64,000 bases of DNA, taken from IMG/VR virus record IMGVR_UViG_2974564184_000001, positions 64,977 to 128,976 of that record. One strand, given 5' to 3'. The translations under genes were made by a program, and so were the position numbers. Shown here in pieces: positions 1 through 64,000 of this stretch (positions are counted from its first letter, which is position 1; each line of letters starts with the position of its first letter). The stretch comes from a virus. Taxonomy: Duplodnaviria; Heunggongvirae; Uroviricota; Caudoviricetes. The notes beneath the pieces are model-generated. The model searched no databases. It was not told where the DNA came from and worked only from the letters and a program-made list of their open reading frames with translations.

Positions 1-2
1 GT

Positions 3-281
3 GCTCCGGTAGCCGCTGCTGATGCTGCGACTGCATACGGTGTAATCACCGACCGCGACCTGTACCCTGCATACGACGCTCCACGCGAGTTCGTTGTTGG
101 TACTACCTACAACCTGGTTGTTGGTGTTCGTGGTCTGACTCTGAATCAGGGTAAGATCTTCTTCGCTGATGGGACGACTGTTATCAATGCCGCTGCTAAA
201 GCCGCGCTGGAAGCTCGTGGTCTGAAAATCACCGACAAATACTATGACGGTTCCGTTGACATCAACGTGACTCCGGTCTAA
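3..281 (+). CDS. Head decoration/stabilisation protein, 3' part (truncated by window start)
   Basis: Open frame from base 3 (APVAAADAATAYGVITDRD...VDINVTPV*) ending TAA 279-281, directly upstream of the major capsid gene; function from position. Confidence 0.7.
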   Translation, partial: APVAAADAATAYGVITDRDLYPAYDAPREFVVGTTYNLVVGVRGLTLNQGKIFFADGTTVINAAAKAALEARGLKITDKYYDGSVDINVTPV

Positions 282-303
282 TCCCTCTTTAAGGAGACAT
301 AAC

Positions 304-1317
304 ATGGCAGTAGTACGCAGTAATGATTTCCAGATCGTCGATCTGGGCGCAACCCTGGAAATCGTTCCACGTCAGTTCCGTCTGATCACGAACATGAACC
401 TGTTCACCCCTTACCACGGTGTTACCACTGTGGCCCAGGTTGAGCGTGTTGATGAAGTTGTGACTGACTTCCCAGCGCGTCGTCGTCAAGGCGAACGTAA
501 CTATGTTGGTACTGAAAAGGCCCAACTGAAAAACTTCAACATCCCGTTCTTCCCACTGGATCGTCAGATCACAGCGGCAGACGTGCAGAACTTCCGCCAG
601 TATTTCTCTGTCGATGCACCGAAGACCGTTCAGGATGCCATCGCTCGCGTGGTACGTCGTATCCGCATCAGCCATGAGCAACTGAAAGAAAAAGCGATGC
701 TGCAAGCTGTTATGGGCAAGTCTTGGTCACCTTCTGATCCGACTGCACAGTATAACTACTTCACCGAGTGGGGTGTTACACAGCACACAGCAAACATCGA
801 CTTCACCGACGTTGCAATCGATCCGACTGATGCTCTTGAAGCACAGGCTCGCGGTTACATCATCGACGAAGCTGGTGACAACGGCGACAACTACGACATC
901 GTGGTACTCGCTTCTCGTCAGTGGTTCGCTGCACTGATCAACCACCCGTTGATCATGAACGCCTACCAATACTACTCATCTACTCAAGAGCCGCTTCGTC
1001 GTCGTCTGGGTGATGGTTCAGAGAACAGCAACAACCGTATGTTCGTTCATAAAGGTTTCACCTTTATCGAAGACATTTCTGGGTACATCCCAGCGGGTGA
1101 AGCATACGTCCTGCCTCGTGGTATCGACGACATGTTCCAGATTCACTATGCACCAGCAGATGACGTTCATGAAGCCAACACCCCGGCTGCTGAACTGTAC
1201 CTGTGGTACAAAGAGTCTGCTTACCACCGTGAGCAGAAAGTTGAATCTGAAACTTCCTTCCTGACGGTTAACTGCCGCCCGGAACTGGTAGTTCGCTCAA
1301 CTGGTACTTTCGCTTAA
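304..1317 (+). CDS. Major capsid protein (337 aa, rV5-like)
   Basis: SD AAGGAGA at 291-297; size, sequence character and position between decoration and neck genes; strong terminator follows. Confidence 0.9.
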   Translation: MAVVRSNDFQIVDLGATLEIVPRQFRLITNMNLFTPYHGVTTVAQVERVDEVVTDFPARRRQGERNYVGTEKAQLKNFNIPFFPLDRQITAADVQNFRQYFSVDAPKTVQDAIARVVRRIRISHEQLKEKAMLQAVMGKSWSPSDPTAQYNYFTEWGVTQHTANIDFTDVAIDPTDALEAQARGYIIDEAGDNGDNYDIVVLASRQWFAALINHPLIMNAYQYYSSTQEPLRRRLGDGSENSNNRMFVHKGFTFIEDISGYIPAGEAYVLPRGIDDMFQIHYAPADDVHEANTPAAELYLWYKESAYHREQKVESETSFLTVNCRPELVVRSTGTFA

Positions 1318-1337
1318 TCGCGTAGGCTACCTCTAAG

Positions 1338-1372
1338 AGGGAGAGGTGAGAAATCACCTCTCCCTTTTTTCT
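1338..1372 (+). terminator. Rho-independent terminator after capsid gene
   Basis: 12-bp stem AGGGAGAGGTGA/TCACCTCTCCCT with GAAA loop, then T-run. Confidence 0.9.
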
Positions 1373-1382
1373 TATCTGCCTT

Positions 1383-1410
1383 ATGATAAACTCTCCGCAA
1401 AAGATGTCAA
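1383..1410 (-). promoter_or_regulatory. Candidate antisense sigma70 promoter overlapping a sense extended -10
   Basis: Minus strand TTGACA-N16-TATCAT (1410-1383); plus strand TGA-TAAACT at 1384-1392. Confidence 0.4.
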
Positions 1411-1445
1411 GGGTTTGTAGGGCTAAATGAATGGAGAAATAAAAG

Positions 1446-1991
1446 ATGGCAAATCAAAACTACAAGATCTTCCCGAACAAGGTAGAACTGTTTAAATTCT
1501 TCGGTCAGTTCAACAAGGACATCAACGTCAGCGTATCTGCACGTCTTCCGCTGAACGGACTGGCAATCGGTTCCAAGATGCAGGCTTTCCGTAGTTATCC
1601 TGAGTTCTTCTCTGCACTGGCAGAGTTGACAGGTCAGGATCTGGACACCAAAGCCTCCACACTGCGTATGGGCAACTATATTGTCTTCTGGAACAAAACC
1701 GAAGACGACAAAGAGCTACCAGGCCCGGTGATCTTCTCTGACGTTCCAACTCAGATCAAAGACAAAGATGGTGAGATCATCGCTGAACAAACCATCGAGA
1801 AACAACCAGAGGACACCAATCCTCAGATTGAAGCTCTCCTTGTGGAAGCAGCGGCGCTGAACAACGAAGAAGACAAAGCTGGCAGCAAGGCCAAGCTGGT
1901 CGAACTGGCAGCAGAGCACAACATCGTACTGAAAGGTAACAAATCATTCAGCACGTTCTTGGCAGAATTCGAAGCTGCACTTAAAGCGTAA
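1446..1991 (+). CDS. Hypothetical protein (181 aa) in head module
   Basis: ORF with GGAG SD, co-oriented with virion genes; no family recognised. Confidence 0.75.
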   Translation: MANQNYKIFPNKVELFKFFGQFNKDINVSVSARLPLNGLAIGSKMQAFRSYPEFFSALAELTGQDLDTKASTLRMGNYIVFWNKTEDDKELPGPVIFSDVPTQIKDKDGEIIAEQTIEKQPEDTNPQIEALLVEAAALNNEEDKAGSKAKLVELAAEHNIVLKGNKSFSTFLAEFEAALKA

Positions 1992-2049
1992 GGCGGCTCA
2001 AATGCCCGGGGCATCGGCCTTGGGGTAATCATAAAAGGAGAAGCAAAGA

Positions 2050-2340
2050 ATGGCAACTTCCGGTGTAGCAGGTCTGATCTACGGACGTACCCTTGTGGAT
2101 GTGGGTACAGGTGAAAAGATTAACCTGAGTGACCTGATTGGTCAAGCGGCTGGCCTTGAGATCGGCACAACAGCCACTACTGCGATGGCAGGTAATAAAG
2201 TACCAACTGCGACCCAACGTGGCGGGGTTCTACTGCAAGCAGCACAGGCAGCATCCACAGCAACAGATGTGGCTGGTGTGGTATCTGACCTCAACGCCTT
2301 GCTGACCAAACTCCGTGCAGCGGGTATCGTGACCGCATAA
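2050..2340 (+). CDS. Short head-fibre-like protein (96 aa)
   Basis: C-terminal AASTATDVAGVVSDLNALLTKLRAAG resembles phage head-fibre trimerisation motifs; N-terminus similar to next gene. Confidence 0.6.
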   Translation: MATSGVAGLIYGRTLVDVGTGEKINLSDLIGQAAGLEIGTTATTAMAGNKVPTATQRGGVLLQAAQAASTATDVAGVVSDLNALLTKLRAAGIVTA

Positions 2341-2342
2341 TC

Positions 2343-2366
2343 AAAGCCCTTCGGGGCTTTTCTTTT
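2343..2366 (+). terminator. Rho-independent terminator
   Basis: AAAGCCC-TTCG-GGGCTTT plus T-run. Confidence 0.85.
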
Positions 2367-2381
2367 CTGTAAGGAACAAAA

Positions 2382-4958
2382 ATGGCAACTACAGGTTCTG
2401 GCGGAGTGGTTTATGCAACAAAGTTGGTCGATTTGAAGACGAAGGTCGTGATTGAAGTCTCACAGCTCGCAGACAATCAGGGTGGTGGGGCCGAAGACCT
2501 CCCAGTTGCGACAGCAGACACCCTTGGTGGTGTGAAGGTAGGCTCTGGTCTTTCTGTCACAGCAGACGGAACGCTTTCGTCATCCGGTGGGTCTAATGTT
2601 GACTTGACACCGTACTCCAAGAAAGCGGACAATCTCTCTGACCTGGCAAGCAAAGCCACTGCACTTTCAAACTTGGGCGGGGCGGTTAAGACAGATATCG
2701 ACGGACTGACAAACTTTGCAGCACTTCGCAGCCGCGAACCAGCCTACGAGGGCGAACGTGTATACATCAAATGTCATACAGCTCCTGCTCTCTCAGTCTA
2801 CCTACCGGAAGGTGGTGGTTGGTTTATCGGCAGAAAAACAAAACAAGCTGACGATGGTGGATACGTCGCCTCGGCGGGTGGAAACTGGCACTGGCAAAGA
2901 GACAAAGATCTGAAAGACCTGTACATCGGGGACTTCGGAGGAGTTGCAGACGGTATCACAGATGCCCAACCTGCATTCTTGGCATACAAAAACTTCCTTT
3001 TTGGAACGTATGCTCGTGCAAAATCCGGTGGTACATCAGCAGGTGCTGGAGGATATTCTCCTAACTTTGCTCTTCGTTTCGGCGCGGGTACTTACTTCAT
3101 CAAACCTGGTGAGTACAACAAGTACGGATCGAAAGTTGCGTCCGGTGCAGCAGATGCTTCCTTCAACCCATCAGGGTACTACGCAGCGGGTGGTGTTCGT
3201 ATTGAGGGTGTCGCTGTGGAACAAGGCAAGATGCTGGCAACACGCATCATCTCTGACAAGAGTGACGCACCAGTATTCCTGATCAACCACCGTCGTGTTT
3301 CCTTCCATAACTTCATCTGGGATGGGCAGCAAACAACAAAGGTAGACCAGTACAACGCGAACACCAACCCGACAGGTACGAACCTGTTGATCGGCGCGAC
3401 CCAAGGTGTGTTCAATGATACAGCGTCCAACAAACAACCATTCCTTAAAAATGAATGCCCTGGTGGTTGCTACGCTCGAATCTCTTGTATCAACGCAGTA
3501 AACACAGGCTCTTACATGTTCTACTTGCTGGATACTTTAGACTCTAAAGTGGAGCAAGTGTTCAGTTCGATTACCGCAGGCCCGGTTATCCAGGTTGGTT
3601 GGTCAGGACAAACAGCCGGGGTATGGGATCACTCAACCTCTCTTGAAATCCGAAACTGTAACTTCGGCACTCCAGTAGCTCCAGCTATTTGGGCACCGCG
3701 TTGCGGCCAGGCTATCATGAACAACTGTTGGTTCGAGCACGGAACCATTCCTTTTGACATCAATAATGGTCAGTGGGATCTGGGAATGATTTGCGTGGAG
3801 GATTGCAGAAAGAACCCATCCTTGTGGTATTCAAAAACCACTTGTGTTACTCTCTCTGTACCAACAGGTAATGACTTTGACAGAAGCTCACCTACCAGCG
3901 GAACATGGGCCAGCTATCCTAAAAACCCGGATGGTTCGGACATCACTGCTTGGACAGGAGGATATGATCAGGGCAGTTGGTTGATGCAGAACCACGGAGC
4001 CTACTTCGAATGCCCTGTGGTCTACCCGTGGGGACGTGGATATCTCCGTGGAAGAAACGACTCAGATAGTGTCCTGTGGGTGAACATCGGGAACTTCCGT
4101 AACCCAACCAACGGTGGTTTCTGGAGAGTGAGAATCCTTGGTGGTTCGTACTACAACACCACTACTGCACAGAACATCCTCTCAGATGGTCTTGGTGGTG
4201 AGGCGACTATTAACATTGGTCGTGGTACAGGCACAACTCCGAAAATCTCTTGGTATTCCGAGGGATCTGGGCCTATTGCAAACGTAACCTCCACTGTATT
4301 CCCTCAGTACCAGCCTCAGACATCGAACGATATCGTCCCGGCAGTATGGATTCCGATCCGCCCTCGCTGTGGTGAGTTCACTGTGTTTGTTGAGGGAACG
4401 GGCCTTACAAGGAAGGAAGCGGGTATTCCGGCAGGATACACAGCCAGCGGATTCAGCCAGACTGCCAACCCGGGGTACACAAGAATCCCAGGGCGCTTTA
4501 GTTTCCACACCGGGCAGGCAGGTTTTGGGGCGAGCGGTGACGTTGCGGCGATCACAAGTCGATCAGCAGCGTCTGGGACAACTCCAGTTGATACATCCAA
4601 ACCACGCCAGTGGCTTCGTGTCAACGTAAACGGGATTGAGTATGCAATGCCTTACTATGCGTACACCCCGGTTATCACAACCCAACCAATTGCTCAAACT
4701 GTAGCTACCGGGGGAACTCTGACATTGACAACAGCAGCGAACGACGCGGCAGCATATCAGTGGCAGAAGTCTACGGACTCAGGCAGCACCTGGACGGATA
4801 TCGCCAACGCTACTGCGGCAACCTACACCAAGGCTTCCGTTGTGATTGGAGATGCAGGTCAATACCGGGCGGTCATTAGAGGTCAACTTGGGGCGGCGGA
4901 TGCAACTGTCACTACAAACCAAGCGACCACGAATGCAGTCGCGGTAACGGTCACTTAA
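2382..4958 (+). CDS. Tailspike-like putative exopolysaccharide depolymerase with C-terminal Ig-like domain (858 aa)
   Basis: Fibre motifs LPVATADTLGGVKVG and KADNLSDLAS; tailspike-head segment (FAALRSREP...DDGG...WQR...DFGGVADGITDAQPAF); beta-helix-like body; I-set-like Ig tail (PVITTQP...YQWQK...DAGQYRAVI). Confidence 0.65.
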   Translation: MATTGSGGVVYATKLVDLKTKVVIEVSQLADNQGGGAEDLPVATADTLGGVKVGSGLSVTADGTLSSSGGSNVDLTPYSKKADNLSDLASKATALSNLGGAVKTDIDGLTNFAALRSREPAYEGERVYIKCHTAPALSVYLPEGGGWFIGRKTKQADDGGYVASAGGNWHWQRDKDLKDLYIGDFGGVADGITDAQPAFLAYKNFLFGTYARAKSGGTSAGAGGYSPNFALRFGAGTYFIKPGEYNKYGSKVASGAADASFNPSGYYAAGGVRIEGVAVEQGKMLATRIISDKSDAPVFLINHRRVSFHNFIWDGQQTTKVDQYNANTNPTGTNLLIGATQGVFNDTASNKQPFLKNECPGGCYARISCINAVNTGSYMFYLLDTLDSKVEQVFSSITAGPVIQVGWSGQTAGVWDHSTSLEIRNCNFGTPVAPAIWAPRCGQAIMNNCWFEHGTIPFDINNGQWDLGMICVEDCRKNPSLWYSKTTCVTLSVPTGNDFDRSSPTSGTWASYPKNPDGSDITAWTGGYDQGSWLMQNHGAYFECPVVYPWGRGYLRGRNDSDSVLWVNIGNFRNPTNGGFWRVRILGGSYYNTTTAQNILSDGLGGEATINIGRGTGTTPKISWYSEGSGPIANVTSTVFPQYQPQTSNDIVPAVWIPIRPRCGEFTVFVEGTGLTRKEAGIPAGYTASGFSQTANPGYTRIPGRFSFHTGQAGFGASGDVAAITSRSAASGTTPVDTSKPRQWLRVNVNGIEYAMPYYAYTPVITTQPIAQTVATGGTLTLTTAANDAAAYQWQKSTDSGSTWTDIANATAATYTKASVVIGDAGQYRAVIRGQLGAADATVTTNQATTNAVAVTVT

Positions 4959-4960
4959 TT

Positions 4961-4982
4961 AAAAGCCCTTCGGGGCTTTTTT
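4961..4982 (+). terminator. Rho-independent terminator
   Basis: AAAAGCCC-TTCG-GGGCTTTTTT, core identical to the 2343 terminator. Confidence 0.9.
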
Positions 4983-5068
4983 CGTATCTATATGTCAAGA
5001 ACTTTCGGTGGAAAATCACACCGTTCTGTGCTAACATAATGATAGTACACTAATCTGAGGAATACAAG

Positions 5069-5593
5069 ATGACCGACCAAGAAATCATCGACTACATTCG
5101 CCTCCTGCTCGGTTCAATCTCCGAAGAGGCACTCCCAGATCTTGTCATCCAAACCTTCCTTTCTATGGAGAAGGTAAGACAGGATGTGGTGAATTACCCA
5201 GAGCGTATGCCCCTGGTTATCTATAATACCCTGGTAGCCTGCGTCCGTTGGCTCGTCATGCAAGAAGTGGCAAGTGGTGAATCAAGCATCACAGAACGCA
5301 TGGAGAAGATCGGCGACGAAACTATCTCGGTCAAGGGTGGCTCTTCATACCAAAATTGGAAAGACTTCCTTGACTGGTTGCTGCTGAATCCAGATTATGT
5401 TGACCCTTCACTCAACGCTGTGAAGAGTTACGTAATTATTGGCGGCGTCCGTCAGGACGAATTCCGCAGAGTGAAGAACGATCCTAACTCAAAAAGCCTT
5501 TATGACGTTGGTGGAATCATTCCGCAGACAGGAATTCCGTGTATTCCGCGCCGTTATCCAGGTAATTTTCCATCATACTCTCCACGCTGGTAA
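5069..5593 (+). CDS. Head-tail adaptor / head completion protein
   Basis: 174 aa; EKIGDETISV motif typical of adaptor proteins; first gene of neck cluster. Confidence 0.65.
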   Translation: MTDQEIIDYIRLLLGSISEEALPDLVIQTFLSMEKVRQDVVNYPERMPLVIYNTLVACVRWLVMQEVASGESSITERMEKIGDETISVKGGSSYQNWKDFLDWLLLNPDYVDPSLNAVKSYVIIGGVRQDEFRRVKNDPNSKSLYDVGGIIPQTGIPCIPRRYPGNFPSYSPRW

Positions 5594-5600
5594 AATCCCA

Positions 5601-5629
5601 TTGATTTTGCTAAGATAACGTGGTAAAAT
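5601..5629 (+). promoter_or_regulatory. Sigma70-type promoter
   Basis: TTGATT-N17-TAAAAT with TG extended -10. Confidence 0.65.
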
Positions 5630-5647
5630 ACCTAAACGGATACGGCT

Positions 5648-6124
5648 ATGACTGTGAAATTCACAAGCAAGCAAGACCTGAGCCAATTTGAAAACTTCTT
5701 CAAAGCGGTAAAAGTTCTTGACTATCGCCAAGTCACATATGGTTTCTATGATGATCCGCACTATTCCGGCCTGAATACTGCAACACTTGCAGCGATTCAC
5801 GAACAAGGGTGGAATGGATTACCTGCACGTTCGTTCATCACAAGCACTGCGATCCTATTCGAAAAAGAACTCAAGAGATTCCAAAGGGATCTGTTCACCT
5901 ACTTTGCGGCAGGCGGGAAAGACCCGACGCCGATCTTTAACATGATTGGAAAGGCGGGAGCCAAGAAGATCAAATTCGTTATCGACGCAGGTAAGTTCCC
6001 ACACCCAATGGTATCTGATGCCTGGGCTGGCGTAAAGGGGTTCAGTGAGGCGATGATTCATTATGGGGATTTGCAAGAGTCCGCAACGTTCAGGGTAACC
6101 AAAGGTAAGGATAAGGAGGCATAA
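5648..6124 (+). CDS. Neck/tail completion protein
   Basis: 158 aa; LAAIHEQGWNGLPARSF motif typical of myovirus neck-type proteins; position. Confidence 0.6.
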   Translation: MTVKFTSKQDLSQFENFFKAVKVLDYRQVTYGFYDDPHYSGLNTATLAAIHEQGWNGLPARSFITSTAILFEKELKRFQRDLFTYFAAGGKDPTPIFNMIGKAGAKKIKFVIDAGKFPHPMVSDAWAGVKGFSEAMIHYGDLQESATFRVTKGKDKEA

Positions 6125-6561
6125 TGGCTGTCGGCTATAAACTGATTGGCAAAAACAGACTTATCCCCCGTCCGACCTATCCGGGTCGTCACAGGGAATA
6201 TGCAAAGGTTGACCAAGACAACCCGTTCGAAAACGGCGGCGTTGAGATGACTTATGTCCCGTTCGACGTGATCGAATGCGTGGTTCAGCCGATGACAGGA
6301 AAGGCAGCGCGAGATTACACTGCACAGCTTATGCTGGAAGGTGGAAAACAATATGACTCATTCACAGTCTATTCTTCAATCCCACTCCGTGGGCCAGTTG
6401 AAGGCTCAACCGAACTGTCCGACCAAATCTTTCTCCCAGCTTCGAATGGCGTTCCTACTTGGTTCACGGTAATCAAGTCTGATCCATACCCGAGTTCTGG
6501 TGTTGCACGATTCCGCTCCTTTGTGGTTGCGGTTCCGGCTGGCACTGACGGAGGTATCTGA
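6124..6561 (+). CDS. Head closure / neck protein
   Basis: 145 aa, coupled (TAATG) to previous gene; position in neck cluster. Confidence 0.55.
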   Translation: MAVGYKLIGKNRLIPRPTYPGRHREYAKVDQDNPFENGGVEMTYVPFDVIECVVQPMTGKAARDYTAQLMLEGGKQYDSFTVYSSIPLRGPVEGSTELSDQIFLPASNGVPTWFTVIKSDPYPSSGVARFRSFVVAVPAGTDGGI

Positions 6562-7097
6562 TGGCTGGGTTCGCGAATACTGATGAGGTCTTCGACCTCT
6601 TGACCAAAACGGTCGGTCGTCTTGTGAAAGATGTGACTGGTCGTAAGGTCGTTCTTGACGACGATGAAACGATCCCAAAGGTCAATGAAGAGTTCGTCAT
6701 GGTCTCCCAATCAGCCGCTACGCAGTTGGATTGGACAGACAATGAATGGCAGGATGAGTTAGGCAACGCTGCGGTGACCCACAACTACGAGGTTACGTAC
6801 ACGTTGACATCTTTCCGAGGAAAAGCCTTCGAGTCCCTTACTAAGGTGCTGCAAGGACTTAACCTCCCATTCTTCTACGAAAAATATTTCCCCACTCCAT
6901 GTGCCTTTGCTTATGCTTCGTCCTCTACGGTTTCCCGTATCAGAGTGCCGTTGAATATGCAGAAGTTCGAAAACCGCGCCACGGTGATCATCACCTTCAA
7001 CGTGAACTTCATGGCTGTGGATACTGGTGCGTTCGAAGACATTGATAAGATCAACATGCAAATGATTTATTCTTTCAATGATCCCACGCTACCGTAA
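6561..7097 (+). CDS. Tail terminator / sheath stabiliser-like protein
   Basis: 178 aa directly before sheath, coupled start; position. Confidence 0.55.
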   Translation: MAGFANTDEVFDLLTKTVGRLVKDVTGRKVVLDDDETIPKVNEEFVMVSQSAATQLDWTDNEWQDELGNAAVTHNYEVTYTLTSFRGKAFESLTKVLQGLNLPFFYEKYFPTPCAFAYASSSTVSRIRVPLNMQKFENRATVIITFNVNFMAVDTGAFEDIDKINMQMIYSFNDPTLP

Positions 7098-7101
7098 CAG
7101 T

Positions 7102-7187
7102 CGGTTATTGATAAGCGAGCGCTTATTAGTGATCGTATCGGAGGCTTCGGCCTCCAATTATGGCACACCTGTGCTGGTCAATAACTG
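7102..7187 (+). ncRNA. Candidate structured RNA leader (four-way junction) of tail sheath gene
   Basis: 10-bp closing stem 7102-7111/7178-7187 enclosing three hairpins, one with a C(UUCG)G loop; manual folding only. Confidence 0.45.
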
Positions 7188-7216
7188 TATGAGCAGATAT
7201 AAAGAAGAGGATATCA

Positions 7217-8647
7217 ATGGCTTATAACGATAAAGTGGTTGATGTAACAGTTGACCTCGGGACACAGCCGATCACTACAGTCGGGTTCGAAACCCCTCTG
7301 TTTGTTTCGATTCACAATGCCTTTGCAGCACGTCAACGTATCTACGGTGACACTGACTCAATGGTATCTGATGGATTTGCTCCAGGTTCCCCGGCCCACG
7401 TCTACGCGACCAAAGCCTTCGCTGGTAAGTTCCCACCTCAGTACATCCGTATTGGGCGCATGGCGCTGACCAACACTGTGATTGACTTCACAGGACAAAG
7501 TAACATTGACCCTACGACCCCAGTTGGCGTTAACGTTGTCTCTGGCAACTACTCCACCAGCTTCGTGATCCCGGTTACTGCTGCTTCAACCCCGGCAACA
7601 ATTGCAACTGCTCTGGTAGCTGCGATCTCTGCTGACACCACTCTGGAAGACGTTCTGACCGCAACTGCTGGCACCGCCGCTGATGCAGGTAAAGTAACTG
7701 TCGTTGCAGAAAATGGTGGCCTGTTCAGCATTGGTAAAGACCAGGGTAACTATGTTGTGACCAGCACAACCAGTGAAACTATCACCTCTGCACTGCCAGC
7801 TATCAACGCAAGCAGCAGCGATTGGTACTTCCTGACCACTGAATCACACACTGACGCGACCATTCTGGCTGCGGCTGCTTATGCTTCAACTAACTATAAA
7901 CTACACGTTTATTCAAGTCAAGACGAAGGCATTGCAGCGGGTTCAGAAGGTACTGTTCCAATGCAACTGAAAGCACTGGCGTATGATACCTCAATCGGTA
8001 TGTACGATCCAACTGCTGACACCACTTTCCCGGAAGCTGGTATCATCGGTGCAATGGCGTCCAACGACCCATCTTACGGTGACTCAATTCACCTGAAAAC
8101 GATGCCTGGTGTTGTGGCTCCAGACCTGGAACTGGATGAGCGTTCAAACATCTGGAATCAGAATGTAAACTTCTACCGTGTAATCAACGGTGTTGGCGCA
8201 TTCTGGGAAGGCAAGGTAGCATCCGGTCAGTACGTTGACGTGATCCGTTTCGGACACTGGATGAAGTATCGTACCGAAGAGTCAATCTTTGGGTACATGT
8301 CTCGCCGTTCTAACATGGGTCTGTCCGTGAAGATGAGCGATGATGATCTGCCGAACCTCAAGTCTGTGATGCTGAACTCACCGATCAACACTGGTATCGC
8401 CAACGGCGCAATCCTGACGGGTTACGACGAAACGAACAAAGTGTTCTATGATCCGGTAATCACCATTCCGACTCGTAGCAGCATCCCAACCAACGATCTT
8501 GCGACTCGTACTCTTAACAACGTAAAAGTGGAAGTTGTTTACAACGGCTCACTACACTTCGTTAAGATCCGAATCACGGTTCTGCTGGACAAGACTGCAT
8601 CAGCGACCACTACATCTGGTCAGACAACCACCACAGCATCCGTTTAA
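7217..8647 (+). CDS. Tail sheath protein (DUF3383-type, 476 aa)
   Basis: VVDVTVDLGTQPITTVGFETPLF N-terminus, SGQYVDVIRFGHW, followed by tube gene. Confidence 0.9.
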   Translation: MAYNDKVVDVTVDLGTQPITTVGFETPLFVSIHNAFAARQRIYGDTDSMVSDGFAPGSPAHVYATKAFAGKFPPQYIRIGRMALTNTVIDFTGQSNIDPTTPVGVNVVSGNYSTSFVIPVTAASTPATIATALVAAISADTTLEDVLTATAGTAADAGKVTVVAENGGLFSIGKDQGNYVVTSTTSETITSALPAINASSSDWYFLTTESHTDATILAAAAYASTNYKLHVYSSQDEGIAAGSEGTVPMQLKALAYDTSIGMYDPTADTTFPEAGIIGAMASNDPSYGDSIHLKTMPGVVAPDLELDERSNIWNQNVNFYRVINGVGAFWEGKVASGQYVDVIRFGHWMKYRTEESIFGYMSRRSNMGLSVKMSDDDLPNLKSVMLNSPINTGIANGAILTGYDETNKVFYDPVITIPTRSSIPTNDLATRTLNNVKVEVVYNGSLHFVKIRITVLLDKTASATTTSGQTTTTASV

Positions 8648-8662
8648 TATCAGGAGTGAATA

Positions 8663-9136
8663 ATGGATACAGCTATCCTAACCCCGTATGCGTATGACCC
8701 GAAGAAAGTACGCCTGTACCTGATGACTCAGCGCGTGACCGGGTTTGCTGCGGATACCAAGATCGTCGTTGCTCGTAACGAAGACAACATCATCCCTCAC
8801 ATGGGGGTTGATGGTGAGCTTTCTGCTGCTCTGTCTCGTAACCAGTCTGGTACGCTTACGGTTTCTCTACAGAACACCGCGAAGTGGAATGGCTACTTCT
8901 CGACGTGGCAAAAACAAGCAGCCATCACAGGTCTGATTTTCTTCCCGGTTCTCCTGGAAGGTTCTCAAGGTCTTGGTCTGTCAACTATCGGCTGGATTCA
9001 GCGTCAACCTGACCTGACATACGGCACCGAAGTTGGTCAGATGGACTGGGAAATCGGTATCCTGGACGCATGGCTGAGTAACGATTCCCTGACTGCAACA
9101 GGCTTCGGTCTGGCTGGTCTGGCTGGTATCGTTTAA
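8663..9136 (+). CDS. Tail tube protein (DUF3277-type)
   Basis: 157 aa; YDPKKV...GVDGE...SGTLTVSLQNTA pattern; follows sheath. Confidence 0.85.
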   Translation: MDTAILTPYAYDPKKVRLYLMTQRVTGFAADTKIVVARNEDNIIPHMGVDGELSAALSRNQSGTLTVSLQNTAKWNGYFSTWQKQAAITGLIFFPVLLEGSQGLGLSTIGWIQRQPDLTYGTEVGQMDWEIGILDAWLSNDSLTATGFGLAGLAGIV

Positions 9137-9144
9137 CAGTGTTT

Positions 9145-9215
9145 CGTGAGCCACATGGATGTGGCCTTTCTCTCACGCATGGATATTCTAACCTAAAGAC
9201 GCAGGAGCGTAAACG
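9145..9215 (+). promoter_or_regulatory. Leader with GGA hairpins (candidate CsrA/RsmA sites)
   Basis: ACAUGGAUGU in hairpin loop (9153-9162), second CAUGGAU (9178-9184), SD AGGA in loop of ACGC/GCGU hairpin. Confidence 0.4.
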
Positions 9216-9677
9216 ATGAAATTTAGACCAACGACAGAGATTGATCTGGCTGGACATAACTTCGAAATCACCCACTGGTCTCCGACCAAGGTAATGAAGA
9301 ACCTGCCAAAGATCGGTCGCTACGTAGCAGTTCCGATGGCAACCATCGGTGGCTCCATCATGAATGGTGGACAAAACCTCTCAGAAGCATTACCAACCGC
9401 GATTCTTTATCTGTTCGAACAGATGGAAGAAGACGACCTGAACAAGCTGTTTGAACTCATCCTTGAAGATGTGATTGTGGACAGTGTTGGCAAGGTAGAC
9501 ATCGACGGTATTTTCCAGGACAAAGTTTTCGACCTGATCAAACTGGTCACCAAAGTTCTGGAGATTAACTACGGATGTTTTTTCACGAAGGGCGGTTTCG
9601 GAGACCTCAAAGGACTCATGGGCAAACTGGGGATGGTTCATCAGGTGAACGTGATGGATCAGGAACCGACGGAGTAA
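9216..9677 (+). CDS. Tail assembly chaperone (gpG-like)
   Basis: 153 aa between tube and tape measure genes. Confidence 0.8.
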   Translation: MKFRPTTEIDLAGHNFEITHWSPTKVMKNLPKIGRYVAVPMATIGGSIMNGGQNLSEALPTAILYLFEQMEEDDLNKLFELILEDVIVDSVGKVDIDGIFQDKVFDLIKLVTKVLEINYGCFFTKGGFGDLKGLMGKLGMVHQVNVMDQEPTE

Positions 9678-9949
9678 CACCGCCGAAAATCTCCAAAGTT
9701 GTCCAGAGAGCTATTGACTACGCAAGAGCCAATAGCTCGTTATCCTGGTTCGACTACCTGTGGTGCAGAGCGTTAAAACAATTCAAAGGTGAGAACTTCC
9801 GCTCCCTTGAAAGCGCAGACATGGCATACCTCCTGAAACTGAACGAGTACCTTGATGTTGAAGACTTCATCAACGATGTGAGTGAGAAAGATCAAGAGTC
9901 CACAGCGAAGGCACAAGCCGCTGCTTCACGTACAGGCAGAAGAGGTTAA
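9575..9949 (+). CDS. Tail assembly chaperone -1 frameshift extension (gpT-like)
   Basis: Overlapping -1 frame opens after TAA 9566-9568; in-frame slippery heptamer T TTT TTC at 9578-9584. Confidence 0.7.
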   Translation: MFFHEGRFRRPQRTHGQTGDGSSGERDGSGTDGVTPPKISKVVQRAIDYARANSSLSWFDYLWCRALKQFKGENFRSLESADMAYLLKLNEYLDVEDFINDVSEKDQESTAKAQAAASRTGRRG

Positions 9950-9953
9950 TCTC

Positions 9954-9990
9954 AAGCCAGGTTCCTTTTCGGGAGCCTGGCTTTTTTATT
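9954..9990 (+). terminator. Rho-independent terminator
   Basis: AAGCCAGGTTCC...GGGAGCCTGGCTT plus T-run. Confidence 0.75.
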
Positions 9991-10002
9991 GAGAGGAATT
10001 CA

Positions 10003-12393
10003 ATGGCAGGCAATATCATTGTAACCACTACTGTCAACAAAGTAACGTGGCAGGTAGACAAAACAGCATACGGTAAAGCACTAAAGCAAGTCAAGTCTCT
10101 CAAGAAAGAGTGGGAGAAAGTCGGCTCAGGCGTTACCAAAAGAAACAACCCAGCAGAGAAGATCCTGTCTGCTGCTCAACAGGCTAAATTGGTCACGAAA
10201 CGTCTTGCTCAGACAGAACGTGCAGAACAGGCCAAGAGCACCGCACACGCAATTGCAATGGCAAAGAAGGAAGCCAATGCTCGTGCAGCGATCTCTAAGC
10301 GTGAAAGTGCTCGTCGTAAGCAAGTGGTAGGCAATCTAACCAATAGCCGTACACCCGAAGGTAAAGCAGAATACAATAACCTCCGTGATTGGTACAAGTC
10401 TCTTCAAAAAGAGCATGGCCCAGACAGAACCAACGGAGCACCTCGTAAGCCGATCACAATGAACTCTCCTGCTGGATACACACCATCAGGTCAAAGTCAC
10501 TTCGGTAAGCCAGGTCAAACGTCAGATCCTAACGGAGATATCACGGGTCGTCAAGTCGATGCCATGAACCGTGGTCACCGTCAGATGGAGAAAGAACGTC
10601 AGGCGGAAGAAGCACGTCAGGCCAAGAGCAACAAGAACGTTGAAAAAGAACGTGCGAGAGCTAAGGCAAAACGTGATAAAGATGACCGTGCAGATGAAAA
10701 GGCATGGGCGAGACGTGAAGTCGTTGTAGGCAACGCACAGCGTCGTCTGGAAGCGGCCCTTGGGCCACAGTGGAGAAAGAAGACGAAAGGGTTTGACACC
10801 TTATCCGATTCCCTTAAACTGAACGCCGGGAGTATCTCTCAGTACAACAGCCAGATCGGACAGATGATCCGCCAGGCGAAAGCTGCGGCGGGTGAGAACG
10901 TCAATCTGGGCAATAGTATCAAAGGTCTGCGTAGCAGCCTGATTGGAGCTACTGCTGCCTACACTTCTTTCAGCGCGGCACAGAGTATCCTAAGCAACGG
11001 GCAGTTCTTTGAGAGTATGAACGCAACCATGTTGATGGTTTCCGACACTCAGCAGCAAGCTGGTGAGAAGATGGAGTTCGTTCAGAAACAAGCATATCGT
11101 CTTGGTTTGAGTCTGAAAGTTGCGTCTCAGGGATACACCCAGATGTCTGTCAACGCCAAAGGCGTTATCAGCGATAGCGATACAAACGCCCTGTTCAAAG
11201 GGCTGTCAGAATTCTCCACAGCATCCGGTGCTGACCCAGTAAAATACCAACGTGGTATCACCGCGATTGGTCAGATGTTGGGTAAAGGCCAGATCATGGC
11301 GGAAGAACTGAAAGGTCAGCTTGCAGAAGCACTTCCTGGTTCAATGCAGATCTTCGTTAAGGCGGCGCAGAAATACTTCAAGGACGACAAGATTGGTGTC
11401 CCTGAGTTGCAAGACCTGATGAAGAATGGTAAGCTGTTGGCGAAAGATATCCTTCCAGAGGTTGCGAAAGGTTTTGCTGAGATGGCCCGTAAGAACGGCG
11501 CATTGAATGCACAGCTTAAATCCAACCGTGTGGCACAGGAACGTCTGAGCCAGTCTTGGATGGTCTTCCAGAACGAACTCTTCAAGGGTGGGTTTGGTAA
11601 GGAGATGACACGCCTGTTCAACTCCTTAGCTGACATGCTTAACACAAATGGCCCGGTAGGTAAAGCGCTTGGTGAATTCGCAGGTGGGTTTGTGAAGTCA
11701 ATGCGTTACATCATTGATATCACTTATGACACCTTCTACCTGATCAACGCGATCATTACCAAGTTCATTCAAGATCTCGGATTCAAGAACGTTGAGATGA
11801 GTAAGGTCTGGAACTGGGCAGGAATGATTGTTGGTGCGCTCTTCTTTGTCAGTGCTTTGAAAAAGGTATTTGGCATTCTTACTAAAATTGCTGGACTTCG
11901 TGGTGCGATCACAGCTATCGGTGCTGCTATGGGAATGGGCGCAGGTGGTGACGCCGACGAAGACGGTGATGGGAAGAAGAAAAAGAAGAAGGGCAGTGGA
12001 GGAGGAGGAAAGTTCAAAGGGCTGATGAAGTGGACAGGGATCGGAGCAGCCGCTTGGGGGATTACGGATGCCATCGGAGAGATGACTGGACTTGGTTCAG
12101 TTGATGACTCTATCGATTGGTGGAAGAATGCCTTGGGTGGTGTTGGAGATTCTATTTCCAAAGCAGGTTCCAACCATGAACAAGATCGACTGAACTACCT
12201 CAAAACGAACAGCATCATGCCGACAGGTAACTCCCCAGGCTCTGGAGCCAGCACAACCCCAGAACCAGGTAAGGTACAAGTTGAGGTGACCACTAAACTC
12301 GACGAAGGAAAACTCAAAGACATCATCGACCAACAAATCGAAGTGTCTGCGATGGGCGACTACAACCTACTGGCGGGTTCTTTGCCATACTAA
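10003..12393 (+). CDS. Tape measure protein (796 aa)
   Basis: Helical Ala/Lys-rich; tape-measure core (ITAIGQMLGKGQIMAEELKGQLAEALPG); hydrophobic segments; position after chaperones. Confidence 0.9.
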   Translation: MAGNIIVTTTVNKVTWQVDKTAYGKALKQVKSLKKEWEKVGSGVTKRNNPAEKILSAAQQAKLVTKRLAQTERAEQAKSTAHAIAMAKKEANARAAISKRESARRKQVVGNLTNSRTPEGKAEYNNLRDWYKSLQKEHGPDRTNGAPRKPITMNSPAGYTPSGQSHFGKPGQTSDPNGDITGRQVDAMNRGHRQMEKERQAEEARQAKSNKNVEKERARAKAKRDKDDRADEKAWARREVVVGNAQRRLEAALGPQWRKKTKGFDTLSDSLKLNAGSISQYNSQIGQMIRQAKAAAGENVNLGNSIKGLRSSLIGATAAYTSFSAAQSILSNGQFFESMNATMLMVSDTQQQAGEKMEFVQKQAYRLGLSLKVASQGYTQMSVNAKGVISDSDTNALFKGLSEFSTASGADPVKYQRGITAIGQMLGKGQIMAEELKGQLAEALPGSMQIFVKAAQKYFKDDKIGVPELQDLMKNGKLLAKDILPEVAKGFAEMARKNGALNAQLKSNRVAQERLSQSWMVFQNELFKGGFGKEMTRLFNSLADMLNTNGPVGKALGEFAGGFVKSMRYIIDITYDTFYLINAIITKFIQDLGFKNVEMSKVWNWAGMIVGALFFVSALKKVFGILTKIAGLRGAITAIGAAMGMGAGGDADEDGDGKKKKKKGSGGGGKFKGLMKWTGIGAAAWGITDAIGEMTGLGSVDDSIDWWKNALGGVGDSISKAGSNHEQDRLNYLKTNSIMPTGNSPGSGASTTPEPGKVQVEVTTKLDEGKLKDIIDQQIEVSAMGDYNLLAGSLPY

Positions 12394-12395
12394 CC

Positions 12396-12419
12396 AAAAG
12401 GGGCTTCGGCCCCTTTTTT
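12396..12419 (+). terminator. Rho-independent terminator
   Basis: AAAAGGGGC-TTCG-GCCCCTTTTTT. Confidence 0.9.
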
Positions 12420-12420
12420 G

Positions 12421-12449
12421 TTGTCTTATTAAGGGTTTCATGATAAACT
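12421..12449 (+). promoter_or_regulatory. Sigma70-type promoter
   Basis: TTGTCT-N17-TAAACT with TG extended -10. Confidence 0.6.
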
Positions 12450-12481
12450 CTTAATGAACCATTTAGTTAGGAGATTCAAGA

Positions 12482-13363
12482 ATGGCAGACTATACAGCTA
12501 TGCAGGAGGCAATTAATAAGGTTGCCGCCGAAGAGAATATGAAGGTGTCAACCACAACACTGTCAGAAAAGACAAGCCCACTTTACAGTAAGCGTGACGA
12601 TGCCGTAAAAACAGCGAACAGTGTCACCTACACACTATTTGCCAGTGGGATCAACCACGGCGGTAGAGATGTTGAGTTGAAAAATAAAAACACATCCACT
12701 GACCTGGCGATTGTTTTTGACGTTGTTGATTCACACACCTATTCAAGAACCATTAGTAAAACACAATTTGCAACAGAAGACAAGGTTAGTTTTTCAGACC
12801 ATGCAGTGATCGAAGACGGAAAGTTCTCTTTCAATGCTCGTGTCAACAGCTCACCTATGTACCTGATTAAAAACAACCTTATCGACAAAGACACTGACAC
12901 CAGTAATCCCGTGCAAAGCAAGCGTCCTCAGAAGGCTCTGGATGCTCTTCGGGAGATCATCGACAAACGTCAAGTTGTGACCTTGGTGACCGAGGACATT
13001 ATCCTTGAGAACTACATCTGCACTTCGATGTCCGCAGAGCGTAGCAGTGAAGAGGGTGCCGCACTGGTATTCAATTTGGAATTCACAGAGTTTCGAACCT
13101 TCACCCTCGGGAAGACAGTCTTGGCTTCCAACTTTGGAGACGCAAAGAAATCGGGTAATAAGCAGAAGGGTGCTGTCAACTCATCTTCAACGGACAAGCA
13201 GCGAGCTACCTACGAGCAGAAATCCAATCTTCACACGGATGCCATCAAAGGTGTGGCTAAGTACCTTGGCTATGAGAACGAAACATCCTCTGTTGTGCAG
13301 ACTGGTACGTGGAACCCTGACACAGGTCAATACTACGATTCCAACGGCGACCCAATCAAATAA
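12482..13363 (+). CDS. Baseplate / tail tube initiator protein
   Basis: 293 aa after tape measure; FDVVDSHTYSRT...EDKVSFSDHAV...LVFNLEFTEFR pattern. Confidence 0.65.
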   Translation: MADYTAMQEAINKVAAEENMKVSTTTLSEKTSPLYSKRDDAVKTANSVTYTLFASGINHGGRDVELKNKNTSTDLAIVFDVVDSHTYSRTISKTQFATEDKVSFSDHAVIEDGKFSFNARVNSSPMYLIKNNLIDKDTDTSNPVQSKRPQKALDALREIIDKRQVVTLVTEDIILENYICTSMSAERSSEEGAALVFNLEFTEFRTFTLGKTVLASNFGDAKKSGNKQKGAVNSSSTDKQRATYEQKSNLHTDAIKGVAKYLGYENETSSVVQTGTWNPDTGQYYDSNGDPIK

Positions 13364-13372
13364 GGAACTGAG

Positions 13373-13723
13373 ATGGCTTATATCAGTTATACTTGGGATC
13401 TGGACGGATACCCAGACCAGACCATGCGTGTGGTCTTGGACAGCCAGACTTATGAAATGCGATTCCAGTGGAATGAGCGTGATGAGTCTTGGCTTGTCTA
13501 TTTCGGGGATGTGGGGTCAGACCCAACAATCTCATTCAAAATGACGGCCTTCGTGGACTTCTTCCAACCATACCAGTACCTCGACAACATTCCTTCTGGG
13601 AAGTTGATGGTGGTCTCGTACACGGAATACAAGAAGCGCGTAGGTAGATACAATATCGGATTCCTGTCTGACTTGCAACTTATGTATGTCAGCCCAGAAG
13701 ACGAAGACATCGAGGAGGAATAA
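13373..13723 (+). CDS. Small baseplate protein (116 aa)
   Basis: YPDQTMRVVLD...YEMRFQWNERDESW pattern seen before hub genes. Confidence 0.6.
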   Translation: MAYISYTWDLDGYPDQTMRVVLDSQTYEMRFQWNERDESWLVYFGDVGSDPTISFKMTAFVDFFQPYQYLDNIPSGKLMVVSYTEYKKRVGRYNIGFLSDLQLMYVSPEDEDIEEE

Positions 13724-14718
13724 TGGCGCAGTACAGAACCAGGACATTTAAACTCACGCTCGGTAAGCCCGTATACATTGGTTCTGCTGCGACAAACATC
13801 GCCTCGTACATCAATATGGGTGGTGAGAACAATGCTTACTATGTGAGCAATGAGACCGGAGCTGCCAACATCGAGTTCGAGGTCAAGAAGGACAACAGCA
13901 AAGAGCCGAATAAAGGCTATATCACATTATACAACCTGTCAGAAGACACAGTGAACTACCTCGATGCAAACCAACGAGAGTCGCTTGCGGTAGTCCTTGA
14001 AGCAGGTTATGATGGTGATAACCAAATCCTTTTCTCTGGCACGATTGAGTTCGTTCAAGACAAATGGGACGGCCCGACCCGTCAGACCAAGATGATCTTG
14101 GGTGACGCCACCCAGAACCTTATGACGGCAAAGACCTCGCGATCATACCGCAAGGGAACCTCCCTTGATACGGTTCTGAATGACTTGATCTCTGACCTTA
14201 AACTCCCAAGCGGGAAGATTGTCAAGTTTGGTGCTGAGACCACCCAACAGGCAATGGCTTTTTCTGGGAACGCAGCAACAAATCTTGCGAAGCTGGCAAA
14301 GAACACAGGGTCTACATTCAGTGTTCAAGACGGCGCGGTTTACTGGACAAAGCAAGGAAAAAGGTTGAAGCAGACGGTCTTCGAGATTAGTGTTGAATCA
14401 GGTATGCACGACTCTCCTACTGCCCAGAACCCAGAACCCGCAAAACGTCGCTTGGAGAAAAAGGCCAAGTCCAAGAAGAAGACAACCAAACCTCATGAGA
14501 AAACCGCTGCGGAAATCAAAGAGGATGCGGGGCTTGTTGTTGTGACGGCTTTAAATGGAGCAATCCTACCGGAGAGCACTATTTATTTGAAGAGCCTGAA
14601 ATACACAGGCTTCTATAAGGTTGTCTACTTGACTCACAAAGGGGAGCTGGAAGGGTCAAACTGGACAACGGAACTGGGGCTTTCAGAAACACGCGGTGGC
14701 GTGGTTGAGGAGGGTTAA
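13723..14718 (+). CDS. Baseplate hub protein
   Basis: 331 aa; IEFEVKK...ITLYNLS...LEAGY...LFSGTI pattern; precedes spike. Confidence 0.75.
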   Translation: MAQYRTRTFKLTLGKPVYIGSAATNIASYINMGGENNAYYVSNETGAANIEFEVKKDNSKEPNKGYITLYNLSEDTVNYLDANQRESLAVVLEAGYDGDNQILFSGTIEFVQDKWDGPTRQTKMILGDATQNLMTAKTSRSYRKGTSLDTVLNDLISDLKLPSGKIVKFGAETTQQAMAFSGNAATNLAKLAKNTGSTFSVQDGAVYWTKQGKRLKQTVFEISVESGMHDSPTAQNPEPAKRRLEKKAKSKKKTTKPHEKTAAEIKEDAGLVVVTALNGAILPESTIYLKSLKYTGFYKVVYLTHKGELEGSNWTTELGLSETRGGVVEEG

Positions 14719-15419
14719 TGGCAGCTATTCAAAGAATCGACGCAGCGCTGGGTCTGTTCGTAGACCGTGCGTTACGTGAAGTCCATACCAACATTCGTGC
14801 AAAAGTGGTTGATGTGGATGTTGGAATCCCTTCTGTAACGGTGCAGCCGATGGCCTCCACTGAATTCTCGGACGGGACAGTTGATGCTTACCCGGCAATG
14901 TTTGATGTGCCACTTTACATGCCTTCTGGGAATGGAGGCAAAGCACGTTTGACCATGCCTGTCAAGGCTGGAGACATTGTGGGGCTGACCTTCTCGGAAA
15001 GAAACGAAGGAGACAAGACTGACATGAACACCCACGGCCTGTTTGCAGGCTGGGCGATCAGTCAGATCTTTTCAGACAGCAATGCCACTCCAATAGACCC
15101 TGAAAATGTTGAGTTGTGGAATGACCAAGTTCATTTCAGTATGACCCCGGAAGGGGATTATACACTGACCGGGCCAAAAGGAACTATGAAGATCGACAAG
15201 GCAGGTGTCTGGTCTTTCGACAACGGAGCTGCCAAGTTCACTGCTCAGGAAGATGGGAACTTCGATATGAATGGAGCCAAGGTCACACCTGACGGAAACG
15301 TCATTACGAAGAGCGGCACAAACTTGGACGAGTTCTATGCTTGGTTCCAACGTCACGGTCACAACTACACATGGACAGCAGGTGGTGGTTCCAACGTCAC
15401 TCCGGCACCAAACGCATAA
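14718..15419 (+). CDS. Central baseplate spike (phi92 gp138-like)
   Basis: OB-fold-type N-terminus (VTVQPM...DVPL...PVKAGDIVGLTF); C-terminal HxH metal-binding tip (RHGHNY). Confidence 0.85.
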   Translation: MAAIQRIDAALGLFVDRALREVHTNIRAKVVDVDVGIPSVTVQPMASTEFSDGTVDAYPAMFDVPLYMPSGNGGKARLTMPVKAGDIVGLTFSERNEGDKTDMNTHGLFAGWAISQIFSDSNATPIDPENVELWNDQVHFSMTPEGDYTLTGPKGTMKIDKAGVWSFDNGAAKFTAQEDGNFDMNGAKVTPDGNVITKSGTNLDEFYAWFQRHGHNYTWTAGGGSNVTPAPNA

Positions 15420-15428
15420 GGAGACTAC

Positions 15429-15962
15429 ATGTCTACATTCTATGGTGACTTCTTGCTTGACCCTGTAACGGGAGACTTAGATGTCTCCCAAGGGTTGCAG
15501 ATTATCGACTCAAACCAGATTAGCTTGCGACAGAGGCTTTGGCTTCGTTTCAATATCTGGCAGGGAGATTGGTACTTTGATACCACGATTGGCTTCCCAT
15601 ACAGATCGTACCTCGGTCAAAAAGTAATGAAAACCATCCTCGATAACAAAATCAAGGAAATCTCACGTCTCGAATCGGATGTGTTGGCGATCAACAACTT
15701 TGAGTCCGTCATGGACAGGGCGGGACGTTCATACGAAGCCTACTTCGAGGTGCTGACACAGGAGCAAGATATTGTTCGTATTGCCTTTGTAGGGTCAGAA
15801 GACTACGCCTACCCAATTCCAGATGATGCAAGCTCTCCAGCTTCTCTTTGTGGCGAGGATGGTTGGGTTTCATGGTCTAACAAGCTATACTACCTGGTCA
15901 ACTTCCGTCTACCTCGCCCTGGTGATTCTACATGGATCAACACTTGGACTGGCAACCCCTAA
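15429..15962 (+). CDS. Baseplate wedge protein (gp25/DUF2634-like)
   Basis: DFLLDPVTGDL...LRQRLWLRF...WYFDTTIGFPY pattern. Confidence 0.75.
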   Translation: MSTFYGDFLLDPVTGDLDVSQGLQIIDSNQISLRQRLWLRFNIWQGDWYFDTTIGFPYRSYLGQKVMKTILDNKIKEISRLESDVLAINNFESVMDRAGRSYEAYFEVLTQEQDIVRIAFVGSEDYAYPIPDDASSPASLCGEDGWVSWSNKLYYLVNFRLPRPGDSTWINTWTGNP

Positions 15963-15966
15963 CCTC

Positions 15967-15990
15967 AAACCCGCTTCGGCGGGTTTTCTT
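15967..15990 (+). terminator. Rho-independent terminator
   Basis: AAACCCGC-TTCG-GCGGGTTTT. Confidence 0.8.
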
Positions 15991-16017
15991 GCAAATCAAT
16001 ACCCTGTATGATAAAAT
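15989..16017 (+). promoter_or_regulatory. Sigma70-type promoter for the baseplate-cellulase-fibre operon
   Basis: TTGCAA-N17-TAAAAT with TG extended -10. Confidence 0.7.
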
Positions 16018-16058
16018 AGCAACATGTTATTAATGTCTAAATTCAATAGGAGGCTCAG

Positions 16059-17558
16059 GTGGCCGACCAGAAAACATTCGGGTTAAACGACTACGGTTTC
16101 ACCGTGCCGTCCCTGGACACACTGATTGCAGAAACAAAAGAATCTCTGATCGCCATCTTTGGCGAGACCTTCAACACACAATCCAACTCCATCGTCGATA
16201 AACTGACAACGATCCTGAACGAACGTGAATATCAACTCATCCTTCTGGGACAGGCGATCTACGCTTCTGGGACACTGGCAGGTGCCGAAGGCATTTACCT
16301 TGATGAATTGCTGGGCCGTCGTGGTGTTTACCGCCGTGGTAAAACGAAGAGCACAGGTTCAATTGAGATGGCTGTCAACGCAACCGTCCCTTACAACCTT
16401 ATTTATACTCCAGACTCATTCACCGTTGACAATGGTACGTTCATCCTGACGGGAAACACGACCGTTGCGGGGAGTCTGATTGCACAGCAGATTTTAAACT
16501 CTGATCTGGTTCTTGGTAAATACACGTTCCAAGTCCTGAGTTCTGCTGACAACTCAATGAAGTCAATGAGTGTTACCCTTCGAAACAAGACCCCGGGTTC
16601 AACAGAGCTTAACACGTTCCTTTATTCGATCAAGGACTTTATCGTAACCAACACCACAGATTTGAACGCAGATCTGATTTATGTTGACTCCGCCGCAGGC
16701 GCACTGTACATTGGATACAACTCGACGAAAGAGCTTATCGGGCTTAACAGTCGCATCGACTTCCGTTCTTCTCCTATTGCTGGTACACGTACCTTGCAGT
16801 TCGAAGTTGTGGCAGTAGAAGCGGGTGTTCTCACAAGAGAAGCCAATACAGTGACGCAGATTTCTCCGACACCGAGCGGATTCATCTCTCTGAACAACAT
16901 GACCTCGTTTGCTGATGGTGCGGACGTGGAGACGGACAACGAATACAAAATTCGTGCGATGTCAATCACATCTGAGGCTTCCAAAGCAACACGTCCTGCT
17001 GTAATCTCCGCCCTTCTGGGTGTTGAAGGTGTTCAGAAAGTCAAGATCTTCGCCAACAACACAGATCAGCGCGACCAGTACGGTGTTCCAGCCTACAAAT
17101 TCGAGCCAGTTGTGTATGGTGGTGTAACGGAGCAGATCAGCCAGGCACTGTACAACACAATTGCTTTGTCCAATGGGACATACGGTAACACGTTCTACGA
17201 TATCACCACTGAGGATGATACTGTCGAGCGAATCTACCATAGCAAGGCGTCGTCCACGAGCTACAACGTACTGATCCGTTACCAAGGTAAGGTTCTCTCC
17301 TCAACCGAGCAGGATACTATCCGTCGTGCGATCAAGTTGATGACTGACGGTTTGACAATTGCAGATACCCTTTACAACATCCAGCTAATCGCTGCGGTTG
17401 CCGGGGCGGTATCAGCAGGTCGATTCACTCAGCTTACGGCTGCTGTGAAGAAGGCCAGCGAACCAACGTCCGCTTACACCTCTTCCGACGTAGTGTTGGG
17501 AATGCGTGAAGTGTTTGCTCTGGACACAGCGAACATCTTGTTCCAACAAATCACTTAA
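16059..17558 (+). CDS. Baseplate J-like wedge protein (499 aa, GTG start)
   Basis: AEGIYLDELLGRRGVYR, GADVETDNEYKIR, VEGVQKVKIFANNT motifs; SD GGAGG. Confidence 0.9.
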   Translation: MADQKTFGLNDYGFTVPSLDTLIAETKESLIAIFGETFNTQSNSIVDKLTTILNEREYQLILLGQAIYASGTLAGAEGIYLDELLGRRGVYRRGKTKSTGSIEMAVNATVPYNLIYTPDSFTVDNGTFILTGNTTVAGSLIAQQILNSDLVLGKYTFQVLSSADNSMKSMSVTLRNKTPGSTELNTFLYSIKDFIVTNTTDLNADLIYVDSAAGALYIGYNSTKELIGLNSRIDFRSSPIAGTRTLQFEVVAVEAGVLTREANTVTQISPTPSGFISLNNMTSFADGADVETDNEYKIRAMSITSEASKATRPAVISALLGVEGVQKVKIFANNTDQRDQYGVPAYKFEPVVYGGVTEQISQALYNTIALSNGTYGNTFYDITTEDDTVERIYHSKASSTSYNVLIRYQGKVLSSTEQDTIRRAIKLMTDGLTIADTLYNIQLIAAVAGAVSAGRFTQLTAAVKKASEPTSAYTSSDVVLGMREVFALDTANILFQQIT

Positions 17559-17568
17559 TGAGGGAAGC

Positions 17569-19758
17569 ATGGCAGATACATTGCAAGATGTAAACCACAT
17601 CCATGTGCTGCCTGACTTCGTGCAGGACGGGGTTAATTATCTACCTGGCGATTTCCTTCGCCAGAAAGAAAACCTTGTAAAGTTCTTGGGAACGTACCTT
17701 GAGAGACTTCGCGTAATTGACGAAATGCTTGTCAATCTCTCTGAGGGCCGACTGCTGGCGAATGCCGCTTACAAGAACCTGGACGAGATTGGCAGACAGC
17801 TTGGTGTTGACCGTAACGGTATGAGCGATGACAGTTATCGTGCTTCCATTACGATCCTACTGGCGAGTGCTTCAAAACACGGGACACGCCCGGAAGTTAT
17901 TCAAACTTTACGTCAGTTGTTTGGTGACCAAAACTTCACCACCTGGAAAGGTGACAACTATCGTATCGACATTCACGTAATGTCAACCTGTTTCCGACTG
18001 GAAGATCTCCTTCAAGAGATCAAAGATATGCTGCCCCTTCCAACGCATCTGCGTTTGATTGAATCGTATGGCAGAGCTTTCGGATTCAACGGCGATAAGG
18101 ACACCTTCGGGTTCTCCTCTGTGAATGCAAACAAGACAACGACAACCCAAGGTGGGATTGCTCGTCTGGTGTACACTTCTGATGAAGAGAACACTGGATA
18201 CATCATGACCGTCACAGTCGATGACATCACTGTCAACGCCTCTGAGGTAGCACCTGTAGGTATCGTGATCTCTATCTCTGATGCTGTTCTGACAGAATCA
18301 AGTGATAGTGTGACAATTGCACCACTGTCTGTAGCCTTCGGCACAGCTACCGTTGGGGAACCAACAGCAAGCAAGCTGATGACTGTGAACAACAACACTG
18401 ACTTCACGGTTACGATTGCAACCCTGACCATGCCGACCGGGTACACACTCGCATCTGGCAGTGCTCAAGTGGGAACTGTAATTGCTCCAAGAAAGACAGC
18501 CGATATTGCTGTTAGCTTTAATCCGCAAGAAGTCGGGAACATCTCTGGAAACATGGTTGTTACCACAACAGGACAAGCAAGCACGTTAAGAGTTCTTCTT
18601 TCTGGTGTTGGTAAGGCAGCTCCGATTGTTGGATTGCAGCGCCTGGTGACATCTGGTAACCAGTTCGTGACCACTCAGAGTGCTGAGAATTTCCGAATCA
18701 AATCTGTAAACTGGTTTGGTATGGAAGGTCTGAACTTCACCCCTCACGGAACGTGGGTCGGTGCTCGTTACTGGAAAGACATCATTGACCAGATCAAGAC
18801 ATTCGGATTTAACACGATCCGTATCCCTCTGTCTGGAGAAGTGGTACAGAACAACCCATACCCACCGAATGGTGCTGTGGACTTAGAGGTTAACTCTGAA
18901 TTCGTTGACAAGAGAGCGCTGGAGATCTTGGATCTCATCATTGCTTATTGCAACACTCAAGAAATCTATGTTATCCTTGACCATCACCGTCGTGCTGCGG
19001 GTACAGGTGCAGATGGCTCTCCGGTTGACGGAAGCTACAACTTGACCAAATGGTTGGACACTTGGACGAAACTGGCAACGCGCTATAAATCAGCGGTTAA
19101 CGTTATCGGGGCAGACGTTCACAACGAACCGCATGACCTTGACTGGGCAACGTGGGCAGGCTATGCTGAACAAGCTGGTAATGCTATCCACGCTGTGACC
19201 ACTGATTGGATCATCTTCGTTGAAGGTGTTGGACAGTACGAGAATGTCAGCTACTGGTGGGGCGGTCAGCTTCAAGGTGTTGCAACTCGTCCGGTAACTC
19301 TGACTCAACCGAACCGTGTGGCTTACAGCCCTCACGAATACGGACAGAGCGTTGGAAGTCAGTCTTGGCTGGCATACGACAATCAGACACCTCCGGTGAA
19401 CTGGCCTAACAACTTGTACGGCGTTTGGCAACCAATGTGGGGTTACATCTTCACACAGAATATTGCGCCGCTTTGGGTCGGTGAGTTTGGTGGACACTTC
19501 GGTGTCGATGGTAACGGAAACGTAACTAAGCCTCACGCAACCTATGAGAAGCAATGGCTCAATAATCTCATCAAATATTGGAATGGTGACTTTGACGGCA
19601 ACGGGACAAAAGATCTGGCAGCAGGGAAGAAAGGAATTTCCTACAGCTACTGGAGCTACAACCCGAACAGTGGTGATACAGGTGGTCTTGTAGAAGACGA
19701 CTGGGTAACTCCTCAAACTGTGAAGCTCGATCTGCTCGCTCCTGCATTGTCCGACTGA
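17569..19758 (+). CDS. Baseplate wedge protein (DUF2612/gpI-like) fused to Ig-like domain and GH5 endoglucanase (729 aa)
   Basis: Likely start ATG 17569 (SD GAGG). N-terminal LDEIGRQLGVDR wedge motif; C-terminal GH5 motifs VNWFG, GFNTIRIP, VILDHHR, HNEPH (Glu codon 19126), YSPHEYG, VGEFGG (Glu codon 19483), YWSYNPNSGDTGG. Confidence 0.92.
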   Translation: MADTLQDVNHIHVLPDFVQDGVNYLPGDFLRQKENLVKFLGTYLERLRVIDEMLVNLSEGRLLANAAYKNLDEIGRQLGVDRNGMSDDSYRASITILLASASKHGTRPEVIQTLRQLFGDQNFTTWKGDNYRIDIHVMSTCFRLEDLLQEIKDMLPLPTHLRLIESYGRAFGFNGDKDTFGFSSVNANKTTTTQGGIARLVYTSDEENTGYIMTVTVDDITVNASEVAPVGIVISISDAVLTESSDSVTIAPLSVAFGTATVGEPTASKLMTVNNNTDFTVTIATLTMPTGYTLASGSAQVGTVIAPRKTADIAVSFNPQEVGNISGNMVVTTTGQASTLRVLLSGVGKAAPIVGLQRLVTSGNQFVTTQSAENFRIKSVNWFGMEGLNFTPHGTWVGARYWKDIIDQIKTFGFNTIRIPLSGEVVQNNPYPPNGAVDLEVNSEFVDKRALEILDLIIAYCNTQEIYVILDHHRRAAGTGADGSPVDGSYNLTKWLDTWTKLATRYKSAVNVIGADVHNEPHDLDWATWAGYAEQAGNAIHAVTTDWIIFVEGVGQYENVSYWWGGQLQGVATRPVTLTQPNRVAYSPHEYGQSVGSQSWLAYDNQTPPVNWPNNLYGVWQPMWGYIFTQNIAPLWVGEFGGHFGVDGNGNVTKPHATYEKQWLNNLIKYWNGDFDGNGTKDLAAGKKGISYSYWSYNPNSGDTGGLVEDDWVTPQTVKLDLLAPALSD

Positions 19759-19769
19759 GAGGAGTAACA

Positions 19770-22190
19770 ATGAGACAGGCTACATTTACAACAACCCTCA
19801 ACCAGGCCAGCGAATCGCTGGTCACGGTTGACTATGCCACCCAGGACGGATCTGCGGTGGCACCCGCTAACTATACAGCTAAGTCTGGGACTTTGACGTT
19901 TGCAGCAGGGGAAACCTCTAAAGACATCATCGTCCTTGTGAACGACGACGCGCCTGCGGAGACAGAGACGAACTTCTATGTTCTCTTGACCAATCCGCAG
20001 AACGGCGTCTTAGGGACTTCTCGTGGTACGGCTACAGTACCGGGTTCAGAAGAACCACCGAAGACGAACTATCTGGAACGGTTCAAGACCATTTACAACA
20101 TGGTTCATGATGTCGATAACAAATACTTTGGGCCGCAGACAGGGGCGAATGCTCGCACACTGCCACGTCACATCCCGGGTGTTGATAGTATCATCATCAA
20201 CGAAGCGCCTGACCACGGTGGTGAAACCGTATCAGAAACTGCTTCCTTCTGGGTTGGTCTGGAAGCGTGGAATGGTTACGTAAGCGGACAACTGGGAACC
20301 GCCGATTGGTCAGGTTATAACAACGCCTGGAACCAGATCGATAAGTTCTACGTTCCGTCTGCGACTAACCAGCCGATTGCGACGTATCTACCAGCGAAAC
20401 CAGCGGACTACACCCCAGAGGGTGACTTGCCGAGTGCTTACCCGACACTGGGTGACCCGACAGCAGCCCACGGTACTGACCCGTTAGCAGATGAGTTGGA
20501 ATCAACCTACGGCAACAAGCGCATGTATCTCATGCACTGGATTCTGGACGTTGAAGGCTTGTACAATTTCCGAAATGGCGATGGTACTAAGCAGAACGTG
20601 TATATCAACACGTATGAACGCGGTATGCAGGAATCTTCTTTCGAGACGGTAACGCACCCGGCGTGGAACGACTTTGCTAACGGTGGTTCTATCTACGGAT
20701 ATGACCCATTGTTCACCCAAGGATCTCAGTGGTATCCAGCAGCAGCCAACGATTGGGGTAAGAAGTGGTCATACACTAACGCACCCGATGCAGAAGGCCG
20801 TGCGATCCAGTGGTCATTCTGGGCGCAGAAGTTTGCAACCGAACAAGGCGCAGGTACAGCCATCTCTGCTTCGACTACAAAAGCGAAGAAGATGGGCGAC
20901 TACATGCGTTACAACCTTTTCGATAAATATTTCCGCAAAATTGGTGATAATCAATTAGGTGGGACGGGTTACGAAAGTTGCCATTATCTGGTAAACTGGT
21001 ATGCAGCATGGGGCGGTGAGATTCCGGCAGCAGGAGCTACAGCTTCTTGGTCGTATCGTATCGGTTCCTCTGAGTGTCACCAAGGTTATCAGGCAATCGA
21101 CTCAGCATATTTCATGGCAACAGGTGGTGGTGGATTCAGTCCTCTGTCCCCGAGCGCTTCTGACATTTGGTTAGGCTCTGTCTACCGTCAGATGGAAATG
21201 CTTCGTTGGTTGCAATCAGCAGAAGGCCCGTTAGCAGGTGGTGTGACGAACTCCTGGAACTCTCGTTACGAGACTCCTACCGATGGTCGTCAGAACGCCA
21301 AGTTCTACGGAATGGTTTATACCTATGCTCCAGTATGGCACGATCCACCATCAAACGACTGGGTTGGTTTCCAGACATGGGGTCAAGGCCGTACAGCGGA
21401 TCTGTTCTTGGAAGTGTCTGATAAGGCAACTCCACTGGCAACAACATTGAAAGCCAACCTTGAGGTCATCCTTGATCCTCTGGTTGTGTGGTTCCTGAAC
21501 AACTCTACGTTGTCCTCTGATGGTTCATTCCTGCTCCCGGGAACTCTGTCTTGGACTTCCCCGACGCAAGTTGTTGGTCAGACGGCGACCGCGCCAAACC
21601 ACGAAGGTGTGTATGAATACCTTCCATCCCTTAACTGGGACGGAACAGGTAACCAAGCAGCATTCTGGAATGCGTCCACAGTTCCTAACCCGAACTTGCA
21701 TTGCAGCATTGTTGAGTATGCAACCGACCTCGGTGTTGCAGCGTCCTTGGCTTACATGTTGATCTCTTACGCGAAAGCGAAGCAGAACATGGGTAAATTC
21801 ACCACCAAGATCAAAAGTACAAACCACACCGCAGAAACTGCGTTGACGTTTGCCAAAGAATTGCTGGATCGCATGTGGAACAAATACGTCGATGACGTTG
21901 GCCTCGCGATTGACAGTTCAATGTCAAGCTACAAGCGTCTGTTTGACACGGTGTATGTGCCAGAGATCTTCACAGGTACGATGCCGAACGGCGAGCAGAT
22001 CAAGACGGGCGTTAAGTTCCATGAACTTCGTACCTTCTTGCACGATGACCCTAAATGGGCAGAAGTACAGGCGTATGCGACAGGTGCTACTAACGTGCCA
22101 CCAGTGTTCAAATACCACCGCTTCTGGGCGCAAGCCGAATTCGCGATCAGTCTCGCGGCTCTCCATCGTTACTTTAGCGACGTGATCTGA
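19770..22190 (+). CDS. Calx-beta domain plus glycoside hydrolase family 48 cellulase (806 aa)
   Basis: Calx-beta (VDYATQDGSA...YTAKSGTLTFAAGETSK); GH48 motifs YLERF, EAPDHG-ETVSE, MHWILDV, INTYERG, YTNAPDAEGRAIQ, GGVTNSW, YHRFWAQ; no signal peptide. Confidence 0.92.
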   Translation: MRQATFTTTLNQASESLVTVDYATQDGSAVAPANYTAKSGTLTFAAGETSKDIIVLVNDDAPAETETNFYVLLTNPQNGVLGTSRGTATVPGSEEPPKTNYLERFKTIYNMVHDVDNKYFGPQTGANARTLPRHIPGVDSIIINEAPDHGGETVSETASFWVGLEAWNGYVSGQLGTADWSGYNNAWNQIDKFYVPSATNQPIATYLPAKPADYTPEGDLPSAYPTLGDPTAAHGTDPLADELESTYGNKRMYLMHWILDVEGLYNFRNGDGTKQNVYINTYERGMQESSFETVTHPAWNDFANGGSIYGYDPLFTQGSQWYPAAANDWGKKWSYTNAPDAEGRAIQWSFWAQKFATEQGAGTAISASTTKAKKMGDYMRYNLFDKYFRKIGDNQLGGTGYESCHYLVNWYAAWGGEIPAAGATASWSYRIGSSECHQGYQAIDSAYFMATGGGGFSPLSPSASDIWLGSVYRQMEMLRWLQSAEGPLAGGVTNSWNSRYETPTDGRQNAKFYGMVYTYAPVWHDPPSNDWVGFQTWGQGRTADLFLEVSDKATPLATTLKANLEVILDPLVVWFLNNSTLSSDGSFLLPGTLSWTSPTQVVGQTATAPNHEGVYEYLPSLNWDGTGNQAAFWNASTVPNPNLHCSIVEYATDLGVAASLAYMLISYAKAKQNMGKFTTKIKSTNHTAETALTFAKELLDRMWNKYVDDVGLAIDSSMSSYKRLFDTVYVPEIFTGTMPNGEQIKTGVKFHELRTFLHDDPKWAEVQAYATGATNVPPVFKYHRFWAQAEFAISLAALHRYFSDVI

Positions 22191-22192
22191 TC

Positions 22193-22221
22193 AAGGGGGG
22201 CGGGAAACCGCCCTCTTTTTT
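22193..22221 (+). terminator. Rho-independent terminator after GH48 gene
   Basis: GGGGCGG-GAAA-CCGCCCT plus T-run. Confidence 0.75.
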
Positions 22222-22231
22222 GGAGAGATAA

Positions 22232-22585
22232 ATGGCAACGGTTACAGCTACCTTCACCCTTAGCAGGGACAATTTCGCGGAGATTAGTTCTCTGGACTAT
22301 GCGACAAGTGATGGCACCGCGATTGCAGGTGTTGATTATGTGGCAAAGTCAGGACGGATCACCATGAGCGCAGGCACCGTAGAGGTGCAAATCTCAATTG
22401 ATGTAATGACCAAGCCGAAAGGCACCCCGAGCAAGACCTTCTTCCTCGATTTGTCAAACCCATCTAAGTATCGAAAACTCATTACCAAAATCGCCCGGAC
22501 AAGAGCGGTGTGTACGATTTACACCACTGACGCTGGCCCACTCGCTGTCATCAGCATTAGCGATGCAGTAATCACACAAGTATAA
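22232..22585 (+). CDS. Stand-alone out-of-phase Calx-beta protein (117 aa)
   Basis: LDYATSDGTAIAGVDYVAKSGRITM...TFFLDLSNPS; lacks N-terminal strand and ends in VISISDAVITQV. Confidence 0.85.
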   Translation: MATVTATFTLSRDNFAEISSLDYATSDGTAIAGVDYVAKSGRITMSAGTVEVQISIDVMTKPKGTPSKTFFLDLSNPSKYRKLITKIARTRAVCTIYTTDAGPLAVISISDAVITQV

Positions 22586-22595
22586 CGAGGATATC

Positions 22596-23534
22596 ATGGC
22601 ACAACCTGAGATCGAGATCGAAGTATGGGCAGGGTTAGATTATGATCTGCCTAATGCCCTGACAAAAAACAAAATCAGACCTATCTCTGACCTATGGGAT
22701 AAGGGATATGATATGGGCGAGAAGCCTGATGTCCAGGCGTGGAACTACGTGTGGTACATGCTGACTGTGTGGATGAAGTACATGCAGGAAGAGCAGCTTC
22801 CAGGTCTTGATAACCTTTACCTGAAACGCACAAGAAACCTTGAGGAACTGACTGATAAGCCACAGGCTCGTAGTAACTTGGGTGTTTATTCGAAAGATGA
22901 CTCCGACAACCGTTACTTGCAGCTAACGGGTGGCGCTCTGTCAGGTGGATTGAAAATTGCTGGTAACACCGCAGTTGATATCACCTCACAAGGTCTTGCT
23001 ATTCGCTGGAACGAGACCAACGGCTCAGGCGCTACCTTCTTTGTCAACAACCAGGGTGGTGGGACAGGTGGTTTTGTATTCCGTAACGTGAACGCATTAG
23101 GTACTGCGGAAACTGGTCGTGTAACGATCCAGCCGAACGGCTCTCTGGTAACTTCCGCTACAGTTCGTGGTGGAACTCTGGAATCAACTGGTAACGCCAG
23201 TGTAGCAGGAACCACAACAACTGCCAACCTTACGGTGCAGAATAACGCAGCAACAGTTGGTGGACGACATGTAGCGAGAGCAGTGAACGGAAACATCGCA
23301 GACGAGAACGGTAACGTGACAGTGACCATTCCTTCTCCTGGTGTTACTGACGTTCGTCTTGGGTCTCAAGGGAACCAAGGTGCTTCGAATAGCTTCACAG
23401 TTCCTGCTGGATGCCTGGTTACAGGTCTTAACGGTTTCAAAGTAACCGGGCCTGACTTCCAACTTTATGGTCTATTCTACCGTCCTCTCCAGAAATTCCT
23501 CAACGGGGTCTGGGTGACCGTTTCAGTAATCTAA
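22596..23534 (+). CDS. Tail fibre protein (312 aa)
   Basis: Baseplate-attachment N-terminus (WDKGYDMGEKP...WNY); C-terminal tip DVRLG...VPAGCLVTG...YRPLQKFLNGVW; followed by fibre assembly gene. Confidence 0.8.
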   Translation: MAQPEIEIEVWAGLDYDLPNALTKNKIRPISDLWDKGYDMGEKPDVQAWNYVWYMLTVWMKYMQEEQLPGLDNLYLKRTRNLEELTDKPQARSNLGVYSKDDSDNRYLQLTGGALSGGLKIAGNTAVDITSQGLAIRWNETNGSGATFFVNNQGGGTGGFVFRNVNALGTAETGRVTIQPNGSLVTSATVRGGTLESTGNASVAGTTTTANLTVQNNAATVGGRHVARAVNGNIADENGNVTVTIPSPGVTDVRLGSQGNQGASNSFTVPAGCLVTGLNGFKVTGPDFQLYGLFYRPLQKFLNGVWVTVSVI

Positions 23535-23543
23535 GGAGATTGT

Positions 23544-24044
23544 ATGATCCACCTGAAAAATTTTAAAATCTACACCCCGGAGACCGTCCCAGACGGTTTC
23601 TTGGGACACGAAGTCGTGTTCTTTCAATCCGAAGATGGTGTGGATTTCTACCAAATCCTTGCAGATATGAAAGAGGATACCGTCAAGGTATTGTACCGTG
23701 ATGATGTCGTTGTTGGATTCTCAACCGACGCCAGCGCACTTTACCCTGCCGATGCCAGCCTCATCGAGTTGAAAGCCGAGAACATTCCTGATGATATCTC
23801 TATCGACGGAAGGTTCATGGTAGACTTCAAGAAGAGAGCTGTCAAGCTAAATGAGAAAGCCATTCTCGAAAACACCAAGGAGCAAATCCTTGCTGAGATT
23901 GCGCCGACCATTGAAGACCTTCAAGACAAGGTTGACACAGGTGACGCTACGGATGAAACGCTTGAAACCTTCAAACAGTGGAAAGCATACCGTATCGCCG
24001 TCAGAAAAGCAACTACGCTGGAAGAGCTTCCAGAGAAACCGTAA
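23544..24044 (+). CDS. Tail fibre assembly protein (Tfa-like)
   Basis: FFQSEDGVDFY...FSTDASALYP; C-terminal LQDKVD...WKAYRIAV...PEKP. Confidence 0.85.
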   Translation: MIHLKNFKIYTPETVPDGFLGHEVVFFQSEDGVDFYQILADMKEDTVKVLYRDDVVVGFSTDASALYPADASLIELKAENIPDDISIDGRFMVDFKKRAVKLNEKAILENTKEQILAEIAPTIEDLQDKVDTGDATDETLETFKQWKAYRIAVRKATTLEELPEKP

Positions 24045-24055
24045 GGAGAACCATC

Positions 24056-24370
24056 ATGTCCATCGACCTGTTTGCCATTCTCAAGGCGGTTTGGGCTGTC
24101 ATCTCGTTCGCCCTGGTAGGGGTGCTACGAGTTGTCTATTCCGACTACAAGAAGACGCAAGGAAGACTTGATGAGCTTGACAAAGACATCATTAGGATTA
24201 AAGCCGAAATGGTGACTAAGGAAAAACTGGATGACATCTTGGATAAGAAACTGAAAACGATCCGTGACGACGTTTCAGACTTACGTAGAGACATCAAAGA
24301 AGACGTTGGGGATCTTCGACAAGACCTCAGCCGTCAATTCCAATTGCTCATGGAGAAACAAGTCAGGTGA
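24056..24370 (+). CDS. Membrane protein with one TM and a coiled coil (holin/antiholin-like)
   Basis: Likely start ATG 24056 (SD AAGGAG); N-terminal hydrophobic helix, heptad-rich tail. Confidence 0.55.
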   Translation: MSIDLFAILKAVWAVISFALVGVLRVVYSDYKKTQGRLDELDKDIIRIKAEMVTKEKLDDILDKKLKTIRDDVSDLRRDIKEDVGDLRQDLSRQFQLLMEKQVR

Positions 24371-24840
24371 TAGCTTCTGCACTGTACTTCTTGTGCTTTG
24401 CAGTGCTGCTATTCCACACAGAGAAAGGGATCAGGGTTATGTCGGTATTCGGCATGACCCACATCCTGTCGGAAAATGGACTCTACTGGTGGTTCACAAA
24501 ACACATCCAGTATTTTGACTGGAATCTGTACTTCACGGGTTGCTGGTTCCTCGACATCGGATTGCTATTCGCTTCTGCTTGTGTGCTACAAGGGTGGAGA
24601 AAGAAACTCACGCTGGCTGTCTCGGTTCCCATATTGTTTTCGCAAATGCTTGCACTGCAATATCCATTCGTGCTGCCGGAAATCTTTGGTTTCGTGGTTG
24701 ACTCATCCTATCAAACTTCGATGGAGATGATCATCCTGTGTGCTTCGTTCCAGGATAACACGATCAAGGAGTGGTTGAAAACCGTTGTCGTAATCAGTGC
24801 TTTGGTGCTGGCTCGATTTATTCCTATGCTATTGCATTGA
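24367..24840 (+). CDS. Multi-pass membrane protein (157 aa)
   Basis: Several hydrophobic segments; GTGA overlap with previous gene. Confidence 0.6.
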   Translation: MIASALYFLCFAVLLFHTEKGIRVMSVFGMTHILSENGLYWWFTKHIQYFDWNLYFTGCWFLDIGLLFASACVLQGWRKKLTLAVSVPILFSQMLALQYPFVLPEIFGFVVDSSYQTSMEMIILCASFQDNTIKEWLKTVVVISALVLARFIPMLLH

Positions 24841-24855
24841 AATTCCTGAGGGATT

Positions 24856-25107
24856 ATGCTAAAATTCTTGAAAGACCTTATTCGATCACCAGTTGATCCC
24901 AACAAGGCATCCCACACCAAATTCTGGAGCAACATCGGAATGGCGGCTATGACCGCTGTTTTCCTGTACTGGGGATTCAAAGGATTACTCACTGAGTGGT
25001 ATCTTTGGGTTTATGCCCCTACGGTTGCTGCTCCTCACCTGATCAGTAAATTGATCTCTCTGCGATACGGAATTACAACCGAGCAGAAATCTAATGACCA
25101 AGAATAA
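24856..25107 (+). CDS. Two-TM membrane protein, possible holin (83 aa)
   Basis: Two hydrophobic helices, charged C-terminus; ASHTKFW motif. Confidence 0.55.
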   Translation: MLKFLKDLIRSPVDPNKASHTKFWSNIGMAAMTAVFLYWGFKGLLTEWYLWVYAPTVAAPHLISKLISLRYGITTEQKSNDQE

Positions 25108-25122
25108 CCAAGAGAGGATCTA

Positions 25123-28100
25123 ATGTCCGACATGTCAGTAATCAACTCTTCTACCAGTGACGCTATCGACCAGTTGGTGATCGACTCTGGAAGAATGCAC
25201 AAGGTAATCAACGGAACCGCCGTTGAATCGATCACCGTAGAAGACGGTAGTCTGATTCCTTCCTTGCGTAAGGCTCTGCTGGAAAACCTTTACTACAAGA
25301 CCCCGGTTCTGCCGTGGCAGTCTGGTAGTGTGACGCAGATCTTCAACCAGCTTTATGCGTTCACCGAGCCGACCTCTGGGGCGGTATCTTGGTGGTATGC
25401 ACCGTCTGCTACAGCAACCAACCCGGTGAGCATGGGAGACACTCCTGCGACTGACGCCAACTGGCGTGTAGTTCTGGACTCTGCTACCCTGACAGGTCTG
25501 TATGCGACAATTGACAGCCCTAACTTCACAGGTCTGCCTACTGCACCAACAATGGATGCAGATGATGTGAGTACGTCAATCGCGACAACTGCTTTCGTCA
25601 ATGCACTTATCCAGAAGATCTTAGAAGCCGTGGACGCAACTGCTGTCCAGACTGCGACTTTGGATGTTACTGGTGACGCAAACATCTTCGCACTGACCGC
25701 ACAGAATGCAACTGTGACCGAGAAACTGACCGTACAGGATCTTGAGATTCTTGGTGAAGTTACTGGTATCCAGACTTCTGTTGACGGTGAAGACATTGCT
25801 CCGAAGAGCATCACAACAACTGAGAAACTGGAAGTCGGCGGTGATACATTGCTGCACGGAGCTTTCCAACTTTCCGGTAACACTGTGACGTTGGGTGATG
25901 GTACACTCATCGACCTGACCAACATTGGATCTTCCGGTACACTGGAAACTTCGTTCAACCTCGACCAAGAAGTTGGAAACACGAACTTCATCTGGGATAC
26001 AAACACCCTGAATGCTCCGATCTTCGGATCTTCCGGTAAAGGTATCACAATTGCAAAAGATGCGACCAATGTAACACAGGTTACCTGGCCTGACAACTCC
26101 CAGTCCGCATGGGTTCGTGTCATGACAGACGGGACGTTTGGTGCATGGGGCAATTCAATCGCTTCTGACGTTGAAGCAGTGGCAGGAACATCAACAGATA
26201 AATCTCTGTCTCCAAAGAGCGGTAAGGCTCTGTTAGCCAACTTCGGTATCGGTACTCAGACTGTACAAGTCAAGACTGACCTGAACGACGCGGTAGAAGG
26301 AGAGATCTTCGCATACATGGCAGGAACAACCAACGCTCCATTCGTGGATGTCGGTGGTCGTGGTATCCTGATGCCTTCTTCTACGGGAGAGGCGAGTATG
26401 CTTGTACTGGAGAACACCAACAACCGTTTATTCGTCCGTTATCTAACTGGCGGAGTGTGGGGTGATTGGGTTGAGTTCGAAGGTAAGGAAGGGCCAAAAG
26501 GTGACAACGGCGACCAAGGTCTGCCAGGAGCATCTGCATATGAGGTTTACGTATCCACTGTGCCAGAAGGTGAAGACCCTCTTGAGCCAGAAGAATGGAT
26601 TGCTTCTCTGCAAGGTTCATCCTTCTCTGTAAACCAAACAGGTACAACTGCTGAACGTGCAAACTACGACGCAGAGCCAAAAGGATTCTCATTCCTTGAC
26701 ACCACAACTGGTATGCTGTACATCAAGAACTCTGCGACAAGCGGAGACTGGTCTGATGGTATCCCGTTCAAAGGTGACAAGGGTGACAACGGTACGAATG
26801 GTGCCACTTGGTACACAGGAACCACTGTACCAGCAGCGGGAACTGGCGTCAACAACGACCTTTACTACCTGACCACAACTGGCGATGTCTATAAAAAGAC
26901 TTCCGGCGCGTGGGCCATTGTAGGGAACATCAAGGGCGGCAAGGGTGACGATGGTGACCCGGGCGCTGACGGTGCAACTTGGTTCGAAGGATCAACCGTT
27001 CCAGCGGCTGCTCTTGGTAAGAATACTGACCTTTATCTGCACAATGTAACCAACGACGTTTACGTCAAGGCCGCAGGCGCATGGACTGTTCAGACGAATA
27101 TCAAGGGAACCAAAGGTGACGATGGTGAGCAAGGAAGTGTTTGGATTTGGGGTGCTACACCACCAGCCGACACAGTAGGCCGTGACGGTGACTACTTCTT
27201 GGTTGTACCTGTCCCTCCAACTGACTCCTCAAACGGAGACGTGTATAACAAGGCTTCTGGCACTTGGACATACATCGGTAATATCCGTGGAGCAGATGGT
27301 GATGGTTCTGGCACTGGCAGTGACGGAGCGAAGTGGTTCAATGGTACAGGTGTTCCGGTTGCATCTCTCGGTGCGGACGGTGACTACTACCTGAGAACAA
27401 CGACTGTCAGCACTACTGCCGGGAACGGTGATGTGTACGTGAAAGCATCAGGTGCTTGGTCTGTGACTGGGAACATCAAAGGTGCAGACGGCACTGGGTC
27501 AAGCTACACCCTCCCGGTTGCAACTGCAACTGTTCTTGGTGGTGTGAAGATCGGTTCTGGTGTGAGTGTTGCTGCTGACGGAACAATCTCTGTTTCTGGA
27601 AGCGGTGGCGGTGGCACGATTTGGCTGAACGGAACTTCTGACCCAGCCACAGGAACTGGTGTGGTAGGAAACTACTACAACAACACAGCTACGGGCGTAG
27701 TCTTTTACAAGACCGCGACCACAACCTGGACACAAATCGGTGTTATGCTTCCGTTAGCAACATCCGACCAGGCGAAAGCTGCAACCAGCAACTTGGTTCT
27801 GTCAACCCCAGCCCGTGTTCGTGAATACATGGAGGCTCATGGCTTCACTGCATCATACACCACAACCGCTACAAACCTGAACACCGTTGTTACAGGTGAT
27901 ATGTTCAACTATGACAACACGACCACTAACACACCAGTGGCGAGTTCTTATGGACGCGGTATCGTGTTCCCGTCTGGTACTGGATATGTAACCCAACTTG
28001 CCATTGAGAACGACTCAGCCAAGCTGTATGTGCGTTATCAATCAAACGGCACATGGTCTGCATGGACAGCAATCGGCGGTGGTAGTGGCTCAGTTACCTT

Positions 28101-29016
28101 TGCGACAACAGCAGAGGCACAAGCAGCGACTTCCACCACAGTGGCGATGTCACCAGCGCGTGTTCGTGAACAATTCGAGCCTTTAGGTTTCGGTTCCACA
28201 TACACAAACGAAGTGGCTAACCTGAACACCCTGACAAAGGGTCAGTTCTTCAACTGGGGATCTACCTCCACTAACACACCAGTGGCGAGTTCCTACGGAC
28301 GAGGGATCATGATTCCAGCAGGAGTAGGATACGCTACTCAGTTGGGTATTGTCAACGACTCTGGGGCGACCTATGTTCGTTACAATAACAACGGGACATG
28401 GACAGCGTGGGTCGCTGTAGGCGGTTCTGGGGGTACTGCGGCGGTTATGAAGCCTTCCGGTACAGGACACGCAGCAGGTCTGGCACCTGACCCAGGCGCT
28501 ACAGCAGGGACAACTAAGTTCTTGCGTGAGGATGCAACATGGGCGGTTCCAGCGGGTGGTTCTGGGGGAGGGTCAACGACCTTTGGATCTGCACTTATGG
28601 CAGACCTTGCCTTGACAGCAGGGGGGAAGGTAACTTCTTCCTTCGTCACCTCGGGTGTGGCAATTGACCCAACCAAGATCTACAAGTTCTCGGCTGTACT
28701 GCTTCTAAGAACCGGAGCAGGAAACACAGTTGACATTAACCTGTCAGATGTTGGGCCGGATATGTTCGGTATGTCAATTCAGTACCTGAACGACTCAGGT
28801 GCTGCTGCAATGGCAAGATCTGAGCAGGCGACCCTTGCGGTCACCATGACACTCCCTGCGGATGTTTCGGTGGTCTTACTGGACGGTACGATGCACTCTT
28901 CTTACTTCGGTACAAATGGGCCACAAGTCCAACTTGCAACAGGAAGTAGCGGATGGGGCGCTCTGCTGAAAGGGTCTTGCTGGACAATGACACCAGTTGG
29001 AACTTATCCAACATAA
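25123..29016 (+). CDS. Long modular tail fibre (1297 aa)
   Basis: Spike-type N-terminal anchor; collagen-like Gly-X-Y runs; about five W-x-x-G..P....G...D.Y...GDVY....G.W...GNI.G modules; duplicated knob-like domains. Confidence 0.85.
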   Translation: MSDMSVINSSTSDAIDQLVIDSGRMHKVINGTAVESITVEDGSLIPSLRKALLENLYYKTPVLPWQSGSVTQIFNQLYAFTEPTSGAVSWWYAPSATATNPVSMGDTPATDANWRVVLDSATLTGLYATIDSPNFTGLPTAPTMDADDVSTSIATTAFVNALIQKILEAVDATAVQTATLDVTGDANIFALTAQNATVTEKLTVQDLEILGEVTGIQTSVDGEDIAPKSITTTEKLEVGGDTLLHGAFQLSGNTVTLGDGTLIDLTNIGSSGTLETSFNLDQEVGNTNFIWDTNTLNAPIFGSSGKGITIAKDATNVTQVTWPDNSQSAWVRVMTDGTFGAWGNSIASDVEAVAGTSTDKSLSPKSGKALLANFGIGTQTVQVKTDLNDAVEGEIFAYMAGTTNAPFVDVGGRGILMPSSTGEASMLVLENTNNRLFVRYLTGGVWGDWVEFEGKEGPKGDNGDQGLPGASAYEVYVSTVPEGEDPLEPEEWIASLQGSSFSVNQTGTTAERANYDAEPKGFSFLDTTTGMLYIKNSATSGDWSDGIPFKGDKGDNGTNGATWYTGTTVPAAGTGVNNDLYYLTTTGDVYKKTSGAWAIVGNIKGGKGDDGDPGADGATWFEGSTVPAAALGKNTDLYLHNVTNDVYVKAAGAWTVQTNIKGTKGDDGEQGSVWIWGATPPADTVGRDGDYFLVVPVPPTDSSNGDVYNKASGTWTYIGNIRGADGDGSGTGSDGAKWFNGTGVPVASLGADGDYYLRTTTVSTTAGNGDVYVKASGAWSVTGNIKGADGTGSSYTLPVATATVLGGVKIGSGVSVAADGTISVSGSGGGGTIWLNGTSDPATGTGVVGNYYNNTATGVVFYKTATTTWTQIGVMLPLATSDQAKAATSNLVLSTPARVREYMEAHGFTASYTTTATNLNTVVTGDMFNYDNTTTNTPVASSYGRGIVFPSGTGYVTQLAIENDSAKLYVRYQSNGTWSAWTAIGGGSGSVTFATTAEAQAATSTTVAMSPARVREQFEPLGFGSTYTNEVANLNTLTKGQFFNWGSTSTNTPVASSYGRGIMIPAGVGYATQLGIVNDSGATYVRYNNNGTWTAWVAVGGSGGTAAVMKPSGTGHAAGLAPDPGATAGTTKFLREDATWAVPAGGSGGGSTTFGSALMADLALTAGGKVTSSFVTSGVAIDPTKIYKFSAVLLLRTGAGNTVDINLSDVGPDMFGMSIQYLNDSGAAAMARSEQATLAVTMTLPADVSVVLLDGTMHSSYFGTNGPQVQLATGSSGWGALLKGSCWTMTPVGTYPT
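27760..28425 (+). repeat. Tandem duplication of a ~115 aa knob module in the tail fibre
   Basis: PARVRE...NLNT...TNTPVASSYGRG...TQL...YVRY..NGTW occurs twice; near-identical DNA CCACTAACACACCAGTGGCGAGTTC at ~27922 and ~28269. Confidence 0.85.
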
Positions 29017-29017
29017 T

Positions 29018-29042
29018 AAAAAGGGGGCTTCGGCCCCTTTTT
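29018..29042 (+). terminator. Rho-independent terminator
   Basis: AGGGGGC-TTCG-GCCCCTT plus T-run. Confidence 0.85.
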
Positions 29043-29067
29043 CAATTTAAAAAAAAAAGGAAATGAA

Positions 29068-29607
29068 ATGCTACCATCCTATTCTGTAGATGTGCAAGAT
29101 GCGGCTCCTCGCTTGGTGACCTTACCAGACGGGACAGTTATCGACCTGACAGCTCAACAGCCAGCAGGACAAGGGCCATCACGTTTGAGTGTATTGCTCG
29201 GAAAGATTATGACCCAAATTACAGAACAACAGAAGCAGATCAACGCTCAAAATGTCCTGATTGAGGGTATGCAGACTAAATTGGAAGCCATCGAACTCGC
29301 TCTGCATTCTGATGGTGAAGACGCTGACTACGCCGCTCAAGTGACGGTTATCAAGAACTATCTTGCGACCCGTGTTGTTGATCGATTGAACACTCTTGAA
29401 CAAAGTATGTTCCGCGTTGCAGCAGGAAGCACAAAGCAGACCACCTTGATTGACTACGCGATGAAGCGTGTTGATATGGGAGACTACATGGGCTTCTTCA
29501 AGCCTCAGCTTGATGCTCTCGATACTGTAGCACCTAAGTACGAAGACTACCAAGGAACTGGAACCCCGGTAGAGCGTACAGAAGCAGACAAACTTATCAC
29601 TGGATGA
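29068..29607 (+). CDS. Coiled-coil protein, possible fibre-associated (179 aa)
   Basis: Heptad-rich; shares VTLxDGTxIDLT with the long fibre. Confidence 0.65.
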   Translation: MLPSYSVDVQDAAPRLVTLPDGTVIDLTAQQPAGQGPSRLSVLLGKIMTQITEQQKQINAQNVLIEGMQTKLEAIELALHSDGEDADYAAQVTVIKNYLATRVVDRLNTLEQSMFRVAAGSTKQTTLIDYAMKRVDMGDYMGFFKPQLDALDTVAPKYEDYQGTGTPVERTEADKLITG

Positions 29608-29614
29608 TACAAAC

Positions 29615-29649
29615 AAAAAAGGCACCCCGAAGGGTGCCTTTTTCTTTTT
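29615..29649. terminator. Bidirectional terminator at convergent strand switch
   Basis: A6-GGCACCC-CGAA-GGGTGCC-T-run between + and - modules. Confidence 0.9.
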
Positions 29650-29654
29650 CCGTC

Positions 29655-30824
29655 TTAGAACGGAATGTCATCATCGAAGTCCATCGGAGGATCGAAGTCT
29701 TCAACACTTGGCGCTGCACTTTGAGGTGCATTGCTCAGAGGCTCTGGGACGCTCTGTGGAGCGCTTTGAGGCTCTTGTGCTGTAACACCAGCAATATGCT
29801 CACGCAGGGTCGCTGCGAGTGCAATGGCTTCGCGTGTGGCCGCTTCCAGCTCATCTACGGACAGAGTTTTGCCTTTGACAGCAATACCAGTCGCTGCGAA
29901 CTTGACTGCGTTACCAACTGACATTCCTTCATCCTTGCCAGAGGCATCGGAGAATTCTTTAATCAGACGAGTAGTCACATCATGTGCAACCTTACCTGCT
30001 TCTACCAGGTCACCCTTGAATCCCGCCAGGCGAAGATTGGAAAGTACGTTCAGTGCATGTCCGGTGGACACACCTACCGCGTCATACTTACCTTTACCTT
30101 TGCTACCGTTGGAGCCAGAGTTCTGACCTACCGGGCCATACGCTTTGAAGCCAGAGGTGATTACACCAGTCTCTTTCACAATGAAAGCCGTCAGACGACC
30201 ACCCACTGCTACTTGACCCAGTTGCTCATCACTCAGAACCACATCGCCAGCGCCCAGCTTTTCATCAGCCACAGTTGCAGTGTTGCCATTGATTGCTGTG
30301 ATTTCACCGTAGATCTTCACAGAACCGCCTGCCGGAGCAGAAGCATTACCAGCGGCTGGAGCACGAGGAGCGGGAGCGCCTGCCTTGCTCTCATCCAGAA
30401 TGTTGAACACCTTGCCGCTCAGAGTTCCGTTCACGTAGGTTTTATCCCCGGTCTTGGAAACTTTCAGAGGGAAAGACGCAACCATACCTGGAAGAATGTC
30501 TTTGTATCCCGCGTCGAACTTAACCTGAACCTTATCAGCATGGCTCGGGTGCAGTTTCTTTTCGCCCATGCCGATCCACTCACCCTGACCCGCTGGGTCG
30601 ATCACGTTGTTATCCGCGTCAACATCCTGCATCAGGAAGCTAATGGTGTGGGTTGCTTCGATAACCTTTGCAGGTTGACCGTTTTTCGCAGGGATGTGAG
30701 TACGTTTAACCCCATCAGCATCCGCACCTTTCACTGGCTTGATGTTGATGAACTTGATGCTGCCTTTAGCGAAGTTGTTCACTTTGCCGGACATAGGGTC
30801 TTTGTATTCGTTAATTACGCTCAT
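29655..30824 (-). CDS. ssb: Single-stranded DNA-binding protein
   Basis: Acidic C-terminal tip FDPPMDFDDDIPF after a Pro/Ala/Gln linker; beta-rich N-terminal domains. Confidence 0.75.
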   Translation of the reverse strand: MSVINEYKDPMSGKVNNFAKGSIKFINIKPVKGADADGVKRTHIPAKNGQPAKVIEATHTISFLMQDVDADNNVIDPAGQGEWIGMGEKKLHPSHADKVQVKFDAGYKDILPGMVASFPLKVSKTGDKTYVNGTLSGKVFNILDESKAGAPAPRAPAAGNASAPAGGSVKIYGEITAINGNTATVADEKLGAGDVVLSDEQLGQVAVGGRLTAFIVKETGVITSGFKAYGPVGQNSGSNGSKGKGKYDAVGVSTGHALNVLSNLRLAGFKGDLVEAGKVAHDVTTRLIKEFSDASGKDEGMSVGNAVKFAATGIAVKGKTLSVDELEAATREAIALAATLREHIAGVTAQEPQSAPQSVPEPLSNAPQSAAPSVEDFDPPMDFDDDIPF

Positions 30825-31175
30825 TTACTCTCCCGAGTTTTCATTTTGATTGTTATCGGCATCCGCCGTGGAATTTGGTGCAGTCAGCTCTGCAACCAGT
30901 GCATCATCTACCTGAGCCAGAAGATTCTGGGACACCAGCACACCGTGCAGGATATTCAGGAGGTGATTGCGTTGGGAGCGCACCCAAGCCAGGTTGTCGG
31001 CTGTGGTTTTGCTTCCGTGATCCTCAATGCTCTTCAACATTAAGGCTTTCATATCCTCACCTTCAACCAGTTGCTGTAACTGGCGTGACAGACTGGTGAG
31101 TGACATAATCATGCCGAACTGACCAGGGGTTAAACCGAGGTACATATCGACAGTTTGTTCTGCTTGAGCAGTCAT
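30825..31175 (-). CDS. Hypothetical protein (116 aa)
   Basis: ORF with SD AAGGAGAG, abuts ssb. Confidence 0.7.
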   Translation of the reverse strand: MTAQAEQTVDMYLGLTPGQFGMIMSLTSLSRQLQQLVEGEDMKALMLKSIEDHGSKTTADNLAWVRSQRNHLLNILHGVLVSQNLLAQVDDALVAELTAPNSTADADNNQNENSGE

Positions 31176-31206
31176 TCGTTTCTCTCCTTTTCACAGCGAA
31201 GGGATA

Positions 31207-31235
31207 ATCTTACACCCTCCGCTGTGGTATGTCAA
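31207..31235 (-). promoter_or_regulatory. Sigma70-type promoter embedded in an inverted repeat
   Basis: TTGACA-N17-TAAGAT on minus strand; inverted repeat CACAGCGAAGGG...CCCTCCGCTGTG at 31192-31226. Confidence 0.75.
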
Positions 31236-31239
31236 GCGG

Positions 31240-31455
31240 TTATTTGGCTTTCTTTTTGAACCAACCGCGTACCTGATCCACACCAGCAGCGATGCCAGCA
31301 ATCCCGAAAAGGCTACCGAAGAAACCGATGATCAGGAGCAACAGCAGTGCGATGCCCCAATACAAAGGTAACAGAACCAACCACCAAGACCATGCAATCA
31401 CTCCGCAGAGTTTCAGGATGATAAAGGCCAGGCCCAAAGCGGCGAAGAATTTCAT
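31240..31455 (-). CDS. Small membrane protein (71 aa)
   Basis: LFIILKLCGVIAWSWWLVLLPLYW pattern. Confidence 0.7.
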   Translation of the reverse strand: MKFFAALGLAFIILKLCGVIAWSWWLVLLPLYWGIALLLLLIIGFFGSLFGIAGIAAGVDQVRGWFKKKAK

Positions 31456-31637
31456 TTCTTTCCTCCAGTTTGTTTGTGCATATACCCATGAGCAGCATTA
31501 CCACTGCCCGAGGGTGCTGATAATTGTCTTTTAGCGGCATCTTTGATGCCACATTCAGGACAATCTACTTCTTTCACCTCATCGTACACGAGTTGTTCTT
31601 GGACTAAGCCGCAAACCTCGCATTTGAAGTCTCGCAT
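31452..31637 (-). CDS. FmdB-like zinc-ribbon protein (61 aa)
   Basis: MRDFKCEVCG...CPECG...KRQLSAP; likely start 31637. Confidence 0.7.
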   Translation of the reverse strand: MRDFKCEVCGLVQEQLVYDEVKEVDCPECGIKDAAKRQLSAPSGSGNAAHGYMHKQTGGKK

Positions 31638-31642
31638 CTTTC

Positions 31643-32113
31643 TCAATCGCAAGAACCCCCACCACCGCCCGAATCGCATGAGCTACTCGAACTGGAACCA
31701 GAATCGCCGCCCCACGAGGCTGCGGAGGTTGCTGCCCAGAAACCTACATCTGATGAGCTATCATCTCGACGAGAATTACTGGAAGACCGTGACGGCGAAC
31801 TCGAACGACGCACCGGAGGTGGCGGTGGTGGAGGAGTTACAGGACGAGCACGTCTTGATTCTTCTGGCGTTGGCACACGCACACCACGAGTGTTGAACTT
31901 AGCTGGCCCGGGAGCAGCAGCACGGTCTGGGGTCGTAAAGCCACGTTGTTCCTGAACCATCTGATCGACAGCCTGCACCATAGCGCTGTCTTGACGACGT
32001 TTCTCTGCTACACGTTGTGCAGCTTCGGTTACGATCTTGTCAGCTTTTTCTTGGGTGAGGATGTATTTCTCCTCCTTCACCAAGCCTAAGATCTTCGCCA
32101 GCCATTTAAGCAT
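31643..32113 (-). CDS. Hypothetical protein with Ser/Gly/Asp low-complexity tail
   Basis: Likely start MLKWL at 32113; ends SSSSSSCDSGGGGGSCD. Confidence 0.7.
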   Translation of the reverse strand: MLKWLAKILGLVKEEKYILTQEKADKIVTEAAQRVAEKRRQDSAMVQAVDQMVQEQRGFTTPDRAAAPGPAKFNTRGVRVPTPEESRRARPVTPPPPPPPVRRSSSPSRSSSNSRRDDSSSDVGFWAATSAASWGGDSGSSSSSSCDSGGGGGSCD

Positions 32114-32495
32114 TGTTCTCTCCTTCAAGGGTTGAAACGAGTTGTGGTTTGTTATGCTCCACAGGTTTTGGCAACGGAATCTCGATGTTGCCTTTCTGGT
32201 TCACTGGGACTAACCCAACGAACGGTCGGAAGCAGCGCTCTTTCTCAAAGTCGAACACGTAGAACGCTTTGACGGCTGCGGGTTTTGAACAGGTAGTATA
32301 ATGATTTTGGTAGTCATTATAACCCGACCAAGATGCTAATCCACCTGGGATAAGGCCAATCACCAAGCCGATCAGAGCGTATTTGATACGACGACCCGGC
32401 ATATCATGACAAAACATGAAGATGATCATCAGAATCCACACCAGCGCCAGCACCCAGTTGTTGTGGATAATAAACCAATTGAAAAATGAAAGCAT
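32106..32495 (-). CDS. Two-TM membrane protein (129 aa)
   Basis: Two hydrophobic helices followed by a C...C domain. Confidence 0.65.
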   Translation of the reverse strand: MLSFFNWFIIHNNWVLALVWILMIIFMFCHDMPGRRIKYALIGLVIGLIPGGLASWSGYNDYQNHYTTCSKPAAVKAFYVFDFEKERCFRPFVGLVPVNQKGNIEIPLPKPVEHNKPQLVSTLEGENNA

Positions 32496-32689
32496 TATCT
32501 TCTCCTCGAAGTAGATTCATCAATTGCTGCTGCGGCACCAGTACCGCACATTACAGCGACGAAAACGCCAAAACCAATCAGCCATCCGAATGGTGCCGTG
32601 CCAAATTGCATCCCGCCACAGAATGCCACTGCTACGACACAACCCATAATGAAGCAGAAGGTGATCATAAAAGATACGAGTAGTTTCAT
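32495..32689 (-). CDS. Small two-TM membrane protein (64 aa)
   Basis: AFCGGMQFGTAPFG turn between hydrophobic helices. Confidence 0.65.
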   Translation of the reverse strand: MKLLVSFMITFCFIMGCVVAVAFCGGMQFGTAPFGWLIGFGVFVAVMCGTGAAAAIDESTSRRR

Positions 32690-32902
32690 TTATAAGTCCC
32701 CCCCGTTCAGGAGGATGCCCAGCACAAGTATACCAGAGATCATCCCACCTGTAATTACCGAATTAGCCATGTAGTGTCCGAAAGCCGGGGTTCCGAACAC
32801 AACACCACCAGAGAATGCAATTCCAACACCAATAGCGATAGCCAAAACAAAGATGACCAGCACCATCACAAACACTCCTAACAATCTTTTTGCATTCCTC
32901 AT
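32690..32902 (-). CDS. Small two-TM membrane protein (70 aa), paralogue of previous
   Basis: Likely start MRNAK at 32902; AFSGGVVFGTPAFG. Confidence 0.65.
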   Translation of the reverse strand: MRNAKRLLGVFVMVLVIFVLAIAIGVGIAFSGGVVFGTPAFGHYMANSVITGGMISGILVLGILLNGGDL

Positions 32903-33609
32903 TTGCTTTTCTCCAGTTTGCGCCACTGATAGGCACCGAAGATAGAGTTTAACAGGAACGCTACCCACATTGCCAGCAGTGCCCAGCCCTGAGTCTCATG
33001 GTGGAGAGCGGTCTGAATCCACAAGGTGACAGCCACAACGTTGACAACAATCCAGACGTACCATTGTTCAGCGTATCGCTTCATCATCAAGTACGTAGCC
33101 AAGATTGAGAGGATTGCTGTCGCAGAATCCAGCCCCGGAGCCGCCCCTTTCAGTAATGAAACGAACTCAGCGTACAAAGCAATCGCAATCAAAGTCCCAA
33201 CACCAAGCGCCCAGCGCTGTTTTGTGGTCAGGTACTTCTTAATTACTTCTGCACGGTCACCTTTCACTTCGAGTTGTCTTGCCCAGATGACCCCACCAAT
33301 TACCTGCATCGGGGTAAACAGGATGGTGTACATGATTGCTTCGCCGTAGAGCTGGTATTTGTATGCCACATAAGCGTACAGAACCGTTGCCACAAACCCC
33401 CAGTAGTAACTGGACAGTCGGCCTTTTGCCACCAATATCGCACCGATGATTCCGGTAACAGAGGAGACGAACTCAATCACCCCGCCGCCCATGATAACTG
33501 ATGTCAGAGCGATAGCCGCAGAACAGATGAATAGCCAAAGGTATTCCATCGTGCTCCAACCGTAAAAGTCGGTTACTGCTGTCTTAATGTACAGCTTTGT
33601 GTTGGTCAT
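32899..33609 (-). CDS. pnuC: Nicotinamide riboside transporter
   Basis: Multi-TM; LVAKGRLSSYYWG, LDSATAILSILATYLMMKRYAEQWYVWIVVN; near nadR. Confidence 0.9.
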   Translation of the reverse strand: MTNTKLYIKTAVTDFYGWSTMEYLWLFICSAAIALTSVIMGGGVIEFVSSVTGIIGAILVAKGRLSSYYWGFVATVLYAYVAYKYQLYGEAIMYTILFTPMQVIGGVIWARQLEVKGDRAEVIKKYLTTKQRWALGVGTLIAIALYAEFVSLLKGAAPGLDSATAILSILATYLMMKRYAEQWYVWIVVNVVAVTLWIQTALHHETQGWALLAMWVAFLLNSIFGAYQWRKLEKSK

Positions 33610-33619
33610 TGAAGTTCTC

Positions 33620-34045
33620 CTATTTAGGAATGCGGTTGAAAATTTCTTGGCTCAGAATCTGTAGCCAGGTGCCGATCATAACACCCTCGTATTCGTCAGT
33701 CAAGTCAGAAAATGTTTCTTCTGGGCCTGATGTTTGTTCAACGAGTAACCAGTTGATCGCGTTCACGATATGTTCATTAGACATATGAGTAACACGGATA
33801 CTCAGACCGTCCTGGGTTTTCCATACGGCGATCTTTCCCTTGCCGTTTTCCTCCAGGTGATTGATGCCCTTCTCTGTAATCATGAACCCACCACAACTAC
33901 ATCCGCAGTATTTAATGAACTGTTCACGAAGAAGGGCATCAATCATCCCTTGTGCTCGTTCTTTACCGATGATGTCTTCTACATCGGCTACGAATGTCCA
34001 CTCCCCAAGATGTTTGAGGAGCATCCCCAGGACTTCTTTCATCAT
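33620..34045 (-). CDS. Hypothetical protein (141 aa)
   Basis: ORF between nadR and pnuC; W.TQDG....VTHMSNEHIVNAI motif. Confidence 0.65.
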   Translation of the reverse strand: MMKEVLGMLLKHLGEWTFVADVEDIIGKERAQGMIDALLREQFIKYCGCSCGGFMITEKGINHLEENGKGKIAVWKTQDGLSIRVTHMSNEHIVNAINWLLVEQTSGPEETFSDLTDEYEGVMIGTWLQILSQEIFNRIPK

Positions 34046-35130
34046 TCGATCTCCGGTAAGGTTCCTGACAACAGCGCCTCGACCGCTCTGATCGCGTCCG
34101 CTGTACGCTCTGTGAAGTCGCTGCCGCTAATCTTCACAACATGGACACGATTATAGGAGTGCTTGATCATCCTGTCAAGGATAAAGTTGGTCTCTTCGCG
34201 TTTTTCTGCTGTGTCCTGCAAACGGAGTGGATCAGCTACCCACGGCACATCCGGCTGGAGGTACAGAACCAAATCATAGAAGTTGTCGCCCTCTTCTTTG
34301 CTCAACGCTTCGAAGGTCGGGTCAATGACACCAATCTTTCCAGCACAGATAGCAGAGAACTGGGTGATCAAGTTCGTGGTGTCCGAGAAGGTAACGCCCA
34401 CCTCTGACTGTCGCACATGCCACTCTTCCACTTGACGATGATCAAGAGCGATGTTCAGATAGTCTGCTCGGTTCATTAAGAACTCAGAAGAGTGGTAGTC
34501 CTCCTCGCAGATAGTACGACCAATCTCCGATGTGTACCGGGCATTGTAATGCTTTGCCAAGTTAATGGCTAAGGTTGTTTTGCCTGTAGACTCAACACCT
34601 ACGATGGCAACCTTCTTCACAAAACGCTGCTTCGCCGGAGGAGAGAGCATGTTGAAGTTGTTGAACACATCATTACGGATTTTAGTCGCAGAGATCGGCA
34701 CTACATTACGATCAGGGTCAATCACTACGTGCTCACACTCAGGGAAGTGTGCCGAGAAGTAGACATCATACTCTTTCTCAGATGAAAACGCCTTGTGCAG
34801 AACCACACCTTCTGGCAACGCATTACGGATCAGACCTTCATAAGCCTTGGCACCTTCCGGGTAGCCGGGGATGTCGGATTCATCCACATAGAGAACCGTG
34901 ATCTTGTCACGAACATTATCATTGGCATCCCGCACCAGGTCTTTCAGATCCCGGAGGCGGTTGACCAACGAAAGTTTCTCCCTGATCCATACAGGTTGTG
35001 TGTCCACAAACTTCTGGTCGAAGGAGAGAAACAGGTACAGATGATCGCAATGACTAATCGCACGGTCGATCAGTTCAATGTGGCCCAGCGTCAGAGGTGC
35101 GAACTTACCGAAAATTAATCCGTTAATCAT
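34042..35130 (-). CDS. nadR: NadR-type NMN adenylyltransferase / ribosylnicotinamide kinase
   Basis: Likely start MINGL at 35130; GKFAPLTLGH nucleotidyltransferase motif, ISATKIR, P-loop GVESTGKTT, PWVADPLR. Confidence 0.92.
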   Translation of the reverse strand: MINGLIFGKFAPLTLGHIELIDRAISHCDHLYLFLSFDQKFVDTQPVWIREKLSLVNRLRDLKDLVRDANDNVRDKITVLYVDESDIPGYPEGAKAYEGLIRNALPEGVVLHKAFSSEKEYDVYFSAHFPECEHVVIDPDRNVVPISATKIRNDVFNNFNMLSPPAKQRFVKKVAIVGVESTGKTTLAINLAKHYNARYTSEIGRTICEEDYHSSEFLMNRADYLNIALDHRQVEEWHVRQSEVGVTFSDTTNLITQFSAICAGKIGVIDPTFEALSKEEGDNFYDLVLYLQPDVPWVADPLRLQDTAEKREETNFILDRMIKHSYNRVHVVKISGSDFTERTADAIRAVEALLSGTLPEIE

Positions 35131-35318
35131 GAGTGATATCCTTTCACCTGTACTTCGTGACCGCAGCACGGACAGACAACGTACTTCACCAAGTCGCGAC
35201 CACCACCGTAATCATGTGTGGTCTTTTCCTGGATCTCTGTGTACACGAAAGACAGAACTGCTTTGCACTTGTAGCAAGTGGCTTCCATTGGCTTTTGTGG
35301 CGATACGATCTGAACCAT
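35127..35318 (-). CDS. Small zinc-finger protein (63 aa)
   Basis: CYKC...CPCCG; likely start 35318 with SD AGGAG. Confidence 0.65.
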   Translation of the reverse strand: MVQIVSPQKPMEATCYKCKAVLSFVYTEIQEKTTHDYGGGRDLVKYVVCPCCGHEVQVKGYHS

Positions 35319-35340
35319 AGCTTTCTCCTTCTGAGAATAT

Positions 35341-35547
35341 TTAGTTATACTGACGCGACCATTTGGTACGCCCGTCTTTGCAAACGAGTTGATCTTCAAC
35401 CATCAAACCATCGATAGTGTTGACCATTCTTTGGATACCGTTCTTGGTGCAATCATACTTGTACGTGTCAACCGCGTCAAGCACCACTTGCACAACGCAG
35501 AAAACAAAGAACACACCGAAGGCGATATAGAGGAGATTCTTCCTCAT
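35341..35547 (-). CDS. Small membrane-anchored protein
   Basis: N-terminal TM, two Cys. Confidence 0.55.
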   Translation of the reverse strand: MRKNLLYIAFGVFFVFCVVQVVLDAVDTYKYDCTKNGIQRMVNTIDGLMVEDQLVCKDGRTKWSRQYN

Positions 35548-35813
35548 TTATTATCTTCCTGTTCAAGACGGGCAAGACCTGCTTCCGCGATACTCTTTTC
35601 GAGTTTGACCTTGGCAATCTCCACTTCGAAAGCGGCAATCTTGAGGTTAGCGATCGATACATCGTTCTGCAATTCTGCATGACGCATAATGCGAGCTTCA
35701 ACCGCCCTGACTGTATTTTGGGAAGAGTATTCGTCATTCTCGTTATAGAAGGTGTGGTCTGCTCCCTGAGCGGTAGAGCATAAAAGTGCAAGAGCGATAA
35801 TCAATTTTTTCAT
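35544..35813 (-). CDS. Small exported protein
   Basis: Signal peptide MKKLIIALALLCSTAQG-AD; coiled-coil tail. Confidence 0.6.
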   Translation of the reverse strand: MKKLIIALALLCSTAQGADHTFYNENDEYSSQNTVRAVEARIMRHAELQNDVSIANLKIAAFEVEIAKVKLEKSIAEAGLARLEQEDNK

Positions 35814-36139
35814 AGTTTACTCCTCGGTTGTTTGGCCCATTCGATGGCGCTCAAAACGACATCACAATGACATCTCTTTGGTGAACAGAAGCATACCAAA
35901 TCTTTGCCATCGAGGTCAAGCAATAGATTGAAGGTTCCACCTTTTTGTTGCAGCTTCCTCCACAACCACTCACGATACTCCTCGATCACTTCGTCGCGAT
36001 TAGACCCGTCCTTTTTCATTGGAAAAGGATTTGCTAAAGGGTGCCCCGCCAAATTGAATTTCTTCATGGGGCGACCCAAGTAAACAGCCCCCGAAGGGAT
36101 CACCTTCCCGATGTGATAGAAGTTAAGAACCTTAGCCAT
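35810..36139 (-). CDS. DUF4326-like protein (109 aa)
   Basis: VYLGRP...LANPF...YREWL...LDGKDLVCFCSPKRCHCDV; likely start 36139. Confidence 0.75.
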   Translation of the reverse strand: MAKVLNFYHIGKVIPSGAVYLGRPMKKFNLAGHPLANPFPMKKDGSNRDEVIEEYREWLWRKLQQKGGTFNLLLDLDGKDLVCFCSPKRCHCDVVLSAIEWAKQPRSKL

Positions 36140-36704
36140 TCTCTTCCCCGATAGCAATGGAAGCCCGGGGTTCTGCCAAGCCCGTGGCGTAAACGTACTG
36201 TACGCCCTTTGGAGAGGTTCTGTAGCCAAAGGAACCCAACTCCAAGCCTGACTTGGTTAGAACGTCGTATCCTTCTTCTGTGGCGACTATGTGCGTCCAC
36301 ACACCCTCCTCTGCAAAGAAGGATTGCATACACTCAGCCCAAAAGTACGCCCAGTTAATCCCACGAGGTTCCTGTGGGTTGTAGTGGAAGATCTCCAGCT
36401 TCAAAAAGATGTTCAGATGGACATCATCCAAGACAGATTCATCCCGGTAGCACGGTGTCAGAGCCATCATGCTGGGTGGGAGTTCTTCCAACTTACCTTC
36501 CTTCTCCAACTGAAGGAACGACTGCTCTGCGGAAGCAACGTATTGCTTGCCATCCGAATGGGTGAGCCGTTTATCGATAACCCCCGGAGGGCAAGTGAAA
36601 GCCATGATGTCTGGGTCAACCAGATACGGCACTTTAGCAAGGACAACTCCCTCCTCCTCGTAGTGCCTGATGGCCTTTTGAATCAACGATAAGTCAATAT
36701 TCAT
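36132..36704 (-). CDS. Stand-alone class II aminoacyl-tRNA synthetase-like catalytic core (190 aa)
   Basis: Motif 1-like KVPYLV, ASAEQ loop, motif 2-like PCYRDE...FLKLE, motif 3-like ATGLAEPR. Confidence 0.6.
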   Translation of the reverse strand: MNIDLSLIQKAIRHYEEEGVVLAKVPYLVDPDIMAFTCPPGVIDKRLTHSDGKQYVASAEQSFLQLEKEGKLEELPPSMMALTPCYRDESVLDDVHLNIFLKLEIFHYNPQEPRGINWAYFWAECMQSFFAEEGVWTHIVATEEGYDVLTKSGLELGSFGYRTSPKGVQYVYATGLAEPRASIAIGEENG

Positions 36705-36964
36705 TGGCGGTCTCCGTTTTTGAAAGCACGTTTGGTGATATCGGAAAACTTCTTGAGGTCGTGCATCTGCATACCCGGATAATTAGCCTCCAGGTAGCCC
36801 TCCAACGCCCCGTAAAGGTCTGCAAGCTCTACCAGTACCATAATCTTACTGCCCTGCTCGTGGGCATCATTCAGCTCGTCCAGTTCTTCTTGAATCTTAC
36901 CTGCCGATCCGTACAGACGCTTTTTGATTTCCCTTCTATGATATCCAGCCATAAAATCCTCCAT
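36701..36964 (-). CDS. MazG-like all-alpha NTP pyrophosphohydrolase (87 aa)
   Basis: KIQEELDEL.DA...VELADLYGA. Confidence 0.65.
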   Translation of the reverse strand: MEDFMAGYHRREIKKRLYGSAGKIQEELDELNDAHEQGSKIMVLVELADLYGALEGYLEANYPGMQMHDLKKFSDITKRAFKNGDRQ

Positions 36965-36969
36965 ACAAG

Positions 36970-36989
36970 AAAAGCCCCTCGCGGGGCTT
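36970..36989 (-). terminator. Rho-independent terminator
   Basis: AAGCCCC-stem hairpin with T-run on minus strand. Confidence 0.7.
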
Positions 36990-37007
36990 AGATTAACTGG
37001 TTACCTG

Positions 37008-37412
37008 TTACAGAGCTTCCAGTTCTTTCAGAATATCTGCACGAGACAGCTTCTGATCTTCGGCTGCGTCTTGCGCTGCCAGCAGTTCCAGCAGTTTCTG
37101 CTTACGCTCTTGGCGTTGTTTCAGACTCTGACGCTCTGCGATCTCATCCTTACGGATTGCGATGATGTATTTCAGCACTTCCAGTTTCAGAGTTGCTTTC
37201 GTGTTTTGCGCTGTGGTATTCGCTACGAAGCTCTCTTCTTCTGATGCCTTCACATCACGATTAGCCAGCTTGGATACGGTATCCAGAGACACAGCACCAG
37301 TCAGTGGCAGATCCCACAGGTCTTCTACGGTCAACAGGCCGCGAGGGGATTCGAAGCGGAACTTCTGACGGGTTGCTACTTCGAACAGTTCAGGTGCGGT
37401 AGTGATAGCCAT
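37008..37412 (-). CDS. Conserved phage hypothetical protein (134 aa)
   Basis: LFEVATRQKFRF...GLLTVEDLWDLPL motif, coiled-coil tail. Confidence 0.75.
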   Translation of the reverse strand: MAITTAPELFEVATRQKFRFESPRGLLTVEDLWDLPLTGAVSLDTVSKLANRDVKASEEESFVANTTAQNTKATLKLEVLKYIIAIRKDEIAERQSLKQRQERKQKLLELLAAQDAAEDQKLSRADILKELEAL

Positions 37413-37430
37413 TGTTTTGTTTCTCCTCTT

Positions 37431-37643
37431 TTAGTTTTTAAGTAAGCTACGTTCTTCGAGAATCGCAGCCAATTGCCATTCTTCTGCCCGGTAAGTCCAA
37501 CAGTGCAACATCTTCTTCGCAGTGATGTATGCACAACCAAACTCCTTGCACACCCTGTGGTAGGGATTTTCTGGAGGAGCGAACCCCTCCAGACATGCAA
37601 CAAGTCTATCAGTTACCGGGGTCGGTTGCAACCCCGTTTTCAT
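37431..37643 (-). CDS. Hypothetical protein (70 aa)
   Basis: ORF coupled to upstream gene. Confidence 0.5.
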   Translation of the reverse strand: MKTGLQPTPVTDRLVACLEGFAPPENPYHRVCKEFGCAYITAKKMLHCWTYRAEEWQLAAILEERSLLKN

Positions 37644-39685
37644 CAGAATTTGATCTTTAAGGTGCGGTTGAAGGAACCGGACACTTTAACCACCGCTTCG
37701 TTACGCTTGGTAACCGAGAAGCCCAGGCCGCTCAACTGATCTTCGGTGAAGTCAGCTTTCAGCTTACCAGCCAGCATCTCGAAGACCTTACGGTGCTCGT
37801 GAAGCTCTTCACGCAGGTATTCGTTGTAGAAACCACGAGTGGACTCAGGGTTCTTACAGCCTTCCAGCATGAAGAAGAAGTGCTGGTTACCGATTGTCTG
37901 GTCATCCCAGAAGTTCGGTGAGTTCAGGACTAATGCAACCTTCTGGAAGGTCTCAGTCTTGATACCCCAGGCATCTTGGCTGCTCTTAGTATGACCGATG
38001 CTCGAAAGGATTTCAACACCCTTGGCACGACTGTATTTGAAGCGAGCCACCTCTACGTTCTTACTGTTGCCCAGCGCTTGTGGATGACCGAAGCTGAACA
38101 CCTGACCCTTGAACTCCATTTGGATATCGAAGCCCACACGGTCAGACATACGCTTGTTGTAGTTGTTCACCACAATACGGTATTCACCCTCAGTGATTTC
38201 ACTTTCACGCGCCCAAGTCACGTTCTCAACCGGGTTGTGTGCATCGGACTTGCCATAGGCGTTCATATCCAGATCCAACGTACCCTTAGAGTGACCAACT
38301 TTGTTACCGTGGTAAATCTTACCGCCAGTTGGTTCGTAAATCCACAGGTCGAGGTCGTCAGAGTTGAACCATGACAGAGACACACGCAAATCACCTGTTA
38401 CACTGCCACCAGCGGCTTTGACACGCTCTTTGATAGAGTCAGTCACTTCACCGTTGTACGACCAAGAGAAGCCGTTATCCCACTTGAACAGGTTAGGCGC
38501 ACCTTCGTTTGCCGGAGCAACGAGGCTTACCAGGTTAGGCTGTAAGCGGTTCTCAACCAGCAGTTCCAAGCTATCAGCTTTCGGCAGGACATTCTTGATG
38601 AAGTCAGCAATGCTGATCTCTTCAATCTTATCCAACTTTTTCGGTGCTGTCTTGGTATCGGCAGTCAACTGGTCGAACACGTTCATCTGTGCTTTTGCAG
38701 TGCGATCCGCAAACAGTACGTTGTTGATCGTCAGGTCAGAGGTCACCGCAAAGCGACGAGCCAACGAGTCCTGCAAGCCCAGCGCCACAACCTTCTCCTG
38801 TGCAGACTTAACCATCGCAGGAGTGATCAACGCTGTGGTGCGTTTGTAGTTGGTGCTGTCAACCTTGCTTTCGAAGCTGGCAACCGCCGCTTCCAGATCC
38901 TTACCTTCTGACAGGTCACCCAGCAGAGTACCGATTACATCACCACGGAAGCGGCCCTTCTCGCCCAGCTTCTCGCTCTCTTTCCAGCAGAACAGTTCGC
39001 GCTGATCAACCGGGGTTTTCTCATAAGCGCGTTTCGCTTTCAGGAACGCTTCGACGATATGCTTCTTCTCTGCACCTTTGTACAGGGAGTCCTGAGCAAT
39101 CAGATCCAGGATGGTATCCGCTGCATCGACAGTGAAGTCTTTCAGGGAACGAGACAGCATCTCGTAGTTGGTACGCAGCTCACCACGCAGAGCTGGGATC
39201 TGTGAACCATCTTTAACCACCGCCGCTGGCAGTTTAACGTGGAAGTGACGCCAGGTTTTGGTTTTACCAGTTTCCTGATCCAGTTCCAGGTTACTTTCCA
39301 GACCGCAGTTTGGATCGAAGTGGAAGAAGCGATCTTTGATTGCTGCACCCTGAACCATTTCTTTCATGGCATCAGCGACCACTTGGTAATAACCACCGAT
39401 CTGAACATCCCACACAGAGACCAGTTTGCCGTTGTGGATTGCCACTACGCGACCCGCAGAGCGGATGAAGCTCTTATCGTGGCTACCATCGTATTCCAGA
39501 CGGGTACGATAAACTTGGTTGGTGCCTTCTGGGTATGAATCCAGATAGAACTGATACAGGTCATCTTTCGACAGGTCAACGGTGTACAGTTCACCCAGAG
39601 TTTTCAGCACTTCAAACTGTGCTTTGATCGCGTCACGGAACTGAGTGAAGGTTGGGTTCTGTGGGTATTGTGCAGTTGCAGTCAT
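37643..39685 (-). CDS. Large conserved phage protein with C-terminal YfaP/DUF2135-like domain (680 aa)
   Basis: VSLSWFNSDDLDLW...GTLDLDMN...PVENVTW...GEYRIVVNNY. Confidence 0.75.
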   Translation of the reverse strand: MTATAQYPQNPTFTQFRDAIKAQFEVLKTLGELYTVDLSKDDLYQFYLDSYPEGTNQVYRTRLEYDGSHDKSFIRSAGRVVAIHNGKLVSVWDVQIGGYYQVVADAMKEMVQGAAIKDRFFHFDPNCGLESNLELDQETGKTKTWRHFHVKLPAAVVKDGSQIPALRGELRTNYEMLSRSLKDFTVDAADTILDLIAQDSLYKGAEKKHIVEAFLKAKRAYEKTPVDQRELFCWKESEKLGEKGRFRGDVIGTLLGDLSEGKDLEAAVASFESKVDSTNYKRTTALITPAMVKSAQEKVVALGLQDSLARRFAVTSDLTINNVLFADRTAKAQMNVFDQLTADTKTAPKKLDKIEEISIADFIKNVLPKADSLELLVENRLQPNLVSLVAPANEGAPNLFKWDNGFSWSYNGEVTDSIKERVKAAGGSVTGDLRVSLSWFNSDDLDLWIYEPTGGKIYHGNKVGHSKGTLDLDMNAYGKSDAHNPVENVTWARESEITEGEYRIVVNNYNKRMSDRVGFDIQMEFKGQVFSFGHPQALGNSKNVEVARFKYSRAKGVEILSSIGHTKSSQDAWGIKTETFQKVALVLNSPNFWDDQTIGNQHFFFMLEGCKNPESTRGFYNEYLREELHEHRKVFEMLAGKLKADFTEDQLSGLGFSVTKRNEAVVKVSGSFNRTLKIKF

Positions 39686-39726
39686 TTGGTTCTCCTATAT
39701 GGATTATTTTATTAAGTCAGTTTGAC

Positions 39727-39843
39727 TTACGAGTAAAAACGAGTACGAGCACGTTTTCCATCACCACCCTTGTTGTCGTTGGCGGCACCGCCAATCAGAG
39801 CAAACAAGTTCAAGATGAGTAGTGCGTTGTTCATGTAGAGCAT
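39727..39843 (-). CDS. Small protein (38 aa), not in ORF track
   Basis: SD AAAAGGAGA; MLYMNNALLILNLFALIGGAANDNKGGDGKRARTRFYS*. Confidence 0.6.
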   Translation of the reverse strand: MLYMNNALLILNLFALIGGAANDNKGGDGKRARTRFYS

Positions 39844-39866
39844 TATGTTCTCCTTTTACCTTCTCG

Positions 39867-40154
39867 TCAATCTTTATTTTGATTATTTTCAGTAAAGATT
39901 TTCGAGGCTAATGAATCAGACAGGTAATGCACCAAGTAGCAAACTGTCTTCGCACCCTGTCGGGAAATACCCAGCAGGTCAGCATACATCTGGTGAGGAT
40001 CTGCGTTCTTACACACACGCTCATTCAGATAAACATCACCCCAGAAGAAGAGAGCATTCTGTCTTACCGTATCGTCCATCAGGTCAATACCGTAGTTACT
40101 CTTAACTTCTTCCGATGTGGTGATAATACTTTGCTTTATCGCTTCGTTCAACAC
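39867..40154 (-). CDS. Hypothetical protein (95 aa)
   Basis: ORF with SD; ADLLGISRQGAK suggests a helix-turn-helix-like segment. Confidence 0.55.
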   Translation of the reverse strand: MLNEAIKQSIITTSEEVKSNYGIDLMDDTVRQNALFFWGDVYLNERVCKNADPHQMYADLLGISRQGAKTVCYLVHYLSDSLASKIFTENNQNKD

Positions 40155-40164
40155 ATTTCTTTCC

Positions 40165-40554
40165 TTATTTTACCCAGAGTTGATATCCGGTTGGATAGGA
40201 GCTTTGAATCTTCACAGTACGTGCCTTAACACCGCTCGGGCGCGTCAGGTTGTGGCGAGGATTCTCTTTCAGGTCATGCCGTTGAGACATTTCAACCGTA
40301 CCGTTAAGCGGGTTGATATGCAGCAAACCAACGTAATCGTCGTCAAACTGGCGGCACTCTGCTTTCACACCAACAGACACTCCGTAAAGATCACCGTTGA
40401 AGATGAAGTTTTGACGACGGTCGCCAGTATTGCGCTTCAACGCATTCAGGGCGAGAACCTGTTTGAACAGGTGTTTGGCAGCGTTGTTGCTGCCTGATCT
40501 TTTCTGCAAGGTAACGAAGTCACCGTAACCAGTTAGTGTTTTACTCATTTTCAC
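40165..40554 (-). CDS. Hypothetical protein (~127 aa)
   Basis: ORF; likely start MSKTL at 40548. Confidence 0.6.
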   Translation of the reverse strand: MKMSKTLTGYGDFVTLQKRSGSNNAAKHLFKQVLALNALKRNTGDRRQNFIFNGDLYGVSVGVKAECRQFDDDYVGLLHINPLNGTVEMSQRHDLKENPRHNLTRPSGVKARTVKIQSSYPTGYQLWVK

Positions 40555-40702
40555 TCCTCAGTTTTCTCAGGTCAAGGATGAGCTGCTGTAAAGAGTAGTT
40601 CTTCGCAACCCATGTCATATTTTTACCCACTCTTTCAGGGTCACCAAGATGGTACAGAATGTCATCCAGGTTGTCAAACTCTTCTTTATCACGATGCCGC
40701 AC
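40541..40702 (-). CDS. Small protein (53 aa, GTG start), not in ORF track
   Basis: SD GGAGG; VRHRDKEEFDNLDDILYHLGDPERV...RSENE*. Confidence 0.55.
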   Translation of the reverse strand: MRHRDKEEFDNLDDILYHLGDPERVGKNMTWVAKNYSLQQLILDLRKLRSENE

Positions 40703-40716
40703 TATTTCCTCCAAAC

Positions 40717-40738
40717 AAAAAATGCCCCGAAGGGCATT
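40717..40738 (-). terminator. Rho-independent terminator after DNA polymerase
   Basis: AATGCCC-TTCG-GGGCATT plus T-run on minus strand. Confidence 0.8.
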
Positions 40739-40741
40739 CTG

Positions 40742-43441
40742 TTAGTGACACTCAGCCCAGTTGTTCCCGGTCAGGTATGCTCCGGTGATGTGAACAGGTG
40801 ATCCCATCATCTTCGCTGCCTTCTCCACACAACTTACCACCATTGCACCGACAGGGCAATACTGAATTTGAATCTTTCCATTCTCATTCAGAATCGGTAC
40901 AAATTGACCCTTGATCTTATTACCTTCCAGATCTTTCAGGGCTTCCTTGTAGTCGTGTCCATCGAGAACAACCCCCTTAGTCTTGCAGTCCGCTACGAAA
41001 GCGTCTGCTTCTTCCAAGGTATTGAACTCCCACTTCTTGAGGTACTTCTTAGGCACCTGCAACTGATATTCATCGTGGTAATAGATGATGCGACGAACGT
41101 CATCTTCATACCATCCACGCTTAATCAGTTCCCAATGCAGAAGGATACCAACCAGGTCGAACAGTGAGGCACCGCCGTTCTGCTGGTAAGCGTTCAGCAG
41201 GGAGTGCTTAGATCGGCACCAGATCTTACGACCATCGATCCCCGGGATGAAGCGTTTTCCGGTTGCCTCGTAGAAGTTTTCCAACCACTCCTTACGACCT
41301 TTCAACCCGAAGTTGCTATCCCAGAATGCGTTGATTACGTCCTGTGCTTTGTCCATCGAGATGTCCAGCATTGACGCGATCTTCGCTGCCTGAGCACCGT
41401 ACATGATGCCGTAAGTCACACCCTTACCGCCGTTACGGGTTACTTCTTTACCCGCTGCTTTGGTGTAGGCTTCTGCGTTTCGTGCGTGAGCGTCACCGCT
41501 CTCCATAATTCGCAGGTATTCCCCGTTATCGAACTGGTATGCACCCCACGCTGCAACCATGCCTTCGAGGTTTGAGCCGTCAATACCAACTTGGTAGTAT
41601 TTTTCAGTATCAACACCCCACAATCCACGCATCTCTTTACCGAGGAGAACCTTCGGATCAGGTTTTGGCATGTTCGCACACACTGTGTGCTTACAGCGCC
41701 CGGTGTTGGTGATTCCTGAGAATCGGGCCGGGAGCTTACCATCAACCAACAGACGTGGGTGGTTGAGAAGGCCCGTATCATTTTTGTCCTCGTCGATAGG
41801 ATCAAGAACAGAACGACGGTTACGGTACGAAAGCCACTTAACGATCTGCTTCGCCAGGTGAACATCGATCTTCTCAAGGTTCGGGCAGAGCTTACCGAAG
41901 TTGTCCTTCAACTGCGGTGAAGTAGGAAGTTGACGCGCCTTACGCATGAACTTCTTGAACACCTCTTCCTCAGTTTTGAAGTTGTCACGACGAGAATCGA
42001 ACTTACGAATCCCAATCTTAAACTTCTCATCTGTCTGGTTGATATAGTCGATGATCAGGTTCTTATACTCTGACACATCCAACTCTTCCAGGTATTTCGT
42101 CACCAGTTCTTTGATCTCTGCTTCGGAGCGAGACTTCTTGAACTGATCCTTAGTCACATCCTTGACACGCCACAGTGTTGGCTTCCAGTTAGCATCCCGG
42201 ATCAGGTACTTTTTGATGTCATCTTGGTTCGAGATTTTCATCGGAACCATAATGTCAGGCATTGTCTGAGCACGAAGATCAGCTTTAGCCTTTGCCATCA
42301 AGTCAGGAGGCAGCGCTTCAAGGTTTTGTTCCAACAGTCGCTGAGAGCGGATGAAGTCCGCAAACGCTTCTGGATTTTCCACACCGTGCTTCTTGCAGTA
42401 GTTCTCCCCGGCAGCACTCACTGTGCCATCAGCCTTGAATGCTGTCTTCGGAGGAGCCTTGTACTCCAATGCTTCTCGGTTTACCGGATAGCCTAACTTG
42501 TATTCAAGCCAGTTCCAACCGTGATGCGAGATGTTGCCTGCGCCGTCGAAAGGAGAAGCCGGAAACTTCGGTTGTTGAGACTTTGACATCTCTTTCAACG
42601 GGAGTTGTGGCTCAACTTCGTTCTCAATCTCCAACATCTTTTCGTCGATGTGGACAGTCAGCGCCCTTCCGCTCGCTGCATCAAAGTGAACACCTTGGCG
42701 CTCTTGTTCGATCATCAAGTAGTCGGTCAGCATACGACGACGCAATGCGAGTTTCCAATTGATCTGCTTCATGCCTGATGGTTTATCAGTGAACATGAAA
42801 GAGATATCCTCGGGCCAACGCTTTCCGCTGGCTTCCTTCATCAACTCAGACCATACGGCTTCGTTGATTAATACGTCTTCCCACACACGATGGACGTACT
42901 CCCACAAGGGTTGATTACGCCAGTCGTCGATCTGCACCTTCTTGTTGGCTACGCGATAGCCCCACGCCTGTAGACCATGAGGGCCGACCTTCTGGCGCTT
43001 ACCCGTCACCGGGTTAGGTACGCTATCGGGACAACCTGGTGGTAACAGACGGTCAGGGAACAATACACGGCTCATTGACAGGGTATCATACAGGTCAACC
43101 TGCACACCGTTGATTGAACCACGGCAACCCTTATCTTTGAACATGTCGTAGTCAATGCCCGAGAGCTTTTTCCACAACGGGTGATCGTAACCGAACGAGT
43201 TATGACACGCAAGACCTTTACAAGTCTTGAGGAACTCTTCCAACTCTTCGTATGGACGAATGGTCAGATTAACACCTTGATTGTTGGCAAAATTCACAGC
43301 ACTTTCGTACTCTTCATGCGCCGGGTCAAGGAACAGGTTCCAGTTATTCACACCGTACTCTTTCAGCAGGGTGCAGTGGTATTTCGTTACCTCGTCTAAC
43401 AGTCCGTCAGCTTCGGTATCGTGGATAAACAAGCCTTTCAT
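40742..43441 (-). CDS. Family A DNA polymerase with 3'-5' exonuclease (899 aa)
   Basis: Exo I HDTEADG, Exo II HNSFGYD, motif A IDGSNLE, motif B RNGGKGVTYGIMYG, motif C YHDEYQ. Confidence 0.95.
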   Translation of the reverse strand: MKGLFIHDTEADGLLDEVTKYHCTLLKEYGVNNWNLFLDPAHEEYESAVNFANNQGVNLTIRPYEELEEFLKTCKGLACHNSFGYDHPLWKKLSGIDYDMFKDKGCRGSINGVQVDLYDTLSMSRVLFPDRLLPPGCPDSVPNPVTGKRQKVGPHGLQAWGYRVANKKVQIDDWRNQPLWEYVHRVWEDVLINEAVWSELMKEASGKRWPEDISFMFTDKPSGMKQINWKLALRRRMLTDYLMIEQERQGVHFDAASGRALTVHIDEKMLEIENEVEPQLPLKEMSKSQQPKFPASPFDGAGNISHHGWNWLEYKLGYPVNREALEYKAPPKTAFKADGTVSAAGENYCKKHGVENPEAFADFIRSQRLLEQNLEALPPDLMAKAKADLRAQTMPDIMVPMKISNQDDIKKYLIRDANWKPTLWRVKDVTKDQFKKSRSEAEIKELVTKYLEELDVSEYKNLIIDYINQTDEKFKIGIRKFDSRRDNFKTEEEVFKKFMRKARQLPTSPQLKDNFGKLCPNLEKIDVHLAKQIVKWLSYRNRRSVLDPIDEDKNDTGLLNHPRLLVDGKLPARFSGITNTGRCKHTVCANMPKPDPKVLLGKEMRGLWGVDTEKYYQVGIDGSNLEGMVAAWGAYQFDNGEYLRIMESGDAHARNAEAYTKAAGKEVTRNGGKGVTYGIMYGAQAAKIASMLDISMDKAQDVINAFWDSNFGLKGRKEWLENFYEATGKRFIPGIDGRKIWCRSKHSLLNAYQQNGGASLFDLVGILLHWELIKRGWYEDDVRRIIYYHDEYQLQVPKKYLKKWEFNTLEEADAFVADCKTKGVVLDGHDYKEALKDLEGNKIKGQFVPILNENGKIQIQYCPVGAMVVSCVEKAAKMMGSPVHITGAYLTGNNWAECH

Positions 43442-43495
43442 GTGCCTCCTTTGTGGACGGGTTAAGCTGTATCGCCACCCGTCCGGGATGGTTTA

Positions 43496-45445
43496 TCAGA
43501 ACGGAGCGTCTTCGTCGTCCATTCCTGTGAAGACTTCACCTATATCAGGGATCACTGTGGACGGTGTTACCGCCAAAGGTTCCTGAACTACCGGGTTCAA
43601 CTTTCCGTCGTTGTCTCCATCGGTAGGGATATTCTCCTCGGTCAAGTCGGAGTAGTGCTTATTCTCTTGGTTATCCGTAGATAACTCTTGGAGAGCATTA
43701 CTGTTTACAACATCCTTCTTCTCTGGGTGGATGTTATACCACTCACGCAGTGTCTGACAGTCAGACTCCAAGAAGCCTTCTGGCGGTTCCAGGTAGTCAC
43801 CTGTGTCTACATCGTAGAACACTGGGAATTTACCAGCACGTCCGTGCTTACGGTCATCCAGAATCACGAAGTAAGAGGTGTTACGCTCTTTCGGTGACAG
43901 TTCTGGGTCTTTGTTACGCTCGATACCTACCATGTAATACGTGTTACGCATCATGGCACGAGAACCAGCAAACTGAGCAGACTGAACCTGACCACCAAAT
44001 TCGTGTGGCTTGCCATTCTCTGGTTTGTTCAGGTGACAGAAGCAGTAGTATGTGAAGCCCAGTTCCTTCGCCATCTTGGAGATCTCATCGGAGAAACGCT
44101 CCAGTTCGGTGTTGGCTTCTGATGCCGTCATACCCTGAGTCAGTCGGGTGATTGGGTCAATGAACACGTCCTTCGCGCCCTCTACGAGCACTGCGTGACG
44201 GATTGCACCTTTCACCTCATCCCAAACAGCGCGTCCGTAGTTGGAGTAGTAGATGATGTTATCACCAACTTCATCCGTCGCGTTGACCAGCTCTTCCTGA
44301 ACGAAGTAGCCACGCATATCCGGTGTGACCGGATTGCCCCACACATCGATCCACCCGCCCAGGCCGTCCGGTAGGCAAACCTTTTCTGCGTTGGTGAAGT
44401 CTTTGTGGAACAGTTTACCCGCGATCTTCTTACAGGTAACGGCGTTCTCTTCTTCGAACTTGAACAGGGCGACCTTCGTCCGCTCAACCTTGAAGATGTG
44501 CTCCGCAAGCTGGTTCAACCACTCTGACTTACCCATCTTGACGCCTGCACCGATGAAGTAACCTTCACCTTCACGACGGCCCAAGGTGAGCTTAGTCATC
44601 GTAGCCCAAGGCCAAGGACGACCCAAACGAGGAAGCTCCTGTGCTTTGTTACGGATCTGATCGTAAGTACGGAAACCTTCCGGCACGTACTCAATCGGCT
44701 TGATTGCAGACCAGTAAAGCTGTTCACTCATACCTTGTGCAACCATATCACACGGGTCAAAGTCGTCTGGGAAATCTGCAACCTTGATCTCAGGGATCAG
44801 GGAGTAGACCGCCGCAGTCGCATCGCGACCTTTCATGATCTTCTTCTGCTTTTCAGCCTCGTTTGCCTTATCCGCATCGAAGCACAGAACAATCTCACCG
44901 TGACGCTTGATGAACTTCATGTTCACCTTTTGACCGATGTTCTGAACGGCGTTGGACGTACCATTCGAGATAGACACCACACTCGGGTTACCGCGTGGGT
45001 ATTTCTCTTTCATTACCTGGTACAGAACCGCAGCATCGTATTCACCTTCGGTGATGAACACACGCTTGCCGCCTGTTGAGTTTGCCGCCTGTACACCAAA
45101 CATTTCACAAGCCACGGACTGGAAGCCCACAACCGTGAAGTGTCCCTTGTCAGCCTTCGGCTTTGTCAGGTCACGCTTCTTATACCCTGCCAATTTGCCG
45201 TCGTAGTAGTACGGGAAGTAGTGGGCGTCATGCCTCATACCCGTCTGACCATCCAGCTTGACACGAATCCCAAAGTGTTCCGCAGTCTCACGGCTGATCC
45301 CCCGCTCGGGGATTGCCAGGCAAGGATACCCTGAGATGTCTTCGATAGTCTCTTCGACCTTAAACGTCACTCCGCCTCCACTTTTCTTGAATGCCTTGGG
45401 GTTTTCATACCCCTTCTTGTAGCCACCAAACAGACCTGCGTCCAT
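43496..45445 (-). CDS. T7 gp4-like primase-helicase (649 aa)
   Basis: TOPRIM ITEGEYDA and CFDAD; Walker A GVKMGKS; FIDP, CHLNK, DDRKHG; acidic tail DDEDAPF. Confidence 0.92.
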   Translation of the reverse strand: MDAGLFGGYKKGYENPKAFKKSGGGVTFKVEETIEDISGYPCLAIPERGISRETAEHFGIRVKLDGQTGMRHDAHYFPYYYDGKLAGYKKRDLTKPKADKGHFTVVGFQSVACEMFGVQAANSTGGKRVFITEGEYDAAVLYQVMKEKYPRGNPSVVSISNGTSNAVQNIGQKVNMKFIKRHGEIVLCFDADKANEAEKQKKIMKGRDATAAVYSLIPEIKVADFPDDFDPCDMVAQGMSEQLYWSAIKPIEYVPEGFRTYDQIRNKAQELPRLGRPWPWATMTKLTLGRREGEGYFIGAGVKMGKSEWLNQLAEHIFKVERTKVALFKFEEENAVTCKKIAGKLFHKDFTNAEKVCLPDGLGGWIDVWGNPVTPDMRGYFVQEELVNATDEVGDNIIYYSNYGRAVWDEVKGAIRHAVLVEGAKDVFIDPITRLTQGMTASEANTELERFSDEISKMAKELGFTYYCFCHLNKPENGKPHEFGGQVQSAQFAGSRAMMRNTYYMVGIERNKDPELSPKERNTSYFVILDDRKHGRAGKFPVFYDVDTGDYLEPPEGFLESDCQTLREWYNIHPEKKDVVNSNALQELSTDNQENKHYSDLTEENIPTDGDNDGKLNPVVQEPLAVTPSTVIPDIGEVFTGMDDEDAPF

Positions 45446-45453
45446 GTTCCTCC

Positions 45454-45630
45454 CTAAAATGGTTTAGTCACCACAGCGTGAAGCGTGGTTCCAATCGCAG
45501 TCAGTCCACCTGATAGCGAGTAGCCTTGATTAAAGGCTTGATTAAGCAGTCTCTGCATCTCCTGCACACGGAAAACTCCGTTTGTAGTGAGGATGTGTAC
45601 GTTTCTACTCAGTTCTTCCAAGTTTCTCAT
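45454..45630 (-). CDS. Small hypothetical protein (58 aa)
   Basis: Likely start MRNLEE; QGYSLSGGL...HAVVTK. Confidence 0.55.
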   Translation of the reverse strand: MRNLEELSRNVHILTTNGVFRVQEMQRLLNQAFNQGYSLSGGLTAIGTTLHAVVTKPF

Positions 45631-46330
45631 CTTCGACCTTTTGATTGTTATGGAAGAATGCTTCCGCAAAGCCACGGGGTGTGCAGCTACGGATATTCTT
45701 CGTCTTGGTAGATTTTCCACCACACAATAGCCAGCCGGGGTTTGCTTTATGCAACGCTGGCAGTGGTTTCTTCAATGGTTGCTTGGCACCATTACCCATC
45801 CAGATACAAGTTTTCTTGTTGTACTGATCCCGGGGGGGATAAATCTGCGGGTAGATTGGATGCGTGTCATCCTCTGGGAGGTATTGACCGTAATCTTTCG
45901 GGTCAAAGTAGTAGTCTGGGGTACGATACATGGACGAAAGAACACCTACCGGGTTCTCAAATGCCCACGGCACCTCATACTGGTTACCGACCTTCTCCAC
46001 CAACAGACACAACTCCATCGCTTCTTTCTGGAAGCCTGGGTTTGCTGCTCGTTTCTTGGCCCAATGGCGAGACCCTGCGTTGGTCAGGTGTGTGCATTCA
46101 GGGAATCCGAAGACAACCTCAACACCTTCACCCACCATTTCACGGATCTCTTTCGCTTGCTCTAAGGTTTTGTCGTGGAAGAACCACATACCCACCTTCA
46201 CAAGATTGCCCTCACGGGTTATACCCGGGGCATGTTGACCATCGAACGTCCACACTTCATACCCTGCACGGAGCCAAGGCATAGCCATGACGGATGTGTA
46301 ATCGTACAGGATGATAACCTTCTTTGTCAA
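45605..46330 (-). CDS. DNA (cytosine-5) methyltransferase-like protein
   Basis: FGFPECTHL catalytic-Cys motif, ENPVG motif VI, KKTCIW. Confidence 0.75.
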   Translation of the reverse strand: MTKKVIILYDYTSVMAMPWLRAGYEVWTFDGQHAPGITREGNLVKVGMWFFHDKTLEQAKEIREMVGEGVEVVFGFPECTHLTNAGSRHWAKKRAANPGFQKEAMELCLLVEKVGNQYEVPWAFENPVGVLSSMYRTPDYYFDPKDYGQYLPEDDTHPIYPQIYPPRDQYNKKTCIWMGNGAKQPLKKPLPALHKANPGWLLCGGKSTKTKNIRSCTPRGFAEAFFHNNQKVEDEKLGRTE

Positions 46331-46702
46331 TCAATCCTCCAGTTTGGTATCCAGGATGTTTCCCAACGCTCGCAAATCTGAGGTGCTCAGAAGAGCGCGG
46401 GTGCCGTGTTCTACGATCACCTTGAAATCGTATGAGCGATTACGCAAGTTAACGCAACGGGCTTCATGCTCGGTGATCTTGCCATCACGTTGAGCATAAT
46501 AGGCGGCGGTGTGCCATCCATGATAATCTCCGGTGTAGTAATCCCACATGGTGATTTCTTTCTCGAAGAAAATCCACTTCTTGACTGTCATCTTTTCAGA
46601 TTTAAGACGGTCAACAACCTCATTGCCACGCTTCTGGCAGAGTGCTAAGTGGTCATATGCTTGAGAAATCGTCTCGATATCCACTTCAACTAATGTGCTC
46701 AT
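46331..46702 (-). CDS. Hypothetical protein (123 aa)
   Basis: ORF in minus-strand operon. Confidence 0.6.
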   Translation of the reverse strand: MSTLVEVDIETISQAYDHLALCQKRGNEVVDRLKSEKMTVKKWIFFEKEITMWDYYTGDYHGWHTAAYYAQRDGKITEHEARCVNLRNRSYDFKVIVEHGTRALLSTSDLRALGNILDTKLED

Positions 46703-46874
46703 TGAATGTTCTCCAGTTCGATGTCACATTCTTTGATCGCTGCCAGTGGAACATACCCACCGTAGCCGTCCAGAATGAACTCCTTACCACCACGAATGAT
46801 TACGCCATAGGTTTGCCCTACGACAACCTTAGGAACAGCGCGAGACGCTGATATGACCTTTACCTTGCCCCGGT

Positions 46875-47009
46875 TCATTGGAACACCAGCCACATGTTGA
46901 ATACTGCCAGCATACCGAACAGGATCATCAGAAAATGGAACCGGGCAACCCCGGTCACGCCACTCATGAAGAGACAGAAGATCGCTAACATGAAGTTAAC
47001 TACAGGCAT
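46875..47009 (-). CDS. Tiny two-TM peptide (44 aa)
   Basis: MPVVNFMLAIFCLF...MWLVFQ. Confidence 0.5.
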   Translation of the reverse strand: MPVVNFMLAIFCLFMSGVTGVARFHFLMILFGMLAVFNMWLVFQ

Positions 47010-47155
47010 CGTGCCACCACCACAACCACGTTGAGCATAGACGCTCCGAAGTTCAAAGCACAAAGGCCATAGTTACCGTCTTTCGCACACTTATAAGCGA
47101 TGAAGGCGCTAAAGAACACACAGAAGAGGTTCAGCACAGTCAGGAATGCAGCCAT
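47000..47155 (-). CDS. Tiny two-TM peptide (51 aa)
   Basis: MAAFLTVLNLFC...AYKCAKDGNYGLCALN. Confidence 0.6.
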   Translation of the reverse strand: MAAFLTVLNLFCVFFSAFIAYKCAKDGNYGLCALNFGASMLNVVVVVARCL

Positions 47156-47156
47156 T

Positions 47157-47306
47157 TTATTTCCCCGTAGCAATAGAGATGATAAAACCAACGTTGATGC
47201 CGAAGCAAATCACGTTAGTCAAGCCCAAGAAACGAATGTCGTTTCGGATGCAGTGGTAGGCAGCATAACCACAAGAAGCAGCAAGTGCCGCATGTAAAAT
47301 GATCAT
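47157..47306 (-). CDS. Tiny two-TM peptide (49 aa), not in ORF track
   Basis: MIILHAALAASCGYAAYHCIRNDIRFLGLTNVICFGINVGFIISIATGK*; ATGA overlap with upstream stop. Confidence 0.6.
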   Translation of the reverse strand: MIILHAALAASCGYAAYHCIRNDIRFLGLTNVICFGINVGFIISIATGK

Positions 47307-47692
47307 CAGTAGAGTCCCTCGCTGAAAAGTTCACGGTTATGCCCATTCCGCTCTGCATTGAACGGCTGGCCTGAGTGCTTCACAATATCCATCCCAACTT
47401 CACGGGTGTGGTAATTGTCGTATTGGTCAATGAAGCCCTGATCATCACCACATACCATCATCGTTTTGATGATGCCTTTCTCCGCAAGCATTTTAGCCAG
47501 GGTTCGCATGATCGGGCTGTAGTGCCGTGATGCCGGGATGATCAACGGTGTACCGTCTCGCATCTCAAAACGGTTTGCTGCACAAACGATCTGGCGTTGA
47601 ACGCGATGTTCATAGTCAGGCCATGTCTGAATGCAATGATCGGGCAACGTGTCAAAAGACACACCCGGCTGTACCGGGTGATCTGTACTCAT
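47306..47692 (-). CDS. Conserved phage hypothetical protein (128 aa)
   Basis: IVCAAN...RHY...QGFIDQY..YHTRE...LFSEGLY. Confidence 0.7.
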   Translation of the reverse strand: MSTDHPVQPGVSFDTLPDHCIQTWPDYEHRVQRQIVCAANRFEMRDGTPLIIPASRHYSPIMRTLAKMLAEKGIIKTMMVCGDDQGFIDQYDNYHTREVGMDIVKHSGQPFNAERNGHNRELFSEGLY

Positions 47693-47967
47693 TAGTGAGC
47701 TACCTTTGAGATTGTGTTACCACGCGGGGCGATTGGACTCCCGGTATTCATTCCTGCAAGCAGGGCCACTGCCGGAATGTGCTCATCATCAACACCATAT
47801 TTGATGTCGATCTGGCGCATCACCAGGGTGTATGTGAGAACGCCGTTGAATTCTGACTGACCAACGATTGAGTAGCCTTCATCGAGCAGGTCTGCCAGTT
47901 GATTCTCAGCATCTTCGACACGGAGGTCACGGCGGTTGAAATCAATGATTTTCACTTTAGTCTTCAT
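47692..47967 (-). CDS. Hypothetical protein (91 aa)
   Basis: ORF with SD, coupled to next gene. Confidence 0.6.
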   Translation of the reverse strand: MKTKVKIIDFNRRDLRVEDAENQLADLLDEGYSIVGQSEFNGVLTYTLVMRQIDIKYGVDDEHIPAVALLAGMNTGSPIAPRGNTISKVAH

Positions 47968-47972
47968 GATTT

Positions 47973-48251
47973 TTAAATTTCTCCTCTTTCTTGTGAATAA
48001 CAGCCCGAGATTTCTACATCTCGAAGTTTGTTTCTGAGTTCATGGTATAGAACATCATCAGGAATGTCAACGCAGATCTGCTTACCATTTTGGAAAACAG
48101 CGTAATATTCCATATCTTGGAATCCGTTATAGTCCCAGTCACTGTCTTTCGCAGCACGGTCGGGTGCCTGCACAGTATAAATCGCTTCTACGGTTACCAC
48201 CCCGGCTTCTGGGTGGTCATAAGGGAAATCCAATTCTACACGTTGACTCAT
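47973..48251 (-). CDS. Hypothetical protein (92 aa)
   Basis: Coupled ORF. Confidence 0.55.
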   Translation of the reverse strand: MSQRVELDFPYDHPEAGVVTVEAIYTVQAPDRAAKDSDWDYNGFQDMEYYAVFQNGKQICVDIPDDVLYHELRNKLRDVEISGCYSQERGEI

Positions 48252-48628
48252 ACACCGCTCCGCTTGTGGAAAATATAATCAGGTTCACCAGGGCCGTTTT
48301 TATCCATCAAAGCCATTTCTTCTTTCAGCTTTTCTATTTGCGCCGCACGACGCATGATGCCATGCTTGTGGCGACGGATATGACGCTCTGCCATAAATTC
48401 TTGGGCTTCCTCAAGAGTGCGATAGAAGCTGGCCCCATCCTTGCCATAAGAGAAGGAGATCCCACCGCCATCCGTTTTAAGATGGGTGTTGTTGTGGGTA
48501 GGGAAATCAAGAACCTTGTGAAAGCACTCCTCAGAGAGGTTGTTAGCTTCCAAACCAATACGCCCAGGTGCAGCCACGTAGAAGATCGTCCCGGGCTTCA
48601 TGGCCCGGAATTCATCGAGGGTGATCAT
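48248..48628 (-). CDS. Hypothetical protein (126 aa)
   Basis: Coupled ORF. Confidence 0.55.
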   Translation of the reverse strand: MITLDEFRAMKPGTIFYVAAPGRIGLEANNLSEECFHKVLDFPTHNNTHLKTDGGGISFSYGKDGASFYRTLEEAQEFMAERHIRRHKHGIMRRAAQIEKLKEEMALMDKNGPGEPDYIFHKRSGV

Positions 48629-49091
48629 TCAGCCTCATCCTCGTCAGGATCAACTAACGACAACTCAGCCTTGTAAGTCATCGGTGCCAGTTTGGTTACA
48701 GAGTCAACAGAGAAGAGCACATCCTCGTCACGAATGTTGATCAGTTGACCAATCTCAATCACCTCCAGAGAGGTGATGACAGCAGATGCACGAGACTCTG
48801 TTGGGTAGTATTGAAGGGCAATATCATGCCCTGGTACACGTTCAGTGAAGTCATGTACCAAAACCTCTGGTAACTCAATCTCTTGCGATGGAGTTCCAAA
48901 GATGAAGTTCATCAGCCATTTAAACATTTTTGTTCTCCTTGCGCTTGTCCAGTTCAGCCAGGATCTCACGCAGCCGACCCATTGCATCGGCAGCTTCCTG
49001 ATTAAGTCGTGCAGCATTGCTTGTGGCAACATCACGCAACTTCATCAGCTTCTCGTCGCTAACCTGCGACAGATTGCTAAAATCTTCAACC

Positions 49092-49448
49092 TTATCCACG
49101 TTTGTTCTCCTCATAAAAGGCAATCAAGTCCTTCATCCGGCTTTCGACCCCTTTCAGGAATTCATACTTGCCATCAGCCATCGAAGCGTTGTAAGCGTCT
49201 GCACCTTTCTCCTGCAACCAGAAGAATGCTTGTGAGAACTCACTGTACTTCTTGTCGGACTCATCATACACGAAGCCCATCCGCTTGCAAGCAACAACAC
49301 ACTGGTAAGTTAAAGTATCCAGCGAGTTGATCATATCAGCGGCGCGGTTCATCACCTGAGTGTGTTCAGGAGATAAATCCGGGTTGCGACTCTCCTTACG
49401 GAGTTTCCTGACCAGCATATCCGCAGGACGATCTGAAAGTTCTATCAT
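49092..49448 (-). CDS. Hypothetical protein (118 aa)
   Basis: Coupled ORF. Confidence 0.55.
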   Translation of the reverse strand: MIELSDRPADMLVRKLRKESRNPDLSPEHTQVMNRAADMINSLDTLTYQCVVACKRMGFVYDESDKKYSEFSQAFFWLQEKGADAYNASMADGKYEFLKGVESRMKDLIAFYEENKRG

Positions 49449-49903
49449 TCCGCAGTCTCCAGGAACTTAACCCAGCGGGTTTGTGACTTGATGCCAGAGC
49501 CATCATTTCCGCAACGCTTGTTACGCTGGATAGAGACCGTCTCGACGATCCGGTTCTTACGTGCAAAGGTTGCAGGGTTCTCTTCCATCTGCTTACGAGA
49601 GACGGTGCGAGGACGCACCAGACTCCCGTTGTGCATCTGCACCGCAGCTTCTAAACTCAGGTGCATTGGACGGCCTTTCGCAGGGAAGGCAATAATGTAA
49701 CCGAAACGACCATCAGTGATTTTCGGATACTTCGCCAGTCGCTGAGGAACATAACCATAAGCTGACATCATCTCGTCTAAAGACGCCATCTGGATATGGG
49801 TTGTGTCCATGCTGTTCTCTGCACGAAGAGCACTGAAAGCGTTGAAGTCTTCAAGTTCCTTGTGGAACTTGTTAACCAGTTCAAGACGAGCTAATGAAGC
49901 CAT
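49445..49903 (-). CDS. Hypothetical protein (152 aa)
   Basis: ORF with SD AAGGAG. Confidence 0.6.
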   Translation of the reverse strand: MASLARLELVNKFHKELEDFNAFSALRAENSMDTTHIQMASLDEMMSAYGYVPQRLAKYPKITDGRFGYIIAFPAKGRPMHLSLEAAVQMHNGSLVRPRTVSRKQMEENPATFARKNRIVETVSIQRNKRCGNDGSGIKSQTRWVKFLETAE

Positions 49904-49915
49904 GATTTTCTCCTT

Positions 49916-51229
49916 TTACTTTCCTGGGAAAGTCTGATTGTAGAATGTGATGACCCGTGGGTCTACCATAATATCTCGCTTTTTCAGAGGCTTAACCATA
50001 CGGAGACCGCCAGTGTGCGTTGCACGACTGAGAGCTACATAGGCCATACCTGCTGAGAAAGTGCCATACCCGAAGTCTATATTAACCGCTGGCAAAGTCA
50101 ACCCCTGTGCTTTGTGGATTGTCACAGCGTAAGCAGCGCGTAATGGGAGAGCTAAGAACTGTCCAATCACCTTCTTACTGATCTTGGACTTCTGCTTCCC
50201 AGAGATCGGGTCGATCACTTTCTCCGGTGTGTACTCCACGTTTTCCCAGACGTTCTCCATCACATCAACCACAGTGCCGTCTAAGAGTTCCACAACAACG
50301 TATGTTGCAAACATCTTGCGAATGAAACCAATGGAACCATTCACATAAGCTGGGTCTTCGTGTGGTTTACTGATCTGGTTAGCGGTGATCATTACCTTCA
50401 ATCCAACTTTAAGCGCCAGTTCGTCCGGGCCGGGTTTGGATTTGAAGTCACCTTCGACCTTTGATTTGTAAATCTTGACCGGACTTTGAATGTCATCGAA
50501 GAACTTTTTGTTGATCCGTTCCGTCTGAGCATTCGTACTTGTCAGAGTGATCGCCTGCGGGTTGTCCAACGGCTTATAGCAGTTGTCGTTGATGTAGTCC
50601 ACCACATCGTCCAAGCGCTCACCTTTACGCAGACAGTTCAGCATTCTGGCAAAGTTATCACTCTGTTGGCGATACATTTTCTCCAGCATCACCGGGTAAG
50701 GCTGGGCATCGCGCCAGGTGTCTGACCAGCAGCACAGTTCAGTGTTGAAGTGGCTACGGTACAGGTCTTCCTCTGTGGAAGTAAGCACTGGCAGGTTTTG
50801 GAAGAAGTCTCCGAACTTGATGACCTGGATACCGCCGAACGGTTCATTAGGTTTCTTGCGAACGAGACGTAACTTTTGGTCAATCTCCCACAACTTATCT
50901 GCACGGATCATGGAGATTTCATCAATGATGATACGCTCCAAGTCTTTGCTTTTCATAAGTTTTTCATGACGACGCTTTATGTTCATAACGTCCTCATCGG
51001 AAGAGACACCCATGCTCAAGCCGAAGGCTCGGTGAGCAGTCATCCCTTCAACGTTCAACGCAGCAACCCCCGTAGGGGCTACTGTCAGAGTCGTGTCCGG
51101 GAAAAGGGCTTGGATTTTCTTGATGGTATGAGTCTTGCCCGTACCACCTGGCCCGGTGACAAACACGTTGCCACCGCCCATTACCGCCTTGATAGCGTCA
51201 TCCGTACCCACTCCGAAAGCATTACTCAT
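49916..51229 (-). CDS. PIF1/RecD-like SF1B DNA helicase
   Basis: GPGGTGKT, IIDEISM, FGDFFQNLPV, AYAVTIHKAQG, YVALSR. Confidence 0.92.
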   Translation of the reverse strand: MSNAFGVGTDDAIKAVMGGGNVFVTGPGGTGKTHTIKKIQALFPDTTLTVAPTGVAALNVEGMTAHRAFGLSMGVSSDEDVMNIKRRHEKLMKSKDLERIIIDEISMIRADKLWEIDQKLRLVRKKPNEPFGGIQVIKFGDFFQNLPVLTSTEEDLYRSHFNTELCCWSDTWRDAQPYPVMLEKMYRQQSDNFARMLNCLRKGERLDDVVDYINDNCYKPLDNPQAITLTSTNAQTERINKKFFDDIQSPVKIYKSKVEGDFKSKPGPDELALKVGLKVMITANQISKPHEDPAYVNGSIGFIRKMFATYVVVELLDGTVVDVMENVWENVEYTPEKVIDPISGKQKSKISKKVIGQFLALPLRAAYAVTIHKAQGLTLPAVNIDFGYGTFSAGMAYVALSRATHTGGLRMVKPLKKRDIMVDPRVITFYNQTFPGK

Positions 51230-52424
51230 CCGTTCCGATCTCCTGTAGTTGGTTACCGTCTTTGTCGATGATCAGCACCTGCGGGATATCCTTCGGACGT
51301 TCAAGTCCAGTCAGGATCTCATAGCGACAGGCGCGGCACTTACTGTTCTTGTAATCTGTGGGAACGGAGACGATATCTCCTGGACTCACAGACACTTCAA
51401 TCAGCAAACCACCCTGGAACTGATGACCGAAGTAATGCTTCGCTGCGATGTGCAGACCAGCAGAACAGGTCTTGGCTGGATCATCTTCTACTTGGTTACG
51501 TGGCATCATAATGGTCATCCCTTTGAAGTTAGGAACATTACGTGCAGCACGGCCCTGATTCGTGACCTTCTTCCAGGCTCGGATGTTTCCATCCTCCAGG
51601 ATCTCCAGATCGTTGTGCTCAATGAAGTCATAGGTATGCTTCACTGCCATGAACGATGGATTGGTCATCAGCTTACGGAAGAAGTTCACGAACTTCACCG
51701 GGTCTTGACCTGCTTCGCAGTCATTGATGATGCGACGAGCCAGCTTGGTCTGAGGAACTTCCATACCGTAATGGTACAGCTTGCCCTCGATCACGCAAAT
51801 ATCGCCTTCACCGAACGACCACTCACGCACTTTCTTCTCGATATTCATCATATCGACCATAGCCTGCACATCACCATCAGCGAACAGGCCAGCCACCGCT
51901 TTGAAGTCTTCGTGATCACGAGACATCACCAGTTGCTTGCCATCAGCAAGTGTAACAGAGATATTCTTCATTGTCATAATGACGATGGGTTCAACCTCTG
52001 GAGTCACTACCGGAACAGCTACTGGGGCGACATTCGCCTTATGGCCTGCCACAATCGAATCATAGACCTTTTGGTCTTCTGGCGTTGCGATGGGCAACTT
52101 ATCTGTGTACTCCACAGACCAGCGCAGACCTTTTTTCTCCAGGTCACGGACGATGTGATCACCCTTGTTACGGGCATTGTCGATCACTTTACCATTCAGT
52201 TCCTTGGCGACTGCACGAGCCTCACCACGGGAGCCGATGTTATTGCGACGAGACAACACACCTGTCTCTGGTGCCGATTCTCCGGCACCTTCAACAGCCC
52301 AACGCTCTTTGTCAAAGAACGCGCCACGGTCTTTAATCTTCCCGCCGTGCTCCGCCGCAAAGCGACGGGCAGCGGAACGAGAGGAAAAGAGATTCTTAGC
52401 CATTATTTTTCTCCTTTGCGTCAA
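51222..52424 (-). CDS. rIIB: rIIB-like protein
   Basis: DFIEHNDLEILEDG...AWKKV...CSAGLH...PGDIVSVPTDY..SKCR.CRY; downstream of rIIA. Confidence 0.88.
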   Translation of the reverse strand: MTQRRKIMAKNLFSSRSAARRFAAEHGGKIKDRGAFFDKERWAVEGAGESAPETGVLSRRNNIGSRGEARAVAKELNGKVIDNARNKGDHIVRDLEKKGLRWSVEYTDKLPIATPEDQKVYDSIVAGHKANVAPVAVPVVTPEVEPIVIMTMKNISVTLADGKQLVMSRDHEDFKAVAGLFADGDVQAMVDMMNIEKKVREWSFGEGDICVIEGKLYHYGMEVPQTKLARRIINDCEAGQDPVKFVNFFRKLMTNPSFMAVKHTYDFIEHNDLEILEDGNIRAWKKVTNQGRAARNVPNFKGMTIMMPRNQVEDDPAKTCSAGLHIAAKHYFGHQFQGGLLIEVSVSPGDIVSVPTDYKNSKCRACRYEILTGLERPKDIPQVLIIDKDGNQLQEIGTDE

Positions 52425-54378
52425 TCAAGCCCCGGTATTCTTTGAATTCCGGGGAGTTGTAGTGGCGGAAGCTGACTTTAGTAATCAGAGGATACTTACT
52501 TGTCGCTTCGGCTTTCAATTTTTCGAGTTGTTTCTCGTAACGTCCACGCACTGCCTGCACGAATGCAGCCTCTTTATGAGTGCTGTGGAAGCTCTCCGCG
52601 CCCAAATACCTTCCTAAGCGGTGAGGGTACGACTCTGATGTTGGTCGGAAGTTCAGCGTTCGGGTTCCAAACAGTTTACGCATTGATCGTTTGATCCGAA
52701 CAGTGCTTTCCAGGTTCTTTCTGATGAACCATTCTTTGTAACTGTCTCGCGTGTTTTCAATCCACGCATCTTTTGTCACCTTCTTCGCTTCTTTCGAGAT
52801 GTGTTTCTCCGCTGTGCTGGTCACCAGCCAGATCTCATCCCCTTCCACACCTAAATTGTCAAACTGGGATCTCACGTAATGCTTTGCATCACGGAAGTCG
52901 CCAAGCCATGTTGCGTCACCTTGGTTTTTGGCTCGCTTGACCATGTAATACTCAACGTCTTCTAAGGCATCCTTGTTCACCCATTGCTCGTAGCCGTTGC
53001 CCTCTCGCTCGAACACACAGACACGGATGTTGCCTGTACGTGCTGCACGTTCCGTAGGCACCTTCGGAGCATTGAACGAGGTAGCATACACGAAAACTGC
53101 TTTGAAGTAATCATGTTCTGCAAGCAAAGCGCCTGGATCATCAAGATGTACGATGTGCATACGTTCAACACTGTGTTGCTGTGCCAAGTGAACCGCACGG
53201 CGTTTCAATGCTGACTTTTTATCCGCGTACAAGATCGTTGGTGCGTTCAAGACCCCAGATACAGACATTACTGTATCATAGTCTATCTTCCAACCACGAG
53301 ACCCTTTCTTGTACGATGTCTTAGAAACAACCAAGTTTCCTTCACCGATCACGCTTTCCAGCTTGTCGCGGAGCCACTCATACCCGTAGCGAGTGATAAA
53401 GTAGCTGTGACCACGACTCAAGAAGAACTCACGGGCTTCCATGATGTTGTTTGTCTTCTCAAGCTGGGCGATGATTTCATCACCGATACCGTCAGAGACT
53501 TGCTTAATCACGGCTGCGAGCTTTTCACCAAAGCCGCCGTCCTCTTCACCCTCTTCGGTGTATTCTCGTCCAGGAGATACGTCACAAGCTCCGATAGGCA
53601 GCGTCACAGAGCAAGCAGGGTAGTCTTTAAGCGCAGCAGATACGTAAGGCTGCTGACCCATGATCACAACGTTCTCGTGGCCCTGACGTTTGTTGTAGAA
53701 CTCCACAACCCACCCGTCAACCTCCTGACGATGCCAGCATTTAGGCGCATCATGGACAATTAAGTCCCGCACGTAAGGATCGTTGATCTCATACGGCATC
53801 TGAACATACGTCAGGCACTTTTTCAGTGCTGTGCGGAAAGAGTCCACATCAGAAGGATCGACAGAGAATTTGATCTCAACACCGTTACCTTCGATTGTTT
53901 CCGACTCATTCAGGACAGCAATACGTGGCAGACCCTTGTGAAGGTATGCGGAGTACGCTGTCTTCGTTCCGTTGTGGGTCGAAGTCACTGTGAACATATC
54001 TGTGTATGCCCACGGAGCCTTAGAGCCGATACCTTTAGCGCCCACAACTTCGTTGTTTTGACGCTTGGTGCTGATACCTAACACCATAAAGGTTTTGGTT
54101 ACCATTTCTTTATCCATACCCAGACCGAAGTCACGCACCGAGAACCAAGGCTCCAGGTTTGTCGGGCTATGGATCTGGATAGGCACATCCTTACGATCAG
54201 ATTCGATGTGACTATCGAAGGCATTGAACAAAGGCTCACGCACTGCCGCTAAACGCTTGTCTTTGTAGATCCCAGAGATTATGATGCGGAAAGTCTCCGC
54301 ATTGAGGGCGATTCCCCCGGCGTAAGACTCCACGTTAGCGGAGACCGAAGCCTCCGTGTATTCGCGGTTTACAATCAT
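52396..54378 (-). CDS. rIIA: rIIA-like protein (GHKL ATPase N-terminus)
   Basis: AAVREPLFNAFDSH, VRDFGLGM, STKRQNNEVVGAKGIGSKAPWAY. Confidence 0.9.
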   Translation of the reverse strand: MIVNREYTEASVSANVESYAGGIALNAETFRIIISGIYKDKRLAAVREPLFNAFDSHIESDRKDVPIQIHSPTNLEPWFSVRDFGLGMDKEMVTKTFMVLGISTKRQNNEVVGAKGIGSKAPWAYTDMFTVTSTHNGTKTAYSAYLHKGLPRIAVLNESETIEGNGVEIKFSVDPSDVDSFRTALKKCLTYVQMPYEINDPYVRDLIVHDAPKCWHRQEVDGWVVEFYNKRQGHENVVIMGQQPYVSAALKDYPACSVTLPIGACDVSPGREYTEEGEEDGGFGEKLAAVIKQVSDGIGDEIIAQLEKTNNIMEAREFFLSRGHSYFITRYGYEWLRDKLESVIGEGNLVVSKTSYKKGSRGWKIDYDTVMSVSGVLNAPTILYADKKSALKRRAVHLAQQHSVERMHIVHLDDPGALLAEHDYFKAVFVYATSFNAPKVPTERAARTGNIRVCVFEREGNGYEQWVNKDALEDVEYYMVKRAKNQGDATWLGDFRDAKHYVRSQFDNLGVEGDEIWLVTSTAEKHISKEAKKVTKDAWIENTRDSYKEWFIRKNLESTVRIKRSMRKLFGTRTLNFRPTSESYPHRLGRYLGAESFHSTHKEAAFVQAVRGRYEKQLEKLKAEATSKYPLITKVSFRHYNSPEFKEYRGLIDAKEKNNG

Positions 54379-54608
54379 TTAGTTGGCTCTCCGATGATGC
54401 CTGCAACGATTGCTTCAAAGATAGAAGCAACTAACCAAGACACAACAAACATCAAAGCTCCCATCGCAAGAACTTGACTGAATGTCACAGTGCCGTGCAT
54501 ATAGTTGACAACATAGTTGGCAGCTACGAGACCTGTACCATACCAAGTAGCACAGAAAGCCAACAGGTTGAAAAGTACCAGTGCGAAAGAGGTTTGGAAT
54601 TGAGTCAT
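54375..54608 (-). CDS. Two-TM membrane protein (77 aa)
   Basis: Hydrophobic helices. Confidence 0.6.
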   Translation of the reverse strand: MTQFQTSFALVLFNLLAFCATWYGTGLVAANYVVNYMHGTVTFSQVLAMGALMFVVSWLVASIFEAIVAGIIGEPTK

Positions 54609-54632
54609 TTTGTTTCTCCTTTGATTAGCCTA

Positions 54633-55148
54633 TTAAGAGGCGGTTTTTTCTTTATAAAAGATGTGGTTATCAATCTTCACTGTACGGATCATTACTTTCG
54701 TCCAGTAAGGTCTAACCTTTCGAGAATGATAATACGTGCTCCCCTTGGTGATGTCAAGGGTGTCGTACACAATTTTATTGGTTTTGTGCAGAGTGATAAG
54801 AGTAGTAGCGAAGTCTTTCGCTTTGTTCCAAGTCTCTGCTTCGTGAACCTTAAAGGTTCCGCCATGTGTCGTCCAAGAAAACTGGCCTGCCTGATAGACA
54901 ATCTTGCCAATTGTTGCCGGGAACTTTTCATGATCCTTTCGGTTGATGGTCACAAACCCAACCGCAAGCATTCCATAATCGCTTTCGCCTCTGGATTCAC
55001 GGTAGATATTGCAAGCTAAGATGTTAACCGCAGTGTCTGTCTTCTTGCAGACATGTAGCACCTTTGGCTTCTTTGCACTTTCTGTAGCCATAGCCGGGGC
55101 GGTGGTTAGAGAAATGGCACAGGCGGTTGCCAGGATGAATTTATTCAA
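54633..55148 (-). CDS. SleB/Hydrolase_2-family cell wall hydrolase with signal peptide
   Basis: LACNIYRESRGE...AVGFVTINR...QFSW...YYH...IDNHIFY; likely TTG start with AMA-TE cleavage site. Confidence 0.85.
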   Translation of the reverse strand: MNKFILATACAISLTTAPAMATESAKKPKVLHVCKKTDTAVNILACNIYRESRGESDYGMLAVGFVTINRKDHEKFPATIGKIVYQAGQFSWTTHGGTFKVHEAETWNKAKDFATTLITLHKTNKIVYDTLDITKGSTYYHSRKVRPYWTKVMIRTVKIDNHIFYKEKTAS

Positions 55149-55193
55149 GTGTAACTCCCAAATTAACAAGCCCCTGCGATAGGGGCTTTACTT

Positions 55194-55547
55194 TTAGCGC
55201 GTTCGGATATTACCCGACATCGAGCTTACATTACCACCAATGCTTCCGGCTGTCACGCTGCCGGACATGGTTTTTACGTTACCTGCCGTGTCTTTCTCGA
55301 TGTGGACATCACCAGACATGGTTTTCACGTCGTTGATCACTGACCCGTACACGTTTACCGAGCCGGATTGCGTCTCAACACTCCCCTTCACATCACCGTT
55401 TACCACAACGGTAATGTTTTTGTCAGAAGTTGTCATCACGGTTCGCCCGTTGATGATGATTTTATCACCATCCGAAGTCACATTGATGGTCTTACCCGCT
55501 ACGAGGTCTCCTTCAATGACCTGCCCGTTAATCACTACGTTGTTCAT
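55194..55547 (-). CDS. Bactofilin/DUF4097-like beta-solenoid protein (117 aa)
   Basis: Repeats GDVKGSVETQSGSVNV / GSVINDVKTMSGDVHI / GNVKTMSGSVTA; likely start MNNVV. Confidence 0.6.
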   Translation of the reverse strand: MNNVVINGQVIEGDLVAGKTINVTSDGDKIIINGRTVMTTSDKNITVVVNGDVKGSVETQSGSVNVYGSVINDVKTMSGDVHIEKDTAGNVKTMSGSVTAGSIGGNVSSMSGNIRTR

Positions 55548-55704
55548 CTGTGACAGTCCCCTTTTGAACGTGGAAAACCAAGCCTTTGTTTTTCTTAACA
55601 AATTCTCTTCCCTCGTCTTCGTTTAGAAAGATAAGTGTCTCACACTTGGAAGACAGCTTACCACCTTTTGATGTTGCTCGGGTTGTTGAGACGATAAGGG
55701 CCAT
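55528..55704 (-). CDS. Small protein (58 aa), not in ORF track
   Basis: MALIVSTTRATSKGG...EQRSD*, coupled to ligase stop. Confidence 0.5.
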   Translation of the reverse strand: MALIVSTTRATSKGGKLSSKCETLIFLNEDEGREFVKKNKGLVFHVQKGTVTDEQRSD

Positions 55705-56741
55705 TACAGCCCCTCGTTCAACTTAGCCAGATACCAGGCGCGAGCCTTGTTGGACAGGAATTTGGCTACATCTTTCATCACCAAATTACTTTCTTTCATG
55801 ACATCGCCTTCTTCTTTGATGATATCACGATTCATCCAACTAAGGAACTCACCGATCTTCTGGATGTCTTTGCCGACCTCCTCAAGACCTTGGTTCAGGC
55901 GGTTCTCAGTCACAGCGTAGTCCACGAACTCCTGGATGCTTGCCAGGCGCTCTGGATCGACTGCTGCCAGGGTTTTCACCTTAGAAACCGAGTGCTTTTC
56001 ACCCTTGACCTTGAACCAGAAACCGGAGTTCTGAGCCATCTTAGGGTTCATTGGTGACCACACCACACCCTCACCGATGCCGCTCACACCGAACTTCTTA
56101 CCTGCTGGGCATTCTTCTTCGACCTTCTGAGTCACCTCAATCAGACCGTTGGTGAAGAGTTCTGGCTGGGAGAAGTCGATATCTAACATCCAGAAACCGA
56201 AGTCCAAGATGTTGAAGACACGATCTACATCCGCCATTGTCAGGCCCATCAGGAACGCTGGCGGCAACCACATCAGGCTGTCATGCTCATCCTTACCTAC
56301 CGCAATGCGGAAGATAGCGAAGAACGGGTCAACCTCATTCAGTGCCACACCCTTTTGGATGCCACGGCCTGCCCATTCACCTGCTACTTCAACAGGGAAT
56401 TTGAACTCAACACCGCGAGTCTCGCAGATGTAACGCACTTGGTCAAGCAGTCGTTTGTGGTCGATGTGGATCATACGGGCCATAAAGCCCTGATTGTCAT
56501 CGCCGATACCCAGAACACGCTCTTTCGACTGGTAAACGATCTCATCATCACTGTAGAAGACGATAGAACCATTAGTGCCGTGTAGTTTAACCGTACCGAA
56601 GTACGGAACCACCCAATCTTCTGGCGTCTTACGCTTGATGTTGCCATCAGAATCAATGCCGTCGAAGGTCAGTGATTCCTTAACGGTACGCACCACCTGG
56701 CGAAGCTGTGAGGTGCTCGGGTATTTGATTGGTTTAGTCAA
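55704..56741 (-). CDS. RNA ligase (Rnl2-like)
   Basis: Motif I VKLHGTN, III GEWAG, IV GEGVVW, V FKVK. Confidence 0.85.
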   Translation of the reverse strand: MTKPIKYPSTSQLRQVVRTVKESLTFDGIDSDGNIKRKTPEDWVVPYFGTVKLHGTNGSIVFYSDDEIVYQSKERVLGIGDDNQGFMARMIHIDHKRLLDQVRYICETRGVEFKFPVEVAGEWAGRGIQKGVALNEVDPFFAIFRIAVGKDEHDSLMWLPPAFLMGLTMADVDRVFNILDFGFWMLDIDFSQPELFTNGLIEVTQKVEEECPAGKKFGVSGIGEGVVWSPMNPKMAQNSGFWFKVKGEKHSVSKVKTLAAVDPERLASIQEFVDYAVTENRLNQGLEEVGKDIQKIGEFLSWMNRDIIKEEGDVMKESNLVMKDVAKFLSNKARAWYLAKLNEGL

Positions 56742-57246
56742 CTTTCACCTCCTGTGCAGGCTTCACTACAACCTGCTTGATTAAATTATCGAGGTCGTTA
56801 ATCCACTCAGGGCATTTCAGGAACGCAGCCAAGTCAACATCCGCCAACTCATAGGCGCTATTCAGTGTGATCGCGTACAACTTACCGTTTTCCAGCAGCA
56901 AGCTCTGAACGGTTGAGGTACGAACATATGTAAGAACGCCAGGTCTGTAACCATAGATGCACCGAGGGAATTCTTCAATGTATGGACGGCATTTTACAAT
57001 AACACCATTGAATTTTTTTCCACCTACCAATTCTGCGTCCGCTGCTTGGAGGATTGTCTCAGGTACAGTGAAGAATGGATAGTCTCCGTCAGCATTAAAT
57101 GTCACCGAAACATGGGGGATACCTGTGGCGATGGTATCATCACGGGCCAAGCCATAATCATGTTTAGCTGCACGATACACCACAATCCCCGCCTTAGCGC
57201 TTGGATCAGTGCTGTAGGATTGGGTCAGAGTATATTTCTTAATCAT
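56734..57246 (-). CDS. Hypothetical protein (170 aa)
   Basis: Coupled ORF. Confidence 0.6.
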   Translation of the reverse strand: MIKKYTLTQSYSTDPSAKAGIVVYRAAKHDYGLARDDTIATGIPHVSVTFNADGDYPFFTVPETILQAADAELVGGKKFNGVIVKCRPYIEEFPRCIYGYRPGVLTYVRTSTVQSLLLENGKLYAITLNSAYELADVDLAAFLKCPEWINDLDNLIKQVVVKPAQEVKVD

Positions 57247-57679
57247 TGTTTTCTCCTATTCGATGAATTTAATACCAGTCACATCCACAGAGGCCAGTTT
57301 GTAGCGCGTCTGTTCTGCGAAAGGTCTTTTAGTTGTGTTGTTCCGGCTGGAACTAAAGGCGGTTTTAGCCACACCCTTAGAAGACCAGGACACCTTCTCA
57401 TTCGCTGAACGCCAGAAAACCTGATGCTCAGTATCGAAGATCACAAAGATCTCCGTTTGAGGTTTGTTCTTCATTAATTGGTCTCCGGTGGAGTCCATCC
57501 TGCTTTAATCAGGAACTCCTGGGCGCTGATACGCTCCAAGGATTTAGGATCTTCTGCACCCAGCAAAAGAACCGAGAACTTCTCTCCCCGCCCGGGGGCT
57601 GAGAAGCTGAATACATTGCCGTTTGAATCATGCAGATCCAATTTCTTGGCATGGGCAACCATACCGATTTCTAAAGTGA

Positions 57680-57856
57680 TCATTTCCAGTCTCCATTGAA
57701 GAGCCGCATAACAAGGATGCCGAAGAAATAGATAGGCCATCCTACCATTATAAAGAATGCCGCCATGACATCCATTGCGTCAACGCGCCAGTTCAAGTTT
57801 TTAAGATAGAAACATCCAAAAAATGTACCGACAAGAAACCAAAGGAAAGTTAGCAT
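57680..57856 (-). CDS. Two-TM small protein (58 aa), not in ORF track
   Basis: MLTFLWFLVGTFFG...VGWPIYFFGILV... Confidence 0.55.
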   Translation of the reverse strand: MLTFLWFLVGTFFGCFYLKNLNWRVDAMDVMAAFFIMVGWPIYFFGILVMRLFNGDWK

Positions 57857-58356
57857 ATCACTGTCTCCCCAAAAGGAATCTCTTTGGCATCAAGGACATA
57901 AATCGTCACATCCATCCCAATCAGCGTTTTCTTGATCATCATTTCAATGATGTCCCAGTCGCCTTTTGCCAATCCAGCGCCAATCTTCGGCAGGCCGATC
58001 TTAACCTCGTTGCCACGGACGCTTTTAGCGAGACCCGCGAAGCGCACTAAGGCATCGTACAATGCGTCATAATCCAGGTCACGTATACCTTCGTTACGTC
58101 CCCAGTAACCACCCTGTGAGTACAGATTGGCGATGACCACCTCGCCTTCACACGCCCAAGAGAGTGTACCTTTCTTTTCAAGGTCTCCCTTTTTGGTTTT
58201 GAGGTCGGAGGCGTAAGCACCCGGGAACGCTTTCTTGATCAGCGGAGCAATGCCGCTACCCATCGTGCAGTAGCAGTTGCAGCCGTGAGCGATCACGTTC
58301 ACTTCACCGTCCTGAGCAGCTTTAATCAGGTCACCGACCTTGTAAACTACACTCAT
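57850..58356 (-). CDS. Macrodomain (ADP-ribose binding/hydrolase) protein
   Basis: GDL...IAHGCNC...MGSGIA..IK..FP, IANLYSQ, IGLPKIGAGLAKGDW. Confidence 0.88.
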   Translation of the reverse strand: MSVVYKVGDLIKAAQDGEVNVIAHGCNCYCTMGSGIAPLIKKAFPGAYASDLKTKKGDLEKKGTLSWACEGEVVIANLYSQGGYWGRNEGIRDLDYDALYDALVRFAGLAKSVRGNEVKIGLPKIGAGLAKGDWDIIEMMIKKTLIGMDVTIYVLDAKEIPFGETVIC

Positions 58357-58868
58357 GACTTCACCTCCAGACCCATGCGTTGAACAATGGCCTTGTCCAA
58401 GATCTCTTTGAAGCCGTCATTCAGTCGTGCTGCGAAGTGTGCCTGAGCATTTTCCAGTGCATATCGGATCTTACGGGTCATGCCGTCACCAAATTCCTTT
58501 TTGGCATTCTCGGTACATTCCTTCACGAGTTCTTCAAACATCGCGTAGCACAGACCTTTAACTTCTGCGTTCACGATGGACTGAACTTCGCTCTTACGGA
58601 CGCTTGTCAATCCAGCAGGAGAGTTCCACCCGCGTTTGGTCAGGTACGCATCCAGTTCTTTCTGCACACGGGCAGTCAAGCTCTGGTCGAGCGTGTACTC
58701 TTTCGCAGTTTCTTCAATCTGACGAAGAACATCCTGATTGATGCGCTTATCCAGAATATTGGAAGTGATGTTGTTGATCACTGCCTGTTGCAGGTTAACC
58801 CGCGCTTGTGTTCCTTCGGGAAACAGCGCGTTCACCGCTGCTGTGTCGAGCTTTAATTCAACCATCAT
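58353..58868 (-). CDS. Hypothetical helical protein (171 aa)
   Basis: Likely start MMVELK with SD GGAG. Confidence 0.65.
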   Translation of the reverse strand: MMVELKLDTAAVNALFPEGTQARVNLQQAVINNITSNILDKRINQDVLRQIEETAKEYTLDQSLTARVQKELDAYLTKRGWNSPAGLTSVRKSEVQSIVNAEVKGLCYAMFEELVKECTENAKKEFGDGMTRKIRYALENAQAHFAARLNDGFKEILDKAIVQRMGLEVKS

Positions 58869-58876
58869 GGTCTCCT

Positions 58877-59053
58877 TTATTTGCACATACGTTTGCGATA
58901 GTCGGCGATACCGTCTTTGACTTCCTGTCGTGACTTTGCACAGATGGAATAGACACGCTGACCATTGTAATTCAGACCGCCAAGACACATATCAAAGCGG
59001 TCAATCTCCCAGAATTCTTTAAGCAGATCCGGGTTCAGCTTTGGCTTTGCCAT
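58877..59053 (-). CDS. Small protein (58 aa), not in ORF track
   Basis: SD AGGAG; MAKPKLNPDLLKEFWEIDRFD...RKRMCK*. Confidence 0.55.
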   Translation of the reverse strand: MAKPKLNPDLLKEFWEIDRFDMCLGGLNYNGQRVYSICAKSRQEVKDGIADYRKRMCK

Positions 59054-59318
59054 GCTTTTTCTCCTTAAAGCGTTTCAGCCTGTTCTCAAGACTGTAGTAG
59101 CCCGGGGCGGAGTCACCTAAGTAATCCAACCGCGCTTCTTCGGGGTTGTCCATCATATGCTTGACCTCTGGCAATGTCAACGCATATTCGTACTGCTCTT
59201 TTGTAAGAGAGGAATTCACACACCCCATACAAGCGCACCAACCACCGGAGCAGTAACGTAAAGTGCCGTACATCCCGACCAACTTACGACAAGTTGTAAC
59301 AAGTTCGCGATCAGTCAT
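59019..59318 (-). CDS. Cys-containing hypothetical protein (99 aa)
   Basis: YCSGGWCACMGCVN. Confidence 0.55.
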   Translation of the reverse strand: MTDRELVTTCRKLVGMYGTLRYCSGGWCACMGCVNSSLTKEQYEYALTLPEVKHMMDNPEEARLDYLGDSAPGYYSLENRLKRFKEKKHGKAKAEPGSA

Positions 59319-59875
59319 TTCTTCTTTCCTTTCTTGAACTTGTTGTGACCACGACCTTTACGCAGCTTCGAAGAGCGCTCATCCAAGAAAGAAGGCTTCA
59401 TCATCTTCTCTTCTGCCAAATCAATGTGAACGATGTTGTCAGCCAGCATTCTTCGCTCCATAGTAGCGAATGACGTGAGAGCGCCTATAAAGCCCCCTGC
59501 GAGTCCCGGGCCAGCACCCAGTACGACGACATCCTTTTTCTCTTTTGACCGTTCCTGTGCCGACTGACGAACTAATGCAAGCAGTTCTGGGTCAGAGCAG
59601 ACCTCGACATACTCTTCCTCGGCACCAAGGACACGATCATCCCACAAAAGAGAGTCGGCAGCGAACGCTGCTGCCCGTTCTTCAAGAGAACTGAAATCAA
59701 CGTCTGGAAGGACAATTTTTAAATCCGTATCTTTGAACTGCTCCCTTAGTTCAGCCCACACTTTAGTCATCTGTGCTTTTTCTTCTTCTGTTGGGGCCAT
59801 ATGGTCAATCGACCCCAGCATGAATCGGGAATCCATCCCTATGAGTGTTTTGTCGATATCAATCGCCTCTTGCAT
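59315..59875 (-). CDS. Hypothetical mosaic protein (186 aa)
   Basis: Coupled ORF with basic tail. Confidence 0.6.
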   Translation of the reverse strand: MQEAIDIDKTLIGMDSRFMLGSIDHMAPTEEEKAQMTKVWAELREQFKDTDLKIVLPDVDFSSLEERAAAFAADSLLWDDRVLGAEEEYVEVCSDPELLALVRQSAQERSKEKKDVVVLGAGPGLAGGFIGALTSFATMERRMLADNIVHIDLAEEKMMKPSFLDERSSKLRKGRGHNKFKKGKKK

Positions 59876-60216
59876 TAGTTTTTACCCCACGTTTGTGGTT
59901 TACGAAAGCGTGATGACTGCTTTTGACCAGCCAAGAAGTTGGGATTAGCCAGACGATCAGCAAAAGAGTTACTGATTTTATTGGAGATCACACGGCGGTA
60001 GTTAGGGATGTGCATCATAGACGTGTTGATTTTAACACGCACCCTCTGGGTAGAAGGTACAACACTCAAGCCACCAAAACTTTTGGTGTCAAAGAACTCT
60101 ACCGAGAAACCCGCCTCTTCCATTTCAGCGTAAACTGAGAAGGAGTGTTTCAATTGACCAGCCAATTCACGGTCAAGAAGGCGTTGTTCGCTGTTTAATT
60201 CATCAGTGATCTGCAT
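59875..60216 (-). CDS. Hypothetical protein (113 aa)
   Basis: ORF with SD GAGG. Confidence 0.6.
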   Translation of the reverse strand: MQITDELNSEQRLLDRELAGQLKHSFSVYAEMEEAGFSVEFFDTKSFGGLSVVPSTQRVRVKINTSMMHIPNYRRVISNKISNSFADRLANPNFLAGQKQSSRFRKPQTWGKN

Positions 60217-60287
60217 GATAGTTCCTCTTTTTGGGTTAGTGCAGAAAGACTAACAGCCTCCGAAGAGGCTGTCAAAGACTTTATGAA

Positions 60288-61496
60288 TTATTTTGCACTC
60301 TTTGCAGCCTTCACTGCTTCGGCGTACTGATCCATATAGTCGTTTACAATGTCCATCACCACCTGGTAGCTGTTCGCCAGGCGAGGGATTAACTTCTCAC
60401 GAGAAGTGTTGGCCTTCAACAATGCAGGGCCAGCAGACGAAGGATTCAGGAATGTCAGGAAGATTGACATTACGAAGTCTGCGTTCGTGTTTGCAAAGTT
60501 GTTGTGCAGATAGGTCAGGAAGTTCTTGCTGCTCTCGATGATCGTATCATCGGAGACGGCATCATCCATCACTGCACGGCGGAGGTGACGTGTGCCTTCC
60601 ATACCCAGAATGAACTGCATGTCATCTGAGAGGTCAGTGGCTTTGGTCACTGTACCCGCCATAATCCCTGCGATGTCCGGCAGCTTATGGTTACGGTGGT
60701 AAGTTGCAATAGCCTTAGCGGTGATCTTGCCAACCAGACCTTGAAGCATTACACCCATCTCGCGCTCTGTGATCAGACCTTCGTCGAACTCATACAGAAC
60801 TTCACTGGCATCTGCCAGGGTACGAGGGGTAGAGAACGAAGGAGATCCTTGCTCAATACACTGTGTCTCGTAGTTTTCGATGTGCTGAGATTCGCTTTTC
60901 AGCAGCCGGATGATGGTCGCATGGATGTTATTCGGCAGCGCGAAGTCTTCAATCCAGATCGGAGCATCGTAATACAGTTCAACCAGCATCATACGGTTCG
61001 CCAGCGCCGGAACGATTGCGTGTGTAGCGCCGCCATCGGAGTCACGGTTACCTGCTGCAACCATACGTGCGCCTTTAGGGAACACATACTTACCGATACG
61101 ACGATCCAACATGATTTGGAACGCAACGTTCTGGAGGTATGGCTCTGCATTGAGCAGCTCATCCATGAAGATGAAACCTTCCCAGTCAGGGTCAGTAGGC
61201 CAGAAGTCTGGAACAGCGTACACAGTACGCATTTTACCATCTACCATTGTTGGGATCTGATGTCCAGCAACGTCTGATGGTTCTTTATCCGCCAAACGGA
61301 AGTCCACTAAGTTGGGTTCTTGACCTTCGGTACGCTTACCGAACAGCTTATCCGCCAATTGTTGCAGCTTCTGGCTCTTGCCCAAGCCTGGGCCACCATA
61401 AACCAACAATGATTTACGTTTACGTGAGCAGTATGCCGCGATGTTTTCCAGCTCGCGGATGTTAATCTGGTTCTCTTCAAAGATATTACGCGACAT
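60288..61496 (-). CDS. MoxR-like AAA+ ATPase (402 aa)
   Basis: Walker A GGPGLGKS, Walker B IFMDE, AAGNR, arginine finger LANR. Confidence 0.85.
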   Translation of the reverse strand: MSRNIFEENQINIRELENIAAYCSRKRKSLLVYGGPGLGKSQKLQQLADKLFGKRTEGQEPNLVDFRLADKEPSDVAGHQIPTMVDGKMRTVYAVPDFWPTDPDWEGFIFMDELLNAEPYLQNVAFQIMLDRRIGKYVFPKGARMVAAGNRDSDGGATHAIVPALANRMMLVELYYDAPIWIEDFALPNNIHATIIRLLKSESQHIENYETQCIEQGSPSFSTPRTLADASEVLYEFDEGLITEREMGVMLQGLVGKITAKAIATYHRNHKLPDIAGIMAGTVTKATDLSDDMQFILGMEGTRHLRRAVMDDAVSDDTIIESSKNFLTYLHNNFANTNADFVMSIFLTFLNPSSAGPALLKANTSREKLIPRLANSYQVVMDIVNDYMDQYAEAVKAAKSAK

Positions 61497-61711
61497 TAAT
61501 GTCCCTCCTGAATGTGTACGTTCATCTCACCCTTATGGGTGTCAATCAAACGCACGTTTGTGTTACGACAGATGTGAGACACAGATTTCTGTGCCTCTCG
61601 CTGGGCTTGAGCATACAAACTATTAAAGTCCGTACCGCCTTCCCAGTTGCCAACATGAACCTCTACGGTGAGACGCATGTAGACTTTAGCTGTCACTCGT
61701 TTATCAGACAT
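61496..61711 (-). CDS. Hypothetical protein (71 aa)
   Basis: Coupled ORF. Confidence 0.55.
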   Translation of the reverse strand: MSDKRVTAKVYMRLTVEVHVGNWEGGTDFNSLYAQAQREAQKSVSHICRNTNVRLIDTHKGEMNVHIQEGH

Positions 61712-61714
61712 AGT

Positions 61715-61948
61715 TTACTCCCATTTAATCCACAAGACAAACTCTTCTACATAAACAGGCTTGCCTTTGCCATTGATGTACGTGTACTCCACATATTCTG
61801 CGGTGTACTCCTTGTTGTATTTCGCTGCCTGGGGAACCGGGCAGAGAGTCATTCGAGCCTCTGTCCAACGACGGTGGATAACCGCCTTGTTTTTGGGATC
61901 GAATGGATGGACTAAGTAAGGGGTAACCTTCTTTCCCATTGCGCTCAT
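61715..61948 (-). CDS. Hypothetical protein (77 aa)
   Basis: Coupled ORF. Confidence 0.5.
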   Translation of the reverse strand: MSAMGKKVTPYLVHPFDPKNKAVIHRRWTEARMTLCPVPQAAKYNKEYTAEYVEYTYINGKGKPVYVEEFVLWIKWE

Positions 61949-62142
61949 CGTCTGTTCAGCCTCATTCTACGCAATTCATCCTTGGTGTACAGATCAATAT
62001 CGATCAGGCTGATCTTACCAGGGCCATTAACATAGTTGACAAAAGCACAGAATCCACCAACCAATGCACCAATCATCATACAAATGATAATGAATTCTAC
62101 CCCTGTCAAGCCGAAAGCGAACTCAACACCGCATGTATTCAT
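61945..62142 (-). CDS. Single-TM small protein (65 aa)
   Basis: Hydrophobic helix, coupled ORF. Confidence 0.5.
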   Translation of the reverse strand: MNTCGVEFAFGLTGVEFIIICMMIGALVGGFCAFVNYVNGPGKISLIDIDLYTKDELRRMRLNRR

Positions 62143-62648
62143 GATACAACTCCCGTTGAAAGGCTGCTCAGTGTCTGGTGCAAGCCGCTCGCCTGTTTCA
62201 GGCGGACATACATATCATGGTATTTCTGGATACGCAACAGGTCTTTATGACCAACGCCTTTCAAACGCCGAACGTCTGTATTATGACGGAGATCGCACAG
62301 CTTGACACGGATCGCATCATGGTTTGTCAGAATCCCTGCCAGGTAATCTTCTGGCGTCTGATTGGCAGTCTTCGTGAGAAGAACTACGCCTGCAATGACA
62401 CGCTGGGAGAATCCCATCAGAACCAGATCCGCCGCCATCATATCTGTATCTTCCAGCAAATCGTGCATTACCCCGATAGCCATCAACTGATAATCATCAG
62501 TTTTCAGGTAGTGCATCACCTTGATCGGATGGAGAATGTAGGGATTACCACCCTTATCTTTCTGATTCAGGTGGCCTTCTGCTGCAAGTTTGATAGCCAG
62601 AGCAAGCTCTTGGGCCGGGGTGAGTTCTTGAATATCTAATTTAGTCAC
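62139..62648 (-). CDS. HD-domain (p)ppGpp-hydrolase-like protein (small alarmone hydrolase/Mesh1 type)
   Basis: AAEGH.NQ.DK.G.PYILHP, MHDLLEDT, VKLCDLRHN. Confidence 0.85.
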   Translation of the reverse strand: MTKLDIQELTPAQELALAIKLAAEGHLNQKDKGGNPYILHPIKVMHYLKTDDYQLMAIGVMHDLLEDTDMMAADLVLMGFSQRVIAGVVLLTKTANQTPEDYLAGILTNHDAIRVKLCDLRHNTDVRRLKGVGHKDLLRIQKYHDMYVRLKQASGLHQTLSSLSTGVVS

Positions 62649-62660
62649 GTAATTTCTCCA

Positions 62661-63806
62661 CTATGTCTTTGGGATTTTTATTGTGCCTTCACCAAACTTC
62701 GAGAGTATCTCTACTCTCCTCGTGTTGTCCATACTGACAATGGCGTCTGGTGTTAGCCTTCGTATAGCACCCAGTATAGGGAACTGATCTGGGTTGTCAA
62801 GAAATATTTCACCCCTGATCTCCAACATTTCAGCAAGCTGTAGTTCCTTTTCTGTCCAGAAATCCCCTCCAATTAGGTCGTCAAGCTCATTGTCTCGATA
62901 GATATCATATATTGGTTGCTGTTCGCCCCTTCCGTCCAGATACAGGTGGATCTGCTCCATACCTTTTGTGGTTGATTTACGTATGGCTATCTGGTCATTG
63001 TACCCGTAAGAGGCCAAACGGCGAGCGTAAGGAGATTGAAGTCCGTGCGGTTGCTGAACGAATTGCCACTCACCAACACTAACCGTCACATCCTCCAGAA
63101 TCCACTCTGGTTCTTTTGTGCGGTCGGAGTATTTGCCTGCGCTCCACTGATCGAATTGTGACAGACCACGGTCTCTACTCCTGACCTTCGCCTCTATGTG
63201 CAGGTCATGCTTTCCTTTGTCAAACCAACCATAACGGGACATAATATGCAGAAAGTGTCCCAACCCCCTTCCGGGTCTTGCTGGCCCGGTATCCAACATA
63301 TTGTCAACGCATTCAAAAACGTTCCATTTCGGGTGTGTCGGTATTGTCAGGTAGATGCTAATGCTTCTTTTCTGCACAGGGAACCCAAGACCACCTCGCT
63401 GGGTGACATCCCGCATATCAACACCGTGAAAATGCCCGACATATCGTTCCATCTCGAAAGGATTATCAAGATGACTGGGGCGGTCAATGAGGTCAAAGTA
63501 TTCACGGTCGAACTGAGCGAGTGTGTAGAGCATATCGCACAAACTCTGCATCGGAACACGGGCCTTTATGGGGTCGAACTCTGCGTGACGATTGATATCG
63601 AGACCCCGGCATCTATCAGCGTGGTATTGAGGCAAGAAAAGTTCTCTTTTCTCTTGTTCTGTGAGGTCTCGATATCTATCCATGATTGTCTTGTATTCCA
63701 AAGAACCCCAGTCAGGGGTTTGCCAGGTTGCCGTGCTGTCTCCGGCGGCATGGGCAAGGTCTACCCCGATCAGGCTGTTGATCAGTTGTTGTTCACGGTC
63801 TTTCAT
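62661..63806 (-). CDS. Hypothetical protein (381 aa)
   Basis: First gene after leftward promoter; SD AAGGAGAG. Confidence 0.75.
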   Translation of the reverse strand: MKDREQQLINSLIGVDLAHAAGDSTATWQTPDWGSLEYKTIMDRYRDLTEQEKRELFLPQYHADRCRGLDINRHAEFDPIKARVPMQSLCDMLYTLAQFDREYFDLIDRPSHLDNPFEMERYVGHFHGVDMRDVTQRGGLGFPVQKRSISIYLTIPTHPKWNVFECVDNMLDTGPARPGRGLGHFLHIMSRYGWFDKGKHDLHIEAKVRSRDRGLSQFDQWSAGKYSDRTKEPEWILEDVTVSVGEWQFVQQPHGLQSPYARRLASYGYNDQIAIRKSTTKGMEQIHLYLDGRGEQQPIYDIYRDNELDDLIGGDFWTEKELQLAEMLEIRGEIFLDNPDQFPILGAIRRLTPDAIVSMDNTRRVEILSKFGEGTIKIPKT

Positions 63807-63839
63807 ATTCTCTCCTTTATGTGAGTGTTTTGTTTGATA

Positions 63840-63867
63840 ACTATACCATCAAAAAAGATTGAAGCAA
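63840..63867 (-). promoter_or_regulatory. Leftward sigma70-type promoter
   Basis: TTGCTT-N16-TATAGT with TG extension. Confidence 0.65.
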
Positions 63868-63871
63868 GTGG

Positions 63872-63899
63872 TTGACAGGATTTTTGAATCTGTCATAAT
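63872..63899 (+). promoter_or_regulatory. Rightward sigma70-type promoter
   Basis: TTGACA-N16-CATAAT with TG extension. Confidence 0.7.
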
Positions 63900-63949
63900 T
63901 CATCTCAAGCAAACGGGATAGTCCCAAACATGAGTAGGAGAACAAGAGT

Positions 63950-64000
63950 ATGAAAGATTGGAACAAGCTGTACACAACTGATGAGCAAATGCGTTTAGGT
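63950..64000 (+). CDS. Start of a gene truncated by window end
   Basis: SD AGGAG; MKDWNKLYTTDEQMRLG... Confidence 0.65.
   Translation, partial: MKDWNKLYTTDEQMRLG

Follow-up and report, generated by a model that had tools for sequence, protein, structure and literature searches.

The window analysed here comprises 64,000 nucleotides (positions 64,977 to 128,976 of IMG/VR record IMGVR_UViG_2974564184_000001) of a Henunavirus-type (Vequintavirinae) Erwinia myovirus, probably Erwinia phage Hena1. Three genes, P0001, P0002 and P0003, lie between the gene for a Baseplate-J-like wedge subunit and the gene for a short tail fibre (Table 1). The first-pass annotation had described them as a wedge-GH5 fusion, a Calx-beta-GH48 protein and a small Calx-beta gene without signal peptides. 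Open reading frames as well as Pfam and structure matches agree with this description, and none of the three proteins has an N-terminal hydrophobic stretch (longest run 2-5 residues within the first 35). The genes are tightly packed, with gaps of 10, 11, 41 and 10 nt from the baseplate-J gene through to the fibre gene. The upstream baseplate-J-like gene is syntenic with a gene annotated as 'baseplate wedge subunit' in pEp_SNUABM_01 and 4MG, and the fibre with the one found directly 3' of wedge 1 in 4MG and Seu621. Across four Henunavirus-like genomes the three genes have dN/dS values of 0.06-0.12, similar to the baseplate-J gene, which indicates strong purifying selection. A promoter had been proposed at position 15989, and a sigma-70-like match does start there, but it is a consensus hit only and the region contains 24 such hits versus 14.5 expected by chance. 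The GH48 gene and the P0003 gene are parted by a terminator-like hairpin whose stem and T-run are kept in four Henunavirus-like genomes, an observation that counts against the explanation preferred below.

Table 1. Features of the wedge-to-fibre block and its surroundings (positions refer to the window).
Feature	Positions	Strand	Evidence or detail
Sigma-70-like promoter match	15989..16017	+	gap before baseplate-J gene; TTGCAA-17-TAAAAT with TG, 9/12; consensus match only
Baseplate-J-like wedge subunit (wedge 2 type)	16059..17558	+	Pfam Baseplate_J, E 4e-8
P0001, 729 aa: wedge-1 + Ig-like + GH5	17569-19758	+	
P0001 residues 1-209: wedge 1 baseplate domain	17569..18195	+	9mjn Wedge 1 of phiTE; phrog_4056 baseplate protein
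P0001 residues 213-246: linker, two orphan Calx-beta A-strand-like motifs (213-225, 233-246)	18205..18306	+	motifs read from sequence
P0001 residues 248 to about 349: Ig-like (ASH/TMEM131-like) spacer	18310..18615	+	Pfam; pLDDT >90
P0001 residues 359-729: GH5 endoglucanase domain (predicted activity)	18643..19758	+	acid/base Glu520 (codon 19126), nucleophile Glu639 (codon 19483)
P0002, 806 aa: Calx-beta + GH48	19770-22190	+	
P0002 residues 1-92: Calx-beta starting at strand B, without A strand	19770..20045	+	Pfam E 6e-15
P0002 residues 101-806: GH48 catalytic domain (predicted activity)	20070..22190	+	Glu145 (codon 20202), Glu156 (20235), Asp340 (20787)
GC hairpin then T-run, terminator-like	22193..22221	+	between GH48 gene and P0003 gene; -22.6 kcal/mol, z -3.9
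P0003, 117 aa: Calx-beta only	22232-22585	+	Pfam E 2e-10
P0003 residues 1-100: Calx-beta body from strand B		+	Pfam, array alignment
P0003 residues 105-117: C-terminal orphan A strand	22544-22582	+	Pfam, array alignment
Short tail fibre	22596..23534	+	phrog_4465 tail fibre protein
Tail-fibre assembly protein	23544..24044	+	Pfam Caudo_TAP; phrog_136

P0001 joins a core baseplate protein and a glycoside hydrolase in one chain. For residues 4-208, the structure of Wedge 1 of phage phiTE (9mjn) was matched with an E value of 2.6e-64, and this homology together with the location directly after the Baseplate-J gene identifies a wedge 1 of the DUF2612 / phiTE gp7 type. The stand-alone 210-aa wedge 1 homologue of phage 4MG ends where the wedge domain of P0001 ends. 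In 4MG and Seu621 a wedge 1 of this length is followed directly by the fibre, which indicates an in-frame addition of about 4 kb downstream of the motif 'YTSDEENT'. The linker is modelled with low confidence in the monomer structure; its first motif resembles the C-terminal strand of the wedge 1 of phage Av-05, and the second one is common to the GH5 proteins of the phages S6 and phiEaP8 and of many metagenomic phages. Residues 378-701 match the Pfam Cellulase/GH5 family (PF00150) with an E value of 8e-45 and 153.8 bits against a cut-off of 23.5. Comparison with solved structures yielded CelE2 (8fc0, E 1e-81) and Acidothermus E1 (1ece, E 5e-71). The fold model reaches a pLDDT >90, and both the acid/base motif N519-E520-P521 and the nucleophile E639 are invariant in 57 homologues. 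P0001 is a member of GH5, and catalysis as an E1/CelE2-like endo-1,4-beta-glucanase is predicted from these matches.

The Calx-beta head of P0002 is truncated, as its Pfam match runs from residue 14 and covers profile positions 35-100 of 119. The same start register is found at the N-termini of all but one (P0039) of the 40 homologues listed, and several podoviruses have a head of this type on proteins whose annotation is tail protein or depolymerase. The remainder of the protein matches Glyco_hydro_48 (PF02011; E 1e-195, 652 bits) over profile positions 1-619 in two stretches, and solved GH48 cellulases were retrieved at about E 1e-148 (6d5d: 2e-148). All 77 homologues keep E145, E156 and D340, the last being the conserved N-A-P-D aspartate. 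Glu145 and Glu156 are separated by 11 residues, the same spacing as between the catalytic residues Glu44 and Glu55 of Cel48F (PMC10317168). With a full-length profile match and these residues in place P0002 belongs to GH48, and its activity is predicted. PHROGs v4 contains no GH48 family, and P0002 is matched there by its Calx-beta head only.

An endo/exo pair in a phage had been expected to be unusual, but comparison with relatives contradicts this expectation. The pair is published for Erwinia phage vB_EamP-S6, annotated in pEp_SNUABM_01, phiEaP8, Kuerle and the Fifi phages, and widespread on metagenomic phage contigs; relatives already carry the annotation glycoside hydrolase or cellulase. 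S6 (Schitoviridae, Waedenswilvirus) infects the same host species and encodes the adjacent proteins gp095 (GH5) and gp094 (Calx-beta + GH48) in the same order, with 59% identity for the A-strand motif-Ig-GH5 module and 64-65% for the Calx-beta-headed GH48. As summarised in a commentary (PMC9544554), infection by S6 requires host bcs cellulose, which was shown to be its receptor, and gp095 degrades carboxymethyl-cellulose; the commentary also raises the use of hydrolases as receptor-binding devices. The GH5-then-GH48 adjacency, the Calx-beta head and the Ig domain before GH5 are thus common to both phages, whereas the tail context is not. S6 is an N4-like podovirus whose pair lies between an appendage gene and the lysis cassette, its GH5 protein carries two additional N-terminal Ig-like domains in place of the wedge domain, and it has no small Calx-beta adaptor gene; here the pair resides in the baseplate operon of a contractile tail with GH5 on wedge 1. 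Two further N4-like sequences, Erwinia phage phiEaP8 and a 72-kb contig, have the two genes in this order as well.

The same three genes (gp075, gp074 and gp073) occupy the same place in the Henunavirus phages pEp_SNUABM_01, pEa_SNUABM_55 and pEa_SNUABM_56 (85%, 90% and 84% amino-acid identity), where they are annotated as 'baseplate protein/putative glycoside hydrolase', 'putative glycoside hydrolase' and 'putative tail fiber protein'. With 81% nucleotide identity, pEp_SNUABM_01 is no more than a species-level relative. Neither a functional study of these pEp_SNUABM_01-type genes nor a report on the cellulose dependence of Henunavirus phages was found in the literature consulted. Calx-GH48 proteins form about 80 clusters, mostly on phage-sized contigs. 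In the GH48 tree the 80 phage proteins constitute one clade apart from the actinobacterial CBM2-GH48 proteins, and the Henunavirus trio is nested within this clade beside an N4-like contig. The phage clade is 38-42% identical to its nearest actinobacterial enzymes, which carry CBM2. The Henunavirus lineage probably gained the block of A strand-Ig-GH5 and Calx-GH48 by horizontal transfer from a podovirus pool. Cellulosomes and actinobacterial free cellulases likewise combine a GH5 or GH9 endoglucanase with a processive GH48 enzyme, the two being held in proximity by a scaffold. The label 'mini-cellulosome' does not apply as a statement of membership, as Pfam revealed no cohesin, dockerin or scaffoldin (no cohesin or dockerin match in P0001, P0002 or P0003 at E up to 0.01); CBM2/CBM3 modules are missing as well, and the scaffold here is the phage baseplate.

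What is new at this locus is the mounting, namely the covalent fusion of GH5 to wedge 1. Each wedge of phiTE contains one Wedge 1 (PDB 9MJN, 9CUY), which amounts to six in the whole baseplate, and this protein forms the trifurcation unit and binds to the short fibre (PMC11972413). It is a protein of 214 aa without an enzyme, to which P0001 adds 520 residues (linker, Ig-like domain and GH5). The GH5 domain must be virion-borne because it forms one polypeptide with wedge 1, so the earlier claim of a virion-borne pair holds for this half, while we infer the presence of GH48 on the virion from sequence. The explanation that we favour, with a probability of roughly 0.7, is a virion-mounted cellulase pair that acts on host cellulose and consists of the wedge-1-GH5 fusion and of GH48 on a split Calx-beta domain. 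By homology to phiTE, six copies of the E1-like GH5 would sit beside the short tail fibres on the rim of the baseplate, each fused to the C-terminus of wedge 1 via the flexible linker and the Ig-like spacer. The processive GH48 cellulase encoded by the next gene would most likely be hung on the same arm via its split Calx-beta domain. The A strand missing from GH48 and P0003 would be supplied in trans by the wedge-GH5 linker and the P0003 C-terminus, with P0003 as adaptor or extender. The enzymes would bind and cut the bcs-made beta-1,4-glucan and thereby allow the baseplate to reach the outer membrane. Cellulose may in addition be a required first receptor, as in S6, but need not be an essential one since the phage also encodes an amylovoran-type EPS depolymerase.

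The location of GH48 is the point at which another explanation has to be weighed. Only GH5 might be virion-borne and GH48, with or without P0003, could be a soluble late enzyme that is released at lysis and clears the cellulose matrix for progeny escape or for reaching neighbours. The GH48 protein has no baseplate domain recognisable by Pfam, and the pair of the N4-like phages adjoins the lysis cassette. A single-chain GH5-GH48 fusion on the contig of another phage (L011) argues that the two enzymes are functionally linked, yet it lies between lysis genes and the terminase, so that the enzymes may be soluble in at least one phage. We nevertheless consider a soluble GH48 unlikely here, as its gene is located within the wedge-to-fibre block at a distance of 11 nt, its Calx-beta head is the type seen in podovirus proteins annotated as tail proteins or depolymerases, and the strand that this head lacks is present as an orphan in neighbouring structural proteins.

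The register of the sequences suggests a plug-and-socket docking of GH48 and P0003 via orphan A strands. Aligned to tandem Calx-beta arrays, residues 2-116 of P0003 run collinearly through strands B to G and into the A strand that follows. The terminal strand of P0003 is invariant and is duplicated in L013. An exhaustive profile search yielded no specific relatives of P0003 and was dominated by giant tandem Calx-beta array proteins, which were used for the register test. Folded alone from a 4-sequence alignment, P0003 reached a mean pLDDT of 33.6, too low for the model to be informative. P0002 and P0003 contain the only two Calx-beta domains of the whole genome, and donor motifs are present in the GH5 partners, in some of them in 2-3 copies. 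This arrangement of a beta-sandwich minus one strand and an orphan strand on a partner chain is that of donor-strand complementation at the level of register only. The Escherichia phage Av-05 (Avunavirus) provides what would be a minimal version of the proposed system in the same genome slot. Its wedge 1 adds the strand alone, in the form of a terminal A-strand motif. The protein encoded next (687 aa) starts at Calx-beta strand B and has as its cargo an N4 gp65-like TIM-barrel protein of the non-contractile tail sheath instead of a cellulase. Simple counting of donors and acceptors was discarded as a rule; it gives 1:1 in the N4-like phages and fails in PEp14, in a Novosphingobium prophage and in the present phage, in which three candidate donor strands face two acceptors (3:2) without a simple match. 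Donor strands are degenerate in PEp14-like phages. No DNA-level repeat was found between the two 'ISISDAV' copies, which are therefore not the product of a recent duplication. A more general reading, to which we give even odds, is that the split Calx-beta domain (orphan A strand / strands B-G) serves as a portable plug-and-socket standard with cassettes that could be swapped across N4-like and Bcep22-like podovirus tails and Vequintavirinae myovirus baseplates; P0003 would then be an extender that adds sockets. The cassettes of such a standard, proposed at the same even odds, would be GH48, the amylovoran depolymerase, the N4 gp65-like sheath protein and others.

The view that the pair cuts cellulose is well supported by the homology and is already known from S6, with the activity itself being predicted for this phage. 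Among the candidate substrates host cellulose ranks first, as the homologous pair is that of S6, a phage dependent on bcs cellulose; this part of the first-pass annotation stands, while nothing points to the plant cell surfaces that it had named as another target. The domains might instead be mainly cellulose-binding receptor modules with incidental or very slow hydrolysis, holding the phage to the matrix and not tunnelling through it. A processive GH48 does bind glucan chains tightly in its tunnel, and the S6 commentary mentioned above raises a receptor role for hydrolases, but this possibility appears improbable given that the catalytic carboxylates are invariant in 57 (GH5) and 77 (GH48) phage homologues, which is unexpected under selection for binding only. 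Finally, a different target such as another beta-glucan, a mixed-linkage host surface polymer or plant cell-wall cellulose is conceivable for a poly-specific family like GH5 in a phage living on plant surfaces, but is the most doubtful option, since the closest solved GH5 relatives (CelE2, E1) are endo-1,4-beta-glucanases, all functionally named GH48 matches among the solved structures are cellulases, the S6 homologue and the bcs requirement of S6 (from the same commentary) provide the closest functional precedent in host cellulose, and the proteins lack a cellulose-binding module that would recognise crystalline plant cellulose, while the actinobacterial relatives carry CBM2; as a main reading, action on plant cell walls was therefore discarded.

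For the fire-blight pathogen, against which phages are under development, cellulose is both a virulence factor and a part of the matrix. Phages that need cellulose are already known; in the present case an enzyme pair of the S6 type has probably moved from podoviruses into a large myovirus, where it is joined to a core baseplate protein. As the fusion to wedge 1 defines both the position and the number of copies, it allows the action of depolymerases on a contractile baseplate to be studied. Should docking via a split Calx-beta domain prove true, it would account for the exchange of enzyme cassettes among unrelated types of tail and would provide a simple means of fitting phages with other enzymes.

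The source virus record, of which the window is a part, comprises 148,842 bp with direct terminal repeats. Its closest public relatives are the Erwinia phages pEp_SNUABM_01, pEa_SNUABM_55 and pEa_SNUABM_56 (Henunavirus, Vequintavirinae), with 81% nucleotide identity across the three-gene region encoding P0001, P0002 and P0003. This region is flanked by a Baseplate-J-like gene upstream and by a short tail fibre gene and a tail-fibre assembly gene downstream. The first-pass observation was confirmed: the open reading frames were located exactly where the first-pass annotation had placed them, and none of the three proteins carries a signal-like N-terminus, as it had stated; the promoter that it proposed upstream is present as a site whose status does not go beyond a consensus match. 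P0001 residues 4-208 are homologous to the solved Wedge 1 protein of phage phiTE (E 2.6e-64), Pfam places an Ig/ASH-like domain at 248-348 and a GH5 domain at 378-701, and the C-terminal 370 residues matched the endoglucanases CelE2 (E 1e-81) and Acidothermus E1 (E 5e-71). The AlphaFold model of P0001 reached pLDDT >90 in the Ig-like and GH5 domains, with residues 163-236 forming a low-confidence linker. The GH48 domain of P0002 was detected by Pfam at E 1e-195 and matched solved GH48 cellulases at E 1e-148. Between the GH48 stop codon and the P0003 gene, a GC-rich hairpin followed by a T-run (-22.6 kcal/mol, z -3.9) is more conserved than the flanking coding DNA in four Henunavirus-like genomes and may govern how much upstream product is made relative to downstream product.

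Features of the window and of related sequences (coordinates refer to the sequence named in the second column)
Feature	Sequence	Position	Length	Content
Depolymerase homologue	window	2382-4958	858 aa	EPS (amylovoran-type) depolymerase-like
Promoter-like site	window	15989		consensus match only
P0001	window	17569-19758	729 aa	wedge 1, Ig/ASH-like, GH5
P0002	window	19770-22190	806 aa	Calx-beta domain, then full GH48 domain
Hairpin and T-run	window	22193-22221		terminator-like
P0003	window	22232-22585	117 aa	Calx-beta only (Pfam)
Dpo	PEp14 (L006)	8653-11439		annotated amylovoran depolymerase
gp19	PEp14 (L006)	12241-15129	962 aa	tail protein
GH5-GH48 fusion	Logan contig SRR19200050_39909 (L011)	6853-10833	1326 aa	GH5, GH48, C-terminal Ig-like domain
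Gene row	Novosphingobium sp. PhB55 contig (L012)	5803-15525		GH5, GH48 and Calx-headed proteins
Tailspike	Henunavirus-like contig (L013)	2679-5309		additional gene
Small Calx-beta protein	Henunavirus-like contig (L013)	11656-12045	129 aa	duplicated orphan strand
Wedge 1 locus	Escherichia phage Av-05 (L016)	4001-6754		wedge 1 with terminal A-strand motif

Both enzymes appear intact. In GH5, Glu520 (acid/base, within N-E-P) and Glu639 (nucleophile) are invariant in 57 homologues; in GH48, Glu145, Glu156 and Asp340 are invariant in 77. The 11-residue spacing between Glu145 and Glu156 equals that of Glu44 and Glu55, the catalytic residues of Cel48F (PMC10317168). Besides the window, pEp_SNUABM_01 and two contigs (145 kb, ENA; 6 kb, Logan) keep the three-gene order, and across these four Henunavirus-like genomes the dN/dS of the three genes is 0.06-0.12, equal to that of the baseplate-J gene.

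Wedge 1 of the Vequintavirinae phages 4MG and Seu621 measures about 210 aa, and the short fibre gene comes immediately after it. In P0001 the frame stays open beyond 'YTSDEENT', a motif shared with them, and takes in the linker, the Ig-like domain and GH5; P0002 and P0003 are additional genes, so that about 4 kb was added at this point. The fusion to wedge 1 places GH5 on the virion. One wedge 1 is found in each of the six wedges of phiTE, where it also binds the short fibre (PMC11972413); by homology, six covalently attached GH5 arms would be displayed at the baseplate rim. Database searches returned hundreds of Ig-GH5 proteins with differing N-terminal anchors (Gp77-type, extra Ig domains or wedge 1), only three clusters of which carry the wedge-1 anchor.

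The first-pass interpretation of a virion-borne mini-cellulosome with an unusual endo/exo pair was partly supported, as the virion location of GH5 stands and the other two elements do not. No cohesin, dockerin or CBM was found by Pfam in the three proteins, and the system is therefore not a cellulosome. The pair is also not unusual among phages of this host, since the same order of GH5 followed by Calx-beta-GH48 occurs in the N4-like Erwinia phage S6 (gp095, 59% and gp094, 64% identity), in phiEaP8, Kuerle, Pastis and several Fifi phages, and in an N4-like contig of 72 kb, which holds the nearest GH48 relative outside Henunavirus. Searches yielded approximately 80 clusters of Calx-GH48 proteins (roughly 800 aa, 40-90% identity, mostly on 60-77 kb contigs), and relatives are already annotated as 'cellulase', 'glycoside hydrolase family 48 protein' or 'putative glycoside hydrolase'. 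According to PMC9544554, a transposon screen found that S6 infection requires bcs cellulose, Congo red stops infection, gp095 cuts carboxymethyl-cellulose and gp094 is a Calx-beta plus GH48 protein. Later literature treats cellulose as an established receptor of Erwinia phages. In the GH48 tree, the phage proteins form a single clade apart from actinobacterial CBM2-GH48 proteins (38-42% identity), and the Henunavirus trio is nested deep within it, which is consistent with acquisition from the podovirus pool in the direction presumed here. The kind of system is already known; what varies is that GH5 is covalently fused to wedge 1 on a contractile-tail baseplate, that an extra adaptor gene is present and, probably, that docking uses a split domain. 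The L012 gene row starts with Gp77-Ig-GH5, which has two donor-like motifs in tandem, and goes on with Calx-headed proteins of 716 and 1034 aa on either side of Calx-GH48; it resembles a prophage of a Bcep22/PEp14-like podovirus, and the module is thus present in phages of Alphaproteobacteria too.

Only two Calx-beta domains occur in this genome (P0002 and P0003). Both start at strand B, with Pfam alignments beginning at profile positions 35 and 24 of 119, and the 40 GH48 homologue N-termini listed show the same register immediately after the initiator Met, except P0039. Residues 2-116 of P0003 are collinear with tandem Calx-beta arrays (strands B to G, a short linker and the next repeat's A strand), which identifies its C-terminal end as an orphan A strand ('VISISDAVITQV'), invariant among relatives and present twice in one. 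It is this tandem duplication that brings the small Calx-beta protein of L013 to 129 aa; the additional tailspike gene of that contig lies ahead of baseplate-J. Two further orphan A strands occupy the P0001 linker (213-225 and 233-246), the latter common to GH5 proteins of S6, phiEaP8 and many metagenomic phages, in some with two to three copies. The clearest comparative case is Av-05. Its 225-aa wedge 1 ends with an A-strand motif, and the next gene, 12 bases on, encodes a protein that opens at strand B of a Calx-beta domain and continues as an N4 gp65-like tail sheath protein (NCTSP_N and TIM-barrel domains), so that the Calx-beta domain is split exactly at the gene boundary. The single-chain enzyme of L011 contains neither an A strand nor a strand-B-first head. 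Taken jointly, these findings suggest that strand complementation in trans may mount GH48, with P0003 as adaptor or extender; the odds are put at about even because three candidate donor strands and two acceptors are not simply matched. In Erwinia phage PEp14, Dpo and gp19 share the strand-B-first head of GH48, which suggests a general mounting module for varied cargo enzymes.

The L011 fusion gene joins GH5 directly to GH48, without Calx-beta, and belongs to a lambdoid-type phage, in which a lysozyme/lysis block lies on one side of it and the small terminase gene on the other. GH48 could instead be soluble and released at lysis, and the lysis-side position of this gene speaks for such a role. 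Substrates other than cellulose are unlikely in view of the closest solved relatives, and the invariant catalytic residues make a binding-only role improbable. On the best reading, the enzymes of the baseplate would bind and cut host cellulose to gain access to the cell surface, and cellulose may serve as a first receptor that infection requires, as for S6. A further predicted enzyme is encoded in the head/neck region, where the depolymerase homologue is 53-60% identical to proteins annotated as EPS (amylovoran-type) depolymerases in Erwinia phages Bue1, phiEa2809, Cronus and Key; an EPS depolymerase was also noted for Erwinia phage Hena1 (PMC10194208). With a predicted amylovoran-type depolymerase in addition to the cellulase pair, the phage appears equipped against two exopolysaccharides of the host matrix.

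Follow-up and report, generated by a model that had tools for sequence, protein, structure and literature searches.

The locus described here raises the question of how two proteins that each open with an incomplete Calx-beta domain, a GH48 enzyme and a small protein of 117 residues, might be held on the virion of the phage that encodes them, and whether the strand that both lack could be supplied by the baseplate protein whose gene precedes theirs. The window analysed, a stretch of 64,000 nucleotides, belongs to the 148.8-kb genome of an Erwinia-type phage. On its plus strand, which encodes all of the features considered, a baseplate J-like wedge subunit equivalent to phi92 gp145 (16059..17558; Pfam Baseplate_J, phrog_6 and synteny with 4MG and phi92) is followed by a fusion protein of 729 residues, the first 208 of which form a wedge-1 baseplate domain (17569..18192; phrog_4056; PDB 9mjn 'Wedge 1 protein', E 2.6e-64; Phi92_gp146, E 9.6e-18). 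The wedge-1 homologue of 4MG ends at 210 residues, at the boundary of this domain. Here the chain runs on through a linker into an Ig-like domain of the ASH / TMEM131_like_N / choice-of-anchor-D type (18304..18633; identified by Pfam and modelled by AF2 with pLDDT 96-98) and a GH5 endoglucanase domain (18700..19671; Pfam PF00150, E 8.9e-45; PDB matches to CelE2 and E1 endocellulase, E 1e-81 to 1e-71).

The GH48 gene (19770-22190) encodes a Calx-beta domain without strand A at the N-terminus (acceptor 1, 19770..20054) and the GH48 catalytic domain (20070..22190; Pfam PF02011, E 1.1e-195). The small gene (22232-22585), which we call the adaptor, encodes a second such Calx-beta domain in residues 1-101 (acceptor 2, 22232..22534) and ends in a strand A-like tail. 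Directly downstream lies the gene for a tail fibre, the equivalent of phi92 gp147 and 4MG gp044 (22596..23534), which has N-terminal similarity to the fibre found immediately 3' of wedge-1 in 16 relatives. Between the GH48 and adaptor genes a GC-rich hairpin with a U-run (22193..22221; fold -22.6 kcal/mol, z -3.8) resembles a terminator; it was missed by a consensus terminator scan and found by folding, and a similar hairpin occupies the same gap in the related genome L100.

That both proteins begin at the second strand of a Calx-beta domain, as the initial annotation had proposed, is borne out by Pfam, by an HMM of complete domains and by AF2 superposition. The Pfam profile PF03160 scores 55.7 bits against GH48 and 41.2 bits against the adaptor, both above the gathering cut-off of 27, with residues 14-79 of GH48 aligned to profile positions 35-100 and residues 6-87 of the adaptor to positions 24-105 of the 119. 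When a custom HMM was built on 320 complete bacterial domains, its position 27, the first residue past the A-B turn 'EGNSG', aligned with Met1 of GH48 and with residue 3 of the adaptor. The protein starts, MRQATF and MATVTA respectively, enter strand B at once with no leader, and phrog_6040 matches both proteins (E 9.2e-15 for the adaptor, E 1.6e-6 for GH48) from profile position 1-3. The AF2 model of the adaptor, with a core pLDDT of about 80-90, superposes on NCX1 CBD1, CALX CBD1 and integrin beta4 with Z 11.9-12.3 and an rmsd of 1.8-2.0 Å over 94-97 residues; the match begins at NCX1 residue 386 and integrin beta4 residue 1004, both of which we take to lie past strand A of those domains. 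Neither protein has a same-chain strand A N-terminal to strand B. A stop codon directly 5' of the adaptor gene leaves no N-terminal extension. An upstream start for GH48 was considered and rejected, the 31 codons that precede its ATG in frame containing no strand-like sequence (GAGAGGAG lies just 5' of the ATG). These are the only two Calx-beta domains in the 148.8-kb genome, which contains no complete one. The sequence anatomy of the locus, the fold of its acceptors and the absence of a complete Calx-beta domain from the genome are directly established.

Candidates for the missing strand lie in the same module. A strand-A matrix derived from the 320 complete bacterial domains, all from unrelated proteins, was scanned over 177,558 six-frame positions of the genome, and VISISDAVLTE (donor D2, 18265..18297), in the linker of the fusion protein, ranked first with 18.8 bits, the next best score being 13.6. 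Joint second, with 13.6 bits, was TVTVDDITVNA at 18208, the core of a further linker peptide immediately past the wedge domain (donor D1, MTVTVDDITVNAS, 18205..18243), while the C-terminus of the adaptor (VISISDAVITQV, 22547..22582, with the stop codon to 22585) ranked seventh to eighth with 11.4 bits. All three peptides had been picked out as strands A in the initial annotation, and by matrix score the presence of three such matches in one module exceeds chance. The likeness of TIYTTDAGP and the tail to an inter-repeat junction, suggested at the same time, is also found on alignment, in which they correspond to the inter-domain junction and the strand A of the next domain in tandem Calx-beta proteins. 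D2 and the adaptor tail share VISISDAV at 8/8 residues, yet most of the codons differ and only 25/61 bases match when the flanks are included, and the two copies therefore do not stem from a recent DNA duplication. D1 and D2 are spaced 20 residues apart. The site of D1 is that of the C-terminal donor in the wedge-1 proteins of Av-05 and L123, and D1 itself is kept in pEp_SNUABM_01 and L100. The D2 core ISISDA is invariant across three orthologues; when the codons of the three were compared, no clear excess of constraint on donors over spacers emerged.

In AF2 monomer models D1 is coil with pLDDT 50-57, D2 is coil with pLDDT 62-67 outside the well-modelled Ig-like domain, and the adaptor tail has pLDDT 46-52 compared with the much higher values of its core, although such low values are the default for a linker with a shallow alignment and hence weak evidence; word-based homologue searches yielded five relatives of the adaptor and three close relatives of the linker, so that the alignments were shallow. 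The models thus place neither the linker donors nor the adaptor tail confidently within their own chains. It could be argued that the adaptor is nonetheless completed by the strand at its own C-terminus, through circular permutation or in a closed domain-swapped dimer, and that the linker motifs are ordinary sequence, since DSSP assigns short strands to residues 106-109 and 113-116 of the monomer model. These residues fall within the poorly predicted tail, however, and the tail aligns with a strand of tandem proteins that never folds back on the preceding domain; moreover GH48 has no such tail and the linker motifs have the top strand-A scores genome-wide, which together make self-completion highly improbable.

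The co-conservation of donor and acceptor in homologous loci, which the initial annotation had named as a check, is present in two sets of relatives. In 76 gp141-like loci a C-terminal strand-A extension occurs in 4/4 cases where the next gene encodes a Calx-beta domain without strand A and in 0/72 elsewhere, and in 19 wedge-1 loci in 3/3 cases where such a gene follows (pEp_SNUABM_01, Av-05 and L123) and in 0/16 elsewhere, although few independent lineages underlie these counts, the four gp141 cases representing one clade and the three wedge-1 cases two or three lineages. The other 16 wedge-1 homologues end at 205-212 residues and are followed by a fibre gene. Likewise, the C-terminal region of 4MG gp048 aligns with that of phi92 gp141 at 82% identity but stops ~30 residues short of the phi92 end, and its neighbour gene encodes no Calx domain. 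The carrier of the donor varies (the C-terminus of gp141, the C-terminus or the linker of wedge-1, GH5 linkers, the small adaptor) and the acceptor moves along with it. The same pairing is seen in S6-like podophages, in one metagenomic phage and in one jumbo phage, where the count of three donors to only one acceptor gene speaks against the joint. S6, Pastis and phiEaP8 all pair a GH5 donor with a GH48 acceptor and have the motif at a single alignment position; L012 shows this pairing too, its three donors lying in tandem at intervals of 19-20 residues, a spacing that matches that of D1 and D2. In L100 the adaptor homologue P0019 has its tail donor duplicated. When PDB sequences were searched, phi92 gp141 gave no match and phi92 gp142 matched only N4 gp64 and gp65 and Na/Ca exchanger domains. 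This co-occurrence of donor and acceptor is likewise a direct observation, and by such sequence comparison the relatives favour a docking joint made from a split domain.

The same loci bear on whether the orphan strands and truncated domains could instead be debris of tandem Calx-beta gene fission and module shuffling, the truncated domains folding or acting on their own, say as modules that bind carbohydrate or serve as spacers, and GH48 being soluble or otherwise anchored. A plain signature of fission is preserved in L016, where a single in-frame TGA, followed two codons on by a new start, separates GH48 from an adaptor ending in a donor. In Pavtok (first 30 kb) and the LASTA locus, each of which has two acceptors lacking strand A, the matrix gave no convincing in-frame canonical donor, which suggests either that their donors are divergent or that such domains can stand alone. 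The absence of clearly stronger constraint on the donors among the three orthologues would also fit a relic. Against this, the break always falls within the A-B turn, even in unrelated carriers, donor and acceptor go together without exception in both homologue sets, donors have been multiplied in L012 and P0019, VISISDAV is retained at two sites despite its largely different codons, and the motif is retained across Schitoviridae genera. We regard a mere relic as unlikely.

We consider it probable, from sequence and its comparison, that the locus encodes a split-domain docking joint by which accessory enzymes are mounted on the baseplate, and we infer that GH48 and the adaptor bind the donors and are present in the virion, in the stoichiometry and wiring that follow. 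The wedge-1 protein, which by homology with phi92 gp146 would be present in two copies per wedge and twelve per virion, is extended covalently by a flexible linker, the Ig-like domain and the GH5 endoglucanase, and its linker carries D1 and D2 as two free copies of a Calx-beta strand A. The N-terminal sandwiches of GH48 and the adaptor, comprising strands B to G, would serve as sockets, each taking up a donor strand of a second chain, so that a composite domain of seven strands would form and join the two chains non-covalently, with the C-terminal donor of the adaptor as one extra plug. The acceptors fall into two clades (support 98/97), a canonical or GH48-type containing acceptor 1 and a gp142-type containing acceptor 2, and the donors are of two types, the adaptor tail being identical to D2 at 9/11 positions and to D1 at 1/11. 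Two clades of socket and two types of plug suggest a fixed wiring. In the arrangement that we prefer, D1 would enter the adaptor socket while both D2 and the adaptor tail would enter GH48 sockets, so that each wedge-1 protein could carry a single GH5 and at most two GH48 domains. D1 also resembles canonical strands, and this wiring is correspondingly weakly based.

The near-identity of the adaptor tail to D2 could also be read as that of an assembly chaperone, the tail transiently filling the GH48 socket in the cytoplasm until displaced by D2 on the baseplate, much as donor-strand complementation gives way to exchange, and the position of the adaptor gene behind the terminator-like hairpin, which may give it a different expression level, would suit such a role. 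Strands so alike offer no obvious driving force for the exchange, however, and a chaperone would leave unexplained both the adaptor's own socket and the two tail donors of the L100 homologue; the idea seems to us very improbable.

The roles assigned in the initial annotation, with the baseplate as strand donor, GH48 as acceptor only and the small protein as acceptor plus donor, are upheld by the comparative evidence. The further proposal of a pilus-like arm, in which the tail of each adaptor enters the socket of the next copy, is not. The adaptor does possess both a socket and a plug, its tail is modelled with low confidence in the monomer, and on geometric grounds the seven-residue linker TDAGPLA that follows strand G would not be long enough for the tail to enter the strand-A slot of the same chain in native orientation. 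The socket, however, is of the gp142-type and the tail of the D2 or canonical type, so that one copy plugging into the next is not the pairing one would first expect. In L016 the adaptor tail adjoins a GH48 socket and not a second adaptor, and periodic or repeated adaptor genes were not found. It is thus very doubtful that the adaptor is an extension unit forming chains of variable length, rooted on wedge-1, capped by GH48 and put together in the cytoplasm with neither chaperone nor usher.

If the docking joint is real, it would constitute a portable plug and socket made of an 11-residue strand and a domain of ~95 residues, with which several unrelated phage groups (Vequintavirinae, Stephanstirmvirinae, Schitoviridae and a jumbo phage) would attach enzymes or receptor-binding proteins to varied structural proteins. 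It would account for the retention in virions of GH48, of the NGR-binding gp142 proteins and of some depolymerases, and would document gene fission inside a domain with both halves remaining together. It would also provide a rule for annotation, an orphan strand revealing its partner, and for laboratory use a natural handle by which new cargo could be placed on phage tails.

Cohesin-dockerin cellulosomes, in which GH5 and GH48 enzymes are loaded non-covalently on a scaffold, offer a functional analogy, and the suggestion that the proposed arm replaces cohesin-dockerin can be taken as analogy only. Cohesin-dockerin is a docking of two complete domains, whereas the joint proposed here would be the completion of a fold, and a search of the three proteins for cohesin and dockerin Pfam domains (E <= 0.1) gave no match. 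The Ig-like subunits of the chaperone-usher pili (Fim, Pap, Caf1) are one strand short, with a groove that another chain fills, and this incomplete fold has its counterpart here in the missing strand A. In those pili, though, the gap is that of the C-terminal G strand and is filled by an N-terminal extension, while here the gap is that of the N-terminal A strand and the donors lie within a chain or at its C-terminus; the periplasmic chaperone and usher likewise belong to the pili and are not expected for a phage assembled in the cytoplasm. The Type V pili of Bacteroidia (FimA / Mfa1), in which a vacant N-terminal strand slot is filled by the C-terminal strand of the neighbouring subunit, have the same polarity as the phage joint. 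Their slot is opened by proteolysis of a lipoprotein precursor, whereas in the phage proteins strand A is not encoded and Met1 lies at strand B.

In the literature on donor strands in phage baseplates and on Calx-beta domains in phage fibres and depolymerases we found no description of the split. Among phages, Erwinia phage S6 has the same GH5/GH48 pair with a donor-like motif in the GH5 protein. Cellulase activity has been shown for its GH5 protein gp095, gp094 is a GH48 with an N-terminal Calx-beta, and cellulose is the first receptor; the Calx-b domain is listed in that work but not its missing strand (PMC9544554). S6 differs in that the setting is the tail of a podophage, not the wedge protein of a myophage, and in that the small adaptor is absent. 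Homologous sockets (phrog_6040), each preceded by a protein whose tail resembles strand A, occur in phi92 gp141-gp142, in Av-05 0098-0099, where the donor is the same wedge-1 protein as here, and in the lateral fibre proteins of the rV5 type. These systems have one donor and one acceptor and, unlike the present locus, an NGR-binding deacetylase-type protein as cargo (bioRxiv 10.64898/2026.04.02.716166); in the 2026 structure of phi92, gp141 and gp142 are not mentioned and fibres I and II are unresolved (PMC13450770). The nearest solved precedent is the tripod of Tuc2009, in which a C-terminal beta-hairpin of BppU completes domain 2 of BppA, so that two baseplate chains together form one composite Ig-like domain (PMC4742702). 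We see no sequence relation between the two systems, and the Tuc2009 joint is not described as a portable cassette on different carriers; it employs a two-strand hairpin and a titin-like fold in a Gram-positive siphophage, where the present system would employ one strand and a Calx-beta fold. In both, the C-terminal extension of a baseplate protein completes, or here would complete, the beta-sheet of an accessory carbohydrate-directed protein and so attaches that protein to the baseplate.

The genes considered here belong to a 148.8-kb myophage whose nearest record, Erwinia phage pEp_SNUABM_01 (Henunavirus, Vequintavirinae), shows ~80% nucleotide identity over the region. A baseplate J-like wedge subunit (16059-17558) is followed by a 729-aa fusion of a wedge-1 baseplate domain, a linker, an Ig-like domain and a GH5 endoglucanase (17569-19758), by GH48 (19770-22190), by a 117-aa protein here called the adaptor (22232-22585), and by a tail fibre (22596-23534), behind which lies its assembly chaperone. 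In phage 4MG the wedge-1 protein stops at 210 aa with the fibre gene directly next to it, which marks the stretch from linker to adaptor as an addition. For the wedge-1 domain, matches were obtained to solved 'Wedge 1 protein' chains and to phi92 gp146. The phi92 baseplate has six wedges, each with two copies of gp146 beside a single gp145 (PMC13450770), and by homology the fusion protein would be expected at twelve copies. A GC-rich hairpin with a U-run (22193-22221; -22.6 kcal/mol, z -3.8) separates the GH48 stop from the adaptor gene, so that the adaptor may share its transcript with the fibre genes and not with GH48; a similar hairpin occupies the same gap in a related locus, L100.

Both GH48 and the adaptor begin at the second strand (B) of the Calx-β fold, as the initial annotation had proposed, and three lines of analysis agree on this. 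The Pfam match to either domain begins no earlier than profile positions 24-35. In an HMM built from 320 complete Calx-β domains of unrelated bacterial proteins (consensus strand A PTLSISDVTVTE, turn GNSG, strand B TTTATFTVTLS) the first post-turn position falls on Met1 of GH48 and on residue 3 of the adaptor, and genome-wide these two proteins alone give Calx-β matches. The AF2 model of the adaptor (core pLDDT ~80-90) superposes on NCX1 CBD1, CALX CBD1 and an integrin β4 domain (Z ~12, rmsd ~2 Å), with the match starting at residue 386 of NCX1 and residue 1004 of the integrin, which we take to lie past the first strand of those domains. An upstream start was ruled out, neither gene being extendable 5'.

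Three candidate first strands were found exactly where they had been reported: a weaker motif (D1, 18205-18243) and VISISDAVLTE (D2, 18265-18297), 20 residues apart in the wedge-1 linker, and the C-terminal tail of the adaptor (22547-22582). When 177,558 six-frame genome positions were scored with a strand-A matrix derived from bacterial Calx-β domains only, D2 ranked first, D1 joint second and the tail seventh to eighth. The likeness of TIYTTDAGP and the tail to a tandem Calx-β junction also held, the two aligning column by column with the junction between domains and with strand A of the next one. The copies of VISISDAV share their protein sequence while most of their codons differ. The observation is thus genuine and goes far beyond what chance would produce. 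Among three orthologues the donors showed no clear excess of constraint over the spacers. ALTAQNATVTE (25690-25722; joint second genome-wide, 13.6 bits) lies in the 1297-aa tail fibre (25123-29016), a protein that has several ~90-aa repeat modules besides collagen-like G-x-y stretches, and is probably a chance match in a β-rich fibre.

AF2 models of the monomers are weakly consistent with free donors in linker and tail: wedge-1 residues 186-245, both donors included, are coil (block-mean pLDDT 41-67) and the adaptor tail reaches 46-52, values that carry little weight, since shallow alignments yield low confidence by default. In the same wedge-1 model (residues 186-365) the Ig-like domain scores 96-98; this domain (18304-18633), which adjoins D2, is of the ASH/TMEM131_like_N/DUF1573 kind. 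Strands A and G of the Calx-β fold run parallel, and on geometric grounds the seven residues between strand G and the donor would be too short a link for the tail to fill its own strand-A slot natively.

Relatives pair such donors with Calx-β domains lacking strand A (A-less). In phi92, phAPEC8 and the locus L007 the large tail protein gp141 has a strand-A-like C-terminal tail (e.g. LTVLTMNDISVDVTK) and the next gene, gp142, begins at strand B; 4MG gp048, 82% identical to phi92 gp141 across the aligned C-terminal region, stops ~30 residues short of the gp141 end, and a Calx domain is absent from its neighbour. The initial annotation had suggested a look at co-conservation of the motif in homologous loci; there the donor extension is found only where an A-less Calx gene follows: the same four of 76 gp141 loci have both, as do three of 19 wedge-1 loci (pEp_SNUABM_01, Av-05 and L123), counts that stem from few independent lineages. 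The remaining 16 wedge-1 proteins end at 205-212 aa and a fibre gene follows. In Av-05, where the extension ends ILIYVDNISVDATE, and in L123 the donor occupies the position of D1. The Schitoviridae S6, Pastis and phiEaP8 carry a strand-A-like motif at one alignment position of their GH5 protein (ALSVSDGVIKS, TLSIADGTIVS, TLSISNAVIE) and their GH48 begins at strand B. The jumbo phage contig L012 (genome 360 kb) has three tandem motifs in its GH5 protein (L012:2525-2675), 19-20 residues apart, and only one A-less socket gene, the next one, a ratio that would fit a hypothetical trimeric cargo. A metagenomic phage (L016:3506-3950) encodes, in frame with GH48, an adaptor of 114 residues whose socket is A-less and whose end reads VVSINNVSVS; one TGA lies between the two genes, and an ATG two codons on starts GH48 at strand B. 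Judged from sequence, a gene seems to have been split within the A-B turn, with stop-codon read-through as a possible alternative. The adaptor homologue of L100 (72% identical) has two tail donors. Across these pairings the donor moves with its acceptor between carrier proteins.

Pavtok (gp16, gp19) and LASTA (gp13, a 973-aa ORF) each have two proteins with A-less starts, one annotated as an EPS depolymerase, and no recognisable canonical donor strand was seen in the parts scanned nearby. S6 gp095 has two domains named 'choice-of-anchor D', of the same kind as the Ig-like domain here, ahead of its motif. Four other gp141 homologues (L081, L086, L092, L095) carry a different C-terminal extension (e.g. 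LDVTLTVEDVPLKPEQ), possibly a strand plug of a different sort, and their next gene is non-Calx and starts MAKAVKKIRLHDL. The phi92 protein gp142 (L004:8992-11151) matches N4 gp64 through residues 358-608 (E 2.4e-27) and N4 gp65 through residues 272-344, so that one myophage protein has segments related to the N4 sheath heterodimer's two subunits.

The best-supported explanation, which we hold to be probable, is that each socket would be completed in trans by a donor strand of another chain. In a tree built from 18 sockets two clades are resolved (support 98/97), one gp142-type, to which this phage group's small proteins belong, and one canonical, with the GH48 sockets, L012, both L016 sockets, Pavtok and LASTA. 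Donors likewise fall into two types. D1 and D2 agree at 1/11 residues; against gp142-type donors D1 scores 16-31 (BLOSUM62), and its position matches that of the Av-05 donor; it has a likeness to canonical strands too. D2 and the tail have 9/11 residues in common and look like the canonical strand; their scores against gp142-type donors range from -4 to 18. If the joint is real, the economical wiring, put forward tentatively from these sequence types, would run from D1 to the adaptor, from D2 to GH48 and from the adaptor tail to another GH48. The initial annotation had also envisaged the adaptor, as acceptor and donor in one chain, polymerizing head to tail into a self-extending, pilus-like arm. 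Its canonical tail is not the plug expected for its own gp142-type socket, and the proposed wiring weighs against such a chain, which we regard as unlikely; the donor-acceptor part of that proposal is favoured by the A-less sockets, the matrix ranks and the pairing in relatives.

The candidate split-domain joint would be a tidy docking device, apparently widespread. Chaperone-usher pili use strand complementation between chains, the same principle with opposite polarity, while type V pili share the polarity seen here but open the slot by proteolysis. A solved precedent for inter-chain sheet completion is Tuc2009, where the C-terminal hairpin of BppU completes a sheet of BppA domain 2 in a composite resembling a titin domain (PMC4742702). 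In a commentary on S6, gp094 is listed with a Calx-b domain at its N-terminus and the missing strand goes unremarked (PMC9544554), the 2026 phi92 structure paper leaves gp141/gp142 unmentioned and fibres I and II unresolved (PMC13450770), and our literature search found no paper describing a split Calx-β domain. The closest, homologous system consists of the pairs in phi92 and Av-05, where a single donor goes with a single acceptor, and we class the proposed joint as a variant of a known principle, inter-chain strand complementation.

Follow-up and report, generated by a model that had tools for sequence, protein, structure and literature searches.

A predicted GH5 endoglucanase joined to wedge 1, a core baseplate subunit of rV5-like myophages

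The fusion gene and its domains

The window analysed here comprises 64,000 nucleotides from the genome of an Erwinia-type phage with a contractile tail (IMG/VR record IMGVR_UViG_2974564184_000001, positions 64,977 to 128,976). On its plus strand, at 17569..19758, the ORF, Pfam matches and orthologues delineate a gene for a 729-aa wedge 1-linker-Ig-GH5 fusion protein. The start ATG at 17569 is preceded by GAGGGA, and the gene ends with a TGA at 19756-19758. It lies directly 3′ of the gene for its partner wedge 2 (Baseplate_J, 499 aa; 16059..17558, plus strand; Pfam PF04865 and phrog_6) and 5′ of a short tail fibre gene of the 4MG gp044 class (22596..23534, plus strand; 39% identity to 4MG gp044, phrog_4465). 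Two further plus-strand genes lie between the fusion and the fibre gene. One encodes a protein of 806 residues in which GH48 follows an N-terminal Calx-beta domain devoid of strand A (19770..22190; Pfam GH48 E 1.1e-195). The other encodes a 117-aa protein, again a Calx-beta domain without strand A, with a C-terminal VISISDAVITQV strand (22232..22585; Pfam Calx-beta E 2e-10), which makes it a possible adaptor.

The wedge 1 core occupies residues 1-209 of the fusion (17569..18195), as delimited by PDB entry 9mjn, phrog_4056, AF2 and Foldseek. It is followed by two strand-A-like motifs, IMTVTVDDITVNASE at residues 212-226 (18202..18246; PSSM score 12.1) and IVISISDAVLTESSDS at residues 232-247 (18262..18309), the latter defined by PSSMs. 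Residues 228-247 form a disordered linker between wedge 1 in its full extent (residues 1 to about 227) and an Ig-like beta-sandwich of the TMEM131_like_N/ASH type at residues 248-349 (18310..18615). The remainder, residues 359-729 (18643..19755), is a GH5 (beta/alpha)8 endo-beta-1,4-glucanase domain by Pfam, PDB, AF2 and Foldseek comparisons. AF2 models were computed for two overlapping parts, residues 205-729 and 1-250, because the alignment for the full-length protein misplaced homologues of the N-terminus onto the GH5 region. The wedge, Ig and GH5 parts were each recovered as ordered domains, and this AlphaFold parsing agrees with the domain order proposed in an earlier, sequence-only reading of the locus. 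That reading had also placed an ASH-like Ig domain between the wedge part and the enzyme. Such a domain is present: the TMEM131_like_N match at residues 248-333 is above the Pfam cut-off (E 1.3e-7), and the modelled strands have pLDDT values above 90, while the ASH and Cep192_D4 matches to the Ig-like region fall under their Pfam cut-offs. The same reading described donor-like strands at about residues 212-247. The stretch, including the first motif, is indeed conserved and beta-prone; it is disordered in two independent AF2 models.

The GH5 domain matches PF00150 at residues 378-701 with 153.8 bits against a gathering score of 23.5 (E 8.4e-45). In the PDB, it matches CelE2 (8fc0, E 3.9e-82) and Acidothermus E1 (1ece, E 1.7e-71), and its AF2 model (pLDDT 91.4) superimposes on the same two structures in Foldseek with TMt values of 0.94 and 0.91, respectively. 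The glutamate of the NEP motif, the acid/base, is E520 (19126-19128), and that of the GEFG motif, the nucleophile, is E639 (19483-19485), exactly the two residues to which catalysis had previously been assigned. Their counterparts in the HMMER alignment with Acidothermus E1 are E162 and E282. The proposed E1-like pattern extends beyond the catalytic pair, with R418, N519, H589 and Y591 aligned to R62, N161, H238 and Y240 of E1. We take this E1-like enzyme to be GH5_1 in the CAZy subfamily scheme. Overall, the domain is a predicted endo-beta-1,4-glucanase with intact catalytic residues.

A long ORF of this kind might be an artefact, two genes having been joined in error during sequencing or assembly. 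A Logan contig from the source run spans the gene, which is not independent evidence. [quoted passage not shown] Three diverged lineages (79-85% amino acid identity) thus all keep exactly 729 codons. This refutes the artefact, to which we assign a negligible probability, and the fusion can be taken as genuine, as first read. In all five segments dN/dS is 0.03-0.25 wherever dS is not saturated, dS being mostly above 1. [quoted passage not shown]

Identity of the N-terminal wedge subunit

The N-terminus had been proposed to be a homologue of the wedge protein that partners baseplate J, and several comparisons agree on this point. In a phmmer search of the PDB, residues 4-208 align with residues 6-209 of the 214-aa 'Wedge 1 protein' of phage phiTE (9mjn_dh, E 1.8e-65), an entry that contains six chains of wedge 1. 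A 209-aa chain of phage phi92 (PDB 21vq_D) also matches (E 2e-18). Residues 1-218 cover profile positions 1-217 of 219 in phrog_4056, annotated as 'baseplate protein' (E 2.8e-88). The AF2 model of residues 1-250 has a pLDDT of 81 and is ordered over residues 10-208. When it was compared with the PDB by Foldseek, all ten matches with E <= 0.001 were baseplate chains of contractile systems (phiTE, Bas63, XM1, Pam3, phi812, the diffocin triplex and phiCD508), and chains of the pyocin R2 and Mu baseplates came next at weaker E. The N-terminus thus has the predicted fold of the helical-bundle/trifurcation subunit of the wedge. The position of the gene directly after Baseplate_J is in line with these matches.

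Pfam DUF2612 was detected only under its gathering score (17.5 bits against 23.5, E 0.0042). Among 20 remote homologues retrieved with the N-terminus, 15 match DUF2612 at E < 0.001, and by transitivity the N-terminus is placed as a divergent member of this family. Taken on homology and predicted fold, residues 1 to about 227 are the complete single-copy subunit wedge 1 of rV5-like myophages, which belongs to the gp7/gpI/triplex class.

In relatives, wedge 1 is a free-standing protein of 207-225 residues. Such shorter orthologues, with which the sequence-only reading had reckoned, are encoded by 4MG (gp045, 210 aa), Av-05 (gp098, 225 aa) and phiTE (214 aa; PDB 9mjn/9cuy), and identity is about 50-70% over the whole free-standing protein, with 70% for 4MG gp045. 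The wedge 1 genes of phiTE, 4MG, Av-05 and phi92 occupy the same place after Baseplate_J; unlike the fusion, their products carry no enzyme. The phi92 subunit is the more distant one, and its depolymerase fibre is attached non-covalently, whereas the GH5 domain here is covalently joined.

The structure of the phiTE baseplate contains one wedge 1 in each wedge protomer and six protomers, and the N-terminus of the short tail fibre (STF) binds wedge 1 (PMC11972413). In phi92, the endosialidase fibre and fibre III are both attached to the single-copy wedge protein (PMC13450770). The phi92 paper names this protein gp145, and the matching 209-aa PDB chain is labelled Phi92_gp146. Because of this disagreement in naming, the stoichiometry used below was taken from phiTE only. 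In the window, the short tail fibre gene has been retained 3′ of the inserted cassette, and the N-terminus of its product is conserved relative to 4MG gp044.

The cellulase cassette and its proposed display on the virion

The closest parallel to the enzymatic part of the locus is found in the Erwinia podophage vB_EamP-S6, which infects the same host genus. The GH5 domain is 59% identical to S6 gp095, and the GH48 protein is 64% identical to S6 gp094 over residues 2-805 and colinear with it. The order of the two genes is the same as that of gp095 and gp094 in S6, and the gap between them is about 10 nt. As in the fusion, one ISISD-type motif precedes the last Ig domain of gp095. The two proteins differ in what lies further upstream: gp095 belongs to an N4-like podovirus and has Ig-like domains at its N-terminus, whereas the anchor here is an entire myovirus wedge subunit. 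In PEp14-like podophages the Ig-GH5 module is preceded by yet another anchor, a Gp77 fibre-tail adaptor domain. By these comparisons, the Ig-GH5 module is an S6 gp095-type phage cellulase that is widespread in podophages, and only its anchoring is unusual. Only a single phage clade was found in which a complete wedge subunit holds the cellulase; the cellulase itself is known from other phages, and its mounting on a wedge subunit is rare. The Henunavirus sequences are public, but the literature searched contains no description of the fusion. A podophage cassette arranged as 'strand-Ig-GH5 | Calx-beta-GH48' likely recombined with an Av-05-like wedge 1 that already had a short C-terminal strand. 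Such an event would amount to the transfer of a two-gene cellulase cassette between a podovirus and a myovirus infecting the same plant pathogens.

S6 gp095 degrades carboxymethylcellulose, and S6 cannot infect hosts without cellulose, which serves as its first receptor (Knecht et al. 2022, with the commentary PMC9544554; PMC11512310). For the phage studied here, we consider it probable that the wedge 1-GH5 fusion is borne by the virion and provides six baseplate cellulases that cut host cellulose. Wedge 1 would form the conserved wedge heterotrimer by joining with two Baseplate_J subunits, the product of the preceding gene. From there, the chain would run on through a flexible stretch of about 35 residues to the Ig-like spacer and the GH5 domain. 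Since one wedge 1 is present in each of six wedges, the rim of the baseplate would hold six cellulase monomers per virion, next to the short tail fibres docked on wedge 1. Both the number of about six copies and their exposure are inferred by homology to phiTE. The enzymes would cleave bcs-type cellulose around Erwinia, so that the baseplate and fibres could reach the outer membrane; that host cellulose is the substrate is suggested by S6 and by the behaviour of the GH5 and GH48 families.

One alternative is that the fused product serves as a precursor or for delivery, GH5, with or without the Ig-like domain, being cut off in the linker while the virion assembles or afterwards and set free as a soluble cellulase at lysis. 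Mature virions would then carry only a wedge 1 of normal size, such as the free-standing protein of 207-225 aa that is the rule among relatives, and the predicted disorder of residues 205-247 would make the linker accessible to proteases. However, no protease and no site for cleavage could be identified, purifying selection acts on the linker and its strand motifs are conserved, and the podophage copies of the Ig-GH5 module are likewise joined to virion-anchoring domains and do not occur free. A soluble enzyme would also gain nothing from being joined to an essential structural gene, and we regard processing of this kind as unlikely. To a reading in which GH5 acts on a different glucan (for example the cellulose or hemicellulose of plant cell walls, or some other beta-glucan), or serves mainly as a carbohydrate-binding receptor module, we give slightly less credence still. 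The GH5 family is polyspecific, so that sequence alone does not give the substrate, and the hosts of the phage live in plant tissue. Against this, the closest solved relatives (CelE2, E1, EGPh and EngXCA) are endo-beta-1,4-glucanases, the catalytic machinery is intact, and pairing with GH48 is typical of an attack on cellulose. The activity of the S6 orthologue on carboxymethylcellulose and the need of S6 for bacterial cellulose point the same way. We therefore retain the virion-borne cellulase directed at host cellulose as the preferred reading.

Phage depolymerases are normally separate trimeric spikes plugged into the tail via small adaptor domains. P22 gp9, the phi92 gp143 endosialidase and DpoL1 of Erwinia phage L1 are also virion enzymes that remove surface polysaccharide before irreversible adsorption. 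Such spikes are trimers, built as a beta-helix or a beta-propeller and held by a small anchor at the N-terminus that can be exchanged, whereas in the fusion a monomeric enzyme of the TIM-barrel type continues the chain of a core wedge subunit, one that is essential and fixed in copy number. In line with the view that the display site is unlike that of the usual tailspike, a classical trimeric tailspike depolymerase was considered for this gene and ruled out, the catalytic domain being a GH5 TIM barrel and the anchor a whole wedge subunit.

If the fusion is displayed as proposed, a wedge protein of the gp7/gpI class can bear some 55 kDa of additional protein at its C-terminus. Contractile tails would then have a defined site at which six copies can be displayed, of use in engineering phages or tailocins. 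For the biocontrol of fire blight, Henunavirus phages are likely to depend on cellulose, as S6 does, and such dependence bears on the design of cocktails and on routes to resistance via bcs mutations.

Linker motifs and candidate Calx-beta docking

The two motifs between wedge 1 and the Ig-like domain have different counterparts. [quoted passage not shown] It is conserved in the proteins P0003 and P0004, and about 40% of the Ig-GH5 proteins of phages have it as well. Both motifs were compared with the strand-A consensus of bacterial multi-Calx-beta proteins, the dominant matches of residues 1-100 of the GH48 protein. A 16-position PSSM derived from 626 Calx-beta repeats of bacteria finds no better match anywhere in the phage genome than residues 232-247, and their score of 16.0 is only moderately rare, being reached twice in 20 shuffled proteomes. 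[quoted passage not shown] An 18-position strand-A HMM, a model too short for the purpose, gave no match at 5 bits or more.

The downstream Calx-beta domains lack the strand to which these motifs are similar. The alignments of the GH48 protein and the 117-aa protein to a custom Calx-beta HMM of 122 positions start at positions 35 and 33, respectively. The same was found in 27 of 27 phage Calx-beta proteins from 17 loci: the match starts at model position 28-37 with strand A missing, and the domain begins at about residues 2-7 of the protein once alternative upstream starts are taken into account. At 17 Vequintavirinae-type loci, a downstream Calx-beta gene occurs only in the two where wedge 1 has a C-terminal strand, and the other 15 have neither, a co-occurrence that reflects only about two independent gains.

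These observations raise the possibility that the linker motifs supply, in trans, the strand A that is missing from the Calx-beta domains of the GH48 protein and the 117-aa protein, for which we see roughly even prospects. Completion of this kind would tether the processive GH48 beside the endoglucanase. The motifs may instead be only a flexible spacer derived from podophage inter-Ig linkers, with the GH48 and 117-aa proteins attached elsewhere or soluble and the fusion still virion-borne; we treat this as a serious, if tentative, alternative. Some phage GH5 proteins with Calx-beta neighbours have no detectable donor motif, as a spacer would predict: all five GH5 loci that are negative for an ISISD regular expression also carry Calx-beta genes, and the PSSM, which recovers the donor motif at least at locus L017 and weakly at L016, finds none at the podophage loci L013, L015, L018 and L019, though acceptor genes are present there. 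The recurrence of the genome-best score in shuffled proteomes fits a spacer as well. Reading through the Av-05 stop codon (TAG as Q), which joins the tail of wedge 1 to the protein after it, moved the Pfam Calx-beta hit only from profile position 29 to 23, with no change in score and short of the start of the profile. Against a mere spacer, the Calx-beta domains are N-terminal and without strand A in all 27 phage proteins, and the motif recurs at the C-terminal end of the 117-aa protein, itself a Calx-beta protein. GH48 is colinear from residue 2 in a podophage and a myophage, and so has no lineage-specific anchor of its own, and loci with a strand extension on wedge 1 also have a Calx-beta gene downstream.

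If strand docking is correct, a fuller arrangement can be drawn, which we rate a little short of even. The wedge-GH5 fusion would be the anchor, its motifs acting as donors only, the 117-aa protein, with both socket and strand, an extender, and the GH48 protein, with a socket alone, a cap, giving six tethered endo/exo 'mini-cellulosomes' per virion. The plug-and-socket principle would be general across podophages and two myophage lineages, an exchangeable way of mounting depolymerases and fibres. Strand docking would also account for the attachment to virions of many phage enzymes that start with a Calx-beta domain. Precedents exist in the chain-like fibres of the podophages GP4, VP1 and A1002, which are built on a rope-and-dimer plan in which strands augment separately encoded modules (PMC13730344), and in the donor-strand complementation of chaperone-usher pili. 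Those fibres and pili involve other folds and proteins, whereas here the putative socket would be a Calx-beta domain without strand A and the cargo would consist of enzymes.

The fusion gene and its two halves

The parent record of the window is 148,842 bp long and carries direct terminal repeats. The genes leading up to the fusion gene follow the usual order for the tail and baseplate of a myovirus: the tape measure (10003..12393), a Dit-like protein, hub and spike, a sheath-initiator protein resembling gp25 (15429..15962) and the Baseplate_J wedge 2 (16059..17558). The fusion gene (17569..19758, plus strand) is next in order; its ORF starts with an ATG at 17569 behind GAGGGA, stops with a TGA at 19756-19758 and encodes 729 aa.

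Residues 1 to ~209 are a complete single-copy wedge subunit of rV5-like phages. They match the 214-aa 'Wedge 1 protein' of phiTE, present as six chains in PDB 9mjn, at E 1.8e-65 over residues 4-208 and a 209-aa phi92 chain at 2e-18; the match to phrog_4056 'baseplate protein' takes in the full length of that profile at E 2.8e-88. Comparison with shorter, free-standing wedge orthologues gave 70% identity for 4MG gp045 (210 aa) and 61% for Av-05 (225 aa). In an AF2 model of residues 1-250 the ordered part runs from 10 to 208, and all ten Foldseek matches of this model at E ≤ 0.001 are chains from baseplates (phiTE, Bas63, XM1, Pam3, phi812, the diffocin triplex and phiCD508); weaker E-values were obtained for pyocin R2 and Mu. 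The Pfam DUF2612 match of the fusion protein alone is sub-threshold, and 15 of 20 remote homologues retrieved with its N-terminus match DUF2612. The PDB copy names the phi92 chain (21vq_D) Phi92_gp146; the published naming has gp145 as the single-copy and gp146 as the two-copy wedge protein (PMC13450770), and the labels appear to be swapped or offset between these sources.

In the other half, an Ig-like sandwich (residues 248-349) is followed by a GH5 domain (359-729; PF00150, E 8.4e-45) whose PDB matches are CelE2 (8fc0, 3.9e-82) and Acidothermus E1 (1.7e-71). E520 and E639 align opposite E162 and E282 of E1, and R418, N519, H589 and Y591 lie opposite the remaining conserved GH5 residues. The AF2 model of residues 205-729 has a pLDDT of 91.4 and a Foldseek TMt of 0.94 to 8fc0 and 0.91 to 1ece. 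The fusion protein is a member of both the wedge 1 family and GH5. The sequence-only reading, which had proposed a wedge partner of baseplate J joined to a complete E1-like GH5 with catalytic Glu at 520 and 639, is borne out for both halves (9mjn, phrog_4056 and AF2/Foldseek; PF00150, the E1 alignment and AF2), and its coordinates, domain order and catalytic residues were all correct as judged by ORF, Pfam, PDB and AF2.

Conservation and rarity of the fusion

The wedge 1-GH5 fusion is real. A Logan contig assembled from the probable source run also contains it, although this evidence is not independent. An assembly error, the alternative raised earlier, is ruled out by an uninterrupted 729-codon gene in three diverged lineages, namely the window, the SNUABM phages (Henunavirus) and the metagenome contig L007. 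These lineages share 79-85% amino acid identity with zero indels, and their synonymous divergence is mostly above 1. Where dS was estimable, dN/dS was 0.03-0.25 in each of five segments, the junction included. L007, from a Henunavirus-like relative, also encodes an extra 876-aa tailspike with Tail_spike_N and a weak Peptidase_S74 match, between its sheath-initiator and wedge 2 genes (1679-4309), which is not in the window.

A word-seeded search of 5.8 billion clustered proteins found the wedge 1 N-terminus on proteins of 400-1276 aa only in the three fusion clusters. HMMER, run exhaustively over 1.84 billion representatives, returned 320 wedge 1 homologues, most of them 180-245 aa. Among the best 150 of these, 20 carry a C-terminal extension, none with a Pfam catalytic domain (Ig-like, weak CBM and DUF matches only). 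The Ig-GH5 module, in contrast, is widespread: 942 proteins from phage-sized contigs have it at E ≤ 1e-20, in most cases preceded by a Gp77 podophage fibre-tail adaptor domain. Public orthologues of the fusion are annotated 'baseplate protein' or 'putative glycoside hydrolase', and no description of it was found in the searchable papers; one relevant paper lay outside the search.

Origin of the cassette and probable role

The GH5 domain shares 59% identity with gp095 of the Erwinia podophage S6. Directly after the fusion gene lies an intact-looking Calx-beta-GH48 gene (19770..22190), 64% identical to S6 gp094; the GH5-then-GH48 order with a gap of ~10 nt is common to both phages. The GH48 protein is colinear with gp094 from residue 2 and therefore lacks a lineage-specific virion anchor of its own. 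Homology to wedge 1 continues to residue ~226; the Av-05 protein, with the terminal sequence ...ILIYVDNISVDATE, has the same extent. From residue ~228 onward the match is to the inter-Ig linker of podophage cellulases. The whole insert is absent from 4MG, where the short tail fibre gene directly follows wedge 1; its orthologue is retained in the window (22596..23534).

In a high-GC, P2-like IMG/VR contig (L009, 1812-9884), gpW, gpJ and Tail_P2_I (190 aa) are followed by GH5, a 199-aa protein, Calx-beta-GH48 and a P2 gpH-like fibre. GH5 is a separate 579-aa gene there, with two strand-A motifs (LSIGDATL and LSVGDASL), immediately 3′ of the gpI wedge gene, and GH48 is the second gene after it. 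In a second myovirus lineage, therefore, the cassette has reached an equivalent baseplate position without fusion. Escherichia phage 4MG (L002, 3250-5388) has three genes inserted upstream of wedge 2, one for 'colanic acid degradation' and two for tail proteins; Vequintavirinae members therefore place depolymerase genes at differing points of the baseplate module.

The phiTE baseplate has six wedge protomers with one wedge 1 apiece, and the short tail fibre docks on this subunit (PMC11972413); in phi92 the single-copy wedge protein holds fibre III as well as the endosialidase fibre (PMC13450770). By homology, six GH5 copies per virion would be expected at the baseplate rim. S6 gp095 breaks down carboxymethylcellulose, and Erwinia without cellulose cannot be infected by S6 (PMC9544554, PMC11512310). 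Thus, the most likely role of the fusion would be local removal of the host cellulose matrix ahead of irreversible adsorption. We infer GH5 stoichiometry, exposure and substrate from these systems. The protein is not a classical trimeric tailspike; it resembles the S6 cellulase in its mode of working but differs in its anchor.

Candidate strand-A docking

The region preceding the conserved Calx-beta core in 626 complete bacterial repeats gave the strand-A consensus P-x-L-S-I-x-D-V-S-V-T-E-G-N-S-G. Its top match across the entire phage genome is IVISISDAVLTESSDS, residues 232-247 of the fusion protein, within a stretch (205-247) disordered in both AF2 models. This segment scored 17.4 with a second PSSM, for which scores of at least 14 are expected at below 0.006 per 1000 aa; residues 212-226 scored 12.1. 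The only Calx-beta proteins in the genome, the GH48 protein and a 117-aa protein (22232..22585), both begin where strand A would end. The latter closes with a C-terminal tail, VISISDAVITQV, near-identical to fusion-protein residues 233-241, and its L007 orthologue (129 aa) has two such tails.

All phage Calx-beta domains found (27 proteins, 17 loci) are N-terminal and lack strand A, including those of the PEp14 EPS depolymerase and one Av-05 protein. One to three such genes lie closely downstream in 9/9 phage GH5 loci with readable neighbours. Wedge 1 has a C-terminal strand together with a downstream Calx-beta gene in two of 17 Vequintavirinae-type loci (Henunavirus and Av-05) and the other 15 have neither, a co-occurrence that represents few independent events. 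The motif was not detected by PSSM in several podophage loci that do have the strand-A-less acceptor. On sequence grounds, we give about an even chance that the linker motifs and strand-A-less Calx-beta domains form a plug-and-socket mounting. Strand-augmented 'rope' fibres of GP4, VP1 and A1002 provide a precedent (PMC13730344). This docking hypothesis is the more novel part of the finding.

Some further loci show related arrangements. In Escherichia phage Av-05 (L004, 3501-6254), wedge 1 ends in its strand-like extension and a TAG stop. A 687-aa protein begins 12 nt on in the same frame, and its domains are a Calx-beta domain lacking strand A, NCTSP_N and an NCTSP TIM barrel; the arrangement looks like an unfused analogue at the equivalent site. 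In Erwinia phage PEp14 (L006, 4722-11572) a GH5 'cel' protein with a Gp77 podophage fibre-tail adaptor N-terminus precedes two proteins that open with strand-A-less Calx-beta domains, namely the EPS depolymerase and a 'tail protein'. Finally, a 122-aa protein 3′ of a podophage GH48 (L011, 12939-13307), in which no Calx-beta domain was detectable, ends in the strand-A-like tail GPVISVSNAVIVEA.
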